From positions 1-50,467 of the forward strand of contig JBLHKL010000001.1 in assembly GCA_047618295.1 (NCBI GenBank): DNA of 50,467 bases. The letters run 5' to 3'. The position numbers and the translations under genes were made by a program. Positions 1 through 50,467 of the stretch are shown here, one piece after another. This stretch comes from Gammaproteobacteria bacterium (GTDB lineage: Bacteria > Pseudomonadota > Gammaproteobacteria > Eutrophobiales > Eutrophobiaceae). Under the pieces are notes generated by a model. The model was not told the origin of the DNA. It searched no databases and saw nothing but the letters and a program-made list of their open reading frames with translations. Positions within the stretch are counted from its first letter, which is position 1; every line of letters begins with the position of its first letter.

Positions 1-1
1 A

Positions 2-232
2 GTTATTGTTCCCGCAGGGCGTTTTAAAAATTGCATGAAAATCACGATGAGTGGCTCATCATTTAAAGATGCTGGAAATTATGTTGGTCTAACGCTAGTG
101 AACGTAGAACAAACTAGTTGGTATGCTGAAGGTGTTGGCCTGATTAAAATGGAGCGGATTGAAACAACTAAAAGTGATGCCTTGGATAAGGGAACATTGC
201 TTATAGAATTGGCGGATTTTGAGACAGATTAG
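2..232 (+). CDS. 3' end of an unidentified CDS running off the left edge of the window
   Basis: The frame of the listed 35..232 ORF stays open back to nt 2 (VIVPAGRFKNC then MKITMSG...). No family recognised by eye. Confidence 0.3.
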   Translation, partial: VIVPAGRFKNCMKITMSGSSFKDAGNYVGLTLVNVEQTSWYAEGVGLIKMERIETTKSDALDKGTLLIELADFETD

Positions 233-243
233 AACAATAGTCT

Positions 244-819
244 TTAGGATGGTTTCCTCAAATCAATAATCCTTTCCTCAGTTACGAGGATATCCAAAGA
301 AATATCTGTTTCTTCGATGGGTAATCGTTCAACCAGCTGAATTTCGAATGCAATACCGATTTTTGTCTTCACTTTATGTTGAGAAAACCACCGATCATAA
401 TAGCCTTTGCCGTAACCGAGTCGTTCACCAGTAACTGTAAATCCAACTCCAGGAGTTATGGCTATATCGAAGGGCCCAGATGCTGATTGATTTATTTTGG
501 GAGTTAAAATACCCATTTTGTCAGGTTTCAAATCAGATAAATCAGTGAGCGGAGCGGCGATCATCTCTGTTTTTTCCATAATCTTGGGCACGGCTAAAGC
601 TAGATTTCGACCTATAAAGTCATTTATCAAAGCGTGGGTTTCGACTTCACTGAGGTAAGAAATGTAGCAAAATATGCTTTTTGCTTGATTAAATTCATCT
701 ATTTCATATAAATATTTACAGATTTGTTGGCTCATGTCCTTGCGTTTACTCTCAGAGAGCAGCGATCTACGTTGTTTTAAAGCGGTACGAAGACGTTGTT
801 TTTGTTCATGTAAACTCAT
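244..819 (-). CDS. 5-formyltetrahydrofolate cyclo-ligase (MTHFS family)
   Basis: Typical N-terminus (EQKQRLRTALKQRR), size about 190 aa, and C-terminal GYGKGYYDR motif. The ORF track starts at a TTG at 849; the ATG at 819 (MSLHEQK) is more plausible. Confidence 0.8.
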   Translation of the reverse strand: MSLHEQKQRLRTALKQRRSLLSESKRKDMSQQICKYLYEIDEFNQAKSIFCYISYLSEVETHALINDFIGRNLALAVPKIMEKTEMIAAPLTDLSDLKPDKMGILTPKINQSASGPFDIAITPGVGFTVTGERLGYGKGYYDRWFSQHKVKTKIGIAFEIQLVERLPIEETDISLDILVTEERIIDLRKPS

Positions 820-1058
820 AGACTTAAATAAAATAGATATATTAATCAATATTATACAATACTATTGTAAATATAATATTAATATAGAAAGTGAGGCTGG
901 TATTATGATTTTTAAAGGTAAAGCCAATGGTGTTTGGGATGTACTTAAACCACTGTCTTTACTTTCTTTTTCGGAGTTTTTACGTACAATAGCGCCTTTT
1001 TTCGGATGGGTATCTTCTACCCGTTGTAAATTTTAGAATAAATGAGGTCATCAGACTG

Positions 1059-1313
1059 ATGGTAACAATTAGAATGTCTCGAACAGGCTCGAAGAAAAAG
1101 CCTTTTTATCACATTGTGGTAACAGATAGCCGCAATAAACGTGATGGTCGTTCAATAGAACGTCTTGGTTTTTTCAATCCGACCGCTGCAGGCCAGGAAG
1201 TTCCTTTGAAGATAGATATGGAGCGTGTCGATTACTGGCTGTCGCAAGGTGCACAAACGTCTGATCGCGTAGCGAAATTGCTTAAAGATAACGCAGCAGT
1301 TGCAGCGGCGTAG
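1059..1313 (+). CDS. rpsP: 30S ribosomal protein S16
   Basis: [21 protein letters not shown]... matches S16 closely; first gene of the conserved rpsP-rimM-trmD-rplS operon. Confidence 0.97.
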
Positions 1314-1389
1314 TTAATAGGTTTTAAAGAAACTCTATTGCTTAAATCCTTTAGGAATACAGGCAATAACTTTACCGGCATTTATCTTA

Positions 1390-1914
1390 ATGCAGGAAAA
1401 TGAAGACCCAATCCTCGTCGGTCGTATAGGCGGTGTGTATGGCGTGCGAGGTTGGTTAAAGATCGAATCGTATACCAGACCTAAAGAAAACATTTTTACT
1501 TATTTCCCGTGGTTGATTCATGTGGATTCAAGTTGGAAGGAAGTCGACATCGAAGAATTCCAGCAACGTGGAAATGGTCGACTGCTAGTGAAAATGACAG
1601 GGATAGATACTCCTGAAGAAGCGCGAGAGTATGTTCATTGTGAATTAGCTGTGACGCAAGGGAAATTGCCCGAACTAAGCAAGGGTGAATATTACTGGCA
1701 TGATCTAATAGGTCTTGAAGTTTTTAATCAGGATGAGATCAACCTCGGTAAGGTTAAGAACATAGTTGAAACTGGTGCTAATGATGTTCTGGTTATCAAG
1801 AAAGGCGGCGAGAATAAAGTCAAGACGCTAATTCCGCTAGTAATGGACGTATTTGTAAAACGAGTTGATTTAATTGGCAAGACGATACACGTCGACTGGC
1901 TTATTGAAGAATAA
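1390..1914 (+). CDS. rimM: 16S rRNA processing protein RimM
   Basis: [18 protein letters not shown]-terminus and PRC-barrel C-terminus; operon position between rpsP and trmD. Confidence 0.92.
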
Positions 1915-2663
1915 TGTTTCAACTAGATGTCATAACGCTTTTCCCTGAGATGGTCTCTACGGTGTTCGAGCATGGCGTTATTGGACGAGCTGTAACAGAT
2001 AGTCTGCTTGAGTATAGAGCCTGGAATCCACGAGATTTTAGCAGCGATAAACACAAGACAGTGGACGACCGACCTTATGGTGGTGGTCCGGGTATGGTAA
2101 TGATGTATGAACCGGTTAGTTCCGCTATTGCCAAGGCCAAACAGGCACAACCAGCAAGCAAGGTGATTTATTTATCACCACAAGGAAGGCGACTGGATCA
2201 GGATGGGGTACGTGAACTGTCTGGGCGGAGTGGGTTGATATTGGTCTCGGGTAGATATGAAGGTATTGATGAACGGCTCATAGAGTCTGAAGTAGATGAG
2301 GAATGGTCGATAGGTGATTATGTCCTCAGCGGCGGTGAACTGGCTGCAATGGTATTAATTGATAGTGTTTGTCGGACCTTGCCTGGTGTCTTAGGACATG
2401 AAGATTCAGCTAATGAAGATTCATTTGTTGACGGTTTGCTGGACTATCCGCATTATACGCGCCCAGAGCAGATAAATGGCCAGCTGGTGCCCGATGTATT
2501 ACTCAGTGGTAACCATGAGAAAATACGTTGTTGGCGGTTAAAACAGGCACTTGGCAAGACATGGCAGGTGCGACCAGATTTAATCGAGTCTATTGATCTC
2601 GATGAAGAACAAAAAGTATTGTTGCAGGAATTCATTGCTGAATCTGAACAATCTAATAGTTAA
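1914..2663 (+). CDS. trmD: tRNA (guanine37-N1)-methyltransferase
   Basis: LFPEM..., [51 protein letters not shown]: near-collinear with E. coli TrmD. The start overlaps the rimM stop. Confidence 0.97.
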
Positions 2664-2692
2664 TAACAAGTAATAGTGATTGGAGTATGAAA

Positions 2693-3049
2693 ATGGCGAA
2701 CATAATCGAACAACTTGATGCCGAGCAGATGACACGCGAAGTACCTGAATTTGGTCCAGGTGATACTGTTGTAGTTCAGGTGAGAGTAAAAGAAGGTCAA
2801 CGTGAACGCTTACAGGCCTTTGAAGGTGTTGTCATAGCGGTCAAAAATCGTGGTCTGAATTCAGCATTCACGGTTCGTAAAATTTCCTATGGTGAAGGTG
2901 TTGAGCGTGTCTTCCAGACTCACAGCCCCATCGTAGCCGAGATTCAAGTTAAACGCAGAGGTGATGTACGCCGTGCAAAATTGTATTATATGCGTGACCT
3001 TCGTGGTAAAGCAGCACGTATTAAAGAGAAACTTAAGGCTAAAAAATAG
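2693..3049 (+). CDS. rplS: 50S ribosomal protein L19
   Basis: [44 protein letters not shown]: strong match to L19. The second ATG (2693) has better spacing to the GGAG at 2682-2685 than the track start at 2687. Confidence 0.96.
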
Positions 3050-3076
3050 TTTTCCAAACAAGTCTCTATATGGGCG

Positions 3077-3101
3077 TCTCTAAAAATAGTGCATTTTTAG
3101 A
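3077..3101 (+). terminator. Hairpin after rplS (possible operon terminator); a second 7-bp hairpin lies at 3116..3134
   Basis: CTCTAAAAAT-AGTGC-ATTTTTAGAG is a perfect 10-bp inverted repeat about 28 nt after the rplS stop. There is no clear U-tract, so this is only a candidate. Confidence 0.35.
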
Positions 3102-3251
3102 GGTGGCCTTAAATCGGACTGGCTAGTCCAGTCCTGCATCTGTAATATCTGGTTTATTAATTCTACTGTCGACCAGATCCTTGAAAATAATATACCCACA
3201 AGATTCTGATAAAACAAACCCTCACACCTTGATGGGTCTAGTTGCTTGAAT

Positions 3252-4172
3252 ATGAATCAAGCTTCTGCACAGCAAACGAACATTTCAAAAAAATCAAAAA
3301 AAATTATTGATTCTTTTCTGGACACGTTGTGGATGGAACGTGGCTTAAGTGAGAATACACTTTCTGCATATCGCAGTGATCTGATACATTTTTCAAAATG
3401 GTTGCAGTCTAAAAAAGTTGAATTAGTCAAAGTAGAAGCGAAAGATATCCTTGCTTATTTATCATCAACGGACAATGTTTCAGCCAGAACCATCGCACGG
3501 AGGTTATCCAGTCTGCGGCGCTTGTATGAATATTTATTGAGAGAAGACCAGATAAAGCAAAACCCGGTAAGCAATGTTGATGCCCCTAGGCTCGGACGAA
3601 TATTACCAAAAACCCTAACCGAAGCTGAAGTAGAAGCGTTGCTTAATGCGCCTGATACAGAACAAGCTGCAGGCGTGAGAGATAAAACTATGCTTGAGCT
3701 TCTATATGCCACAGGCTTGCGTGTATCCGAACTCGTTGGCTTAACTGTTCAGCAGGTCAACTTGAGGCAAGGTGTCGTGCGTGTAACAGGGAAAGGAAAT
3801 AAAGAGCGTCTAGTGCCGATGGGAGAAGAGGCGAATTTATGGCTTGAGCGTTATCTGTCATCAGCACGCAGTGAAATTCTTAACCATGCCTTAACCGATG
3901 CGATGTTTCCGAGTAATCGTGGTAAAGCAATGACGCGTCAAACGTTTTGGCATATGGTCAAACGTTATGCAAAAGTCGCTGAGATTAAAAAAACATTATC
4001 CCCGCATGTTCTGCGTCATGCATTCGCAACACACTTAATAAATCATGGTGCTGATCTTAGGGTCGTGCAAATGTTATTAGGGCATAGTGATATATCTACC
4101 ACACAAATTTATACGCATGTGGCAAGAGAACGGTTGAAGGATTTACATGCGGAACATCATCCCAGAGGATGA
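3252..4172 (+). CDS. xerD: Tyrosine recombinase XerD (chromosome dimer resolution)
   Basis: Collinear with E. coli XerD, including LYATGLRVSELVGL, RQGVVRVTGKGNKERLVP, LSPHVLRHAFATHL, GADLRVVQMLLGHSDISTTQIYTHV. The track start at 3246 is a TTG; the ATG is at 3252. Confidence 0.93.
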   Translation: MNQASAQQTNISKKSKKIIDSFLDTLWMERGLSENTLSAYRSDLIHFSKWLQSKKVELVKVEAKDILAYLSSTDNVSARTIARRLSSLRRLYEYLLREDQIKQNPVSNVDAPRLGRILPKTLTEAEVEALLNAPDTEQAAGVRDKTMLELLYATGLRVSELVGLTVQQVNLRQGVVRVTGKGNKERLVPMGEEANLWLERYLSSARSEILNHALTDAMFPSNRGKAMTRQTFWHMVKRYAKVAEIKKTLSPHVLRHAFATHLINHGADLRVVQMLLGHSDISTTQIYTHVARERLKDLHAEHHPRG

Positions 4173-4180
4173 ACTGAATA

Positions 4181-5968
4181 TTAATTCTGATGTTGTGGTA
4201 ACACTGAGAACGCTTCTTCAAGCGTGGTTAAGCCATCAGCAACCTTTTGTGCTGCGCCAATCTTCAATGACCTCATCCCCGTCTTTATTGCGATTTCACG
4301 CAAGTTATCCAGGTTAGTTTGTGCTGAAACATTATCTCGTAGTGTTGAGTTCATTGTTAATATTTCATAGATAGCGGTGCGCCCCATATAGCCTGTATGA
4401 CGGCATTCGTCACAGCCAACAGGCTTGCAAATCTTGGCGGGCATTTTTAATTTATTGGGATGAGAAAATTCAACCCAACTTTGTTTATCTGTTGCAATGA
4501 GTTCTTTGCAATGTACGCATAATGTTCTTAACAGTCTTTGAGCAACTACGCCTTGTATCGTCGCATTTAATAGGAAGGGTTGCATGCCTATATCTATTAG
4601 TCGTGTTATTGCTGAAGGCGCATCATTGGTATGTAAACTAGATAAAACAAGGTGTCCTGTTAATGCTGCCTGAATGGCAACATCAGCAGTTTCTTTATCA
4701 CGAATCTCACCAATCATTATTATGTCGGGGTCTTGCCTAAGTAATGTTCTGACGCCGGATGCAAAATCAACTCCGATAGATTGTTGTACCTGCATTTGGT
4801 TGAACTGTGGTTCAACCATTTCGATAGGATCTTCAATCGTGCAGATATTTATCTCTGGTCGGGAAATTTGGTTAAGCGTGGAATATAGAGTGGTTGTTTT
4901 ACCGGAGCCAGTTGGGCCTGTTATTAGAATAATCCCGTGCGGGTTGTCCACCATTTCATTTAGTTGAGTTTGATCGTGATTAGTAAATCCAAGTTCTTTG
5001 TAACTTTTAACCAGCATCTCAGGGTCAAAGATTCTGATAACAAGTTTTTCACCAAAGGTGGTAGGCATGGTTGACAGTCGCATTTCAACTTCTTTACCAG
5101 AAGGGGTGACCGTTTTTACTCTTCCGTCCTGTGGTCTGCGGCGGTCAGTAACGTCCATTCGGCCAAGAGATTTTAGACGACTTGTTATTGCTCCCATTAG
5201 CACGACAGGTAATTCGTGTACGACATGTAAGACACTGTCTATGCGAAAACGAATGCGTCCTTTTTCACGGCGAGGTTCAAGATGAATATCACTGGCACGT
5301 TGTTCAAATGCAAATTGCAATAACCAATCAACAATACTGACGATATGTTGGTCATTAGCATCCGGTTCTCCTGCTTTACCTACCTTGACTAATTGTTCAA
5401 AGTTTTGAATTAGGGTAATAGGCTCATCTCTTCTTTCGTTCACTGCCCCGATAATAGTTCTGCTTACACCATAAAATTCGACTAGGTAACGCTCAAGATC
5501 TCTGGGGTTAATCATGACGCGTTTAATCTTGAGATTGGCAATACGCGCTAATTCACTTTCCCATGCTGCTATAAAGGGTTCGCATGTGGCGATGGTGAGT
5601 TCTGTTTTGTTTACTTCAACGGGAAGTATTTTTAGTTTAGCGGCATAGGCTTGTGATACGACCGACGTAATTTTCTGAATATCAGTTTTTAGAGGGTCTA
5701 TACGTAAATAAGGCTGGTTTACTTTCTCAGCCAGCCATTTTGTCAGTGTTTCAAGACTGAGTGGATAGCTGGGGTTGCTTGATGTTTGCCAGCCTTGTTC
5801 TGCTATAGCAATTAAGGGATGAATTTGTACTTTAGTTTGTTCAGCACTGATATTAGACAGCTGGATACGTTGCTGTTTATTTATAAGATTATCTTTTTCC
5901 AATAAATCAAGGATATAGCCGAGTGTAAGCTTTGCTTCTGATACTTGTGCTTTGGTAGTGCTATTCAT
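4181..5968 (-). CDS. GspE/PilB-family secretion/pilus assembly ATPase (orphan)
   Basis: Walker A GPTGSGKTTTL, Walker B DPDIIMIGEIRD, His box LTGHLVLSSLHTND, and a tetracysteine CVHC...CDEC motif. Long N-terminal T2SSE_N-like region. No partner platform, pilin or secretin genes nearby. Confidence 0.85.
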   Translation of the reverse strand: MNSTTKAQVSEAKLTLGYILDLLEKDNLINKQQRIQLSNISAEQTKVQIHPLIAIAEQGWQTSSNPSYPLSLETLTKWLAEKVNQPYLRIDPLKTDIQKITSVVSQAYAAKLKILPVEVNKTELTIATCEPFIAAWESELARIANLKIKRVMINPRDLERYLVEFYGVSRTIIGAVNERRDEPITLIQNFEQLVKVGKAGEPDANDQHIVSIVDWLLQFAFEQRASDIHLEPRREKGRIRFRIDSVLHVVHELPVVLMGAITSRLKSLGRMDVTDRRRPQDGRVKTVTPSGKEVEMRLSTMPTTFGEKLVIRIFDPEMLVKSYKELGFTNHDQTQLNEMVDNPHGIILITGPTGSGKTTTLYSTLNQISRPEINICTIEDPIEMVEPQFNQMQVQQSIGVDFASGVRTLLRQDPDIIMIGEIRDKETADVAIQAALTGHLVLSSLHTNDAPSAITRLIDIGMQPFLLNATIQGVVAQRLLRTLCVHCKELIATDKQSWVEFSHPNKLKMPAKICKPVGCDECRHTGYMGRTAIYEILTMNSTLRDNVSAQTNLDNLREIAIKTGMRSLKIGAAQKVADGLTTLEEAFSVLPQHQN

Positions 5969-6154
5969 TTAAACCCATGTTTTTAACAGCTTAATATATG
6001 AATTAAGACTTTATCACGTAAAAAACGACACATCGAATCTTAAAATTGGAAGAAGCATTTTAATGTAAGGGAACAGAAGGCCTGTATAATGGTCTGATAG
6101 TTTTTATATTTTAGTCTACTGTTACTAGCAGTAAGTTTTGTTCAGGAGTTTTTT

Positions 6155-6862
6155 ATGAAGTTTAGTAAGATTTTATTAATGGGTTTATTTATTTCATTTT
6201 CAGCTTTAGCTGAAGATGAGCTTAACGCTGAACTAACTTTAGCCTTATCAAGGTTGCTTCCGGATGTTGAAATAGACGATGTTTCACCAACACCTATCAA
6301 TGGACTTTATCAAGTTGTGATCGGTTCCGACATTATCTATATGACGCGTGATGGAAATTATGTCATTAAAGGTGAAATACTGGATCTTGAAGAACGTCGA
6401 AATCTAACAGAAGATGTTCGTGCAGTATCCAGAGTGAAGATATTAGGTAGCATTAAAGAAGATGATTATATCGAGTTCTCATCTGAAAATATGCAAGATG
6501 CAATCTATGTCTTCACCGACGTTGATTGTGGATATTGCAGAAAACTGCATCAAGATGTTCCTGAGTTGAATTCCTTGGGTGTGACAGTTCGTTATCTAGC
6601 TTACCCCAGGGCTGGCGTTGAATCGGCCGCAGGTCATGAGATGAGCAGTGTATGGTGTGCTGAAGATCGACAAAAAGCATTAACAGCGGCAAAGAATAGG
6701 GAGTCTGTCGAAGCAAAATCTTGTGATGACCCGGTTGCTGAACAATATGCTATGGGGCAGAAGCTCGGCGTACGTGGTACCCCTGCAATTTATCTACAAA
6801 ATGGCAGAATGCTTCCCGGCTATATGCCACCAGATGAAATTATCAAACAACTCAAACGTTAG
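6155..6862 (+). CDS. dsbC: Thiol:disulfide interchange protein DsbC
   Basis: Signal peptide, N-terminal dimerisation domain, and thioredoxin fold with FTDVDCGYCRKLH active site plus a second Cys pair. AGGAG RBS. The xerD neighbourhood matches that in E. coli. Confidence 0.85.
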   Translation: MKFSKILLMGLFISFSALAEDELNAELTLALSRLLPDVEIDDVSPTPINGLYQVVIGSDIIYMTRDGNYVIKGEILDLEERRNLTEDVRAVSRVKILGSIKEDDYIEFSSENMQDAIYVFTDVDCGYCRKLHQDVPELNSLGVTVRYLAYPRAGVESAAGHEMSSVWCAEDRQKALTAAKNRESVEAKSCDDPVAEQYAMGQKLGVRGTPAIYLQNGRMLPGYMPPDEIIKQLKR

Positions 6863-6874
6863 TGGTAAATTGTA

Positions 6875-7606
6875 TTAATCAGTATTGAGACCTAATCCTT
6901 TTATTGATTTGATAATAGCTGTAGAAATACGGTCATCTTTTTCATGATTAATTACTTTTATGGGTAAAAAGTCCAGATCGTAAGCGCACCATAAATAAGT
7001 TTTTTGCTTACTATTTAACTTATGACGAGCAAGTTTCATGGTTTTAAATTCACCTAGTGGAGTTTTGATTATTTCATCTGCTATATATTCAAATTGATAT
7101 TCCTTTATCTTGCCACCATCCGCGATGAAATAACTTTTTGGAACAATTCCAGATTTTAAATCAGACATAATGGTTAATTGATAGAGTAGTTTATCAAGTA
7201 CTCCCGACTGGGTTTGCATATGCCATGTCGAATCATTGACACGATTTACGATTCGTTTTGTTTGCCAATTAAAATTAATGTCAACGTCTCGTTTTTTTTT
7301 CCCTTTGGTGCGGTTGTATGTGTAGTGCAGGGGCGTGAAGTTTGATTCTATTAGATCCCAGTTGCTAACTTCAAGAATATGAACCTTTTTAAAAAGGGCA
7401 ATAAAACCGGTGGTTTTACTCTCGGAACGAAAGGTATATTTGCCATCATCCTTTTGAAAAAAGCGACGTTCCATAAGCCCGACTTTGATATCGTTACTAT
7501 ATAAGGTGTAGTTCACCTCAAAAAACCCGGGGATTTCATTGCCTGCAATACAAAAAGATGTATAAAACAGCAAGTAAAGTAAAAATAGATTCTTTTTAAC
7601 CAACAT
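6875..7606 (-). CDS. DUF3108-like secreted/outer-membrane-associated protein
   Basis: Signal peptide; size about 240 aa; alternating beta-strand pattern and overall resemblance to DUF3108 proteins. Family call is from memory only. Confidence 0.45.
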   Translation of the reverse strand: MLVKKNLFLLYLLFYTSFCIAGNEIPGFFEVNYTLYSNDIKVGLMERRFFQKDDGKYTFRSESKTTGFIALFKKVHILEVSNWDLIESNFTPLHYTYNRTKGKKKRDVDINFNWQTKRIVNRVNDSTWHMQTQSGVLDKLLYQLTIMSDLKSGIVPKSYFIADGGKIKEYQFEYIADEIIKTPLGEFKTMKLARHKLNSKQKTYLWCAYDLDFLPIKVINHEKDDRISTAIIKSIKGLGLNTD

Positions 7607-7677
7607 ATTGAATACTATGATAATTATCGTATGTTAAAATTTCTAAATTAGACCAAAATTAAAGAGTAATAGTTGTA

Positions 7678-9105
7678 ATGCAAGAAATAGTTTTTAAACC
7701 TAGCAGCACGACAAAAGTATTAGTCGTTGGCGACATCATACTAGATCAATATATATATGGTGAAACCAGCCGAATTTCACCAGAAGCACCTGTACCCGTC
7801 GTACGAGTAAAAAACATGGAAGAGCGCCCTGGTGGTGCTGCCAATGTTGCCATAAACATCTCATCATTGGGAGTTAATACGCAATTATTGGGAATAACAG
7901 GACAAGATGAAGCATCAAGAAGACTGGAAGAAATACTTGGCGATAAAGAAGTGGTATGCCACTTTGTTCATCAGGATGGTTTCCAAACGATTACAAAACA
8001 ACGTGTATTGAGCCAGCATCAACAATTACTCAGGCTTGACTATGAAGAAGAATCGAACACTCCTGATACAGATGCTCTTATTGAGCAATATATAGTTCTA
8101 CTTGAATCAATCGATGTCGTCGTATTGTCAGACTATGCAAAAGGAAGTTTAACGAAAGTACAAACACTCATTAAACATGCCAATGATAAAAATATAACTG
8201 TACTAGTTGACCCGAAATCATCTGACTTTAGTTGTTATTCTAACGCAAGTATTCTTACGCCAAATCTAAAGGAGCTCGAAGTAGTTGTTGGCGATTGTAA
8301 GACTAATGACATTTTAATTAGCAAAGCTGAGGATCTCAGAAAGAAACTACAGTTAGATGCAATATTGGTGACGCGTGGCGAGAAGGGAATGACGTTATTT
8401 CGCGAAAAACAAAAACCATTGCATCTCAAGGCACAAACTCATGAGGTCTATGATGTTACGGGTGCTGGAGATACTGTGATAGCTTCGCTAGCTGCAGCAA
8501 TAGCTTCTGGTTATGAATTAGAGCAAGCAACTTTTTTAGCCAATACTGCCGCAGGCTTGGTTGTAGAAAAGCTTGGTGCAGCGACAATTTCGGCAGAAGA
8601 GTTGAATAGTGCTAGCACGAACAAGTATCAATCGCCGGTTTTATTAGATAACAATGCAGCATTAGAAGTTGTCAATCGCGCAAAACGCAAAGGCGAGCAA
8701 ATAGTCATGACCAATGGATGTTTTGATATCCTACATGCAGGACACATTAACTATTTGGTAAAAGCAAGAACACTGGGCGACCGCTTAATAGTTGCTATAA
8801 ACGATGATGATTCTGTAAAACGATTAAAAGGCAGTTCAAGACCAATAAATGCTTTAAAAAATAGAATGACAGTTTTAAATGCGTTGGCCTGCGTTGATTG
8901 GGTTGTGGCATTTAGTGAAGATACTCCTGAAAAACTGATATCAATAATTGAACCAGACTTCCTTGTTAAAGGTGGTGATTACACAGAAGAGCAAATTGCT
9001 GGCGCAGCAGGCGTTAAAAGTTCAGGTGGTGAAGTAGTCATCTTGCCTTTTGAAGATGGGTGTTCAACATCATCAATGTTAGAAAAAATAATAGACAATA
9101 ATTAG
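7678..9105 (+). CDS. hldE: Bifunctional D-beta-D-heptose 7-phosphate kinase / D-beta-D-heptose 1-phosphate adenylyltransferase
   Basis: N-terminal PfkB ribokinase-like domain (VLVVGD..LDQY, DVTGAGDTV) fused to a cytidylyltransferase domain (TNGCFDILHAGHINYL). Length 475 aa. Confidence 0.95.
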   Translation: MQEIVFKPSSTTKVLVVGDIILDQYIYGETSRISPEAPVPVVRVKNMEERPGGAANVAINISSLGVNTQLLGITGQDEASRRLEEILGDKEVVCHFVHQDGFQTITKQRVLSQHQQLLRLDYEEESNTPDTDALIEQYIVLLESIDVVVLSDYAKGSLTKVQTLIKHANDKNITVLVDPKSSDFSCYSNASILTPNLKELEVVVGDCKTNDILISKAEDLRKKLQLDAILVTRGEKGMTLFREKQKPLHLKAQTHEVYDVTGAGDTVIASLAAAIASGYELEQATFLANTAAGLVVEKLGAATISAEELNSASTNKYQSPVLLDNNAALEVVNRAKRKGEQIVMTNGCFDILHAGHINYLVKARTLGDRLIVAINDDDSVKRLKGSSRPINALKNRMTVLNALACVDWVVAFSEDTPEKLISIIEPDFLVKGGDYTEEQIAGAAGVKSSGGEVVILPFEDGCSTSSMLEKIIDNN

Positions 9106-9113
9106 AGGCCAAC

Positions 9114-10061
9114 ATGATCGTTGTTACTGGAGGAGCGGGGTTTATAGGTAGTCAGCTTGTGGCTGGGTTAAATACACTTGGCAGAGAAGATGTCATTGTT
9201 GTCGACGATCTAACCGATGGGAAAAAATTTGAAAATCTGACGGCAAATAATATTGCTGATTATTTTGATAAAACAGAATTTAGACAATTAATAGAAAGAC
9301 GCGATAGTTTATGTGACCAAATTGAGATTGTTTTTCATCAAGGTGCTTGCTCCACAACAACAGAATGGAATGGTCAATACATGATGGATAATAACTATAC
9401 CTATTCAAAAGAGATGCTACATTTTTGTCTTGAACGCGAACTCCCTTTTATTTATGCGTCAAGCGCAGCAGTTTACGGTATTGATTCAAAATTCATTGAA
9501 GAACCAGAACATGAGAGTCCAATAAATGTCTATGGATATTCAAAATTATTATTTGATAATTATGTTAGAAATTTAAGTGTCAAGATAAACTCACAAATTT
9601 CAGGATTACGGTATTTTAATGTTTTTGGTCCTGGAGAGGCGCATAAGAAAAATATGGCGAGCGTCATTTATCATTTTAATAATCAAATTCAGGAAACAGG
9701 TGAGTTAAAGTTGTTTGAGGGGAGTCACGGATATGCAGATGGAGAACAATTGAGAGACTTTATCTCTGTTGACGATGTTGTTGACGTTAATTTATGGCTT
9801 ATGAATAAGCCCGATGTCTCAGGAATCTTTAATGTTGGCACAGGACAATCTAATAGTTTTAATAATGTAGCTAATGCTGTTATTGATTGGCATAAAAAAG
9901 GTAACATAAATTATATTTCATTCCCTGATACCTTAAAGGAAAGTTACCAAAGTTTTACTGAAGCGAATTTAGTTAAATTACGTTCCGCTGGATATGAGCA
10001 GGAATTCACTTCATTAAAAGATGGTGTAAATTCATATTTGAACATTCTTAATTCAAACTGA
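9114..10061 (+). CDS. hldD: ADP-L-glycero-D-manno-heptose 6-epimerase
   Basis: MIVVTGGAGFIGS Rossmann start, YGYSK catalytic motif, collinear with E. coli HldD. Lies immediately downstream of hldE. Confidence 0.95.
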   Translation: MIVVTGGAGFIGSQLVAGLNTLGREDVIVVDDLTDGKKFENLTANNIADYFDKTEFRQLIERRDSLCDQIEIVFHQGACSTTTEWNGQYMMDNNYTYSKEMLHFCLERELPFIYASSAAVYGIDSKFIEEPEHESPINVYGYSKLLFDNYVRNLSVKINSQISGLRYFNVFGPGEAHKKNMASVIYHFNNQIQETGELKLFEGSHGYADGEQLRDFISVDDVVDVNLWLMNKPDVSGIFNVGTGQSNSFNNVANAVIDWHKKGNINYISFPDTLKESYQSFTEANLVKLRSAGYEQEFTSLKDGVNSYLNILNSN

Positions 10062-10083
10062 AAAAATAAAGTATATTCAAAAA

Positions 10084-17006: not shown

Positions 17007-19817
17007 TTATATCTTCTTTCTTCTTTCTTCTTTCTTCTTTCTGTTGATTTGATCATTTGCACGCGTTCCTTTTTTCAAAGCGACGGCACAAAATTTGAAC
17101 TCTGGTATTTTAGCGAAAGGGTCTAACGCTTCATTTGTAATCAAGTTGGCTGCGGCTTCATTGAAAGTAAAAGGCATCATGACGACCCCTTCCAACATAT
17201 GTTCATCTGCACGAGTGGTTGCTGCTACTCTGCCTCGACGTGATTCTACAACTAAAATATCGCCTGACTTTATTTTAAACTTAGCCATGTCTTTTGGATT
17301 AATCATGATGCATGGACCCGGTTCAAGCGCATCAAGAACTCGCGAATGGCGCGTCATGGTGCCCGTGTGCCAATGTTCGAGTTGTCGTCCAGTAACGAAG
17401 ACATAAGGAAATTTAGGATCTGGCATTTCTGCAGCTTCAATATATTCAGCTGGTACAAATCGACCTTTACCGTCATCTGTTGGGAAGACACCATCTTTAA
17501 ATATTATAGGTTCACCAGGGTCACCTTCGTTTATTAATGGATAGGTTAGAGAATCTTCTTGTTCCAGTCTCTCCCATGTCATGCCACCCATACTGGGTAC
17601 TGCTTTACGAATTTCATTAAAAACATCTTCTGGACCTGTATAATTCCAATCAAGGCCAATCCGATTTGCAATCTCTTGAATTATCCACAAGTCTTGCTTA
17701 GCTTCACCAGGAGGGTCAATTGCTTGTCGTCCCATTTGTACACGACGATCAGTATTGGTAAAGGTGCCCGTTTTTTCTGGAAATGCACTTGCAGGTAAAA
17801 TCACATCTGCATAACTGCAGGTCTCTGTAAAGAAAATGTCCTGAACTACTAAGTGTTCAAGGTTTGCTAGTGCAGCGCGTGCATGATTTAGATTTGGATC
17901 AGACATAGCAGGGTTTTCACCCATGATATAGAGGCCATTTAAATCCCCATCATGAATGGCATGCATAATTTCGACTACGGTCTTACCAACATTATGGTTT
18001 AGTTCCTGTCCCCAAAGTTTTTCAAACTTTTTCCTAACATCTGGGTCAGAGACTGGTTGATAATCAGGATAAACCATAGGGATTAAACCAACATCTGAAG
18101 TGCCTTGAACATTATTCTGGCCACGTAAGGGATGTAAGCCTGTACTGGGTCGACCAATCTGCCCGGTCATTAGCGCTAGAGAAATAAGGCAACGGGCATT
18201 GTCGGTCCCGTGGATATGTTGTGATATTCCCATTCCCCAAAATATGATTGCGGTTTCTGCCTTTGCATAAAGGCGTGCAACAGTTTTTATTGTTTCAGGT
18301 GGAATTGCACAAATTGGTGCTACTTCTTCTGGGCTATATCTAAGTACAGTTTCTTTTAACGCTTCAAAACCATCTGTGTGTTCATCAATAAATTCCTGAT
18401 TGTGTAAATTTTCAGTGATGATCGTGTGCATTATTGAATTAAGCAGCAATACATCTGTACCTGGTCTTAATTGCAATAAGTGTTCTGCATGAAGGTACAT
18501 TTCTGAACCATAGGGCTCAATCAGTATTAATTTGCTACCACGGTCTGTGGCATTTTTAATAAAAGTAGCCGCAACAGGGTGGTTATCATTTGGGCGAGCA
18601 CCAATAACAATGATCACTTCTGCTTTTGAACCATCAGCAACCTGATTCGATACTGCGCCAGAGCCAATAGTTTCTAGTAGAGCTGCTACCGATGAGGCGT
18701 GACAAAGGCGTGTACAATGGTCAACATTATTGGTACCAAAACCTGTACGAACAAGTTTTTGTACTAGATAGGCTTCTTCATTACTCCCTTTTGCACAACC
18801 AAACCCAGCAAGTGCTTCTGAGCCTTTATCATCTCTAATCTTTGACAGTCCATTTGCAGCATAGTCCAAAGCTTCTTCCCAACTGGCCTCACGGAAATAC
18901 TTATGCATATCCAGCGGATCGATTAGATCAGGTGTTTTCTCTGCATCATCACGACGAATCAAAGGTTTGCTTAGTCGATCTGGATGGTGGACATAATCAA
19001 ATCCATATCTACCTTTTACACATAGTCTGCTTTTGTTTGAAGGACCATCACGGCCTTCAATATATTGAATATGATTATTTTTAACGTTATAGGTTAGTAA
19101 ACATCCTACGCCACAATAAGGGCATGCCGATTCAACTTTTTTATCGGGTTCGATTAAGCCAACATTTTTTGCCGGCATTAACGCACCTGTAGGACAGGCT
19201 TGAACACATTCACCACAAGCTACGCAGGTACTTTCACCCATGGGTTCGGCCATGTCGAAGGTGATCTCTGCATGCTTGCCACGAAAGGCAAAACCAATGA
19301 CGTCATTAACCTGCTCTTCACGACAGGCCCTGACACAACGAGTACATTGAATACAGGCATCAAGATTTACAGCTATAGCAGGGTGAGAGAGATCGGGTTT
19401 AGGCTGTTCGCGCTGTTCAAAACGTGGATTGAATACATTTAGTTTTTCTGCCCAATAATCTAGTTCAGAGTTTAATGTATAGGGGGATTTCCCTTGTTGT
19501 GGCATATCCGATAGTAATAATTCCAATACCATCTTTTGTGAAAGCTGAGCTCTTTCATTGTCGCTTGTTACTTCCATGCCTTCAGCAGGTTGGCGACAGC
19601 AAGATGGTGCTAATACGCGTTCTCCATCAATCTCAACCATGCAAGCGCGACAGTTCCCATCTGGACGGTAGCCCTCTTTATAACAAAGGTGGGGTATTTC
19701 TATGTCATTTCTTTTTGCAGCCTGCAGTATAGTTTCGTCACCATAGGCATCAATTTCATTACCGTTAAGTTTAAAAGTAGTGGCTTTTTCATTCATAAAT
19801 TTAGGATTAGCAGCCAT
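17007..19817 (-). CDS. fdhA: NAD-linked formate dehydrogenase, catalytic (alpha) subunit, Mo/W-bis-MGD type
   Basis: N-terminal 2Fe-2S (CYKEGYRPDGNCRAC), two ferredoxin-like 4Fe-4S motifs (CIQCTRCVRAC, CVACGECVQACP), a CPYCGVGC cluster, an MGD domain with the active-site Cys-His (TRLCHASS), and a C-terminal MopB barrel. 936 aa, like the two-subunit Fdh1A/FdsA enzymes. Confidence 0.92.
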   Translation of the reverse strand: MAANPKFMNEKATTFKLNGNEIDAYGDETILQAAKRNDIEIPHLCYKEGYRPDGNCRACMVEIDGERVLAPSCCRQPAEGMEVTSDNERAQLSQKMVLELLLSDMPQQGKSPYTLNSELDYWAEKLNVFNPRFEQREQPKPDLSHPAIAVNLDACIQCTRCVRACREEQVNDVIGFAFRGKHAEITFDMAEPMGESTCVACGECVQACPTGALMPAKNVGLIEPDKKVESACPYCGVGCLLTYNVKNNHIQYIEGRDGPSNKSRLCVKGRYGFDYVHHPDRLSKPLIRRDDAEKTPDLIDPLDMHKYFREASWEEALDYAANGLSKIRDDKGSEALAGFGCAKGSNEEAYLVQKLVRTGFGTNNVDHCTRLCHASSVAALLETIGSGAVSNQVADGSKAEVIIVIGARPNDNHPVAATFIKNATDRGSKLILIEPYGSEMYLHAEHLLQLRPGTDVLLLNSIMHTIITENLHNQEFIDEHTDGFEALKETVLRYSPEEVAPICAIPPETIKTVARLYAKAETAIIFWGMGISQHIHGTDNARCLISLALMTGQIGRPSTGLHPLRGQNNVQGTSDVGLIPMVYPDYQPVSDPDVRKKFEKLWGQELNHNVGKTVVEIMHAIHDGDLNGLYIMGENPAMSDPNLNHARAALANLEHLVVQDIFFTETCSYADVILPASAFPEKTGTFTNTDRRVQMGRQAIDPPGEAKQDLWIIQEIANRIGLDWNYTGPEDVFNEIRKAVPSMGGMTWERLEQEDSLTYPLINEGDPGEPIIFKDGVFPTDDGKGRFVPAEYIEAAEMPDPKFPYVFVTGRQLEHWHTGTMTRHSRVLDALEPGPCIMINPKDMAKFKIKSGDILVVESRRGRVAATTRADEHMLEGVVMMPFTFNEAAANLITNEALDPFAKIPEFKFCAVALKKGTRANDQINRKKKEERRKKI
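17014..17041. repeat. Perfect tandem heptanucleotide repeat (TTCTTTC)x4 inside the last codons of fdhA
   Basis: Read directly from the sequence. On the coding strand it is (GAAAGAA)x4, encoding the K/E/R-rich tail NRKKKEERRKKI. Confidence 0.9.
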
Positions 19818-21478
19818 TATTTAAATTCCTCGGGGAAATATTTCATCGCACAACGTAAAGGATTTGGTGCAGCTTGTCCTAAACCACAAATAGAGGCATC
19901 GACCATTGCAGTTGAGAGCTCTTCTAACAGCGGTTGATCCCAATCATCTTTCTCCATCAGTTTTACTGCCTTGGCAGTTCCAACTCTACACGGAGTACAC
20001 TGACCGCAAGATTCATCTTCAAAAAAGCGCATCGCATTTAATGCCATTTGTTTTGCACTGTCTTTGTCAGATAACACAACAATTGCTGCTGATCCAATAA
20101 AACAGCCGTAAGGTTGTAAGGTATCGAAGTCCAGAGGGATATTAGCTAATGAAGCAGGTAAAATACCGCCAGATGCACCGCCTGGAAAATAACCATAAAA
20201 ATCATGACCTCCTAGCATACCGCCACAATATTCATCTATTAGTTCCTGCATGGTTATACCAGCGGGGGCAAGATGAACCCCGGGCTTTTGCACGCGACCA
20301 CTGACAGAAAACGAACGCAGCCCTTTTCTATCATGCCGACCATTATTAGAGAACCATTCTGGACCATTGCTAATAATGTCTCGAATCCAGTGCATGCTTT
20401 CCATATTTTGTTCAAGGGTAGGGCGGCCAAATAAGCCCACCTGTGCAACGTATGGTGGTCGTAATCGTGGCATCCCGCGTTTGCCTTCAATCGACTCAAT
20501 CATTGCCGACTCTTCTCCACAAATATAAGCACCCGCACCACGCCTTAAGTGTATTTCAGGTAATTCACAAGGAGGATCTTGTTTAAGTAGCTCAAGTTCA
20601 TTTTCCAATGCTTTGCGACAACCTGCATATTCGTCTCTTAAATAAATATAAATTTTGTCAGCATCAATAGCCCAGTGGGCAATTAGAGTTCCTTCGATAA
20701 AACGATGGGGATCCTGCTCAAGGTAAACCCGGTCTTTAAATGTCCCTGGCTCACCTTCATCTATATTGATGGCGACCATTTTAGGTTTGGCTTGTTCACT
20801 TAATATGCGCCATTTACGGCCAGTTGGAAATCCTGCTCCACCGAGGCCACGTAGATTGGAATCTTCCAGTAGAGAGATAATATTTTCTCGTTCAAATTTC
20901 CCTTCAACACAATCTACTAATAATTGATACCCGCCATTTTTTTTATAATCTACATAGCTTATACAATCAGGTTCACTATCTTCAAAGGCGTTATTTTCGA
21001 TCGCTGATTTAACCTTCTTTATATCTGCAGATTCTATTGGATTTGTTCCAACAACAGCAACTGGAGCAGCATTACAACGTCCAACACAGGGCACTGTTTG
21101 AATGCGAACGTCATCAATATTTTCAGATTCAAGTTGCTGGAGTAGTGTTTTGGCGCCAAACATCTCGCATGTCAGTGAATCGCATACTCGTACTGTTTTA
21201 GTTGGTGGAGGTGTTTCATTTTCTTTTAATACATCAAAATGATGATAAAACGTTGCTGTTTCATATACTTCAGCCATAGGCAGGCTCATGTCTATAGAAA
21301 GCGCAAGAATGTGTCGATTTGATATGTGGTGATAGTGATCTTGTATCTTATGCAGGTTCTCAATCAACATATCCCTTGTGCGTGGGGCATCGCCAAGAAC
21401 CTGTCTGATTTCTGCTAAAGCTTTATGGGGAGTTGTGCGGCCTTGGACACGACCTTTTTTTCCGCGAGTACGTTTCAT
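19817..21478 (-). CDS. fdhB: NAD-linked formate dehydrogenase beta subunit (fused NuoE-like + NuoF-like diaphorase)
   Basis: N-terminal NuoE-like 2Fe-2S domain (VCDSLTCEM..., VPCVGRC), NuoF-like FMN/NADH site (GLGGAGFPTGRKW, EGEPG), and the C-terminal 4Fe-4S motif ESCGQCTPCR. The stop overlaps the fdhA start by 1 nt. Confidence 0.9.
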   Translation of the reverse strand: MKRTRGKKGRVQGRTTPHKALAEIRQVLGDAPRTRDMLIENLHKIQDHYHHISNRHILALSIDMSLPMAEVYETATFYHHFDVLKENETPPPTKTVRVCDSLTCEMFGAKTLLQQLESENIDDVRIQTVPCVGRCNAAPVAVVGTNPIESADIKKVKSAIENNAFEDSEPDCISYVDYKKNGGYQLLVDCVEGKFERENIISLLEDSNLRGLGGAGFPTGRKWRILSEQAKPKMVAINIDEGEPGTFKDRVYLEQDPHRFIEGTLIAHWAIDADKIYIYLRDEYAGCRKALENELELLKQDPPCELPEIHLRRGAGAYICGEESAMIESIEGKRGMPRLRPPYVAQVGLFGRPTLEQNMESMHWIRDIISNGPEWFSNNGRHDRKGLRSFSVSGRVQKPGVHLAPAGITMQELIDEYCGGMLGGHDFYGYFPGGASGGILPASLANIPLDFDTLQPYGCFIGSAAIVVLSDKDSAKQMALNAMRFFEDESCGQCTPCRVGTAKAVKLMEKDDWDQPLLEELSTAMVDASICGLGQAAPNPLRCAMKYFPEEFK

Positions 21479-21756
21479 TGATATTCGTTTTTATATTGGT
21501 TTTAGTATTAGTTAACAAGTGTCATGCTAATTACTGAATATACAAACTACATCATAAACAATAGTCCGTATTTATAATAGTTGCTCACATTATTCACTGT
21601 TAAACCACAATTATTGATAGAAACGAACATCATCTCAATCCTACCAATTAAATCTGTCGACAATATTGGTTTAGTTCTTACCTAAAGTCAATTATGCTTT
21701 TCGCCTAAGTAAAATTTACTATTTCCTGCAAAGTTAAGCTAAGCGTACAAATGAAG

Positions 21757-22581
21757 TTATTTATAATGTTGTAATATCAGAAGCTCGCCTTTTCCATTTC
21801 TGGCCAAGTCTCCTGAAAATCTATGCGCTTCGGGTCCATATTTATTGAAGAGGGCAAGGTCTTCATCAATATTTGCAAGTTGTGTGAATAATAGGCGTAA
21901 AAACTGCATCTTCAAATTGCCACAGCTTTTAAACGTTGCTGACAGGTGAGTGGGCTTTTTAGCTAGTATTATCGTGCCGCGGCGCATACCTTCTCCGGGC
22001 AGTTTACCTACTTTATCAAGGACAATTATTGTGCCTGCATGGATACGGCTGCCACAATAATTTCCGGATTTACCCTGAATTATGATTATACCGCGTCGCA
22101 TTCTATCCCCAACCCGGTCGCCCGCATTGCCTTTAATATTGATAAGGCCATTGGACATGCCAAATGAATCACCGGGTAATCCGGCACCGACATAATCACC
22201 AGCATTACCATTGATATTAATACGACCCCCAGACATGGCATTACCTACCCACGAACCCGCATTTCCAATAACCGTCAGTGTGCCATTCTTCATCCCTTGA
22301 CCTAGGAAATCACCTACATCACCGTTTATTGTAATACTACCTTGGGTCATTCCTTGACCAGCATTGATAAGCTTATCGGTGCTTTTTTCTATAACTATCT
22401 GTGACGAATCGGTGCCTTTTACGGTAAATAAAGTATCAAGCTTGACCGTTTTATTGCCATATATGATTTTTAAATTCTTTATATTTGTCAGTGTTTTGCC
22501 TTCCAGATTCTCCGGCGTTAGCTGCGCTACATCCAAAGTGAATTCAGGTTGGTTTTTCAATGTAAATACTAACGCGCTCAT
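21757..22581 (-). CDS. fhcC: Formyltransferase/hydrolase complex subunit C (FwdC homologue)
   Basis: Repeated G-x-x-G-x-x-x-G beta-helix units (GNAGSWVGNAMSGG, GNAGDYVGAG, GNAGDRVGDRMRRG) typical of FwdC/FhcC. 4-nt overlap with fhcD. Confidence 0.88.
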   Translation of the reverse strand: MSALVFTLKNQPEFTLDVAQLTPENLEGKTLTNIKNLKIIYGNKTVKLDTLFTVKGTDSSQIVIEKSTDKLINAGQGMTQGSITINGDVGDFLGQGMKNGTLTVIGNAGSWVGNAMSGGRININGNAGDYVGAGLPGDSFGMSNGLINIKGNAGDRVGDRMRRGIIIIQGKSGNYCGSRIHAGTIIVLDKVGKLPGEGMRRGTIILAKKPTHLSATFKSCGNLKMQFLRLLFTQLANIDEDLALFNKYGPEAHRFSGDLARNGKGELLILQHYK

Positions 22582-23474
22582 TTGAGTAGTTTCCTAAGGT
22601 GAAATAAATGGGGGCCTAGATTGCCTCCATAATTTCCCGCGCTGATGCGGCAAATACCCTTTGCAGGACCGAATGAGCATGCTGCCTGTATACCTAGGCG
22701 CATTGCTTTGTTTATTGAATCCTCATCAAGGCCATCGATCACGATTTCAAGCACTGACCCAATTTCATCTGTTAATTCGGATTTAACTTGGCCTTTCAAT
22801 GTAGGGCAGTATGCCTCATTGGTTGAGGCAGTAAGAAACTTATATTTTGAACCAACTTTTGAACCTGACCCAACAACACCACCCGGAAAAGCAGTTATGA
22901 CACCGGGTACTTTTTGAATTTCTTCGACAGCCTTTTCGCAAGCAGCAAGACCATGTCTAGCAGTTTTTGCCAGAACTAGAAAGTTTCCACCACCTATTGC
23001 TTTTGTCACGCCAGCTGTTTCTTCAACGATGAATTCGCCATGCATCACCGGGATGCGCCAAAAACGTCTATTGTTGACTACCTTTGATATTTGAAATCCA
23101 TCCCCAAAGAACCGAAGACTTTTACCCATAGAAACTTTTTGTTCGCTATCTAATCCTGAATAACATGCCGTTGTAGCAGTGGTCATAACTGATTGGCCAA
23201 CACGCGTTGCAACGTGTTTTTCAAGATCTTTCATCGACATAGCAAATATCATGACGGAAATACCTGGCCTTCCATCAGGTGTTTCTGATGGTTTAAGTTC
23301 TCGTTCAATATCTGCTTCAATACCACATGCTATTACTGATGATGCAAAACCGCGTATTGCATTAGCAGCACGATATGCCCACTTATGTGTCATTGCTGTG
23401 ATAATGATGCGTGTTGCTTTCATAGGGAAAGCTTCCGCAAATGTATCGTCTATCTGTACGCCGTTTATTTTCAT
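22578..23474 (-). CDS. fhcD: Formylmethanofuran:tetrahydromethanopterin N-formyltransferase (Fhc subunit D)
   Basis: About 298 aa; N-terminal IDDTFAEAF.M...R..ITA motif and a C-terminal ISAGNYGG.LG block typical of Ftr. Confidence 0.9.
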   Translation of the reverse strand: MKINGVQIDDTFAEAFPMKATRIIITAMTHKWAYRAANAIRGFASSVIACGIEADIERELKPSETPDGRPGISVMIFAMSMKDLEKHVATRVGQSVMTTATTACYSGLDSEQKVSMGKSLRFFGDGFQISKVVNNRRFWRIPVMHGEFIVEETAGVTKAIGGGNFLVLAKTARHGLAACEKAVEEIQKVPGVITAFPGGVVGSGSKVGSKYKFLTASTNEAYCPTLKGQVKSELTDEIGSVLEIVIDGLDEDSINKAMRLGIQAACSFGPAKGICRISAGNYGGNLGPHLFHLRKLLK

Positions 23475-23482
23475 AATTAATT

Positions 23483-25138
23483 TTACATACAGGGTTGTAC
23501 GATGATTTTGCCGTTACCATGCTCAACGATTTCATCATCATCAATTTTAAAATTACCCAGGCTGACGGTCTGGAAATCATTAAAATAACGTTTAAGTGAC
23601 TTTTCTATACCGTTATCATATTCTGGTCTCAATGTATGAGTAGCGCCATTGACTACTTTTACAATCTTCCCGTTACGTACAATAAGCTCACCATTTTTGA
23701 AAACGTAATCAGGCTTACTGAACATTTTTTCTTTGTCTTTGTGGTTGCTGTACACGGTGATGTCAGCAACTGCTCCGGAGCCTAAATGCCCCCGATTTTT
23801 CAAGCCGAGACTTCTTGCCGGTGCAGCTCGAGTCATAATTGCGATATCGTATAAGGAATATTCTCTATCAATACTTGCGAGCGTACTTGCCGCAGCGGCT
23901 TCTTTATTAATAGTAGAGAGCATGTCATTTCTGAAGCTTCTATCCATTAATAAACGTATTAGATGCGGGTAGCTTGTGAATGGTGCGCCGTTAGGATGAT
24001 CTGTTGTCAGAAAAACTCTCCAGGGATCATCGACAAGTAAAAATATTTCGAGACCTATAGCCCATTGCAATGCATTTACAAAGTTTTTGTCTCTGTATTT
24101 AAAAGGCACAACTCCACAACCCGCGTCACACTCAATGTCCATAATGACCCATTTTTTCGGGTCTGCATGCCAGTGCCCAGCATATTGGTGTTGGGAATCG
24201 CCTGAAGCAGTGACAGTCTGGCCAAATAAAATTTGTCCGACATCAATAGAAATGTTCGGATTTTTATTGACGGCTTCAGCTATCTCGGCAGCACCGGATG
24301 AAAAGTTTTTATCGCCTTCGGTTCCGTAGCTGTGAAACTGAATATGAGTAAGATGCATGCGCATACCATCAACAGCACGTATGGTCTCCAGTGTAGTATT
24401 GAGATTGCCGGGAACACCAAGATTACAGCCATGCACATGTAGAGGATGTGGTATGCCTAATTCTGTAACTGCTCTGGCGAGAGACTTAAGAATGTCACGC
24501 GGAGATACACCGTAATATTGATTTAATTCATCTAATTCAAGTTTACGCTGGTTAAATTTAAAGGCACTTATGCCGCCCGGGTTAACTACTTTGATTCCGA
24601 GTGCCTGCGTAGCATTGATTGTCCAACCAACATAGTCACTGATAGCGGCTTGGTCTTTTTTTGATGCGAGCATGCGTAAAAAGAAATCATCACTGCCAAG
24701 CATGGCATAGGCACCTTTGTCGACCATGGGTGTGTCGGCCATTTCCATGTGTGTTTGACGAGCGTTGGAAGGTAGCATTGCTGGTTCAAAACATGCGGTG
24801 TAACCCATTTCAGCATAACGATAACCCGCAGTCAGCGTAGAGGGAGCTGCGTAACCACAGCCGGAACGCGTCAGTTCTGTTTTCTCGACCAAATCTGCCG
24901 CATGATCTTCAGGCAACATCATGCGAGCTATATTGATCTTGCCTCCACCTATGTGAGTATGAATATCAATGGCGCCGGCCATGATGATTTTGTCTTTCAT
25001 GTCATAGGTTTTGCTGATTGTTGCATTACCCGAAGGCTTACGTGTTATATGACCGTCATTAATATATATGTCCCTGTGCTCTCCATTAATGCCATGGACA
25101 GGGTCATAAACAATACCGTTAGTTAATTTTATATACAT
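23483..25138 (-). CDS. fhcA: Formyltransferase/hydrolase complex subunit A (FwdA-like amidohydrolase)
   Basis: Amidohydrolase metal site (AIDIHTHIGG), HVHGCNLG, HLTHIQFHSYG, TTDHPNG blocks. 551 aa. Confidence 0.9.
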   Translation of the reverse strand: MYIKLTNGIVYDPVHGINGEHRDIYINDGHITRKPSGNATISKTYDMKDKIIMAGAIDIHTHIGGGKINIARMMLPEDHAADLVEKTELTRSGCGYAAPSTLTAGYRYAEMGYTACFEPAMLPSNARQTHMEMADTPMVDKGAYAMLGSDDFFLRMLASKKDQAAISDYVGWTINATQALGIKVVNPGGISAFKFNQRKLELDELNQYYGVSPRDILKSLARAVTELGIPHPLHVHGCNLGVPGNLNTTLETIRAVDGMRMHLTHIQFHSYGTEGDKNFSSGAAEIAEAVNKNPNISIDVGQILFGQTVTASGDSQHQYAGHWHADPKKWVIMDIECDAGCGVVPFKYRDKNFVNALQWAIGLEIFLLVDDPWRVFLTTDHPNGAPFTSYPHLIRLLMDRSFRNDMLSTINKEAAAASTLASIDREYSLYDIAIMTRAAPARSLGLKNRGHLGSGAVADITVYSNHKDKEKMFSKPDYVFKNGELIVRNGKIVKVVNGATHTLRPEYDNGIEKSLKRYFNDFQTVSLGNFKIDDDEIVEHGNGKIIVQPCM

Positions 25139-25147
25139 TCGTTCTGT

Positions 25148-26425
25148 CTACATCCCTTCTATAACTTGTTTCAGAATTAAACTGACATTGGCATACGGAG
25201 ACTGCCTTAGTTTTTTTAATGGAAGTGATACCACACTGTCAGTGCGAATCAACTGTCCTGAATGGTCAACTCCCGGGGTTGATACCGGAATAAAAACATC
25301 GGGTTTAAAGTTTAATTTAGTATCAGGTGTGCCGAGTACTATTGTTGGTATTGATGCATGAGGTGGTTTCACATTTGAACTAAAGCTTGAAACCCATAAC
25401 AGGGAATCGACATCTTTATTTTTAAGCACGTTTTGTGTTGAATACCGTTGGGCATCATAATCAGGATAACCTTTATTAAAGTTAACACGTAATGGATAGC
25501 CACTTTGCCATGCACAAACGCTATTCGCACTTGTTGCGCCATCGTCACCCCCTAATGAAAACCCAGCAAAACGAGTAAAGCGTGTTAAATATTTAACAAT
25601 TTCACAGAAATTTTGAATTGTAAGTTCGGCATGAGGAATATCTAGTTCGGCTGGAGACCAGACAATAACGCCATATTTAGCCGTCTTCATTTGCTCAGCT
25701 AAAGATTGTAGTGTCTTAATTTTTATTCCAGCTATTTCATTTACATCAAGTGTTGCGCCTGTTACCAGCGCATGCAGACCTGATATGACTTCGCCTATCT
25801 GTTCAGTTTTGCAATTGAGAGTCGTGGGACGTTTACCATTGGGATTTATCCCGGCTTTACTATCAAGTTGATCACCGATGTACACAATTTGGCGCTGCTC
25901 ATTCTTGAGCTTAAACATGGATTGTTTATTCCATATGGTACGTTCGAAAAATCGTGGAAAATTTGTTGCGTCAGTGCCGGCAAAAATAATTAAATCTGCA
26001 CGGTTTCTGATTTCGCTCATGGTCGTTGTGATCCAGCCGAGATCCTGCAATACAAGTGAGTTACGGATAAGTGCATTACCATGCATGTGGTCAACTATGG
26101 CACCGGTTTTATCTGCAAGATGCATTACTTGTCGCATTCCACCAACATCAGTACCAAGACCAGCAAATAATGGGTTATGTGACTTTTTGAGAATGACACA
26201 TATTGCATTTATCGCATCTGAAAGAGGGGCATTGTTACCGTTTATTTTTGGAGAATCTGTCGCTTGTTTAGATTCAAAAGAGGAGACTGCTTTGGGACAG
26301 CCATTTTCAAGTATCTTTAGTGTCTCATCCTTATTTTGGATAACCAAATCATCACACAGTATCCCACAGAAAGGACAGGTCACATCCTTGTTGATGACAC
26401 TAGAAATATTTGATGTTTTTTCCAA
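25148..26425 (-). CDS. fhcB: Formyltransferase/hydrolase complex subunit B (FwdB homologue lacking pterin active-site residues)
   Basis: N-terminal CPFCGILCDD...GCP cluster motif and overall FwdB fold blocks (EIRNRADLIIF, WQSGYP). The catalytic Cys-His is replaced by Met-His (VDHMHGN, Met codon 26084..26086) and the RGH block by LGGDDG. TTG start with an AAGGAG RBS. Confidence 0.85.
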   Translation of the reverse strand: MEKTSNISSVINKDVTCPFCGILCDDLVIQNKDETLKILENGCPKAVSSFESKQATDSPKINGNNAPLSDAINAICVILKKSHNPLFAGLGTDVGGMRQVMHLADKTGAIVDHMHGNALIRNSLVLQDLGWITTTMSEIRNRADLIIFAGTDATNFPRFFERTIWNKQSMFKLKNEQRQIVYIGDQLDSKAGINPNGKRPTTLNCKTEQIGEVISGLHALVTGATLDVNEIAGIKIKTLQSLAEQMKTAKYGVIVWSPAELDIPHAELTIQNFCEIVKYLTRFTRFAGFSLGGDDGATSANSVCAWQSGYPLRVNFNKGYPDYDAQRYSTQNVLKNKDVDSLLWVSSFSSNVKPPHASIPTIVLGTPDTKLNFKPDVFIPVSTPGVDHSGQLIRTDSVVSLPLKKLRQSPYANVSLILKQVIEGM

Positions 26426-26598
26426 TGATAACTCCTTAAGTTTTCAATCAATGATAATTTACGAAATGCAAAAAAAATGAGCAACAGTAACAGCATAGCT
26501 TACAGCCATTAACGGTGCATCATTATCAACAATTAATATTACTGAACTTGAAGGTGTATATTTGCGAAAATGTTGTGCGGTATCAGAAAGATATTATA

Positions 26599-27981
26599 TT
26601 ATTCTGTAACTGACAACATTTCATCAATATAGGTGTATTTCTCTCTAGGTTTCCCTTTGGGTTCTCCACGCTCAATTTCTTTAGCGTCTATCTTCTTCCA
26701 ATCATCATAACTCACATGATGAATGTTCTTACTTTCTAAAACTGTAAATATCGCGTTAGCACCTGATTTCTTACTACCATCATCCAACTTTGTTAGATCT
26801 TGTATTAGACAAGCAACGGTTTCAACACTGCAAGCTCGATTTGTGCCAATTATGCCACTAGGCCCACGTTTAATCCAACCCGCGGTATAAAATTGTGGAA
26901 CGATATTGTTATCATTATCAGTAACCCTGCCTTTTTCATTAGGGATGGTGCCCCAACTTTCATGAAATGGCACTCCCGCAATGGGGACACCTCGATAGCC
27001 GATGCTCCGAAACAAAATACCACTTTCAAGTTCTATTGTTTCTCCTGTACCTCTGGCAGATTGTTTAAAAGGTTCTCCGGATAAGCCATTTTTTTCAAGC
27101 ACGACTTTTTCTAATCTAGAATCGCCAACTAGTTCTTTGGGGCCCATTAAAAATCTGAAAAAACATTTTTTTGATTTACTACTGTCAATATCACGTTTAG
27201 AAAAATCGCAAAATAGATCGTAGATTTTTTTACTGGCGACATTACTTTTTTCTTCTAATTCTTTTTCGCTTTCTGGATTAAGGATAATATCTTCTGGAAG
27301 CACGATAGGGCTGCAATCTGCTAGTTCACCAAATTCACGTAACTCTTTAGGTGTCAATTTAGCTTGTGCAGGTCCACGTCTGCCAATGACATGTATTTCC
27401 TTTATCTTACTTTCAGCAAGTGTGTCTAGTGCGTGTTGTGCGATATCAGTATGCTTTAATTCATCGACAGTTTTAGACAATATTCTACTGACATCAGCAG
27501 CAACATTTCCTTGTCCGATAATGACTGCGACATCATGCGAAAGATCAAATTCACGATCACGATAGTCAGGGTGGCCATTATACCAACCGACAAATTCTGT
27601 AGCCGTATAACTGCCTTTTAAATCTTCACCAGGGACACCTAACTTACGGTCTGACTCTGCGCCGCAAGTAAAGATAACAGCGTGATGAGATTCACATAAC
27701 TCGTTAACGGTAATATCTGTTCCGACTGTTACATTGGCTATCAAATTGAAATCGGGTGATGCAGCAATTTTTTCATATAGCTTGATTGCTTGTTTCAATT
27801 TTTGATGATCTGGCGCAACACCGCTTCGGACTAGACCGAATGGAGAAGGTAAGCGTTCGAGTATATCTACCTTAATTGTGATATCAGATTTAAGCAGGGC
27901 CTCTGCGGCATAAAAACCACTGGGGCCGCTGCCAACGATGGCGACTAATAGTGGGTTTTGTTCAGTTCCAAGTGATGACAT
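26599..27981 (-). CDS. FprA/adrenodoxin-reductase-type NADPH:ferredoxin oxidoreductase
   Basis: VAIVGSGPSGFYAAEALL FAD motif, GLVRSGVAPDH, FVGWYNGHP, IIGQGNVAADVSRIL NADP motif, GWIKRGPSGIIGTN: collinear with Mycobacterium FprA (about 456 aa). Confidence 0.85.
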   Translation of the reverse strand: MSSLGTEQNPLLVAIVGSGPSGFYAAEALLKSDITIKVDILERLPSPFGLVRSGVAPDHQKLKQAIKLYEKIAASPDFNLIANVTVGTDITVNELCESHHAVIFTCGAESDRKLGVPGEDLKGSYTATEFVGWYNGHPDYRDREFDLSHDVAVIIGQGNVAADVSRILSKTVDELKHTDIAQHALDTLAESKIKEIHVIGRRGPAQAKLTPKELREFGELADCSPIVLPEDIILNPESEKELEEKSNVASKKIYDLFCDFSKRDIDSSKSKKCFFRFLMGPKELVGDSRLEKVVLEKNGLSGEPFKQSARGTGETIELESGILFRSIGYRGVPIAGVPFHESWGTIPNEKGRVTDNDNNIVPQFYTAGWIKRGPSGIIGTNRACSVETVACLIQDLTKLDDGSKKSGANAIFTVLESKNIHHVSYDDWKKIDAKEIERGEPKGKPREKYTYIDEMLSVTE

Positions 27982-27989
27982 TATAAGAA

Positions 27990-28295
27990 TTAAAAGCCTA
28001 ATTCGGACTTACGCTCTTCAGCGCCGGGCAGAGGATCCATTTGTTCTTCACAAACTGGCAGGTCAGGTGCTTTTTCAGCATTGATCTCAATCCATTTTTC
28101 TTGATCTTCCGGGATATCATCTCCTTCAAAGATGGCCTGGACAGGACATTCTGGTATGCATGCACTGCAGTCAATACAAACATCCGGGTCGATATACAGC
28201 ATTTCATCATCATAATGAAAGCAGGCGACAGGACAGACTGTTACACAATCAGTAAAACGGCAGCTTTTACAGTTCTCAGTTACGATTGTTGTCAT
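27990..28295 (-). CDS. fdxA: 7Fe-type ferredoxin (Azotobacter FdI / FdxA family)
   Basis: Cys spacing CxxCxxxxCxxxCP ... CxxCxxCxxxCP (ENCKSCRFTDCVTVCP; CIDCSACIPECP), and overall collinearity with A. vinelandii FdI including the PEDQEKWIEINAE tail. 8-nt gap to the reductase gene. Confidence 0.88.
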   Translation of the reverse strand: MTTIVTENCKSCRFTDCVTVCPVACFHYDDEMLYIDPDVCIDCSACIPECPVQAIFEGDDIPEDQEKWIEINAEKAPDLPVCEEQMDPLPGAEERKSELGF

Positions 28296-28352
28296 CGTTT
28301 CCTCCTTTAGCCATTAAAGGCATTTCTTTTAGTGATAAATATTAATTTTGTG

Positions 28353-29165
28353 TTACTTACCCGCGTACAATAAAATTTCACCTCGGTTTAATTCAATCGA
28401 GTCTCCGCACCAACGTTCGAAGGGGCTATTCATTAATGAATCACTGATTGTGAGTCCAAGTGATTGTAAATATTTAAAATAGTGACGAAGAAATAAAGGT
28501 TGATAATCACAACTTTTACTAAAAGTTGGCAATAGCTCAGTTTTAGTCTGACAAATGATTGAACCGCGTTTCATTCCCGCACCAGGACGAATACCCATCT
28601 CTCCAAGTACAATAATTGTACCAGCGAGCATGTTTACACCCGTAAAGTCACCTGAGTTGCCACCGACGACAATTAAGCCACGTCGCATAACATGGCCGGT
28701 TTCATTTTTTACATTGCCATGCACAATGATTTCTCCACCTTGCATACCAATAGTACTGCCGCGGTAACCACTACCGACCATGTGGCCTGCATTACCTTTA
28801 ATGGTAATCTTGCCACCAAGCATTTCCGGACCTACCCAATCAGAGGCATCACCCTCGATGATTATTTCACCTCCACTCATGGCAGCACCGGTATGGACAC
28901 CGACATTACCTGAGACAGTGATTTTTCCAAAGGACATGGACGAAGCTATGTGCTTTACATCTACTAAATCACCTTCAATATTTATCTCACCATCAAATTC
29001 ACCACTACATTCAAAGAAATCTTTGAGTGGAACTTGGCGGTTACCATGAAATACGGTTAGGTTTTCTATTTCAGTTGTACTGAGTGATTGCATTCGGTCG
29101 GGACAAATACAGTCCGCTTCCAAAGGTACTTCGGGTTTAGTATGTAGTTTTAATTTGAGAGCCAT
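28353..29165 (-). CDS. fwdC: Formylmethanofuran dehydrogenase subunit C homologue (second copy)
   Basis: The same Gly-rich beta-helix repeats (GNVGVHTGAAMSGG, GDASDWVGPEMLGG, GNAGHMVGSGYRG, GNSGDFTGVNMLAG). Clearly diverged from the 21757..22581 copy. Confidence 0.85.
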   Translation of the reverse strand: MALKLKLHTKPEVPLEADCICPDRMQSLSTTEIENLTVFHGNRQVPLKDFFECSGEFDGEINIEGDLVDVKHIASSMSFGKITVSGNVGVHTGAAMSGGEIIIEGDASDWVGPEMLGGKITIKGNAGHMVGSGYRGSTIGMQGGEIIVHGNVKNETGHVMRRGLIVVGGNSGDFTGVNMLAGTIIVLGEMGIRPGAGMKRGSIICQTKTELLPTFSKSCDYQPLFLRHYFKYLQSLGLTISDSLMNSPFERWCGDSIELNRGEILLYAGK

Positions 29166-29168
29166 TCG

Positions 29169-30080
29169 TTAAGTTTCCCCACTCCAATCTTTCGAGGCCA
29201 AGAGCTGATGTAAATGCATATGATATTGACCAAGCCCACCACCATAATTACCCGCTGATATTTTCTTAATGCCAGGTTTAGCTGCAGCGATTGCGCCAAC
29301 ACGCATCGCTTGTTCTACTGCCTCTAGTGTTAAACCATCGATAACGATTTCAAGAACACTATTAATACCATCATCTAGCTCAGAGTTTTCTACCACGCCA
29401 CGCAGTGTTGGGCAGTACGCATCATTTGTAGAAGCAATCAATTTTTTATATTTAGAACCGACCTTACTACCGCTGCGAACAACCCCATTAGGGAAGGGAA
29501 GGATGATGTCGGTTAATTCACGCATTGCTTTTGTCGCAGCACTTGCTGCCTTCAATGTCGCTTTTTGATCTTTACCTAAAATTAATAAATTACCACCACC
29601 GACAGATTCTTGAACATTAAACTTATCGTCAACTAGGAACTCACCATCCATGACAGGGATACGCCATAGTTTCGAACCTCCAAGTACCTTGCTGATTTGA
29701 TGACCGTCGCCAAAGTAGCGCAATTGACCACCGACGATAACAGGCAAGCCTTCGGCTAAGCCGTTATAACAAGCAGTCGTAGGACAGGTCATAACACATT
29801 GACCAATGCGTTCCATTAAACGTTTGCCCAGGCTTTCAGCATCCATGGCAAAGATTAAAACGCTTACTCCCGGTCTTAGATCAGGAGAGTCCTTAGCATC
29901 AATAATAGCTTCTATTCCAGCTTCACATTTACAACCAATGACGGAGGTTGCAAAACCAGTTATTGATTGTGCTGCCGCCATGGCCCATTCTTTTGACTCT
30001 GCAGTAATGATGACGCGACTGCCATACATCTTGAAGGCTTCGGCAAAGGTATCGACAATAGTTGTTGATTTGATCTTCAT
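29169..30080 (-). CDS. ftr: Formylmethanofuran:tetrahydromethanopterin N-formyltransferase (second copy)
   Basis: VDTFAEAFKMYGSRVIITA..., RSGSKVGSKYK, ISAGNYGGGLG blocks. Paralogous to, but diverged from, fhcD. Confidence 0.88.
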   Translation of the reverse strand: MKIKSTTIVDTFAEAFKMYGSRVIITAESKEWAMAAAQSITGFATSVIGCKCEAGIEAIIDAKDSPDLRPGVSVLIFAMDAESLGKRLMERIGQCVMTCPTTACYNGLAEGLPVIVGGQLRYFGDGHQISKVLGGSKLWRIPVMDGEFLVDDKFNVQESVGGGNLLILGKDQKATLKAASAATKAMRELTDIILPFPNGVVRSGSKVGSKYKKLIASTNDAYCPTLRGVVENSELDDGINSVLEIVIDGLTLEAVEQAMRVGAIAAAKPGIKKISAGNYGGGLGQYHMHLHQLLASKDWSGET

Positions 30081-30082
30081 AG

Positions 30083-31723
30083 CTATGCCTTTCCTGTTGC
30101 TATGATTTCATGGTCATGAAGATAGCTATCATCTACTGCATAATTAGAAAATTCGATTGAATAATAACTTTCGAAGAAGGGTTGCACGACTTCTTCAATT
30201 TTCTTGTCATATTCGGGTGTGATATGTAAGAGTTTGCCGATGAAATCAGTAATAAACTCATGATTGCCTATGATGGTATTTCCTGACTTGATGACGTAAC
30301 GCGGGGCATTAAACATCATCTCTTTATCATCCATTTCATCGTATATTGTTATATCGGCATCTGCACCAACACCTAAATGACCTTTGTTTTTTAAACCTAA
30401 GGCTCTAGCAGGACCTGCTCTTGTAATAATAGCGATTTCGTTCAAGGTAAATTCACGATCTAAATCGCGCAGTGAACAATTCTCCAATGCGCTTTGATTG
30501 ACGCGTTTCATTTCTTCATGACGGAATGCCTTATCCATCAGCAGTTTAATGAGCTTGGGATAATTCATGAACGAGCCGCCGTTAGGGTGGTCTGTCGATA
30601 AAACCACTCGCCAAGGATCTTTTGCCATTAAGAATATTTCAAGACCAATTGCCCACTGCAGGGTGTGCATATAAATGTGTTCTTGATAGTTGAAAGGGAG
30701 GATCCCGCAGCCACTTTCACATTCTGTATCTGCATTAACCCATTTGCCTTTGGTATGCCCCTTTAAAACATAAGCCAATGGTGCATCAGCTGTCATGATA
30801 GTCGACTTACCAAACATAACCTGACCGACATCACAGGTGATGTTCGGATGGTTATCAACGTACTCAACAATTTCCGCAGCTTTAGAAATCGGTTGCTTGC
30901 CCAGTTCGCCGCCATAACTATGAAACTGGATATGGGCAATATGGGCGCGCATATCCCCGGCTGTTTTCATTGTTTCCAGTGTGGTTTTATAGTTGCCACT
31001 ATGACCCAGGTTGTTGCAGTGGATATGCGGTGGGTGAGGAAAGCCTTGTTTGTCAACGGACGTTATAAACGCTTCAATAATTTGGCGTGGCGTCAGGCCT
31101 TCATCTGTTTTTTCATCGATGTCAGAGACATTTGAGTTTTTCTTACCTTTCCAGGGTTCATCACCACCGGGATTAACTAATTTTACCGTATAAGCCTTTG
31201 TTGCATTGATCCACCAGGCCACGGCCTGATCAAACTCTTCCATACGCTTTTCACGCAGTAGATTCTGCAGGAATATATTTTCGCCAAGTAAGACATAAAA
31301 ACCTTTGTCAATGACAGGAGTATCGTGAAATTCTTCAAGCGTGTGTCTCGCACCAATGGGAGTTACAGCTGCTTCCATTGCTGTTGTGTAACCCAAGGTT
31401 GCATAGCGATACCCGGTAGCAAATGTAGAGGGAACTGTGCCGCCTGTACCTGACCGTGTGAAGGGTGTTCCGGGATGCACATCATGACGATGATCTTCAG
31501 GCTGAAGTTTTCTTGCTACGTTTACTTTGGGGCCAGCAATGTGGCAATGGATGTCAACACCACCCGGCATAATGACCATGCCTTGTGCGTCAATAACGGT
31601 TGCATCTTCAGGAACAGAATCGACTATTCTGCCGTCCTGAATGCAGATTTCTTTTATCTTGCCATCTATATTATTGGCAGGGTCATAGACTTTGCCATTT
31701 ACGATGCGCATAACTGCTGACAT
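30083..31723 (-). CDS. fwdA: Formylmethanofuran dehydrogenase subunit A (amidohydrolase; second copy)
   Basis: GVDIHCHIAG, HIHCNNLG, HIAHIQFHSYG, STDHPNG blocks. The track start is a GTG at 31726; the ATG at 31723 has better spacing to the AGGGG RBS. Confidence 0.88.
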   Translation of the reverse strand: MSAVMRIVNGKVYDPANNIDGKIKEICIQDGRIVDSVPEDATVIDAQGMVIMPGGVDIHCHIAGPKVNVARKLQPEDHRHDVHPGTPFTRSGTGGTVPSTFATGYRYATLGYTTAMEAAVTPIGARHTLEEFHDTPVIDKGFYVLLGENIFLQNLLREKRMEEFDQAVAWWINATKAYTVKLVNPGGDEPWKGKKNSNVSDIDEKTDEGLTPRQIIEAFITSVDKQGFPHPPHIHCNNLGHSGNYKTTLETMKTAGDMRAHIAHIQFHSYGGELGKQPISKAAEIVEYVDNHPNITCDVGQVMFGKSTIMTADAPLAYVLKGHTKGKWVNADTECESGCGILPFNYQEHIYMHTLQWAIGLEIFLMAKDPWRVVLSTDHPNGGSFMNYPKLIKLLMDKAFRHEEMKRVNQSALENCSLRDLDREFTLNEIAIITRAGPARALGLKNKGHLGVGADADITIYDEMDDKEMMFNAPRYVIKSGNTIIGNHEFITDFIGKLLHITPEYDKKIEEVVQPFFESYYSIEFSNYAVDDSYLHDHEIIATGKA

Positions 31724-31945
31724 CACATACCCCTAAATATTATCGTTATATTTTAATGAGTAATTTTACGACGGCAGCAACCTGCAATTTTTTAATCAAA
31801 ATACTATTAGTTATTAAAACAAATAACAGTTTATATTAATGATTAGTACTTATTTTCTCGTAAATGGTCTCAATTTATTTCTAAAAATTACACTACAAAA
31901 ACACTATAGTTTATGCAGGACTAAAATTAAAGTGACGCTTGCCTT

Positions 31946-33307
31946 TTAAATAGGGGCAGCCACTTTTACTGCGCCGCTAGCACCACTTGCATAGTGTTTA
32001 GCTAACATTAATTCATTCACTCTTTTATTTATACCCTTTAAAATCGTTTCGTCATCTGGAAACGGAGATTCAAATGCCGGACGCAAGGTTATCGGCACAT
32101 TATCCATTCTGTATACGGTTCCAGTTGTATTGATACCGTAGGTAGAAGTGCGGAACGCGACATGTGCATCTTTACTGGTTTCAGTACATTTAGTGTCGAG
32201 CACAACTATGGGAATATTTTTTAAATGTGCAATCGCTTTCTTGGGAAAATTAGATGCGGGGTCACTTGCAATGAACATTGCTGCATCGGCATGGCCATTT
32301 GCCAAGGTGTCGACTGTCGTGAATTCACCTGGATTAAAACGGGGATAACCACGACTAAAATTAACGCCAAAGGGATAACCTGTCTGCCAAGAGACAACAT
32401 TGTCAGCACCAGTGACATTGCCGTGACCACGCACGGGCATGGCAACAAAATGAGTGAATTCGTTTAGATCAGTTGCCAGAGCGAGTAGGGCGCCTGAGTT
32501 GAAATGGCGACCACGTGTCATGGTCAGGCCCATACCAAAGAAGAGCACACCAAATCGGCAGTTCTTCATGCGGTCGCTTAGATCTTGTAACACTTCCAGA
32601 GGAACACCGGTACGTTCTTCAATGTCATCTGATAATTTTTTACCTTTGACCAATGCGCGTAAAGCCCATAAAACTTCAAAATCTTTCCCTGGTTTCGGTC
32701 GAATCAGGATGTCGGCAACGGGAGAGCTTTTTGTCTTGCGCACATCAATAAGTACTATTGTGCGATCTTTTTTACCGCGAGGGGTAAACATGCCTTTCGG
32801 AGTTACGGCGTAACGACCAAAATGACGGGGATGCGATTCAGCAGGGTTACCACCCCAATAGATAACTAAATCAGCTCTATTTTTAACTTCGCCCAAAGTA
32901 CTGGTACTTTCGCCCACACCTTGGAATGCCAGGCCGGATGGGCCATGACAGACAGAAGTTGTGGTATCGATGTTGCCTTTGATTCTATCCGTGATTGCAA
33001 CAGCTTGGCGTTGAGCTTCGCATGTTGTATCACTCAGGCCATAGGTAATGGGAAATTTTGCTTTGGTTAGTGTTTGTGCTGCTTCTTCTATGGCTTCTTC
33101 GACTGAGACTTCTTTGCCATCAATCATCGCTGCTGGAGCGCCTTCTTCTATCGTATGTTCCGCGAACCATGCACGCCCGAGAACGCAGGCATTTTTAGAT
33201 TTTATGATTTTCTTCTCGTCGAGATCGACAGTTAGAATCATGTCATCGCAGACACAGCCGCAAAAGGTGCACGTTGCATTTTCAATGATCTTGGTATTTT
33301 CGGTCAT
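31946..33307 (-). CDS. fwdB: Formylmethanofuran dehydrogenase subunit B, archaeal-like with intact pterin active-site residues
   Basis: N-terminal Cys cluster (CTFCGCVCDD...NACV). DTTTSVCHGPSG with Cys120-His121 (codons 32945..32950). GEVKNRADLVIYWGGNP..HPRH. MPVRGHGNVTG (Arg293). WQTGYPFGVNF. From memory, closely collinear with Methanothermobacter FwdB. Confidence 0.85.
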   Translation of the reverse strand: MTENTKIIENATCTFCGCVCDDMILTVDLDEKKIIKSKNACVLGRAWFAEHTIEEGAPAAMIDGKEVSVEEAIEEAAQTLTKAKFPITYGLSDTTCEAQRQAVAITDRIKGNIDTTTSVCHGPSGLAFQGVGESTSTLGEVKNRADLVIYWGGNPAESHPRHFGRYAVTPKGMFTPRGKKDRTIVLIDVRKTKSSPVADILIRPKPGKDFEVLWALRALVKGKKLSDDIEERTGVPLEVLQDLSDRMKNCRFGVLFFGMGLTMTRGRHFNSGALLALATDLNEFTHFVAMPVRGHGNVTGADNVVSWQTGYPFGVNFSRGYPRFNPGEFTTVDTLANGHADAAMFIASDPASNFPKKAIAHLKNIPIVVLDTKCTETSKDAHVAFRTSTYGINTTGTVYRMDNVPITLRPAFESPFPDDETILKGINKRVNELMLAKHYASGASGAVKVAAPI

Positions 33308-33346
33308 AGTAACTATTACACCTAAATCGAAAAATATATTGTTAGT

Positions 33347-33694
33347 TTAAGTTGTGATTTTCTCAATTTCAACTTCCATGTGCTTAGATAATGGCATACC
33401 AGAGCCTGCCGTGTCACTAGCCATTAATTCGCTTGAAGGTGGTCCATAAGGAATAAACAACATGCCATCGGGTAAATCCTCTGGTTTTTTACCAATACAA
33501 GTTACTGTTGTTTCACCAATTTCATTGCTGAGACGAACTTTATCGCCATCGACAAGCCCCCTTTTTGCCATTTCATCTGTATTCATTTCCAGAGTTGATG
33601 TGACTTGTTTGTATTCCTCCTTGAGTTTGCCTATGTTTAGGCTCGTTCCCTGTTTAGCAGAACGACCTGGAATTAGGATCATCTTTTCTGACAC
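33347..33694 (-). CDS. fwdD: Formylmethanofuran dehydrogenase subunit D (molybdopterin-dinucleotide-binding barrel)
   Basis: 115 aa. Pattern ...GR..KQG......K.EY......L.MN..DM.K.GL.DGDKV.L....GE..V.......P.GM.FIPYGP....L....T.GSGMP..K...VE.E matches archaeal FwdD/FmdD. GTG start 6 nt after an AAGGAG RBS. Confidence 0.8.
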   Translation of the reverse strand: MSEKMILIPGRSAKQGTSLNIGKLKEEYKQVTSTLEMNTDEMAKRGLVDGDKVRLSNEIGETTVTCIGKKPEDLPDGMLFIPYGPPSSELMASDTAGSGMPLSKHMEVEIEKITT

Positions 33695-33722
33695 ATTTTT
33701 CTCCTTGTTTGTTTCTCGCCTG

Positions 33723-33752
33723 ATTATAGTCTGGAGTATTGCATAAGGACAA
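33723..33752 (-). promoter_or_regulatory. Candidate sigma70 promoter for fwdD-fwdB
   Basis: On the minus strand: TTGTCC (33752..33747), an 18-nt spacer, then a perfect TATAAT (33728..33723), about 30 nt upstream of the fwdD start. Pattern match only. Confidence 0.35.
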
Positions 33753-33868
33753 ACAGATGCGCTATATGACTAATTTCTTAGGCAGAACGCTGTTTCAGCG
33801 CTGTCGCATACAGTACAATAGATCGTTTTGCATAATTCAAAATTGGATACAAGAATTTCCGAATAACA

Positions 33869-34897
33869 ATGGATAATAAACAATCAATAAGCAAATCGAG
33901 GCAGGTGAGTGTTAATGCACCTGCTAGATTACATCTAGGGTTTCTCGATCTGCATGGGGGACTTGGAAGAAAATTTGGTAGTTTGGGGCTGTCTATTAAG
34001 GATGTTGAAACCTCGCTCACAGCAGAATATGCCGACGATATTGACGTGACTGGTCCTTCCGCTAAACGAGCAGAGGATTATGCGGAACAAGTATTGTCCC
34101 ATTTTGGGATTAATGGCGGGGTTAAAATGACGATTAAGTCTGCTATACCTGAACACTCCGGCTTAGGTTCAGGGACGCAATTGTCATTAGCTGTAGCTTC
34201 GGCTATCTCCAACTTATACGAATTATCTGAACAACACCCCAATCGACTTGCTGCGGTCTTACATCGAGGGGCTCGTTCAGGGATCGGTATTGGCACCTTT
34301 ATGCATGGCGGGTTTATAATCGATGGTGGTCGAGGAGAGAATACTGACGTTCCCCCGGTTATCAGTCATATGTCTTTTCCGGACAATTGGCGGATCGTAT
34401 TAATATTTGATGATGCAGCAGAAGGTATTAATGGCGTGCCAGAACGACGAGCGTTTAATACCTTGCCGCCAATGGATGATGTAATGTCAGGTTTGCTATG
34501 CAGATTGACATTGATGCAAGTGTTGCCGGCTATTAGAGAAAAAGATTGTAAACAATTTGGGGAAGCAATTACTCAGATTCAAAATATTGTTGGCGACTAT
34601 TTTGCTGTTGCTCAGGGAGGCCGTTATACCTCGCCTTTTCTTAAGCCTATTCTTGACTCTATGAAGAACAGCGGCGCGACTGGGATGGGACAAAGTTCCT
34701 GGGGGCCAACCGGCTTTGCATTTTTCCCTGATGAGACACTGGCATTTCAAGCAATGAAAAAAGTTCGTGAGGAGTGGCAATCAGAATCAAGACTACGTTT
34801 TGTCATGAGTGAGGCCTGTAATTCCAAAGCAAAAATTATATTAAATGATCTGAACACACCAACACAAAACGAAAACTTGAAAGTAACAAATTTATAA
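33869..34897 (+). CDS. mptG: Beta-ribofuranosylaminobenzene 5'-phosphate (RFAP) synthase, first committed step of H4MPT biosynthesis
   Basis: GHMP-kinase-like fold with the characteristic N-terminus VNAPARLHLGFLDLHGGLGRKFGSLG and the PEHSGLGSGTQL motif. Divergent from fwdD. Confidence 0.85.
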   Translation: MDNKQSISKSRQVSVNAPARLHLGFLDLHGGLGRKFGSLGLSIKDVETSLTAEYADDIDVTGPSAKRAEDYAEQVLSHFGINGGVKMTIKSAIPEHSGLGSGTQLSLAVASAISNLYELSEQHPNRLAAVLHRGARSGIGIGTFMHGGFIIDGGRGENTDVPPVISHMSFPDNWRIVLIFDDAAEGINGVPERRAFNTLPPMDDVMSGLLCRLTLMQVLPAIREKDCKQFGEAITQIQNIVGDYFAVAQGGRYTSPFLKPILDSMKNSGATGMGQSSWGPTGFAFFPDETLAFQAMKKVREEWQSESRLRFVMSEACNSKAKIILNDLNTPTQNENLKVTNL

Positions 34898-34920
34898 CTT
34901 GAAGAGAGAACTATAAGAAA

Positions 34921-35829
34921 ATGAAAGGTCACTATTTATTACATATGTTTAACCCAACAAAAAATGTTAGTCCGTTTGATGTCAATATGGCCTATGAAGC
35001 AGAGTTTGATGGTGTTATTCCTTATTCTGAAGTCGCGTTAGATGATATTCATGCTCTAACTCAAGACACGATTTTTTCACGTGGTACAAAAGGCGTTAAA
35101 CGAACCGGTATTTTTATCGGGGGCAGGGAATTTGGATTAGCAATTGATATGCTGAATCGGGCGAAGACGGCAATGGTCCCTCCATTTGAGGTTTCTGTCT
35201 TTGCTGACCCCAGTGGGGCAATAACAACGGCTGCAGCATTAGTAGCTTGTATAGAGCTGCAATTAAAAAAGAAGACAGGTGAATCGTTATCTGGGAAACG
35301 TATCGATATTATCGGTGGTACCGGCCCGGTTGGTGTCTGCGCCGGAATTTTAGCAGCAAAATGCGGAGCGACAGTCTACTTGACCAGTCGCAGAGGCGCT
35401 AAAGTAGCTACTGAGTACGCTTCAGAATACAACGCTCGCTTTGGCGTGAAGATGTTGGGTGCTGATAGCAGCACTGATGATAAGGTCATGGATTTTCTTA
35501 CAGAATCTAATATAGTCGTTGGCGCTGCGAAAGCAGGCATACAAGTGCTATCAAAGAGACAATTAGCTGAGGCAACTAATTTATTAGTTGCTGCTGATGT
35601 AAATGCAGTGCCTCCACTAGGCATTGAAGGTGTCGGTGTTCATGACATGGGCGTAGAGATGCCTGATACACCGCAAAATGCAGTTGGGCTTGGTGCCTTG
35701 GGTATTGGTGATATCAAATATAAGATTCATTTCAAGATGTTTGAAATGATGAAAAAAACAGACAAACCACTGTACCTTGATCATGAACGTGCATTTGATG
35801 TAGCCAGAGAAATTGTTAGCAAACTTTAA
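34921..35829 (+). CDS. mtdB: NAD(P)-dependent methylene-tetrahydromethanopterin dehydrogenase
   Basis: About 300 aa of the MtdA/MtdB family (NVSPFDVNMAYEA, IFIGGR, GGTGPVGVCAGILAA Rossmann). Position mptG-mtdB-ATPgrasp-mch matches the H4MPT clusters of methylotrophs. The MtdB versus MtdA call rests on context. Confidence 0.8.
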   Translation: MKGHYLLHMFNPTKNVSPFDVNMAYEAEFDGVIPYSEVALDDIHALTQDTIFSRGTKGVKRTGIFIGGREFGLAIDMLNRAKTAMVPPFEVSVFADPSGAITTAAALVACIELQLKKKTGESLSGKRIDIIGGTGPVGVCAGILAAKCGATVYLTSRRGAKVATEYASEYNARFGVKMLGADSSTDDKVMDFLTESNIVVGAAKAGIQVLSKRQLAEATNLLVAADVNAVPPLGIEGVGVHDMGVEMPDTPQNAVGLGALGIGDIKYKIHFKMFEMMKKTDKPLYLDHERAFDVAREIVSKL

Positions 35830-35886
35830 TATTGAATTTAAAGATTGAGATCCTCTTTAGAATCTTGTTCTGAGCGGGACTGATAG

Positions 35887-37008
35887 GTGGCTGAGCTTCT
35901 CATTGTTGCGCGTTCAGGAAGGGCGCTAGCTACATCAGCTTATCAAGCTGGATACAAAGTACATGTGTTGGATTGTTTTGCAGATGAAGATACAAAAACT
36001 GTATCGAAGACTACTCATCAGCTTCAGTATCATTGTGAAGGATTTGATAAGACAGAGTTAATGGAGCAAGTGAAAGGGCTGGTTTCTTGTTACCCAAAAG
36101 CAATGTTGGTTGTCGGTAGCGGGTTTGAGAACACGCCAGAGCTGCTTGAAAGTCTAGCGGAAATCATTCCTGTCATGAGCAATGATAATAGCACCATTCA
36201 CAGTTTGAAAGACCCTGTTGCCCTTTATGACCTGTTGAGACGTGCTTCTATCAAGGTGCCTGAGATTTCGTTAATACGACCAAGTAATTCTGAGGGTTGG
36301 TTGTTAAAAGAAATTGCAGGCATCGGTGGTGGTCATGTTAAATGGTTGTCACAAATAAACTTGAGCAGTGGTTCTGGTTATTATCAAAAGTACATCTCAG
36401 GCAATGTTTTAAGCGCAGTATTTCTAGCAAGAGAAACATATGCAACACTTGTGGGCATTAACGAACAATTACAATCAAAGCAATTTAACGAAATGCCTTT
36501 TCTGTTTAAAGGTGCAGTTAAATTAAATTCAGTTGATGAACAGCATAGACAAAATGTTATAGAAATTATTAATAAGATAACAAAGCAAACTGGTTTAAAG
36601 GGGCTTTGCGGTGTTGATTATATTGTTGAGGATTCTGGAGAGATTGTTGTGCTTGAGGTTAATCCAAGACCACCATCCTCTTTTGAATTGCATGAACAAC
36701 AATCTGTTTTATTCGATGCGCATCTAGCTTGTTTTGAGGGTAAAGAGATCGATTGTCAGTTTAGTCAGGATAATCAATCAAAAGGTTATGTTATTTATTA
36801 TGCAAAACAAGACATTAAAATTAACAGTAATATAGTTTGGCCAAGCTGGGTTAAAGACAAGCCCTCTATTGGTTCTACTATTGCAGAAAAATCCCCTGTA
36901 TGTACTGTTCATGCAGAGGACGAATCGGCAAGGAATGTTAAGGCTGTTTTGCAGAAACAATTAAATTATATTGAAACAGTTATTATGGCAGAGCAACATG
37001 CTGCCTGA
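35887..37008 (+). CDS. ATP-grasp family protein of the H4MPT cluster (orf5-like; cofactor biosynthesis ligase, exact reaction unknown)
   Basis: ATP-grasp blocks (LLKEIAGIGGGHVKW, YQKYISG, GLCGVDYIV.....VVLEVNPRP). Conserved position between mtdB and mch. Coordinates taken from the ORF track. Confidence 0.7.
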   Translation: MAELLIVARSGRALATSAYQAGYKVHVLDCFADEDTKTVSKTTHQLQYHCEGFDKTELMEQVKGLVSCYPKAMLVVGSGFENTPELLESLAEIIPVMSNDNSTIHSLKDPVALYDLLRRASIKVPEISLIRPSNSEGWLLKEIAGIGGGHVKWLSQINLSSGSGYYQKYISGNVLSAVFLARETYATLVGINEQLQSKQFNEMPFLFKGAVKLNSVDEQHRQNVIEIINKITKQTGLKGLCGVDYIVEDSGEIVVLEVNPRPPSSFELHEQQSVLFDAHLACFEGKEIDCQFSQDNQSKGYVIYYAKQDIKINSNIVWPSWVKDKPSIGSTIAEKSPVCTVHAEDESARNVKAVLQKQLNYIETVIMAEQHAA

Positions 37009-37044
37009 AACTTATAAACTAAATCTAGAAATGAGGAAGAAAAA

Positions 37045-38019
37045 GTGAGCAAGCAAATATCATCTCCTAGTCTTAATGCTTTGACAGCACCTTTAGTTGA
37101 TAACTTAGTTGTTAATGCATCGGCATTACGATTAGACATCACCAAGCTGGATAATGGTTGTCGTATTATTGATGCGGGAATTAACGTGCCGGGCGGACTA
37201 GAAGCGGGAAGATTAATTGCAGAAATATGCATGGGCGGATTGGGAACGGTAAAATTACGAGCATCAACAAATTTTCGCAACTGGTCGTGGCATCTGGATG
37301 TACATAGCACGAACCCAGTCTTGTCATGTTTGGGTAGCCAATATGCCGGGTGGAGTTTGAGTCACGGTGAGGGAAAGGGTGCATTTAATGCCTTGGGCTC
37401 AGGACCAGCTCGCGCTATCGGGAGTAGTGAAGAACTTTACGATGAACTGGGATATCGTGATTCAGGAGAGCATGCTTATATAGTCATTGAAGCGGATAAA
37501 ATTCCACCGGTAGAAATTGCGGATAAAATAGCTGAGAAATGTGGCATTGCTACTTCTGCATTAACCATAATAATGACACCGACATCGAGTTTGGCAGGTT
37601 CTGTACAGGTGGTAGGTAGAGTATTGGAAACGGCACTACATAAAGCACATGCATTACATTTTCCATTAGAAAATATTATCGATGGTGCTGGCAGTGCTCC
37701 TATCTGTCCTCCATCGAAAGATTTTTTAACGGCCATGAGCAGGACTAACGATTCAATTTTATTTGCGGGTCAAATACAGTTATTTGTTGAAGCCAGTGAT
37801 GATGATGCCAGAGATTTAGCCAATAAATTGCCGAGTAGTTCATCTAATGACTATGGAAGACCCTTTGGTGAAATTTTCAAAGATGTTGGTTATGATTTTT
37901 ATAAGGTTGACCCGATGTTATTTAGTCCGGCACAAGTTGCTGTGAGTTCGTTAACTACAGGGCATACATTCCATGCCGGAAAGATTGATCTTGATTTGCT
38001 GGATAAATCATTTAATTAA
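37045..38019 (+). CDS. mch: Methenyl-tetrahydromethanopterin cyclohydrolase
   Basis: 324 aa. [11 protein letters not shown]..., [39 protein letters not shown]: typical Mch. GTG start. Confidence 0.9.
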
Positions 38020-38021
38020 AC

Positions 38022-38954
38022 ATGGTGAAAGCATCACAAAGAAAAATTGCCATAGTTACTGATGATCCTGGGTGGCATGGCAGGCAATTAACAACATCGC
38101 TCAAAGAACACGGCTATGAGAGCCAATATGTTTCCTTGACAGATTGTATTATTGAAATCAACGGTGAGGGCAATGAAATCACTTTTCCAGGATTTGATAC
38201 GCATCCACTGGGTATTTTCGTAAGAGGAGTGCCTGGCGGTAGTCTGGAGCAAGTGATCTTTCGTTTAGATATTTTGCACGCACTATATATGTCAGGAGTT
38301 ACGGTTTATAACACCCCACGAGCAATAGAACGTACGGTGGATAAACCGCTTACCAGTTTGTTGTTAAGCCGAGCTGGCTTACCTACGCCCACTACATGGA
38401 TATGTGAAACTCCAGAACATGCCAGATCAATACTTGAAAAAGAAACATCAAAAGGTGGTCAACTAATTTTAAAACCATTGTTTGGTTCACAAGGGATTGG
38501 CATACATCTGGTGGATAATAAAACAGGATTGATTCACGATGAAAAATTCGCTGGCATATATTATTTGCAGCGATTTATTGAACGGCAAAATAATGAGTAC
38601 ACGGATATACGCGTACTGGTTATTGATGGTATCGCTAAAGCGGCAATGTTACGCCGTGGACAAGAGTGGGTTACTAATCGTGCACAAGGGGCGATCTGTG
38701 AGCCATTAGTTATGGATAAAATTATTGCTGATTTGTCAGAATCGGCGTGTAAGGTATTAGATATCGATTATGCTGGAGTAGATCTCATGCAAGATAAAAA
38801 CGGACAATTTTATATCATTGAGGTAAACAGTATTCCTGCCTGGTATGGCCTACAAGGAGTTGTCGGTTTTAATATAGCCTCTTGTTTGATTGATTCATTT
38901 ATCAAGCATGTTGCTGAGAACAATCAATTAAAAGCATGTTCAGATCTGAACTGA
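38022..38954 (+). CDS. RimK-type ATP-grasp ligase, probable tetrahydromethanopterin:alpha-L-glutamate ligase
   Basis: RimK-like blocks (LILKPLFGSQGIG, YLQRFI, DIRVLVIDG, GVDLM......YIIEVNSIP). H4MPT cluster context (MptN-like, orf7-like). Confidence 0.7.
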   Translation: MVKASQRKIAIVTDDPGWHGRQLTTSLKEHGYESQYVSLTDCIIEINGEGNEITFPGFDTHPLGIFVRGVPGGSLEQVIFRLDILHALYMSGVTVYNTPRAIERTVDKPLTSLLLSRAGLPTPTTWICETPEHARSILEKETSKGGQLILKPLFGSQGIGIHLVDNKTGLIHDEKFAGIYYLQRFIERQNNEYTDIRVLVIDGIAKAAMLRRGQEWVTNRAQGAICEPLVMDKIIADLSESACKVLDIDYAGVDLMQDKNGQFYIIEVNSIPAWYGLQGVVGFNIASCLIDSFIKHVAENNQLKACSDLN

Positions 38955-38956
38955 AT

Positions 38957-39796
38957 ATGGATAGAAAGGCGTTAGAAAACGCGGTTATGGCTAGTTTTGT
39001 GGGAGAGTTGGAAGCTTTCAAACCTGGGAATGTTAGTTTCTATGCTGATGGGCATGATATGACTGTCCTTGATTTTCAGAAGAGTGCTAAGGTTTCTGTG
39101 CCATTACTTTGTGAAGGGAACAATAGTTTAGGTCAACGAATATTGGATAGTGTTTGTGCAACGCAAGTTGCAGTTGGATGTAATACCAACTTAGGCATGT
39201 TATTACTTTTTGCGCCTATAATTATGGCAGCAGAATCTGGGTTCAAAGATAGTATTGAGCTACATAAAAAACTAGAATACACATTAAGTTCCATAAAGAA
39301 AACTGATACAGAACAAGTATTTGAGGCCATAAGGTTAGCAAGCCCAGGAGGTTTAGGTAGTGTCAATTCACATGATGTAAATAAGAAGCCTGACTGCACT
39401 TTACTTGAAGCAATGGAACTAGCTCGTCATCGGGATTCTGTTGCGTTGCAATATGCGAATAATTTTCGGGAAATATTTAACATTGGTCTGGTTGACATTA
39501 AAAACTTTGAGAAACGTTGGAATAGTGTAAAATGGTCCACCGTTTCATGTTATTTGAATTTTATGTCGACGGTGACAGATTCACACATAGAACGAAAATT
39601 TGGTCGAGAGATAGCTGAGATAATAAAAATAAAAAGTAAGGTCATTGCTGGAAGTTTCAATAATTCTAGCGACCCTGAAAATAACATTGGACTGTTACAG
39701 AGTTTCGACGAGGAACTCAAAACAAAAAGCTATAATCCAGGAACTAGCGCTGACCTAACTGCGGCAAGTCTATTGGTTTATAATTTGACCATATAG
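38957..39796 (+). CDS. Triphosphoribosyl-dephospho-CoA synthase (CitG)-family protein of the H4MPT cluster
   Basis: EL.AFKPGNVS, N.NLGMLLL.AP, PGTSADL blocks typical of the CitG/MdcB family. The ATG at 38957 lies just after the upstream stop; the track start at 38936 overlaps the upstream gene. Confidence 0.7.
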   Translation: MDRKALENAVMASFVGELEAFKPGNVSFYADGHDMTVLDFQKSAKVSVPLLCEGNNSLGQRILDSVCATQVAVGCNTNLGMLLLFAPIIMAAESGFKDSIELHKKLEYTLSSIKKTDTEQVFEAIRLASPGGLGSVNSHDVNKKPDCTLLEAMELARHRDSVALQYANNFREIFNIGLVDIKNFEKRWNSVKWSTVSCYLNFMSTVTDSHIERKFGREIAEIIKIKSKVIAGSFNNSSDPENNIGLLQSFDEELKTKSYNPGTSADLTAASLLVYNLTI

Positions 39797-39971
39797 TAAA
39801 AGATATAATTAAAGAATTTACGACAAATACGGGCAAAAAGATCTTTTCTTTTTGCTAGTTATACTGGGTGGGGGTTATATCCCTTGTTAATTTTAAATTT
39901 AAATAAATAGGAAGGCGGCGATGTCTATATTAGCTAAATTATGTGGCTTTCTAACTGGAGGAGATAAAAAA

Positions 39972-40484
39972 ATGGCAGTCATTGATAGAGTATTAATTGG
40001 TGAAGCATTGGTGGGTGACGGTAATGAAGTTGCACACATTGACTTAATGATGGGTCCACGTGGTAGCGCAGCTGAAGCAGCTTTCGCAAACGCATTGACC
40101 AACAACAAAGATGGTTTCAGTACCTTATTGGCAGTTGTTGCTCCAAACTTGCTTTGTAAGCCTAATACCATTCTTTTCAACAAAGTTACTATTAAAGGTT
40201 CAAAGCAAGCAGTTCAAATGTTTGGCCCTGCGCAACGTGGTGTAGCTATGGCGGTTATGGATTGTGTTGAAGATGGCACTATCCCTGCTGATGAAGCTGA
40301 TGATATCTTTATTTCAGTTGGTGTTTTCATTCATTGGTTAGCTGAAGATGATGCAAAGATTCAAGACTACAATTATGAAGCGGTCAAACTTTCAATTAAG
40401 AGAGCAGTTGCTCGTGAGCCTAAAGCTGCAGAAGTTGTTAGCAAGAAAGGTTCAGCTGAACATCCATTCGCAGCACACGCTTAA
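39972..40484 (+). CDS. fae: Formaldehyde-activating enzyme
   Basis: [32 protein letters not shown]..., [39 protein letters not shown]....VGVFIHW, HPFAA: near-collinear with M. extorquens Fae (about 170 aa). GGAGGAG RBS 8 nt upstream. The track start at 39921 is too long. Strongly biased codon usage. Confidence 0.95.
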
Positions 40485-40539
40485 TTATTAACTAATAAAG
40501 CGTAAGTGTTGCTGAATTAGTTTTCAGCAAAAAATAGAT

Positions 40540-40570
40540 GCCTCGATTAGTAATAATCGGGGCATTTTTA
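40540..40570. terminator. Terminator hairpin between convergent fae and the response-regulator gene
   Basis: GCCTCGATT-AGTAAT-AATCGGGGC forms a 9-bp stem (one G-U pair), followed by CATTTTTA on the plus strand and a T-rich stretch on the minus strand. Confidence 0.65.
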
Positions 40571-40586
40571 CGTACAGGATGTAATG

Positions 40587-41504
40587 TCAGTGAAGTCGAC
40601 GGTTCTTATCAGGTGTGCTATCAGGAGAAGGAGTTGCATCGTCCTCCGGTGTGCCAGCGCCAATAACCTGGAGCCTCTCTTCACTCTTCTTTAATGCGAA
40701 TTCAATCTGTTTTCGTTTGCTAATATCCCACACGGTGGCTTGAATTACATCCTGCCCACTTAATGACAGACGCGTTAGTAGTATTTCTGCAGGAAAATTC
40801 TCCCCTGTGGAGCGCCGATAAAGCCATTCGAATGAGTGTGAATTATTTTGATAAGCTAATTCGATCATTTCATTTGCGACTTCTTCTGAACTCCTACCAT
40901 CGGGCTGTGTTGGGGGAGAGAAATTGCTGAGTTGAGTGTCTATGACTTCTTCACGAGATTTATAAGCAAACATCTTCAGAGCTGATGAGTTGCAATCGAA
41001 GCAAATATTGTTATTGAGCAATAAAATGGCATCGTCTGATGACTCATAAACTGTTCTGTATTTGCTTTCATTCTCTTGTAATTCTTTGTTGCGGATGCCT
41101 ACAGATTCTTTGCGGCTTTCACCCATTTGATAAAGTACGAGTTGAGCAGATACGCGTGCCAGCACATCTCCGCGACGAATTGGCTTGGTGATAAAGTCTA
41201 CGCCCCCGACCTCAAATCCGCGCAACCTATCTTGTGTTTCTTGTAGGGCAGTAATGAAGATAATGGGAACGTTTGCCGTGCTCTCATTCTGTTTTAGTTG
41301 ACGACACACTTCGAAACCATCCATGCCAGGCATCATGATATCTAACAGGATGAGATTGGGTGGGTTCGCCAGTGCTGATTCTATTGCCATTTCCGGTACT
41401 CGAGTTGGGCGCACCATGTAACCTTCGTCCTCCAGTAGACCAGCCAACAACTGCAGGTTAGCGGGAGTATCGTCAACAATCATAACTTCACCACGATTAC
41501 TCAT
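40587..41504 (-). CDS. Response regulator: receiver domain + coiled linker + PAS domain, no DNA-binding output
   Basis: REC motifs (VMIVDDTPANL, LILLDIMMPGMDG, PIIFITA, K at FITKP) followed by a PAS-like region (YESSDDAILLL...WDISKRK). The ATG at 41504 is preferred; the track start at 41582 is a TTG overlapping the kinase stop. Confidence 0.8.
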   Translation of the reverse strand: MSNRGEVMIVDDTPANLQLLAGLLEDEGYMVRPTRVPEMAIESALANPPNLILLDIMMPGMDGFEVCRQLKQNESTANVPIIFITALQETQDRLRGFEVGGVDFITKPIRRGDVLARVSAQLVLYQMGESRKESVGIRNKELQENESKYRTVYESSDDAILLLNNNICFDCNSSALKMFAYKSREEVIDTQLSNFSPPTQPDGRSSEEVANEMIELAYQNNSHSFEWLYRRSTGENFPAEILLTRLSLSGQDVIQATVWDISKRKQIEFALKKSEERLQVIGAGTPEDDATPSPDSTPDKNRRLH

Positions 41505-41578
41505 TTCAGTTTCTCTCAATTTTTGACTAGTGTCTGTGAATGCCAGTAGTTTTTCACAATTATCAGTTGATTGGTAGT

Positions 41579-44500
41579 TCAATGATGAATCCGGTCACTC
41601 TCGTTCAGCAGCTTCATTATTTGATCGAAGCTGAATTCCTCTACGAGTAATTGTAGTCCATCAGCAGTCTCAGGATGATTGCTACGAATACGTTCAACCA
41701 CTTGATTGGTAGCAGAAGCATCCAGATATTGAGCTGGTCGTCGCAATGCTTCTCTCAAGTGAGCAGGTAATCCGGCTATCATTTCAGCTGTAAGAATTGC
41801 GGTCTCTGCCAAAGTCGCTTGATTCTGAGCCTCATAGATGTAGCGTGCACCCAGCTGTTGAGCCATGGACTCGAAGATCTCAAAACTCTGAACTGGCTTG
41901 TGTACAACATCGTCGCAACCCGCTTCTATTATATTTTTCCGCTGCTCCTTGAAGGCGCTGGCAGTGATAGCAACTATCTTAACCGCGTCACCACCAGGTA
42001 ATTCTCGTATTGTAGCAGTGGCTTTATAGCCGTCCATTACGGGCATGCGCATATCCATCCAAATAAAGTGCGGTTGCCATTCTTGAAACAATGTGACCGC
42101 TTCTTTACCATTTTCAGCCTCCCTTGTTTCAAAGCCTGCTTGGTGCAATATACTACTAAGTAATAGTCGGTTTTCCGCACTATCTTCCACTACAAGAATT
42201 CGCCATGCAGGTTGCCCAGACTCTAATCCAATAACAGTTCGTCTGAATGCTTTCAGATCAACAACTTCCGCAGCCTCAGCCAGTGCTACTGGTATATTGA
42301 CATGAAACAGAGACCCCTTGCCGATTTCACTTTCTGCACTAATCTCGCCATCAAGTAATTCAACAAATGATTCAATAATAGCTAAACCAAGGCCAGTGCC
42401 TTTGGTGTTAGTTTTAAATCGTTTTGCCTGAACAAAGGGCTCGAAGATTCGCTCCATTTGTTCCGGTGCTATGCCTGGTCCTGTATCCTGAACCTCAAGA
42501 TGTAGAGTAATCATACTTGTATTGCCCTTTAGAGCTTGTGTACTTGCTCGCAGAGTAATACTACCTTCGGTGGTGAATTTCACTGCATTACCGAGTAGAT
42601 TGAATAATATTTGACGCAACTTGCTAATATCGGATGTTATATAAGGGGCAAGTGAAGGATCGCGATCCAGATAGAAACGCAGTCCGGCATTCTCTGCACG
42701 AGCCTGAAACATCAGTCCAATATCTTGTAGCATCTGCGGCAATTCGAAGGCCTGAGGTTCAAGTTCTACACGACCAGCCTCTATCTTTGATAGATCTAGA
42801 ACGTCGTTGATCATCTCCAACAGGTGTTCTCCACTGTGATTGATGATGGTGATCTTCTCTTTTTTATTACCAGTTATCTCGGCGTCACGGCTCAGCATCT
42901 CGGAAAAACCAAGGATTGCATTCAGTGGAGTACGTAATTCGTGTGACATATTAGCCAGAAAAGTACTCTTGGCTCGGTTGGCAGCATCTGCATCATCTCT
43001 TGCCTTTCTTAGACGTGCTTCGCTTTCGGATAATGCTGCTGTTTGCCGCCGCATGACTTGAACCCATGCCAGGACTACAGCTAGGATAATCAGGAATACT
43101 AGCGCCGTTTTCCACACAAGCTCGTAGTCAGTTTTTTGTTGGAAATCCACCGTCATCCAGCGGTTACGGATGTTTTTATGTTCTTCCGCTGTCATAGCAA
43201 TGATGCTCTTATCGATGATAGATGCCAATTCGGGCCAATCCTTACGCACTGCGATCGATAAATTATTAGGTTCGAAAGGGGCAGGTGCCGCAACTACGAT
43301 ATTCGGCAAACCAAGCTCAAGGCTTAAATAATGTCCCGCCATCAGGTTGCTTACATAAGCATCTGCTTGCCCGGCAGCCAATGTTTTGAGTGCATCAGTA
43401 GTAAAGTCAGTTTCAATTAGTTCTAAATCGGGAAACCGCTTTTTCAATAAATCATGGATAGCATAATTTCTCTCCACCACTACGCGTTTACCAAGAAGAT
43501 CCTCCATATGTAATATACGATCACTATGTTGTCGTTGGAATATAACAAACGGTGAGGCGATATAGGATTGGGTAAAGCTCGCCAGTTGTTCTCGCTCAGC
43601 ATTTCGTTGCCAGCCCGGTTGGATTGCAATACCGCCAGGGCTTTGCATAGAGTCAATGGACTCAGACGTGGTTAAGCCCTGTGCAAAATCGCATTCAAGG
43701 TCGTGAGCCATACACATGACGCGAACGTAGTCTATAGATATACCTTGAGGCATTTCATCAGCGAGAAAGTGAAAGGGGGGATAATCTCCCACCTGTACAG
43801 GTACCCTGAGTCTAGATGATAGCCATTTGTGTTCCTGGGCGCTCAATTGTACTTGTTGTCTGATGCGAAATGCCAGTGGGGCAAGGTTCGGATAGGATTC
43901 AAGCCAAGCCTTATCTTTTGCCGTCAGCACGACCGGCGCATTTTTTTCCTTGTCATTTAATCGCGTCCAGGTGCTGACAGTGGCATTGACCTTGGCCTGG
44001 TCAATAGCAGCAAGCGCTTTATTCATTATTGAAACCACTTCTGAAGATTTACTACTAATGGAAGCAACGCCAACGGCGCTGTATTGTTTTAAAAAATAGA
44101 CTGGTTCAATATCAACAAGAAAATGCTTTCCAATAAGGTAATTATGATAGCTGAGTCCAAAGGCGATATCAGCTCTTCCCCGTAGTACCAGTGTCATCAT
44201 CTCTTGTGCAGATCCCGTTTCGATGATTTCAATCTGGTCTTTGTATTGAGCTAAGGTTTTTTCTATAACATCGATGCCTTTATGTACGGCAATCCTTTTT
44301 CCAATCAGGTCATCGGTACTGTTGATCTCGAACGGAGCATCGGTTCTGGCAAAGATTGCAGGCGTTCCTTTTACAATCGCTGTGGAATATGGCAAGCCAA
44401 TCGACTCTGCCAAAGCGGGAGGAGAGGCTAGCAGACCATTTATTTTTCCTTGTTTTGCTTTTTCGATTGTTGAAGGCCAGCTATCGCTTTTGATATTTAT

Positions 44501-46186
44501 TTTTAAGCCCGTAAGTTTTTCAAGCTCGTCGTAGATGTCGACGAGAATGCCAGAAAGACTTCCATCTTCGGCGACAACAATAAGGGGTTCAATATTTGGT
44601 GTGAATCCAAGTGTTATTTCCCCATATTTCTTAAGCCAGATTTTTTCTTCTTCAGTAAGCACTATCCGCTTAATACCAAGTTTACGACGTTCGGGATATA
44701 CCCATTTATTGAAGATGTTTGTTTTTATATTCTCAGGAGTTGCTTTTAACTCTTTATTCAAAATGGATACAAACTCAGGCCAATCCTTTCTTACTCCAAT
44801 ACTGCCTTTGCCTCCTCCCCAAGGTAAAACAGTTTTTATTTCAAGATCGAATATCTCATTGCGATTTATCAGATCAACGGAAGCCGCATGTAAAAACACG
44901 GTTACGTCGGCCTTGCCTTCAGTAACCTGAAGCAGTGCTTCGAATGGAGTTTCAGCGGATGAATAATTTAAATCTGGATGTCTTCTGAGTAAGGCATCAT
45001 TAGCCTCAAAATCTTTAAGGAGAACAACTCTTTTGCCAGAAAGGTCAGACTCGGTTTTAATGGTGGTGTCTCCTCTACGCGCTACAATGGCATAACTATA
45101 GCGAAGGAAGTCATCAGAAAATTGCATAAATTCTTCATGCTCAGGAAACGGGCTTAGAGAAGGGATGACATCAACTTCTTTATTGGCGAGCATGTCTAAA
45201 ATTTCTTTTTGGCTTCCAGCGTTAACTACTTCTATGCGTATATCCAGATCTTTTTGAAAGAGCTTAAAAAAGTCAGCGGCTAAGCCGGAAAATTTCCCAT
45301 TGCCATCGAAGAAATGATACGGAGGGTTATCTGTCATTAGGGCCAGACGAATTACCGGGTGCTTTTTAATCCAGGCATGTTCATCATGGGTGAGTCCGAT
45401 CAATTTCTCTCCACTAAACCATCGATCATAGAGGCGGTAGTAAATTGAGGATTTGTCTCTTTTTAATCGCCAGACGCGGTTGCTAATGGTTTTAGATATA
45501 TCCTTGTGTCGACCTATTGGAAAGGCCAGTGTGCTGAGGGTTGGAGCGAATTCAATCGGCACCAATTTAGCGTCAAAGTGTTTGGCATGACGCAATGCAT
45601 AGATATTGCTACTTATACTGGCTAATACTTCTCCTGATTCTATTAATTTGAAGGCTTCCGCATAGGTATCCACTTCAAGGAAGATAGGATGCACACCTAC
45701 GTGTAAGCAGTGCTGCTTGAAGTCTTCGGCAATTTTATCATTTTTAAGCACAGCGACAGGTTTGCTGTCTAGGTCAGTAATGTCATTAATGTTTGATTCA
45801 GAGAGGGCAGAGACCGCGCCCCAAGTAGAAAAAAATTCAACATCACCGAAGTCCAGGAACTTGTCACGTTTTTCGGTATAGGCAATCCCCATGAGAAGAT
45901 CAATTTCTCCCATACGAGTTTTATCAAGCAAAACAGACCATTCGTCAAAGACATACTCAAGTGACCAGCCTTCCTGAGCGGCGACATCATTGAGCATTTC
46001 TATGTCAAAACCTCTGGGAATTCCCTTGTCATCCATAAAGACAAAGGGAGGATTGTCGTAGATGCCTACTTTGAGTGGCAGTTGACCCGGTGTAAAACAG
46101 ATAGCAGGCACGAAGGTAAGCAACAGCAAGACAACTAAGTATTGAAAAAATGACGCAACACTAAAAGAGGATAGGCGATATATCAA
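41579..46186 (-). CDS. Hybrid sensor histidine kinase with four tandem periplasmic solute-binding (PBP3/Venus-flytrap) modules, HisKA, HATPase, REC and a C-terminal helical domain
   Basis: Four repeats of the SBP_bac_3 entry motif (KVGIYDNPPFVF; RLALMTDNPPYHFF; TLGFTPNIEPLIVV; PVQVGDYPPFHFL). TM helix ALVFLIILAVVLAWV. H-box SHELRTPLN. N/G boxes (LLGNAVKFT, DTGPGI, GTGLGLAI). REC (ILVVEDS...WMDMRMPVMDG). TTG start behind GGAGGGGGGG. Confidence 0.88.
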   Translation of the reverse strand: MIYRLSSFSVASFFQYLVVLLLLTFVPAICFTPGQLPLKVGIYDNPPFVFMDDKGIPRGFDIEMLNDVAAQEGWSLEYVFDEWSVLLDKTRMGEIDLLMGIAYTEKRDKFLDFGDVEFFSTWGAVSALSESNINDITDLDSKPVAVLKNDKIAEDFKQHCLHVGVHPIFLEVDTYAEAFKLIESGEVLASISSNIYALRHAKHFDAKLVPIEFAPTLSTLAFPIGRHKDISKTISNRVWRLKRDKSSIYYRLYDRWFSGEKLIGLTHDEHAWIKKHPVIRLALMTDNPPYHFFDGNGKFSGLAADFFKLFQKDLDIRIEVVNAGSQKEILDMLANKEVDVIPSLSPFPEHEEFMQFSDDFLRYSYAIVARRGDTTIKTESDLSGKRVVLLKDFEANDALLRRHPDLNYSSAETPFEALLQVTEGKADVTVFLHAASVDLINRNEIFDLEIKTVLPWGGGKGSIGVRKDWPEFVSILNKELKATPENIKTNIFNKWVYPERRKLGIKRIVLTEEEKIWLKKYGEITLGFTPNIEPLIVVAEDGSLSGILVDIYDELEKLTGLKINIKSDSWPSTIEKAKQGKINGLLASPPALAESIGLPYSTAIVKGTPAIFARTDAPFEINSTDDLIGKRIAVHKGIDVIEKTLAQYKDQIEIIETGSAQEMMTLVLRGRADIAFGLSYHNYLIGKHFLVDIEPVYFLKQYSAVGVASISSKSSEVVSIMNKALAAIDQAKVNATVSTWTRLNDKEKNAPVVLTAKDKAWLESYPNLAPLAFRIRQQVQLSAQEHKWLSSRLRVPVQVGDYPPFHFLADEMPQGISIDYVRVMCMAHDLECDFAQGLTTSESIDSMQSPGGIAIQPGWQRNAEREQLASFTQSYIASPFVIFQRQHSDRILHMEDLLGKRVVVERNYAIHDLLKKRFPDLELIETDFTTDALKTLAAGQADAYVSNLMAGHYLSLELGLPNIVVAAPAPFEPNNLSIAVRKDWPELASIIDKSIIAMTAEEHKNIRNRWMTVDFQQKTDYELVWKTALVFLIILAVVLAWVQVMRRQTAALSESEARLRKARDDADAANRAKSTFLANMSHELRTPLNAILGFSEMLSRDAEITGNKKEKITIINHSGEHLLEMINDVLDLSKIEAGRVELEPQAFELPQMLQDIGLMFQARAENAGLRFYLDRDPSLAPYITSDISKLRQILFNLLGNAVKFTTEGSITLRASTQALKGNTSMITLHLEVQDTGPGIAPEQMERIFEPFVQAKRFKTNTKGTGLGLAIIESFVELLDGEISAESEIGKGSLFHVNIPVALAEAAEVVDLKAFRRTVIGLESGQPAWRILVVEDSAENRLLLSSILHQAGFETREAENGKEAVTLFQEWQPHFIWMDMRMPVMDGYKATATIRELPGGDAVKIVAITASAFKEQRKNIIEAGCDDVVHKPVQSFEIFESMAQQLGARYIYEAQNQATLAETAILTAEMIAGLPAHLREALRRPAQYLDASATNQVVERIRSNHPETADGLQLLVEEFSFDQIMKLLNESDRIHH

Positions 46187-46409
46187 AATGCCCCCCCTCC
46201 TGACAGCAGGTCTGCAATCATTGATATTTGAACGATTGATCTCATTACATTACTAATGCCTATATAAATGGAATATTGTCTCGATGAATTATTCCTGCGT
46301 CGACACCAAACAAGTACCAAAATAAAACGTATTATCTAGAGTATATCGCCAATCTGAATTTGAAGCGAAGTAGTTTAAAGGCTGTAGAAAAGGTATTTTT
46401 GAGCACGAA

Positions 46410-47114
46410 TTATTGTTTAGCAATTAAATATAGTTCATCTTGCGTTATTGAGCCGTTGTGCAGTGCGGTAGCAAGTAATACTCCTTTAACTCCCATTTTA
46501 TTCAATTGGTAAAGGTCTTTCAGATTTTGTACTCCTCCCGCAGCAAAGATATTGTGATCACTATCATGCTTTAAAATTTTATTCAGGCACGCTACATCAA
46601 CTCCTTTACTTAAACCGACTCGGTGTAGCATCATGACAATAATTTGTTTGGGCCATAGACGTGTTTCATCGAGTAAATAAGAATTCTCCAGTAAACCGGT
46701 TTCACTAAAATCAAGAGATAATAGAATATCTGAATTTTTATTTAAAATTTCAGACATTGAATCGAGTGGCATTTTATTTTCTGAGCCTAAGACTAGTTTT
46801 ACATTATTACTTCTATAATAACTCTCATCATCCAGTACGGCCTCGATACCTGCATCTACCCATAACTGACATTGGTCATATGTTAATGAGAGTTCTTTGA
46901 TTATTGCACTCTGATTACCAGCTCCTTGAATAGCATCAAGATCAGCAATATAAATTATCTTGAAAGGGTATAATTCGAGAAATGCAGACAGGACAGATTC
47001 TGGTTTAGAGCTTGAAGATATAACTGAAGTAACTGGTTGATAGTGTTTTCTATCACCTCGTTTTGCATGCACAACCAAACCGCGACTTAGATCAAGAACT
47101 GGAATTATTAACAT
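46410..47114 (-). CDS. HisA/HisF-family TIM-barrel protein associated with H4MPT/methanofuran cofactor gene clusters
   Basis: N-terminus MLIIPVLDLSRGLVVHAKRG and YIADLDAI.G blocks are HisA/HisF-like. Neighbourhood of H4MPT-linked genes. Exact reaction unknown. Confidence 0.65.
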   Translation of the reverse strand: MLIIPVLDLSRGLVVHAKRGDRKHYQPVTSVISSSSKPESVLSAFLELYPFKIIYIADLDAIQGAGNQSAIIKELSLTYDQCQLWVDAGIEAVLDDESYYRSNNVKLVLGSENKMPLDSMSEILNKNSDILLSLDFSETGLLENSYLLDETRLWPKQIIVMMLHRVGLSKGVDVACLNKILKHDSDHNIFAAGGVQNLKDLYQLNKMGVKGVLLATALHNGSITQDELYLIAKQ

Positions 47115-47121
47115 AATAAAG

Positions 47122-48099
47122 ATGCGTCATTTTTTACATGAGTTTATCACAGGAGGTGGACTGTCTGGACAAGCCCTACCAGAAACTTTAATCAGGGAAG
47201 GCGAGATCATGATACAAACATTATTATTTGAGTTAATTGAGGCTGGGTATTCTGATATAGCCTTAACCAGAGATAAAAGACTTGACTCATGCGAACATAA
47301 AGTTAAGCAGTATATTGTTCGGGAATCGCTTGAAGAAGAACTCCCTGAGTACATTAGTAAGTCTGATGTTGCGTGGTTAATTGCCCCTGAGACGGGTGAT
47401 TGTTTAGCCAGACTTGCAGAACTATTTATTAGGAAGGGAAATATTTTTGTAGGCTCAAGTCCAGATGCTATCAGGGTTGCTTCAAGTAAATTACTAACTT
47501 GCAGGATGCTTGCAGAGGCAAATGTTAAGATTGTTAATACCAGAGCTTTAGATGATGAAATTCCTGCTAGTGAAACAGGTTGGATCATAAAACCAAATGA
47601 TGGTGTTGGTGGAGAATCTTGTTATTTTATTAAAGATAAAAAAAGGTTGGCTGAAATTACTGCAGAAAAGAAAAACAACAACTTTGTGATACAACCTTTT
47701 ATCAATGGACGACATATGAGTATGTCGTTACTGGTCTTTGATGATGCTGTTCGGTTGCTGGGATGTAATGAGCAACATGTCAATATTAAAGATGAGGATG
47801 TCAGTTTGTCTGCAATCGGGGTAAATGAATGTTTGTTTTTAAGAGATAAAATGATGTGCTTAGCAACTAAAATAGTTTCAAAAATATCGGGTTTTGCCGG
47901 TTATATCGGCGTTGATATGATCGAGGTAAATAGTGAATTGTATGTGCTGGAGATTAATCCACGATTTACAACTGCCTATGCAGGTTTATCTGAATCATTA
48001 GGTATTAATATCACTAAAAAAATATTAGATACATTTCTGAAAAAAACATTACCAGAGATTGACCTAACGGTAGCAGTACCGATTAGAATAACTATTTAA
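47122..48099 (+). CDS. ATP-grasp protein, candidate MfnD-like (tyramine-L-glutamate ligase type) methanofuran/methylofuran biosynthesis enzyme
   Basis: FLHEFITGGGL N-terminus, IIKPNDGVGGE, IQPFI.G, GYIGVDMI......YVLEINPR ATP-grasp blocks. Cluster context. The MfnD assignment is an inference. Confidence 0.6.
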   Translation: MRHFLHEFITGGGLSGQALPETLIREGEIMIQTLLFELIEAGYSDIALTRDKRLDSCEHKVKQYIVRESLEEELPEYISKSDVAWLIAPETGDCLARLAELFIRKGNIFVGSSPDAIRVASSKLLTCRMLAEANVKIVNTRALDDEIPASETGWIIKPNDGVGGESCYFIKDKKRLAEITAEKKNNNFVIQPFINGRHMSMSLLVFDDAVRLLGCNEQHVNIKDEDVSLSAIGVNECLFLRDKMMCLATKIVSKISGFAGYIGVDMIEVNSELYVLEINPRFTTAYAGLSESLGINITKKILDTFLKKTLPEIDLTVAVPIRITI

Positions 48100-48106
48100 T
48101 AATTAT

Positions 48107-49153
48107 ATGAAAGTTTCAAATTACATAGGTTGGGATGTTGGTGGTGCACATCTTAAAGTTGCCTGTATCAGTGCTTCTGGAAGAGTGGGGTTAGTAGAAC
48201 AAATTGCTACGCCACTTTGGCAAGGATTAGATCAGCTTGAAATTGCCTTTCCTAAAACAATGGAGAGATTGCCTGATGGCGCACTATCACATGCATTAAC
48301 CATAACTGCAGAGTTGGTTGATATATTTAACGATAGAGAATCAGGGATGAAGACACTAATGAATCTATGTGAAAAAACACTAGGGAGTAACATAAGTCTG
48401 TATGCAACAGATGGAGGAATATTGAGTTTAAGTAGCGCTCACAAAAAAATCAATCAACTTGCGTCGTCAAATTGGCATGCAAGTGCGACTTATGTAGCGT
48501 CATTGCTTGAGTCAGGTCTATTTGTAGATATTGGAAGTACGACGACAGACATTATCCCGTTTTCTAATAAACTTGTCACCGCCCGTGGAGACGATGACCA
48601 AAGTCGATTGCGTTTTGACGAGATGATCTATACGGGTGTCGTTAGGACACCATTAATGACATTAACGAAACAAGTTCCTTTTGCCGGTGAATGGCAAAAT
48701 TTAGCAGCAGAATATTTTTCAAATACAGCGGATGTGTATAGAGTTTTAGGATCGCTCGAAGAGGGTGATGACTTGATGGATACGGCAGATGGCGGAGATA
48801 AAGATATTGTAAGTAGCATTAGGCGCCTTGCCAGAATGTTGGGTACGGACTCAAGTAGTTTTGAAATAAGTGATAATAGTTGGAATAACCTAGCGCAGTA
48901 TTTTGAAGAAGCGCAGATACAGTTACTTACAAAAGCCGTGCTTAGAGTGTTATCAAATAACGATACTAGAAATCAAAAAATAGTGGGTGCGGGCGTTGGT
49001 CATTTTCTAGCAAAGAAGATCGCGCAACGACTAAATATTCCTTATTTAGAATTTAGTGAATTGTGCGATAGTGATCCAGAGTTGTCGCATAAATGTAATG
49101 CCTGTGCACCAGCTGTTGCGTTGGCGCAATTAAACAGACTCTCTGCAGCATGA
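48107..49153 (+). CDS. H4MPT-linked C1 transfer pathway protein (hydantoinase-A/ASKHA-like fold; possibly MfnF-like)
   Basis: N-terminal GWDVGGAHLKVA and DIGSTTTDIIP phosphate-binding motifs of the ASKHA/hydantoinase A fold. Conserved neighbour of H4MPT genes in methylotrophs. Confidence 0.65.
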   Translation: MKVSNYIGWDVGGAHLKVACISASGRVGLVEQIATPLWQGLDQLEIAFPKTMERLPDGALSHALTITAELVDIFNDRESGMKTLMNLCEKTLGSNISLYATDGGILSLSSAHKKINQLASSNWHASATYVASLLESGLFVDIGSTTTDIIPFSNKLVTARGDDDQSRLRFDEMIYTGVVRTPLMTLTKQVPFAGEWQNLAAEYFSNTADVYRVLGSLEEGDDLMDTADGGDKDIVSSIRRLARMLGTDSSSFEISDNSWNNLAQYFEEAQIQLLTKAVLRVLSNNDTRNQKIVGAGVGHFLAKKIAQRLNIPYLEFSELCDSDPELSHKCNACAPAVALAQLNRLSAA

Positions 49154-50467
49154 TGAAAGTTTCCGAATTACCTTATCAACGAAATGCAGCAGAATTGTTT
49201 TCTCTGGTCGCAGATGAACCCTGGAGCATGTTTTTTGATAGTGGCTATCCCAAGATTGATATGGGACGTTACGATATTATTGTTTCGCGTCCTGCGATCA
49301 CGCTTGAAACGTATGGCGATATTACGTACATCAATGACAATGGTAAGGAGAAAACTTCTGCTGAAGATCCCTTGCAACTCTTAGAACACTATCTTGGTGA
49401 AAAAGGTAACAATCTGAGTGGACTACCGTTTTGTGGCGGTGCAGTTGGGTATTTAGCTTATGATCTGGGTCGAAGGCTAGAAGCATTACCCGAAACATCA
49501 AAACAGGATATCAATATGCCAGAAATGGCTGTGGGTATTTATGATTGGTCTTTGATTATAGATCACCATTTGCGACGCGTATGGTTAGCCAGTTTTTGTC
49601 GTTATGATAAAACAGAATCACAATGGCAAGAATTACAGGATTTATTTTCAACGCCAGCTAATGATAATGTAAAAGGATATCGTATAACTTCTGACGTTAA
49701 ATCTAATTTAACAAGAGAACAATATGGTCTGGCATTTGATAAAGTAAAAAAATATATACGCGATGGTGATTGTTATCAGGTGAATTTATCACAACGATTT
49801 TCTGCCGATTTTGAAGGCAATAGTTGGTCAGCGTATTTAAAGTTGCGCGATGTTAATCCAGCCCCCTATGCTGCTTATCTTAATCTACCCTCTGGTGCAG
49901 TGTTAAGTTCATCACCAGAACGTTTCTTACGGGTGACAGATAATCAAGTTGAAACTAAACCGATAAAAGGCACAAAGCACCGTTCTGTGTTTGCTTATGA
50001 AGACAAAGCGCTAGCCGTGTGTTTACTTGAAAGCGAAAAAGATCGTGCTGAAAACTTAATGATTGTTGATTTGTTAAGAAATGATATTAGTAAAGTTTGT
50101 GAATCAGGCTCTGTTGTTGTCCCGAAATTATTTGCGTTGGAGACCTATGCAACAGTTCATCATCTTGTCAGTACTATTACCGGGCGCTTAGCCGAGGATA
50201 AAAATTCAATAGATTTAATACGTGGATGTTTCCCCGGCGGCTCGATAACGGGAGCGCCCAAATACAGATCGATGGAAATTATTGAAGAACTGGAGCCACA
50301 TCGCCGTTCGATATATTGCGGTTCTATTTTTTACCTTGGGTTCGATGGAAACATGGATAGTAATATCTGTATAAGAACCTTGATTAAACATAATGCTCAG
50401 CTTTATTTTAATGCTGGTGGTGGAATTGTTTGGGATTCTGATGTTGATGCCGAATATAAAGAGTGTT
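49150..50467 (+). CDS. pabB: Aminodeoxychorismate synthase component I (5' part; runs off the right edge)
   Basis: Hand translation from the ATG at 49150 (overlapping the upstream TGA) is open to the window end. It shows CYQVNLSQRF, SSSPERFL, ETKPIKGT (the Lys that distinguishes PabB from TrpE), EKDRAENLMIVDLLRND, GCFPGGSITGAPK, RR.IYCGSI. Not in the ORF track because no stop is reached. Confidence 0.85.
   Translation, partial: MMKVSELPYQRNAAELFSLVADEPWSMFFDSGYPKIDMGRYDIIVSRPAITLETYGDITYINDNGKEKTSAEDPLQLLEHYLGEKGNNLSGLPFCGGAVGYLAYDLGRRLEALPETSKQDINMPEMAVGIYDWSLIIDHHLRRVWLASFCRYDKTESQWQELQDLFSTPANDNVKGYRITSDVKSNLTREQYGLAFDKVKKYIRDGDCYQVNLSQRFSADFEGNSWSAYLKLRDVNPAPYAAYLNLPSGAVLSSSPERFLRVTDNQVETKPIKGTKHRSVFAYEDKALAVCLLESEKDRAENLMIVDLLRNDISKVCESGSVVVPKLFALETYATVHHLVSTITGRLAEDKNSIDLIRGCFPGGSITGAPKYRSMEIIEELEPHRRSIYCGSIFYLGFDGNMDSNICIRTLIKHNAQLYFNAGGGIVWDSDVDAEYKEC

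What the first reader, a model, noticed from the sequence alone, without database searches (positions are those of the whole stretch)
26599..28295. 7Fe ferredoxin + FprA-type ferredoxin-NADP reductase pair wedged between the two Fhc/Fwd clusters: candidate electron outlet
fdxA starts 57 nt after the fwdC-like gene, and the reductase starts 8 nt after fdxA. All are on the same strand, so both are probably co-transcribed with fwdA-ftr-fwdC. Archaeal Fwd uses polyferredoxin subunits (FwdF/G), and these are absent here. A soluble low-potential Azotobacter-FdI-type ferredoxin plus an adrenodoxin-reductase-type NADPH oxidoreductase is a plausible replacement. The resulting chain would be formyl-MFR -> CO2, 2e- -> Fdx -> NADP+. 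It would yield NADPH from the last C1 oxidation step without free formate or FDH. The Fwd + FdxA + FprA combination looks like a self-contained module.
Basis: inference. Interest (0 to 1): 0.7.

Follow-up and report, generated by a model that had tools for sequence, protein, structure and literature searches.

The report
Ferredoxin–NADP reductase pair in Fwd operon
An uncultured marine methanol-oxidising bacterium carries a seven-gene unit in which a catalytically intact, archaeal-type formylmethanofuran dehydrogenase is followed by a small ferredoxin and an NADPH-ferredoxin reductase, which probably lets the last step of one-carbon oxidation make NADPH directly instead of going through free formate.

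Summary
On the minus strand, fdxA (27990-28295, 7Fe Azotobacter-FdI type) and fprA (26599-27981, Mycobacterium FprA/adrenodoxin-reductase type) follow fwdC after 57 nt and 8 nt.

They close a unit fwdD-fwdB-fwdA-ftr-fwdC-fdxA-fprA.
- This FwdB keeps the [4Fe-4S] cysteines and the Cys-His and Arg of the Mo/W site, and FwdD is present.
- The downstream FhcB has lost the catalytic residues.
- FdxA is the only stand-alone ferredoxin in the 50 kb window.

In 80 species-level genomes of uncultured Gammaproteobacteria with FprA 60-92% identical:
- fdxA sits directly upstream of fprA in 76 of 77 loci.
- The full seven-gene order is kept in 60 of 64 loci.
- Half of the loci have no Fhc cluster behind the unit.
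- FprA and FwdB distances co-vary as tightly as those of two Fwd subunits.

Elsewhere the same pair sits beside 2-oxoacid:ferredoxin oxidoreductase or a monomeric molybdopterin enzyme, so it looks like a portable Fd/NADP(H) coupler.

Catalytically intact Fwd clusters in Planctomycetes lack the pair. A few Fhc-type clusters carry FprA alone.

No biochemistry or expression data exist. I rate it a new variant of a known kind, of moderately high interest.

The parts
33723..33752 (-). Best sigma-70-like promoter match (TTGTCC-18-TATAAT, 10 of 12), upstream of fwdD in the divergent intergenic region
   Evidence: It is a consensus match only, and the number of matches in the region is not above the shuffles.
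33347..33694 (-). fwdD: the molybdopterin-capping 'fourth domain' subunit (115 aa)
   Evidence: NCBIfam FwdD E = 4e-21, 75 bits, below the archaeal cut-off of 175. Present in 60 of 64 related loci.
31946..33307 (-). fwdB: catalytic Mo/W-bis-pterin subunit. It keeps the N-terminal [4Fe-4S] cysteines (C13, C16, C20, C41), Cys120-His121 and Arg293.
   Evidence: TIGR03129 505 bits. E = 8e-110 to M. wolfeii FwdB 5T5I_B, with SVCHGPS and RGHxNVTG aligned. 62 of 62 full-length orthologues keep all of these residues.
31727..31945 (-). fwdB-fwdA intergenic region with two invariant blocks (TGAGACCATTTACGAGAA and TCGTAAAATTACTCA...) that can pair
   Evidence: No Rfam family matches. Function unknown.
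30083..31726 (-). fwdA/fhcA: amidohydrolase subunit (formyl-MFR hydrolysis/synthesis site)
   Evidence: TIGR03121 693 bits; Pfam Amidohydro_3
29169..30080 (-). ftr/fhcD: formylmethanofuran:H4MPT formyltransferase
   Evidence: Pfam FTR and FTR_C; TIGR03119 411 bits
28353..29165 (-). fwdC/fhcC: beta-helix GXGXG scaffold subunit
   Evidence: TIGR03122 267 bits
28296..28352 (-). 57-nt spacer with a conserved GAGGAGGAAACG Shine-Dalgarno sequence before the fdxA ATG; no terminator-like element
27990..28295 (-). fdxA: 7Fe ([3Fe-4S][4Fe-4S]) ferredoxin of the Azotobacter FdI type
   Evidence: It lies directly upstream of fprA in 76 of 77 loci.
26599..27981 (-). fprA: FAD-containing NADPH:ferredoxin oxidoreductase of the FprA/adrenodoxin-reductase family. 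Motifs: GSGPSG at residues 17-22, GQGNVA at 156-161, GRRGP at 200-204.

Best explanation
The seven genes fwdD-fwdB-fwdA-ftr-fwdC-fdxA-fprA form one functional unit, probably one transcript starting upstream of fwdD.

Proposed chemistry:
- FwdDBAC plus Ftr is a bacterial, cysteine-type Mo/W formylmethanofuran dehydrogenase with the formyltransferase built in, as in Fhc.
- It takes the formyl group from formyl-H4MPT to the furan cofactor and hydrolyses it at FwdA.
- It then oxidises the resulting formate at the FwdB/FwdD metallopterin site to CO2.

Proposed electron path:
- The two electrons leave through the FwdB [4Fe-4S] cluster to FdxA. FdxA stands in for the archaeal FwdG/FwdF ferredoxin subunits.
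- FprA re-oxidises FdxA and reduces NADP+.
- Net reaction: formyl-H4MPT + H2O + NADP+ -> CO2 + H4MPT + NADPH + H+, with no free formate.

What is shown:
- The identities of all seven proteins.
- Intact catalytic and cluster-binding residues.
- NADP-type motifs in FprA.
- Absence of any other ferredoxin in the window.
- Strict conservation and co-variation of the unit.

What is inferred:
- Co-transcription.
- The physical FwdB-FdxA contact.
- The direction of electron flow, which rests on redox potentials: formyl-MFR/CO2 about -530 mV, the FdI-type [3Fe-4S] cluster about -420 mV, NADP+ -320 mV.
For: Identity of the parts:
-.
- FwdB1 keeps the features that separate Fwd from Fhc: Cys118/His119/Arg288 equivalents, the N-terminal [4Fe-4S] domain, and FwdD present. 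The criteria come from PMC6926001. They were tested (62 of 62 orthologues).
- FhcB2 and all its orthologues lack the catalytic residues.
- No other stand-alone ferredoxin is in the window.

Synteny:
- fdxA lies directly upstream of fprA in 76 of 77 loci.
- The full unit is present in 60 of 64 loci.
- 31 of 66 loci have unrelated genes after fprA.
- A further 15 metagenome loci carry the complete unit, and three short contigs carry its fwdC-fdxA-fprA end. Three loci in all (L056, L103, L107) have the order fdxA-fprA-fwdD..., so linkage survived rearrangement.

Co-variation (Mantel tests over 61 loci):
- FprA vs FwdB r = 0.81; FdxA vs FwdB r = 0.77.
- The control, FwdB vs FwdA, gives r = 0.82.

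The pair as a portable ferredoxin/NADP(H) coupler:
- It precedes a three-gene 2-oxoacid:ferredoxin oxidoreductase in L071, L077, L091 and L096.
- It follows MoaA beside a monomeric [4Fe-4S]-molybdopterin oxidoreductase in L141; L132 and L136 show the same tblastn pattern.

Published background:
- Fd-FNR fusions (FprB, FdxB) and FprA-ferredoxin electron transfer are documented in M. tuberculosis (PMC6208970).
- An alternative electron module on an Fmd working in the oxidative direction has a precedent, the F420-reducing Fmd (PMC11656701).
- That review also gives the formyl-MFR/CO2 potential as about -0.53 V.

Operon signals:
- There is a strong conserved Shine-Dalgarno sequence before fdxA.
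- No terminator-like site lies in either spacer.
Against: - No expression or biochemical data exist. The promoter and terminator scans are uninformative, since their counts do not exceed the shuffles.
- Catalytically intact Fwd clusters in Planctomycetes and in a marine FwdD-FwdB fusion lineage (63-67% identical FwdB) have no fdxA or fprA within 10 kb. Fwd does not in general need this pair.
- FprA without FdxA sits inside or beside Fhc-type clusters whose FhcB lacks the Mo/W site (L080, L109, L118, L128). The outlet model does not explain this.
- Characterised FprA and adrenodoxin reductases normally run NADPH -> ferredoxin.
- FdxA scores below NCBIfam's curated FdxA cut-offs (112 vs 135 bits, and 51 vs 65 bits).
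- The [4Fe-4S] cluster of FdI-type ferredoxins is very low-potential (own knowledge), so only the [3Fe-4S] cluster may be useful.
- The Mantel correlation would also arise from plain vertical inheritance of unlinked genes.
Confidence: 0.6

Rival explanations
1. The pair is a general-purpose NADPH -> ferredoxin supply system, as for P450s, radical-SAM enzymes or Fe-S enzymes. It happens to be parked at the end of the fwd operon, and Fwd hands its electrons to something else, for example the NuoE/F-like FdsB encoded downstream, or an unlinked acceptor.
For: - The same pair occurs in unrelated contexts: acyl-CoA synthetase, SDR and flavin monooxygenase genes in L117 and L129.
- FprA singletons at 49-60% identity have no Fwd nearby.
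- Characterised FprA enzymes act as NADPH-driven ferredoxin reductases (PMC6208970).
- Planctomycete Fwd clusters manage without the pair.
- An FdsB-like NuoEF protein lies downstream in the window.
Against: - Linkage to the catalytically intact Fwd cluster holds in 60 of 64 genomes, across up to 46% FprA divergence, and survives gene-order changes.
- 31 of 66 loci have neither FDH nor Fhc genes behind the unit.
- FdxA is the only candidate carrier for the FwdB cluster in the window.
- The other recurrent partners are themselves ferredoxin-linked enzymes.
Confidence: 0.2
2. Electrons flow the other way: NADPH -> FprA -> FdxA -> FwdB. This would either drive CO2 reduction to formyl-MFR, or reductively activate or repair the oxygen-exposed Mo/W-pterin and Fe-S centres of Fwd in an aerobe.
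For: - NADPH -> ferredoxin is the usual direction for FprA and adrenodoxin reductases.
- Archaeal Fwd works reductively.
- Several carriers of the unit are labelled as sulfur-oxidiser-like symbionts, e.g. 'Ca. Porisulfidus'. In such organisms C1 oxidation is not an obvious need.
Against: - NADPH (-320 mV) cannot drive CO2 reduction at about -530 mV without bifurcation, and FprA has no extra clusters or second flavin.
- The window is a methanol-oxidation island: a PQQ methanol/ethanol-family dehydrogenase, a MoxJ-like protein, fae, mch and FDH. This argues for the oxidative direction.
- An activation role is possible but does not explain the strict stoichiometric linkage.
Confidence: 0.1
3. FprA has a role in the H4MPT/methanofuran pathway that does not depend on the FwdB metallopterin site. 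Examples would be reducing a cofactor precursor, or servicing the [4Fe-4S] cluster that even the non-catalytic FhcB proteins keep. FdxA would be an optional adaptor.
For: - FprA alone lies between ftr and fhcC, or directly upstream of an Fhc-type fhcB, in the high-GC loci L080, L109 and L118.
- FprA persists next to the Fhc cluster in L128 and L065, where cluster 1 is missing.
- All Fhc-type FhcB proteins in these lineages keep the four cluster cysteines.
Against: - These are 5 of about 160 loci.
- No reductase of this family is known in H4MPT or methanofuran biosynthesis (own knowledge).
- In L128 an ABC-efflux insertion replaced cluster 1, which looks like decay rather than design.
- The dominant pattern ties both genes to the catalytic FwdB.
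Confidence: 0.1

Closest known systems
Archaeal tungsten/molybdenum formylmethanofuran dehydrogenase (FwdABCDFG, M. wolfeii, PDB 5T5I)
   Same: FwdB is full-length with E = 8e-110. It has the same [4Fe-4S] motif, catalytic Cys-His and Arg. FwdD, FwdA and FwdC are present.
   Different: - No FwdF or FwdG polyferredoxin.
- Ftr is encoded inside the cluster, as in bacterial Fhc.
- A 7Fe ferredoxin and an FAD reductase take the place of the electron module.
- The host is an aerobic methylotroph, so the expected direction is oxidative.
Bacterial formyltransferase/hydrolase complex (FhcABCD, Methylorubrum extorquens, PDB 6S6Y)
   Same: Same gene set and order logic (B-A-D-C) with the formyltransferase integrated. 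A copy of this kind lies directly downstream at 21757-26425.
   Different: Fhc releases formate. Its FhcB lacks Cys/His/Arg, the [4Fe-4S] domain and FwdD (PMC6926001). The upstream cluster here has all of these.
F420-reducing Fmd of 'Ca. Ethanoperedens thermophilum'
   Same: An Fmd/Fwd working in the CO2-forming direction, with a non-canonical, electronically connected reductase as the outlet (PMC11656701).
   Different: The acceptor there is F420, through a dedicated reductase, in an anaerobic archaeon. Here the proposed acceptor is NADP+, through a 7Fe ferredoxin and an FprA-type flavoprotein, in bacteria.
M. tuberculosis FprA with 7Fe ferredoxins, and the Fd-FNR fusion FprB (Rv0886)
   Same: Same reductase family (E = 7e-104) and the same ferredoxin class. 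Pairing of the two is documented, and they occur fused in FprB.
   Different: The mycobacterial systems are thought to run NADPH -> Fd towards P450s and other acceptors, and they are not linked to C1 enzymes.
Azotobacter vinelandii ferredoxin I (FdxA)
   Same: Same length class, the same eight-cysteine 7Fe pattern and a DUF3470-type C-terminus. E = 1.5e-29.
   Different: It falls below the curated proteobacterial FdxA equivalog score (112 vs 135 bits). It is a diverged, operon-embedded paralogue rather than the housekeeping copy.

Membership tests
FprA / adrenodoxin reductase family (NADPH:ferredoxin oxidoreductase) | Full-length similarity to solved members (1LQT, 1CJC) | tested here: met
   E = 7e-104 (residues 9-457) and E = 5e-94
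FprA / adrenodoxin reductase family (NADPH:ferredoxin oxidoreductase) | N-terminal FAD GxGxxG motif, a second dinucleotide fold, and the Arg-Arg pair that binds the 2'-phosphate of NADP (GRRGP) | tested here: met
   GSGPSG at 17-22, GQGNVA at 156-161 and GRRGP at 200-204, aligned to the same motifs of 1LQT. That the Arg pair binds the 2'-phosphate is from my own knowledge of the FprA structure.
FprA / adrenodoxin reductase family (NADPH:ferredoxin oxidoreductase) | NADP(H)-dependent electron exchange with a ferredoxin | not testable with these tools
   Needs an enzyme assay
7Fe (FdI-type) ferredoxin FdxA | Cysteine pattern CxxCxxxxCxxxCP ... CxxCxxCxxxCP for one [3Fe-4S] and one [4Fe-4S] cluster | tested here: met
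   C9, C12, C17, C21-P, C25 ... C40, C43, C46, C50-P. Aligned residue by residue to FdI.
7Fe (FdI-type) ferredoxin FdxA | Score above NCBIfam's curated FdxA cut-offs | tested here: not met
   FdxA_Protbact 112.4 bits vs 135; FdxA_fam 51.1 vs 65. It is a diverged member by structure-sequence match, not the curated equivalog.
Formylmethanofuran dehydrogenase (Fwd/Fmd), catalytically competent | FwdB with the metal-ligand Cys/Sec, the adjacent His and the conserved Arg (M. wolfeii Cys118, His119, Arg288) | tested here: met
   C120, H121 and R293 in the window FwdB. 62 of 62 orthologues keep them.
Formylmethanofuran dehydrogenase (Fwd/Fmd), catalytically competent | N-terminal [4Fe-4S] domain of FwdB | tested here: met
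   C13, C16, C20 and C41 aligned to CPFCGTLCDD...NAC of 5T5I_B
Formylmethanofuran dehydrogenase (Fwd/Fmd), catalytically competent | FwdD capping subunit present | tested here: met
   115-aa ORF at 33347-33694; FwdD model E = 4e-21, below the archaeal exception cut-off
Formylmethanofuran dehydrogenase (Fwd/Fmd), catalytically competent | FwdF/FwdG polyferredoxin electron module | tested here: not met
   No such ORF in the 50 kb window or in the conserved unit of the related loci
Formylmethanofuran dehydrogenase (Fwd/Fmd), catalytically competent | Bound Mo or W bis-pterin, and formyl-MFR dehydrogenase activity | not testable with these tools
   Needs metal analysis and an enzyme assay
Formyltransferase/hydrolase complex (Fhc), considered for the upstream cluster | FhcB without the Mo/W ligands and without FwdD | tested here: not met
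   The upstream cluster has the ligands and FwdD. The downstream cluster (25148-26425) does fit Fhc on this point, although it keeps the four cluster cysteines.

The most novel reading that the evidence does not exclude
FdxA and FprA are fixed subunits of a seven-protein bacterial enzyme. It would be the first pyridine-nucleotide-linked formylmethanofuran dehydrogenase, oxidising formyl-H4MPT to CO2 and releasing NADPH without free formate. In the many genomes where the unit stands alone, it would replace the textbook Fhc + formate dehydrogenase route of aerobic methylotrophs. By extension, the FdxA-FprA cassette would be a general adaptor through which aerobic Gammaproteobacteria connect low-potential enzymes (Fwd, 2-oxoacid:ferredoxin oxidoreductase, monomeric molybdopterin enzymes) to the NADP pool.
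Probability: 0.35. Interest if true: 0.75.

Novelty: new variant of a known kind. Interest (0 to 1): 0.62.

Why it matters
The accepted picture is that aerobic methylotrophic bacteria lost the dehydrogenase function of the archaeal enzyme. On that view they release formate through Fhc and then need a separate formate dehydrogenase. A 2016 overview states that fwdD is absent from Proteobacteria (PMC5020050).

This locus changes that picture in three ways:
- A catalytically intact Fwd is conserved in dozens of uncultured marine and symbiotic Gammaproteobacteria.
- It always comes with the same ferredoxin and NADPH reductase.
- It often has no Fhc cluster beside it.

If the chain works as proposed, it changes the redox bookkeeping of C1 oxidation in these organisms: NADPH instead of NADH, and no formate pool. 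It would add a new kind of electron module to the Fwd/Fmd enzyme family. It would also give a compact, oxygen-exposed, NADP-linked CO2/formyl-carrier enzyme of interest for C1 biotechnology. The hypothesis can be tested directly with seven genes.

Tried and rejected
- **Promoter and terminator scan of 21400-34000.** Counts were not above the shuffles, so it neither proves nor disproves co-transcription.
- **Rfam on the whole window.** No family matched, so no Moco or other riboswitch explains the regulation.
- **Exact look-up of the window's FprA.** The closest genome is 'Thiotrichaceae bacterium UBA973'.
- **The listing of cluster members.** It gave no organism names, and no cultured carrier was identified.
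- **Nearest FwdB representatives outside the clade.** The first four look-ups hit short contigs with little context. A second homologue search was needed to reach long planctomycete contigs.
- **Spearman correlation of identities to the window.** It was contaminated by paralogue cross-hits, so I replaced it with Mantel tests on orthologue alignments.
- **An Fdx-FprA fusion in L080.** Rejected. The long ORF was a wrong-frame artefact of a 72% GC contig, and no ferredoxin motif occurs in that locus.
- **A small ORF in the fwdB-fwdA gap.** Rejected. Only two short plus-strand ORFs lie there. The conservation is at nucleotide level.
- **Six literature searches.** None found a description of an Fwd + FdxA + FprA module.
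Full report
**1. Observation**

The finding's coordinates are exact, but every gene involved is on the minus strand.
- The fwdC-like gene is 28353-29165, fdxA is 27990-28295 and fprA is 26599-27981.

The 101-aa product has the cysteine pattern of a 7Fe ferredoxin. It aligns over residues 4-94 with Azotobacter vinelandii ferredoxin I at E = 1.5e-29.

The 460-aa product aligns end to end with Mycobacterium tuberculosis FprA (1LQT, E = 7e-104) and with adrenodoxin reductase (1CJC, E = 5e-94). It carries the FAD motif GSGPSG, the second dinucleotide fold GQGNVA and the GRRGP motif. In FprA the Arg pair of that motif holds the 2'-phosphate of NADP (own knowledge of the structure).

**2. Surroundings**

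In the direction of transcription the minus strand reads as follows:

| Gene | Coordinates |
|---|---|
| fwdD | 33694-33347 |
| fwdB | 33307-31946 |
| fwdA | 31726-30083 |
| ftr | 30080-29169 |
| fwdC | 29165-28353 |
| fdxA | 28295-27990 |
| fprA | 27981-26599 |
| 173-nt gap | |
| fhcB, fhcA, fhcD, fhcC | 26425-21757 |
| 278-nt gap | |
| NuoE/F-like fdsB | 21478-19817 |
| formate dehydrogenase alpha subunit | 19817-17007 |

- Divergently on the plus strand lie H4MPT and methanofuran biosynthesis genes, mch and fae.
- Further upstream lie a PQQ methanol/ethanol-family dehydrogenase, a pseudoazurin-like protein and a MoxJ-like protein.

The window is therefore a methanol-oxidation island of an AT-rich organism (about 40% G+C). 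The closest genome is an uncultured 'Thiotrichaceae bacterium UBA973'.

**3. The two clusters are not equivalent**

The features that separate a working Fwd from the bacterial Fhc scaffold are set out in PMC6926001. They are Cys118, His119 and Arg288 of FwdB, its N-terminal [4Fe-4S] domain, and the presence of FwdD.
- The upstream FwdB has all of them: C13/C16/C20/C41, C120-H121 and R293. Its match to 5T5I_B has E = 8e-110. A FwdD gene precedes it.
- The downstream FhcB keeps the four cluster cysteines but has lost Cys, His and Arg.

The upstream cluster thus encodes a catalytically intact, cysteine-type Mo/W formylmethanofuran dehydrogenase with Ftr built in. The downstream one is an Fhc-type formate-releasing complex that feeds the adjacent FDH.

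No FwdF/G-type polyferredoxin exists in the window. The only two CxxCxxCxxxCP motifs in six frames are FdxA and the Fer4 domain of FdsA.

**4.

A scan of one genome per species with an FprA alignment returned 80 loci with 60-92% identical FprA. All come from uncultured, mostly gammaproteobacterial MAGs. tblastn with the window's proteins gave these counts:

| Measure | Result |
|---|---|
| fdxA directly upstream of fprA | 76 of 77 loci |
| Full order fwdD-fwdB-fwdA-ftr-fwdC-fdxA-fprA on one strand (loci with at least 6 kb upstream) | 60 of 64 loci |
| Downstream of fprA: an Fhc-type cluster | 33 of 66 loci |
| Downstream of fprA: unrelated genes | 31 of 66 loci |

- The unrelated downstream genes include cysteinyl-tRNA synthetase, a chromate transporter and others.
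- The conserved unit therefore ends at fprA and is independent of the Fhc cluster.
- All 62 full-length cluster-1 FwdB proteins keep every catalytic and cluster residue. Every cluster-2 FhcB lacks the catalytic ones.

Pairwise distance matrices over 61 loci correlate as strongly between FprA and FwdB (r = 0.81) or FdxA and FwdB (r = 0.77) as between FwdB and FwdA (r = 0.82). This fits co-inheritance as one unit, although vertical inheritance alone would also produce it.

**5. A second, independent sample**

A metagenome scan seeded with a differently linked FprA gave the following:
- Fifteen further loci carry the complete unit, and three short contigs (L105, L108, L114) carry its fwdC-fdxA-fprA end.
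- Two of those fifteen (L103, L107), together with L056 from the genome set, have the order fdxA-fprA-fwdD-fwdB-fwdA-ftr-fwdC. Linkage survived a rearrangement.

**6. What the pair does elsewhere**

- In L071, L077, L091 and L096, fdxA-fprA is followed by a three-gene 2-oxoacid:ferredoxin oxidoreductase (Fer4_21; POR_N + PFOR_II; TPP_enzyme_C).
- In L141 the pair follows MoaA, next to a 735-aa monomeric molybdopterin oxidoreductase with an N-terminal Fe4S4 domain. L132 and L136 show the same tblastn pattern, an FdsA-like hit on the opposite strand upstream of the pair.
- In L117 and L129 it sits among acyl-CoA synthetase, SDR and flavin monooxygenase or reductase genes.
- FprA homologues at 49-60% identity are often alone.

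The pair is therefore a portable ferredoxin/NADP(H) coupler. It recurs beside enzymes that either reduce ferredoxin or have a lone [4Fe-4S] entry point. This matches the mycobacterial literature, where FprA exchanges electrons with 3Fe and 7Fe ferredoxins and where FprB and FdxB are Fd-FNR fusions (PMC6208970).

**7. Limits and exceptions**

- The nearest FwdB relatives outside the clade are planctomycete proteins and FwdD-FwdB fusions.
- In L085 (Pirellulales), L086/L087 (marine metagenome, FwdB 67% identical) and L088 (Pirellulaceae), the catalytic residues are intact. L088 also carries two MoeA genes, a MobA-like gene, FwdD and an aldehyde:ferredoxin oxidoreductase.
- None of these loci has fdxA or fprA within 10 kb. 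The pair is a clade-specific addition, and the acceptor of those other bacterial Fwd enzymes is unknown.
- In three high-GC loci (L080, L109, L118), FprA without FdxA lies inside or beside an Fhc-type cluster with a non-catalytic FhcB.
- In L065 and L128 cluster 1 is missing while FprA remains. L128 has an ABC-efflux insertion in its place.

The outlet model does not account for the FprA-only clusters.

**8. Transcription**

- The best promoter-like match (10 of 12) lies upstream of fwdD at 33752-33723.
- No terminator-like element lies in either spacer or after fprA.
- A conserved GAGGAGGAAACG precedes the fdxA start codon.
- The 8-nt fdxA-fprA spacer suggests translational coupling.
- The scan counts do not exceed the shuffles, so co-transcription is likely but not shown.
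- In relatives the fdxA-fprA spacer ranges from about 3 to about 530 nt.

**9. Mechanism**

The best-supported reading is as follows.
- The FwdDBAC/Ftr complex oxidises the formyl group of formyl-H4MPT to CO2 via the furan cofactor.
- Electrons pass from the metallopterin to the FwdB [4Fe-4S] cluster, and from there to FdxA. FdxA has the same two-cluster fold class as FwdG; the weak match to 5T5I_G has E = 0.001.
- FprA re-oxidises FdxA and forms NADPH.

The direction follows from the potentials:
- formyl-MFR/CO2 is about -0.53 V (PMC11656701);
- the FdI-type [3Fe-4S] cluster is about -0.42 V and NADP+ is -0.32 V (own knowledge).

It also follows from the methylotrophic context. An alternative outlet on an oxidatively working Fmd has a precedent in the F420-reducing enzyme of an ethane oxidiser. 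I put 0.6 on the full chain. Rivals are listed separately.

**10. Novelty**

- A 2016 overview states that fwdD is not present in Proteobacteria (PMC5020050).
- A 2023 survey notes bacterial FwdB homologues but says nothing about their partners (PMC10100899).
- A symbiont study of the related Methylophagaceae clade lists only fhcABCD and FDH (PMC10199937).
- Six full-text searches found no description of an Fwd + FdxA + FprA unit.

Each component belongs to a known family. The combination, and the implied NADP-linked formylmethanofuran dehydrogenase, is a new variant of a known kind.

**11. Verdict**

Interest 0.62.

Noticed in passing
window 31727-31945 (minus strand), between fwdB and fwdA: The 219-nt spacer holds two blocks that are invariant across eight loci whose flanking intergenic sequence varies: TGAGACCATTTACGAGAA and TCGTAAAATTACTCATAAAAATATAAC.ATAATATTTAGGGG. 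TGAG/CTCA and TTTACGA/TCGTAAA are reverse complements about 100 nt apart. RNAalifold pairs them (11 invariant pairs, no covariation). No Rfam family matches. It may be an internal regulatory element or an operator pair.
   Followed up: partly
window 25148-26425 (minus strand) and cluster-2 FhcB in about 32 related loci: The non-catalytic FhcB proteins all keep the four N-terminal [4Fe-4S] cysteines, although they lack the Mo/W-site Cys, His and Arg. The structurally characterised M. extorquens FhcB lacks that domain altogether. An iron-sulfur cluster in a 'scaffold' subunit is unexplained.
   Followed up: partly
L080 10001-11359; L109 8001-9353; L118 1155-2507: In three high-GC (70-73%) contigs, one labelled Gemmatimonadales, an FprA 60-65% identical to those of the Fwd- and OFOR-linked pairs lies inside or directly beside an Fhc-type cluster. 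No ferredoxin gene was detected on the contig. In L109 and L118 the FhcB has the signature CCCC-PA-R, so the Arg is retained.
   Followed up: partly
L071 1605-6931; L077 6197-11598; L091 621-5967; L096 2-4977: fdxA-fprA is immediately followed by a three-gene 2-oxoacid:ferredoxin oxidoreductase in Acidiferrobacterales-like and other contigs. This suggests an NADP-linked OFOR system in aerobes.
   Followed up: partly
L141 4158-9374 (similar tblastn pattern in L132 and L136): A 735-aa monomeric molybdopterin oxidoreductase (Fe4S4 + Molybdopterin + Molydop_binding domains) lies divergent from moaA-fdxA-fprA. This is another lone [4Fe-4S]-molybdoenzyme paired with the same redox couple.
   Followed up: partly
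L088 4011-15524 (Pirellulaceae); L085, L086, L087: Planctomycete and marine contigs carry catalytically intact FwdB with separate or N-terminally fused FwdD. In L088 it sits next to two MoeA genes, a MobA-like gene and an aldehyde:ferredoxin oxidoreductase. This contrasts with the published statement that fwdD is absent from Planctomycetes and Proteobacteria. No electron-acceptor gene is evident.
   Followed up: partly
window 12451-16101 (plus strand): A PQQ methanol/ethanol-family dehydrogenase (645 aa) is followed by a pseudoazurin-like protein and a MoxJ-like binding protein. A blue-copper protein in the position usually held by a cytochrome c partner would be unusual.
   Followed up: no
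L095 1966-2265: A second, more distant fdxA-like gene (50% identical) lies upstream of fwdD, in addition to the regular fdxA before fprA.
   Followed up: no

What the first reader, a model, noticed from the sequence alone, without database searches (positions are those of the whole stretch)
28353..33694. Second, archaeal-type and apparently redox-competent formylmethanofuran dehydrogenase module (fwdD-fwdB / fwdA-ftr-fwdC) beside the canonical Fhc cluster
The window carries two diverged sets of FwdA/FwdB/FwdC/Ftr homologues on the same strand. Only the second set has a FwdD homologue (33347..33694). Its FwdB also keeps the residues expected at a Mo/W-bis-pterin formate/CO2 site: SVCHGPS (Cys120-His121, codons 32945..32950), VRGHGNVTG (Arg293), and an N-terminal Fe-S Cys motif. 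In characterised methylotrophs the homologous Fhc complex is a non-redox formyltransferase/hydrolase that releases formate. In methanogens, FwdB+FwdD is the tungsto-/molybdopterin unit that interconverts CO2 and formate, feeding FwdA. Here an ftr gene sits between fwdA and fwdC, as in Fhc. The predicted complex is therefore a chimera: Fhc-like architecture plus an intact redox module. It could oxidise formyl-H4MPT/formyl-MFR directly to CO2 (or run in reverse) in a bacterium. I do not know of a characterised bacterial example.
Basis: partly seen in the sequence, partly recalled or inferred. Interest (0 to 1): 0.85.

Follow-up and report, generated by a model that had tools for sequence, protein, structure and literature searches.

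The report
Redox-type formylmethanofuran dehydrogenase cassette in Gammaproteobacteria
Next to its ordinary formate-releasing Fhc enzyme, this uncultured marine methanol-oxidising bacterium carries a second, methanogen-like enzyme set that keeps every sequence feature needed to oxidise the formyl group straight to CO2, and that is always encoded with its own ferredoxin and NADPH reductase.

Summary
The minus strand carries two paralogous sets. Set 1 (21757-26425) is a canonical non-redox Fhc: FhcB has Ala/Leu/Gly in place of the Cys/His/Arg triad, and there is no FwdD.

Set 2 (28353-33694) is fwdD-fwdB-fwdA-ftr-fwdC.
- FwdB keeps the four Fe-S cysteines, Cys120-His121 and Arg293.
- It keeps 49 of 50 columns conserved among catalytic FwdBs; FhcB keeps 26 of 50.
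- The 115-aa ORF is an FwdD by sequence and by predicted fold.

The unit is larger than reported. A 7Fe ferredoxin (27990-28295) and an FprA-type NADPH:ferredoxin reductase (26599-27981) follow fwdC. This seven-gene order is colinear in 57 of 60 evaluable loci from uncultured, mostly gammaproteobacterial genomes (36-65% GC).

Most likely function: formyl-H4MPT is oxidised to CO2 inside one complex, and the electrons leave through ferredoxin and FprA to NADP+.

It is not unprecedented. The fwdDBA-ftr-fwdC order was reported in an actinobacterial single-cell genome, and a "formyl oxidation system" is described in NC10. None has been characterised. A 2016 review stated that fwdD is absent from Proteobacteria.

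I rate it a new variant of a known kind, of moderate to high interest.

The parts
33347..33694 (-). fwdD: 115-aa molybdopterin-dinucleotide-binding 'domain IV' subunit that caps the pterin site
   Evidence: PF01568, 45 bits. NF042908 FwdD, 75 bits. PDB FwdD chains, E 3e-15 to 5e-8. AF2 model pLDDT 75.5; Foldseek best hit M. wolfeii FwdD, TM 0.79. Only one homologue in the window.
31946..33307 (-). fwdB: 453-aa Mo/W-bis-pterin subunit. Fe-S cysteines at 13, 16, 20 and 41; Cys120-His121; Arg293
   Evidence: TIGR03129, 505 bits. 42% identity to M. wolfeii FwdB over 429 columns, with only indels of 1-2 residues. Triad invariant in 121 of 121 aligned sequences. Keeps 49 of 50 catalytic-clade conserved columns.
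31727..31945 (-). AT-rich fwdB-fwdA spacer with invariant sequence blocks; possible internal regulatory element
   Evidence: No ORF in it. The blocks TGAGACCATTTACGAG and TCGTAAAATTACTCAT..AAAATATAAC..TATTTAGGGGTAT are conserved in 11 loci. No covariation was seen.
30083..31726 (-). fwdA: 547-aa amidohydrolase (formyl-methanofuran hydrolase/condensing site)
   Evidence: TIGR03121, 693 bits. Best PDB hits are archaeal FwdA (406-479 bits), above M. extorquens FhcA (340 bits). The metal-ligand motifs HCH (60-62), KLVNPGG (182), HIHCNN (234), HIQFH (265) and STDHPNG (377) are present.
29169..30080 (-). ftr: 303-aa formylmethanofuran:H4MPT formyltransferase, placed between fwdA and fwdC as fhcD is in Fhc
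   Evidence: PF01913 plus PF02741; TIGR03119, 411 bits. 294 bits to M. extorquens FhcD and 290 bits to M. kandleri Ftr.
28353..29165 (-). fwdC: 270-aa beta-helix subunit with an Fhc-type C-terminal helix-loop-helix (predicted Ftr docking platform)
   Evidence: TIGR03122, 267 bits. The alignment to FhcC 6S6Y_C runs to residue 266; alignments to archaeal FwdC stop at 207-221. AF2 pLDDT 94, with helices at 224-235 and 242-246. TMq is 0.91 to 6S6Y_C and 0.89 to 5T5I_C.
27990..28295 (-). fdx: 101-aa 7Fe ([3Fe-4S][4Fe-4S]) ferredoxin of the Azotobacter FdI/FdxA type; proposed electron acceptor of FwdB
   Evidence: NF045490 FdxA, 112 bits. A. vinelandii FdI, about 104 bits, with all nine Cys positions aligned. 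Starts 57 bp after fwdC. Present directly after fwdC in 57 of 60 evaluable loci, at 72-99% identity.
26599..27981 (-). fprA: 460-aa adrenodoxin-reductase/FprA-type NADPH:ferredoxin oxidoreductase
   Evidence: M. tuberculosis FprA 1LQT, 351 bits over the full length; bovine adrenodoxin reductase, 319 bits; GRRGP motif aligned. Starts 8 bp after fdx. Colinear in 57 of 60 loci.
21757..26425 (-). Paralogous canonical Fhc cluster (fhcB 25148-26425, fhcA 23483-25138, fhcD 22578-23474, fhcC 21757-22581); non-redox comparator
   Evidence: FhcB has Ala/Leu/Gly in place of Cys/His/Arg. The best PDB hit of FhcA is M. extorquens FhcA, 439 bits. Paralogue identities to set 2: B 28%, A 45%, Ftr 53%, C 36%.
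17007..21478 (-). NAD-linked formate dehydrogenase (alpha 17007-19817; NuoE/NuoF-fusion beta 19817-21478) directly downstream of Fhc; the conventional route for formate released by Fhc
   Evidence: Pfam domains. NuoF/NuoE families. 1211 bits to M. extorquens tungsten FDH1 alpha, with the CH motif kept.
33869..40484 (+). Divergently transcribed H4MPT pathway and cofactor genes (beta-RFAP synthase, mtdB, ATP-grasp, mch, mptN, CitG-like, fae) that supply formyl-H4MPT
   Evidence: NCBIfam and Pfam hits. The same divergent arrangement is found in most related loci.

Best explanation
Set 2, together with the two genes after it, encodes a bacterial formyl-methanofuran (methylofuran) dehydrogenase complex. 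It has a built-in formyltransferase and a dedicated electron-output chain.

Proposed path:
1. Fae, MtdB and Mch, encoded divergently upstream, make formyl-H4MPT. This follows from family membership and the established pathway.
2. Ftr2 is docked on the Fhc-type C-terminus of FwdC2 and moves the formyl group to the furan cofactor. Docking is inferred from sequence and model.
3. FwdA2 hydrolyses the formyl-furan cofactor at its binuclear metal site. The ligand motifs are present.
4. Formate is not released. It is oxidised to CO2 at a Mo- or W-bis-pterin centre held by FwdB2 (Cys120, His121, Arg293) and capped by FwdD2. The residues and fold are shown; the metal, cofactor and activity are inferred.
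5. Electrons leave through the FwdB2 [4Fe-4S] cluster to the 7Fe ferredoxin, then to the FprA-type flavoprotein, which reduces NADP+. This is inferred from strict gene linkage and from the absence of the FwdF/FwdG polyferredoxins.

Net reaction: formyl-H4MPT + NADP+ + H2O -> CO2 + H4MPT + NADPH + H+. With E0' about -530 mV for formyl-MFR/CO2 and -320 mV for NADP+, this is strongly exergonic.

The neighbouring Fhc plus NAD-FDH form a parallel route that frees formate and yields NADH.
For: Catalytic competence of FwdB/FwdD:
- Family scores.
- Residue mapping to the solved FwdB.
- Triad and Fe-S cysteines invariant in 121 aligned sequences.
- 49 of 50 catalytic-clade columns kept, against 26 of 50 in FhcB1 and a mean of 35.6 in 99 representatives that lack the Cys.
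- In 29 loci that hold both sets, the FwdB2 orthologue is more conserved than the FhcB orthologue in 29 of 29 (median 81% vs 55%). The A subunits do not differ much (80% vs 77%).
- FwdD fold.

Fhc-like docking of Ftr: gene order and the FwdC2 C-terminus.

Electron chain:
- fdx is a 7Fe FdI-type ferredoxin and fprA an FprA/AdR-type reductase.
- The order D-B-A-ftr-C-fdx-fprA is colinear in 57 of 60 evaluable loci spanning 36-65% GC.
- In L051 the seven genes sit between unrelated housekeeping genes, so they travel as a unit.
- No polyferredoxin, and no other CxxCxxCxxxC protein apart from the FDH alpha subunit, is in the window.

Thermodynamics: -0.53 V for the FMD reaction (PMC11656701).

Precedent: an FMD wired to a higher-potential acceptor for oxidative operation is the F420-reducing FMD of Ca. 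Ethanoperedens (PMC11656701; 8RJA).

The cell can make this type of cofactor: the adjacent FDH alpha subunit is a close homologue of the tungsten FDH1 of M. extorquens.
Against: - There are no biochemical, metal-content or expression data.
- The window holds no molybdate/tungstate transport genes and no Moco genes, and no Moco riboswitch.
- FprA-type enzymes are best known for passing electrons from NADPH to ferredoxin. Gene linkage alone does not give direction.
- The 7Fe ferredoxin is a one-electron carrier, and its [4Fe-4S] cluster is very low-potential (my own knowledge).
- 3 of 60 loci lack part of the cassette: L019 has no fdx-fprA nearby, L066 has no ftr, fdx or fprA, and no FwdD hit was found in L009.
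- These bacteria are probably aerobes (a XoxF-like PQQ dehydrogenase is in the window), whereas the characterised FMDs come from anaerobes.
Confidence: 0.6

Rival explanations
1. Same complex, opposite direction: NADPH reduces the ferredoxin through FprA, and the complex fixes CO2 to formyl-methanofuran and then formyl-H4MPT, as in methanogens.
For: FMDs are reversible. FprA-type enzymes usually work from NADPH to ferredoxin (my own knowledge; family shown).
Against: Driving a -530 mV couple from NADPH at -320 mV is strongly endergonic, and no bifurcating module (Hdr, Nfn or hydrogenase) is in the cassette. The context is oxidative C1 metabolism: fae, mtdB, mch, a XoxF-like dehydrogenase and NAD-FDH.
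Confidence: 0.08
2. FwdBD2 is catalytically active, but fdx-fprA serve another process, such as cofactor biosynthesis (for example dihydromethanopterin reduction) or general NADPH/ferredoxin balance. The physiological acceptor of the dehydrogenase would then be something else.
For: The ferredoxin weakly matches the Fe-S domain of archaeal dihydromethanopterin reductase (TIGR02700, E 1.7e-6). H4MPT biosynthesis genes are neighbours in many loci. L019 and L066 carry Fwd genes without fdx-fprA. Another bacterial Fwd island, L081, has none either.
Against: fdx-fprA always follow fwdC directly on the same strand, with median gaps of 69 and 73 bp. They stay with the fwd genes when the H4MPT genes are elsewhere: L051 has housekeeping flanks, and in the L056/L061/L063 group the cofactor genes are 3.7 kb further downstream.
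Confidence: 0.15
3. Set 2 is a second non-redox formyltransferase/hydrolase whose active-site residues are merely inherited. FwdB and FwdD would act as scaffolds without a pterin.
For: Most FwdB-family representatives are degenerate, and most still keep the N-terminal cysteines. Only about 24 of 121 full-length representatives have the Cys. Loss of function is therefore common in this family.
Against: Triad invariant in 121 of 121; 49 of 50 catalytic columns kept; B2 is far more conserved than the scaffold paralogue in 29 of 29 genomes; FwdD is retained with 45 invariant columns among 48 sequences. In Fhc, FwdD is absent and loops fill the pterin site (PMC6926001). FwdB2 has no indel longer than 2 residues relative to FwdB.
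Confidence: 0.07
4. FwdBD2 mainly acts as an alternative formate dehydrogenase isoenzyme for free formate, for example one made by Fhc, or one used under a different Mo/W or redox regime. Its output would be NADPH instead of NADH.
For: FwdBD is structurally a formate dehydrogenase (PMC11656701). The Fhc cluster lies directly downstream in 28 of 54 loci. Methylotrophs are known to keep several FDH isoenzymes (my own knowledge).
Against: A complete paralogous FwdA, Ftr and FwdC are co-conserved with B and D. That would be unnecessary for a free-formate enzyme. In 23 of 54 loci neither an Fhc nor an Fds gene follows fprA within the sequence held.
Confidence: 0.1

Closest known systems
Archaeal tungsten/molybdenum formylmethanofuran dehydrogenase (FwdABCDFG of Methanothermobacter wolfeii, PDB 5T5I; also 7BKB, 9SW6, 9SFI)
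   Same: FwdB with an N-terminal [4Fe-4S] motif and the Cys-His...Arg pterin site. A separate FwdD. A FwdA amidohydrolase. A FwdC beta-helix. B, A and D of set 2 score best against these chains.
   Different: No FwdF/FwdG polyferredoxin and no FwdE. ftr is inside the operon. FwdC has the Fhc-type C-terminus. A 7Fe ferredoxin plus FprA are encoded in place of polyferredoxins. The host is a probably aerobic methylotrophic gammaproteobacterium. Identity to M. wolfeii FwdB is only 42%.
Formyltransferase/hydrolase complex FhcABCD of Methylorubrum extorquens (PDB 6S6Y; PMC6926001)
   Same: Gene order B-A-ftr-C. The FhcC-type C-terminal helix-loop-helix that docks the formyltransferase. The H4MPT-linked formaldehyde oxidation context. 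A true Fhc paralogue sits next door in the window.
   Different: Fhc has no FwdD, no Cys/His/Arg and no N-terminal Fe-S domain, and it releases formate. Set 2 keeps all the redox features. Set-2 FwdB gives only 52 bits to FhcB 6S6Y_B, against 370 bits to FwdB.
fwdDBA-ftr-fwdC operon of the Hakuba actinobacterial single-cell genomes (Merino et al. 2020, PMC7325909), and the 'formyl/formate oxidation system' Damo_0456-60 in the H4MPT cluster of Ca. Methylomirabilis oxyfera (PMC6094997)
   Same: Bacterial. The actinobacterial operon has an identical five-gene order, with the N-terminal Fe-S domain and the catalytic Cys noted. Both were predicted to be possibly active, and neither has been characterised.
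   Different: Different phyla and physiologies. The actinobacterium reportedly lacks H4MPT biosynthesis genes. Neither description mentions an fdx-fprA module or a co-resident Fhc paralogue. A 2016 review stated that fwdD is absent from Proteobacteria (PMC5020050).
F420-reducing formylmethanofuran dehydrogenase of Ca. Ethanoperedens thermophilum (PDB 8RJA; PMC11493965, PMC11656701)
   Same: An FMD that runs oxidatively and is wired to a higher-potential two-electron acceptor as a thermodynamic pull. Set-2 subunits match its chains strongly (B 361 bits, A 479 bits).
   Different: There the acceptor module is an F420 reductase bound in the complex. Here it would be a soluble-type 7Fe ferredoxin plus an FprA flavoprotein reducing NADP+.
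FprA / 7Fe-ferredoxin redox pair (Mycobacterium tuberculosis FprA, PDB 1LQT; Azotobacter vinelandii FdI)
   Same: Full-length homology: 351 bits to FprA and about 104 bits to FdI, with all cluster cysteines aligned.
   Different: Those proteins are known as NADPH-to-ferredoxin suppliers or regulators, not as outputs of a C1 dehydrogenase. The operonic linkage to fwd genes is specific to this clade.

Membership tests
Formylmethanofuran dehydrogenase (Fwd/Fmd) | FwdB with an N-terminal four-cysteine [4Fe-4S] motif | tested here: met
   Cys13, Cys16, Cys20 and Cys41 align to the FwdB cysteines. They are conserved in all orthologues that have an intact N-terminus.
Formylmethanofuran dehydrogenase (Fwd/Fmd) | Mo/W ligand Cys (or Sec) followed by His, plus the catalytic Arg (Cys118/His119/Arg288 in M. 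wolfeii) | tested here: met
   Cys120, His121 and Arg293 align exactly. Invariant in 121 of 121 aligned sequences.
Formylmethanofuran dehydrogenase (Fwd/Fmd) | Separate FwdD subunit (the fourth, pterin-capping domain) | tested here: met
   PF01568; the NF042908 model; PDB FwdD hits; AF2 plus Foldseek, TM 0.79 to 5T61_D.
Formylmethanofuran dehydrogenase (Fwd/Fmd) | Pterin-binding framework retained (no degradation of conserved columns, no loops filling the pocket) | tested here: met
   49 of 50 columns conserved among Cys-His-Arg FwdBs are kept. Only indels of 1-2 residues relative to 5T5I_B. Individual MGD contacts were not enumerated.
Formylmethanofuran dehydrogenase (Fwd/Fmd) | FwdA amidohydrolase with binuclear-metal ligands, and a FwdC beta-helix | tested here: met
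   TIGR03121 and TIGR03122 are above their cutoffs. The ligand motifs were located by inspection. The FwdC model has pLDDT 94 and matches FwdC/FhcC chains.
Formylmethanofuran dehydrogenase (Fwd/Fmd) | Polyferredoxin electron module (FwdF/FwdG), as in the characterised archaeal complexes | tested here: not met
   There is no polyferredoxin in the window. The only CxxCxxCxxxC proteins are the 101-aa 7Fe ferredoxin and the FDH alpha subunit. The match to FwdG is marginal (E 1e-3).
Formylmethanofuran dehydrogenase (Fwd/Fmd) | Contains Mo or W bis-MGD and oxidises formyl-MFR / reduces CO2 | not testable with these tools
   This needs the purified protein, metal analysis and activity assays.
Formyltransferase/hydrolase complex (Fhc) | Formyltransferase gene inside the operon, and an FhcC-type C-terminal helix-loop-helix docking platform | tested here: met
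   Gene order. The alignment to 6S6Y_C extends through residues 213-262. The model has helices at 224-235 and 242-246.
Formyltransferase/hydrolase complex (Fhc) | B subunit without pterin ligands, no FwdD; a non-redox enzyme that releases formate | tested here: not met
   Set 2 keeps the triad and FwdD, so it is not an Fhc in the strict sense. Set 1 (21757-26425) does meet this feature. Formate release itself cannot be tested here.
FprA/adrenodoxin-reductase-type NADPH:ferredoxin oxidoreductase | Full-length homology, with the FAD and NADP domains and the GRRGP 2'-phosphate motif | tested here: met
   351 bits to 1LQT over residues 9-457; GRRGP is aligned. The role of that motif in NADP specificity is from my own knowledge.
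7Fe (FdI/FdxA-type) ferredoxin | The Cys pattern of a [3Fe-4S] plus a [4Fe-4S] cluster (FdI Cys8, 16, 20, 39, 42, 45, 49) | tested here: met
   Cys9, 17, 21, 40, 43, 46 and 50 (plus 12 and 25) align to the FdI cysteines. NF045490 gives 112 bits, below its cutoff of 135.

The most novel reading that the evidence does not exclude
A widespread clade of uncultured, probably aerobic Gammaproteobacteria runs an NADP-coupled formyl-methanofuran dehydrogenase supercomplex (Ftr-FwdABCD plus a dedicated 7Fe ferredoxin and FprA). This would be a living intermediate between the archaeal CO2-reducing Fwd and the bacterial non-redox Fhc. It already has the docked formyltransferase of Fhc but has not lost the pterin site. 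It would be the first FMD known to work in an oxic cell with a pyridine nucleotide as terminal acceptor.
Probability: 0.4. Interest if true: 0.78.

Novelty: new variant of a known kind. Interest (0 to 1): 0.62.

Why it matters
Textbook bacterial methylotrophy ends the H4MPT pathway with Fhc, which throws away the dehydrogenase function and releases formate. [quoted passage not shown]

A conserved proteobacterial cassette that keeps the pterin site, and that carries its own ferredoxin and NADPH reductase, would have four consequences.

1. It would add a second route from formyl-H4MPT to CO2, one that channels formate and yields NADPH rather than NADH. Carbon and redox budgets for abundant marine, soil (a USC-gamma MAG) and sponge-associated lineages would need revising.
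2. It would provide a concrete intermediate for the proposed evolution of Fhc from Fwd.
3. It would point to an FMD that may tolerate oxygen and use NADP(H). That is attractive for the CO2-capture chemistry for which FMDs are being studied (PMC11656701).
4. It would caution against annotation pipelines that label both paralogues 'formylmethanofuran dehydrogenase' without distinguishing redox from non-redox forms.

Tried and rejected
- **Riboswitches.** An Rfam scan of the whole window for a Moco or tungsten riboswitch, or any other RNA family, gave no hit at gathering thresholds.
- **Mo/W genes.** I looked for molybdate/tungstate transporters and Moco genes among all larger ORFs of the window and found none. 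In five related loci a ChrA-family transporter follows fprA. It is restricted to one sub-lineage, so I did not use it as evidence.
- **Origin of FwdB2.** A neighbour-joining tree of 124 FwdB/FhcB-like sequences places FwdB2 next to the Cys-His-Arg clade that contains M. wolfeii, and far from FhcB1. It has no support values and no taxon names, so archaeal transfer versus ancient bacterial retention is unresolved.
- **Names for the nearest 50%-identity representatives.** Cluster look-up gave almost none; one was from Pirellulales.
- **Structure in the fwdB-fwdA spacer.** RNAalifold finds stems, but 0 of 18 pairs covary.
- **Foldseek on FwdC2.** It does not cleanly separate Fhc-type from Fwd-type (TMq 0.91 vs 0.89). 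That argument rests on the sequence alignment and on the model's secondary structure.
- **Promoter and terminator scan.** Counts were not above shuffles.
- **Cultured hosts.** The best 80 genome hits and all named protein hits are MAGs.
- **Literature.** Searches by clade name (Porisulfidus, Oxydemutator, UBA973, marine bacterium B5-7) returned nothing useful. Adam et al. 2019 (Nat Microbiol) is not in the library.

Full report
**1. Observation**

ORF listing shows one long minus-strand array.
- fwdD: 33347-33694.
- fwdB: 31946-33307.
- A 219-bp AT-rich spacer.
- fwdA: 30083-31726.
- ftr: 29169-30080.
- fwdC: 28353-29165.
- A 101-aa gene: 27990-28295.
- A 460-aa gene: 26599-27981.
- A second B-A-ftr-C set: 25148-26425, 23483-25138, 22578-23474 and 21757-22581.
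- An NAD-type formate dehydrogenase: 19817-21478 and 17007-19817.

Pfam and NCBIfam place both sets in the FwdA/B/C and Ftr families. Only the set-2 B subunit clears the FwdB model comfortably (505 bits against 327.4, with a cutoff of 327.8). Only set 2 has a small Molydop_binding/FwdD protein, and tblastn finds no second FwdD in the window. Independent MAG assemblies show the identical arrangement, so it is not an assembly artefact.

**2. Is the redox module intact?**

Set-2 FwdB aligns to the solved tungsten FwdB of M. wolfeii over residues 7-434. The only indels are 1-2 residues long, and identity is 42%.
- SVCHGPS matches SVCHGPS (Cys118-His119).
- VRGHGNVTG matches MRGHYNVTG (Arg288).
- The CxxCxxxC...C Fe-S motif is conserved.

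The set-1 FhcB has Ala, Leu and Gly at the triad positions. According to Hemmann et al. (PMC6926001), Fhc lost dehydrogenase function through three changes: loss of these residues, absence of FwdD, and loops that fill the pterin pocket.

Three quantitative tests point the same way.
- The triad and the Fe-S cysteines are invariant in all 121 aligned sequences, the window's own plus 120 orthologues.
- Fifty alignment columns are at least 90% conserved among 16 Cys-His-Arg FwdB representatives. Set-2 FwdB keeps 49, FhcB1 keeps 26, and 99 representatives that lack the Cys keep 35.6 on average.
- In 29 genomes that carry both sets, the FwdB2 orthologue is more conserved than the FhcB orthologue in 29 of 29 cases (median 81% vs 55%). 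The A subunits are about equal (80% vs 77%), and Ftr1 is actually more conserved than Ftr2.

So the B subunit of set 2 is under enzyme-like constraint, and that of set 1 under scaffold-like constraint.

The 115-aa protein matches five FwdD chains by sequence. Among 48 homologues it has 45 invariant columns. Its AF2 model (pLDDT 75.5) is closest to M. wolfeii FwdD (TM 0.79), followed by A. fulgidus and Ethanoperedens FwdD. FwdA2 has the binuclear-metal motifs.

**3. Fhc-like features**

ftr lies between A and C, as in fhcBADC. The beta-helix core of FwdC2 scores better against archaeal FwdC (168 bits) than against FhcC (130 bits). Those archaeal alignments stop near residue 207-221, however, whereas the FhcC alignment runs to residue 266. 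That stretch covers the region which, in Fhc, forms a helix-loop-helix instead of the archaeal beta-hairpin and belongs to the subunit that docks the formyltransferase (PMC6926001).

The AF2 model of FwdC2 (pLDDT 94) has helices at 224-235 and 242-246. Foldseek gives TMq 0.91 to FhcC and 0.89 to FwdC, so it does not discriminate.

By PDB scores, A2 is Fwd-like (406-479 bits to archaeal FwdA, 340 to FhcA). A1 is Fhc-like (439 bits to FhcA, 378-422 to archaeal FwdA). The 'chimera' description is therefore fair.

**4.

The 101-aa protein is a 7Fe ferredoxin of the Azotobacter FdI/FdxA type, with all cluster cysteines aligned. The 460-aa protein is a full-length homologue of M. tuberculosis FprA and of adrenodoxin reductase, that is, an NADPH:ferredoxin oxidoreductase (351 and 319 bits). 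They start 57 bp and 8 bp after the preceding genes.

A scan of one genome per GTDB species found at least 561 relatives of FwdB2. The best 80, at 74-98% identity, are all MAGs. Most are labelled Gammaproteobacteria, and they include a USC-gamma soil MAG, sponge-associated MAGs, Ca. Oxydemutatoraceae and Ca. Porisulfidus. Locus GC content ranges from 36% to 65%.

In 57 of the 60 loci long enough to judge, the order fwdD-fwdB-fwdA-ftr-fwdC-fdx-fprA is strictly colinear. The ferredoxin is among the best conserved of the seven (median 84% identity, against 80% for FwdB2).

What follows fprA varies: Fhc in 28 loci, the FDH genes in 3, and neither in 23. In L051 the seven genes sit between recA, alaS, lysC and gmd on one side and psd and aroC on the other. 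The seven genes therefore behave as one mobile functional unit.

No polyferredoxin (FwdF/FwdG) is present in the window.

**5. Mechanism**

The best-supported reading is a formyl-methanofuran (methylofuran) dehydrogenase with a docked formyltransferase. Its electrons would leave through the FwdB cluster to the 7Fe ferredoxin, and from there through FprA to NADP+. The reaction potential is about -0.53 V (PMC11656701), and NADP+ is at -320 mV (my own knowledge). The overall oxidation would therefore be strongly exergonic.

The closest analogy is the 'thermodynamic pull' proposed for the F420-reducing FMD of Ca. Ethanoperedens. The adjacent Fhc plus NAD-FDH would be a parallel route that frees formate. 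The FDH alpha subunit gives 1211 bits to the tungsten FDH1 of M. extorquens.

What is shown:
- gene content and gene order;
- residue and fold conservation;
- linkage of the seven genes.

What is inferred:
- pterin and metal content;
- formate tunnelling;
- Ftr docking;
- the ferredoxin/FprA partnership;
- the direction of electron flow.

I put 0.6 on the whole statement. On its own, I put about 0.75 on 'FwdBD2 is a functional pterin dehydrogenase'.

The rivals are scored in their own section:
- reverse operation, that is, CO2 fixation;
- fdx-fprA serving another process;
- a second non-redox Fhc;
- a free-formate FDH isoenzyme.

**6. Comparison with the literature**

- Hemmann et al. [quoted passage not shown]
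- The 2024 FMD review lists Fhc as the only structurally characterised bacterial homologue.
- Wells et al. first noted an absence of bacterial FwdB (2020). They later counted 149 bacterial FwdB hits in a survey and attributed them to transfer from Archaea, without functional analysis (2023).
- Merino et al. (2020) described exactly the order fwdDBA-ftr-fwdC in an actinobacterial single-cell genome. They noted the Fe-S domain and Cys118 and suggested the complex 'could be active'.
- The Methylomirabilis literature speaks of a highly transcribed 'formyl/formate oxidation system' inside the H4MPT cluster.
- I also found another bacterial H4MPT island with fwdD and a Cys-His-Arg fwdB but no fdx-fprA (L081).

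So the kind of enzyme, and even the five-gene order, are on record as genomic predictions. In the literature I could search, the following appear to be new:
- its wide occurrence in Proteobacteria;
- its coexistence with a canonical Fhc paralogue;
- the conserved ferredoxin/FprA output module.

Public annotation already labels these proteins 'formylmethanofuran dehydrogenase subunit B/C/D'.

**7. Verdict**

- Novelty: a new variant of a known kind.
- Interest: 0.62.

A specialist would find it notable and directly testable. It is an extension of the FMD/Fhc family, not a new principle, and its function remains a prediction.

Noticed in passing
window 31727-31945 (minus strand), fwdB-fwdA spacer: A 219-bp AT-rich spacer without an ORF. 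It holds blocks that are invariant across 11 diverged loci: TGAGACCATTTACGAG and TCGTAAAATTACTCAT..AAAATATAAC..TATTTAGGGGTAT. These include a 7-bp inverted repeat about 105 nt apart and a possible stem over the fwdA ribosome-binding site. None of the 18 predicted pairs covaries.
   Followed up: partly
window 25148-26425 (FhcB of set 1; Cys17, Cys20, Cys24, Cys43): The non-redox FhcB still has the complete N-terminal four-cysteine [4Fe-4S] motif. So do about 118-120 of 124 FwdB/FhcB-like sequences, whether or not they keep the pterin triad. M. extorquens FhcB lacks this domain and looks like the exception. An Fe-S cluster in a 'scaffold' subunit is unexplained.
   Followed up: partly
window 17007-21478 (minus strand): The formate dehydrogenase directly downstream of the Fhc cluster is a close homologue of the tungsten-containing FDH1 of M. 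extorquens (alpha subunit 1211 bits to 7VW6/7E5Z, with the Cys-His motif kept). Its partner is a NuoE-NuoF fusion. This hints that tungsten may matter in this organism.
   Followed up: partly
L044 17699-19033, L068 16958-18307, L070 16744-18093, L078 about 16937-18265, L080 about 17456-18763: In five related loci a ChrA-family (chromate ion transporter, PF02417) gene follows fprA directly. Chromate, molybdate and tungstate are all group-6 oxyanions, so a role in Mo/W supply is conceivable. The gene is restricted to one sub-lineage.
   Followed up: partly
proteins P0121, P0122, P0127, P0129, P0146, P0152, P0200, P0256 (50%-identity representatives): Natural FwdD-FwdB fusion proteins of 570-640 aa exist, with FwdD at the N-terminus, matching the fwdD-fwdB gene order. 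One of them, P0122, has Gly in place of the metal-ligand Cys while keeping His and Arg, so it may be a degenerating intermediate.
   Followed up: partly
L066 (MAG labelled Gemmatimonadota), L019 (OZ251218.1), L009: These three loci are the exceptions to the seven-gene order. L066 has fwdD-B-A-C with no ftr, fdx or fprA. L019 has about 1.1 kb of extra sequence between fwdB and fwdA and no fdx-fprA within 5 kb. L009 shows no FwdD hit at the thresholds used.
   Followed up: no
L081 5699-17311 (context of P0271): This is another bacterial H4MPT island of unknown phylum: mtdB, ATP-grasp, fwdD, fwdB (Cys-His-Arg), fwdA, flavoprotein, pterin-binding protein, DUF447, GHMP kinase, ftr, fwdC, mch. Cofactor genes lie between fwdA and ftr, and there is no fdx-fprA.
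   Followed up: no
window 12451-15186 and 40587-46186: A 645-aa PQQ-dependent (XoxF-like) dehydrogenase is followed by a 146-aa cupredoxin. On the far side of the H4MPT genes lies a 1535-aa hybrid sensor kinase with four periplasmic SBP_bac_3 domains, next to a response regulator with PAS domains. These two are possible regulators of the C1 island.
   Followed up: no
NJ tree of FwdB-like representatives (P0128, P0135, P0170, with P0137): A second small group with an intact Cys-His-Arg triad (context RRMRV..YGDVA) sits inside the otherwise degenerate FhcB-like radiation. This suggests that redox-type B subunits are scattered in more than one bacterial lineage. The tree has no support values.
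   Followed up: no
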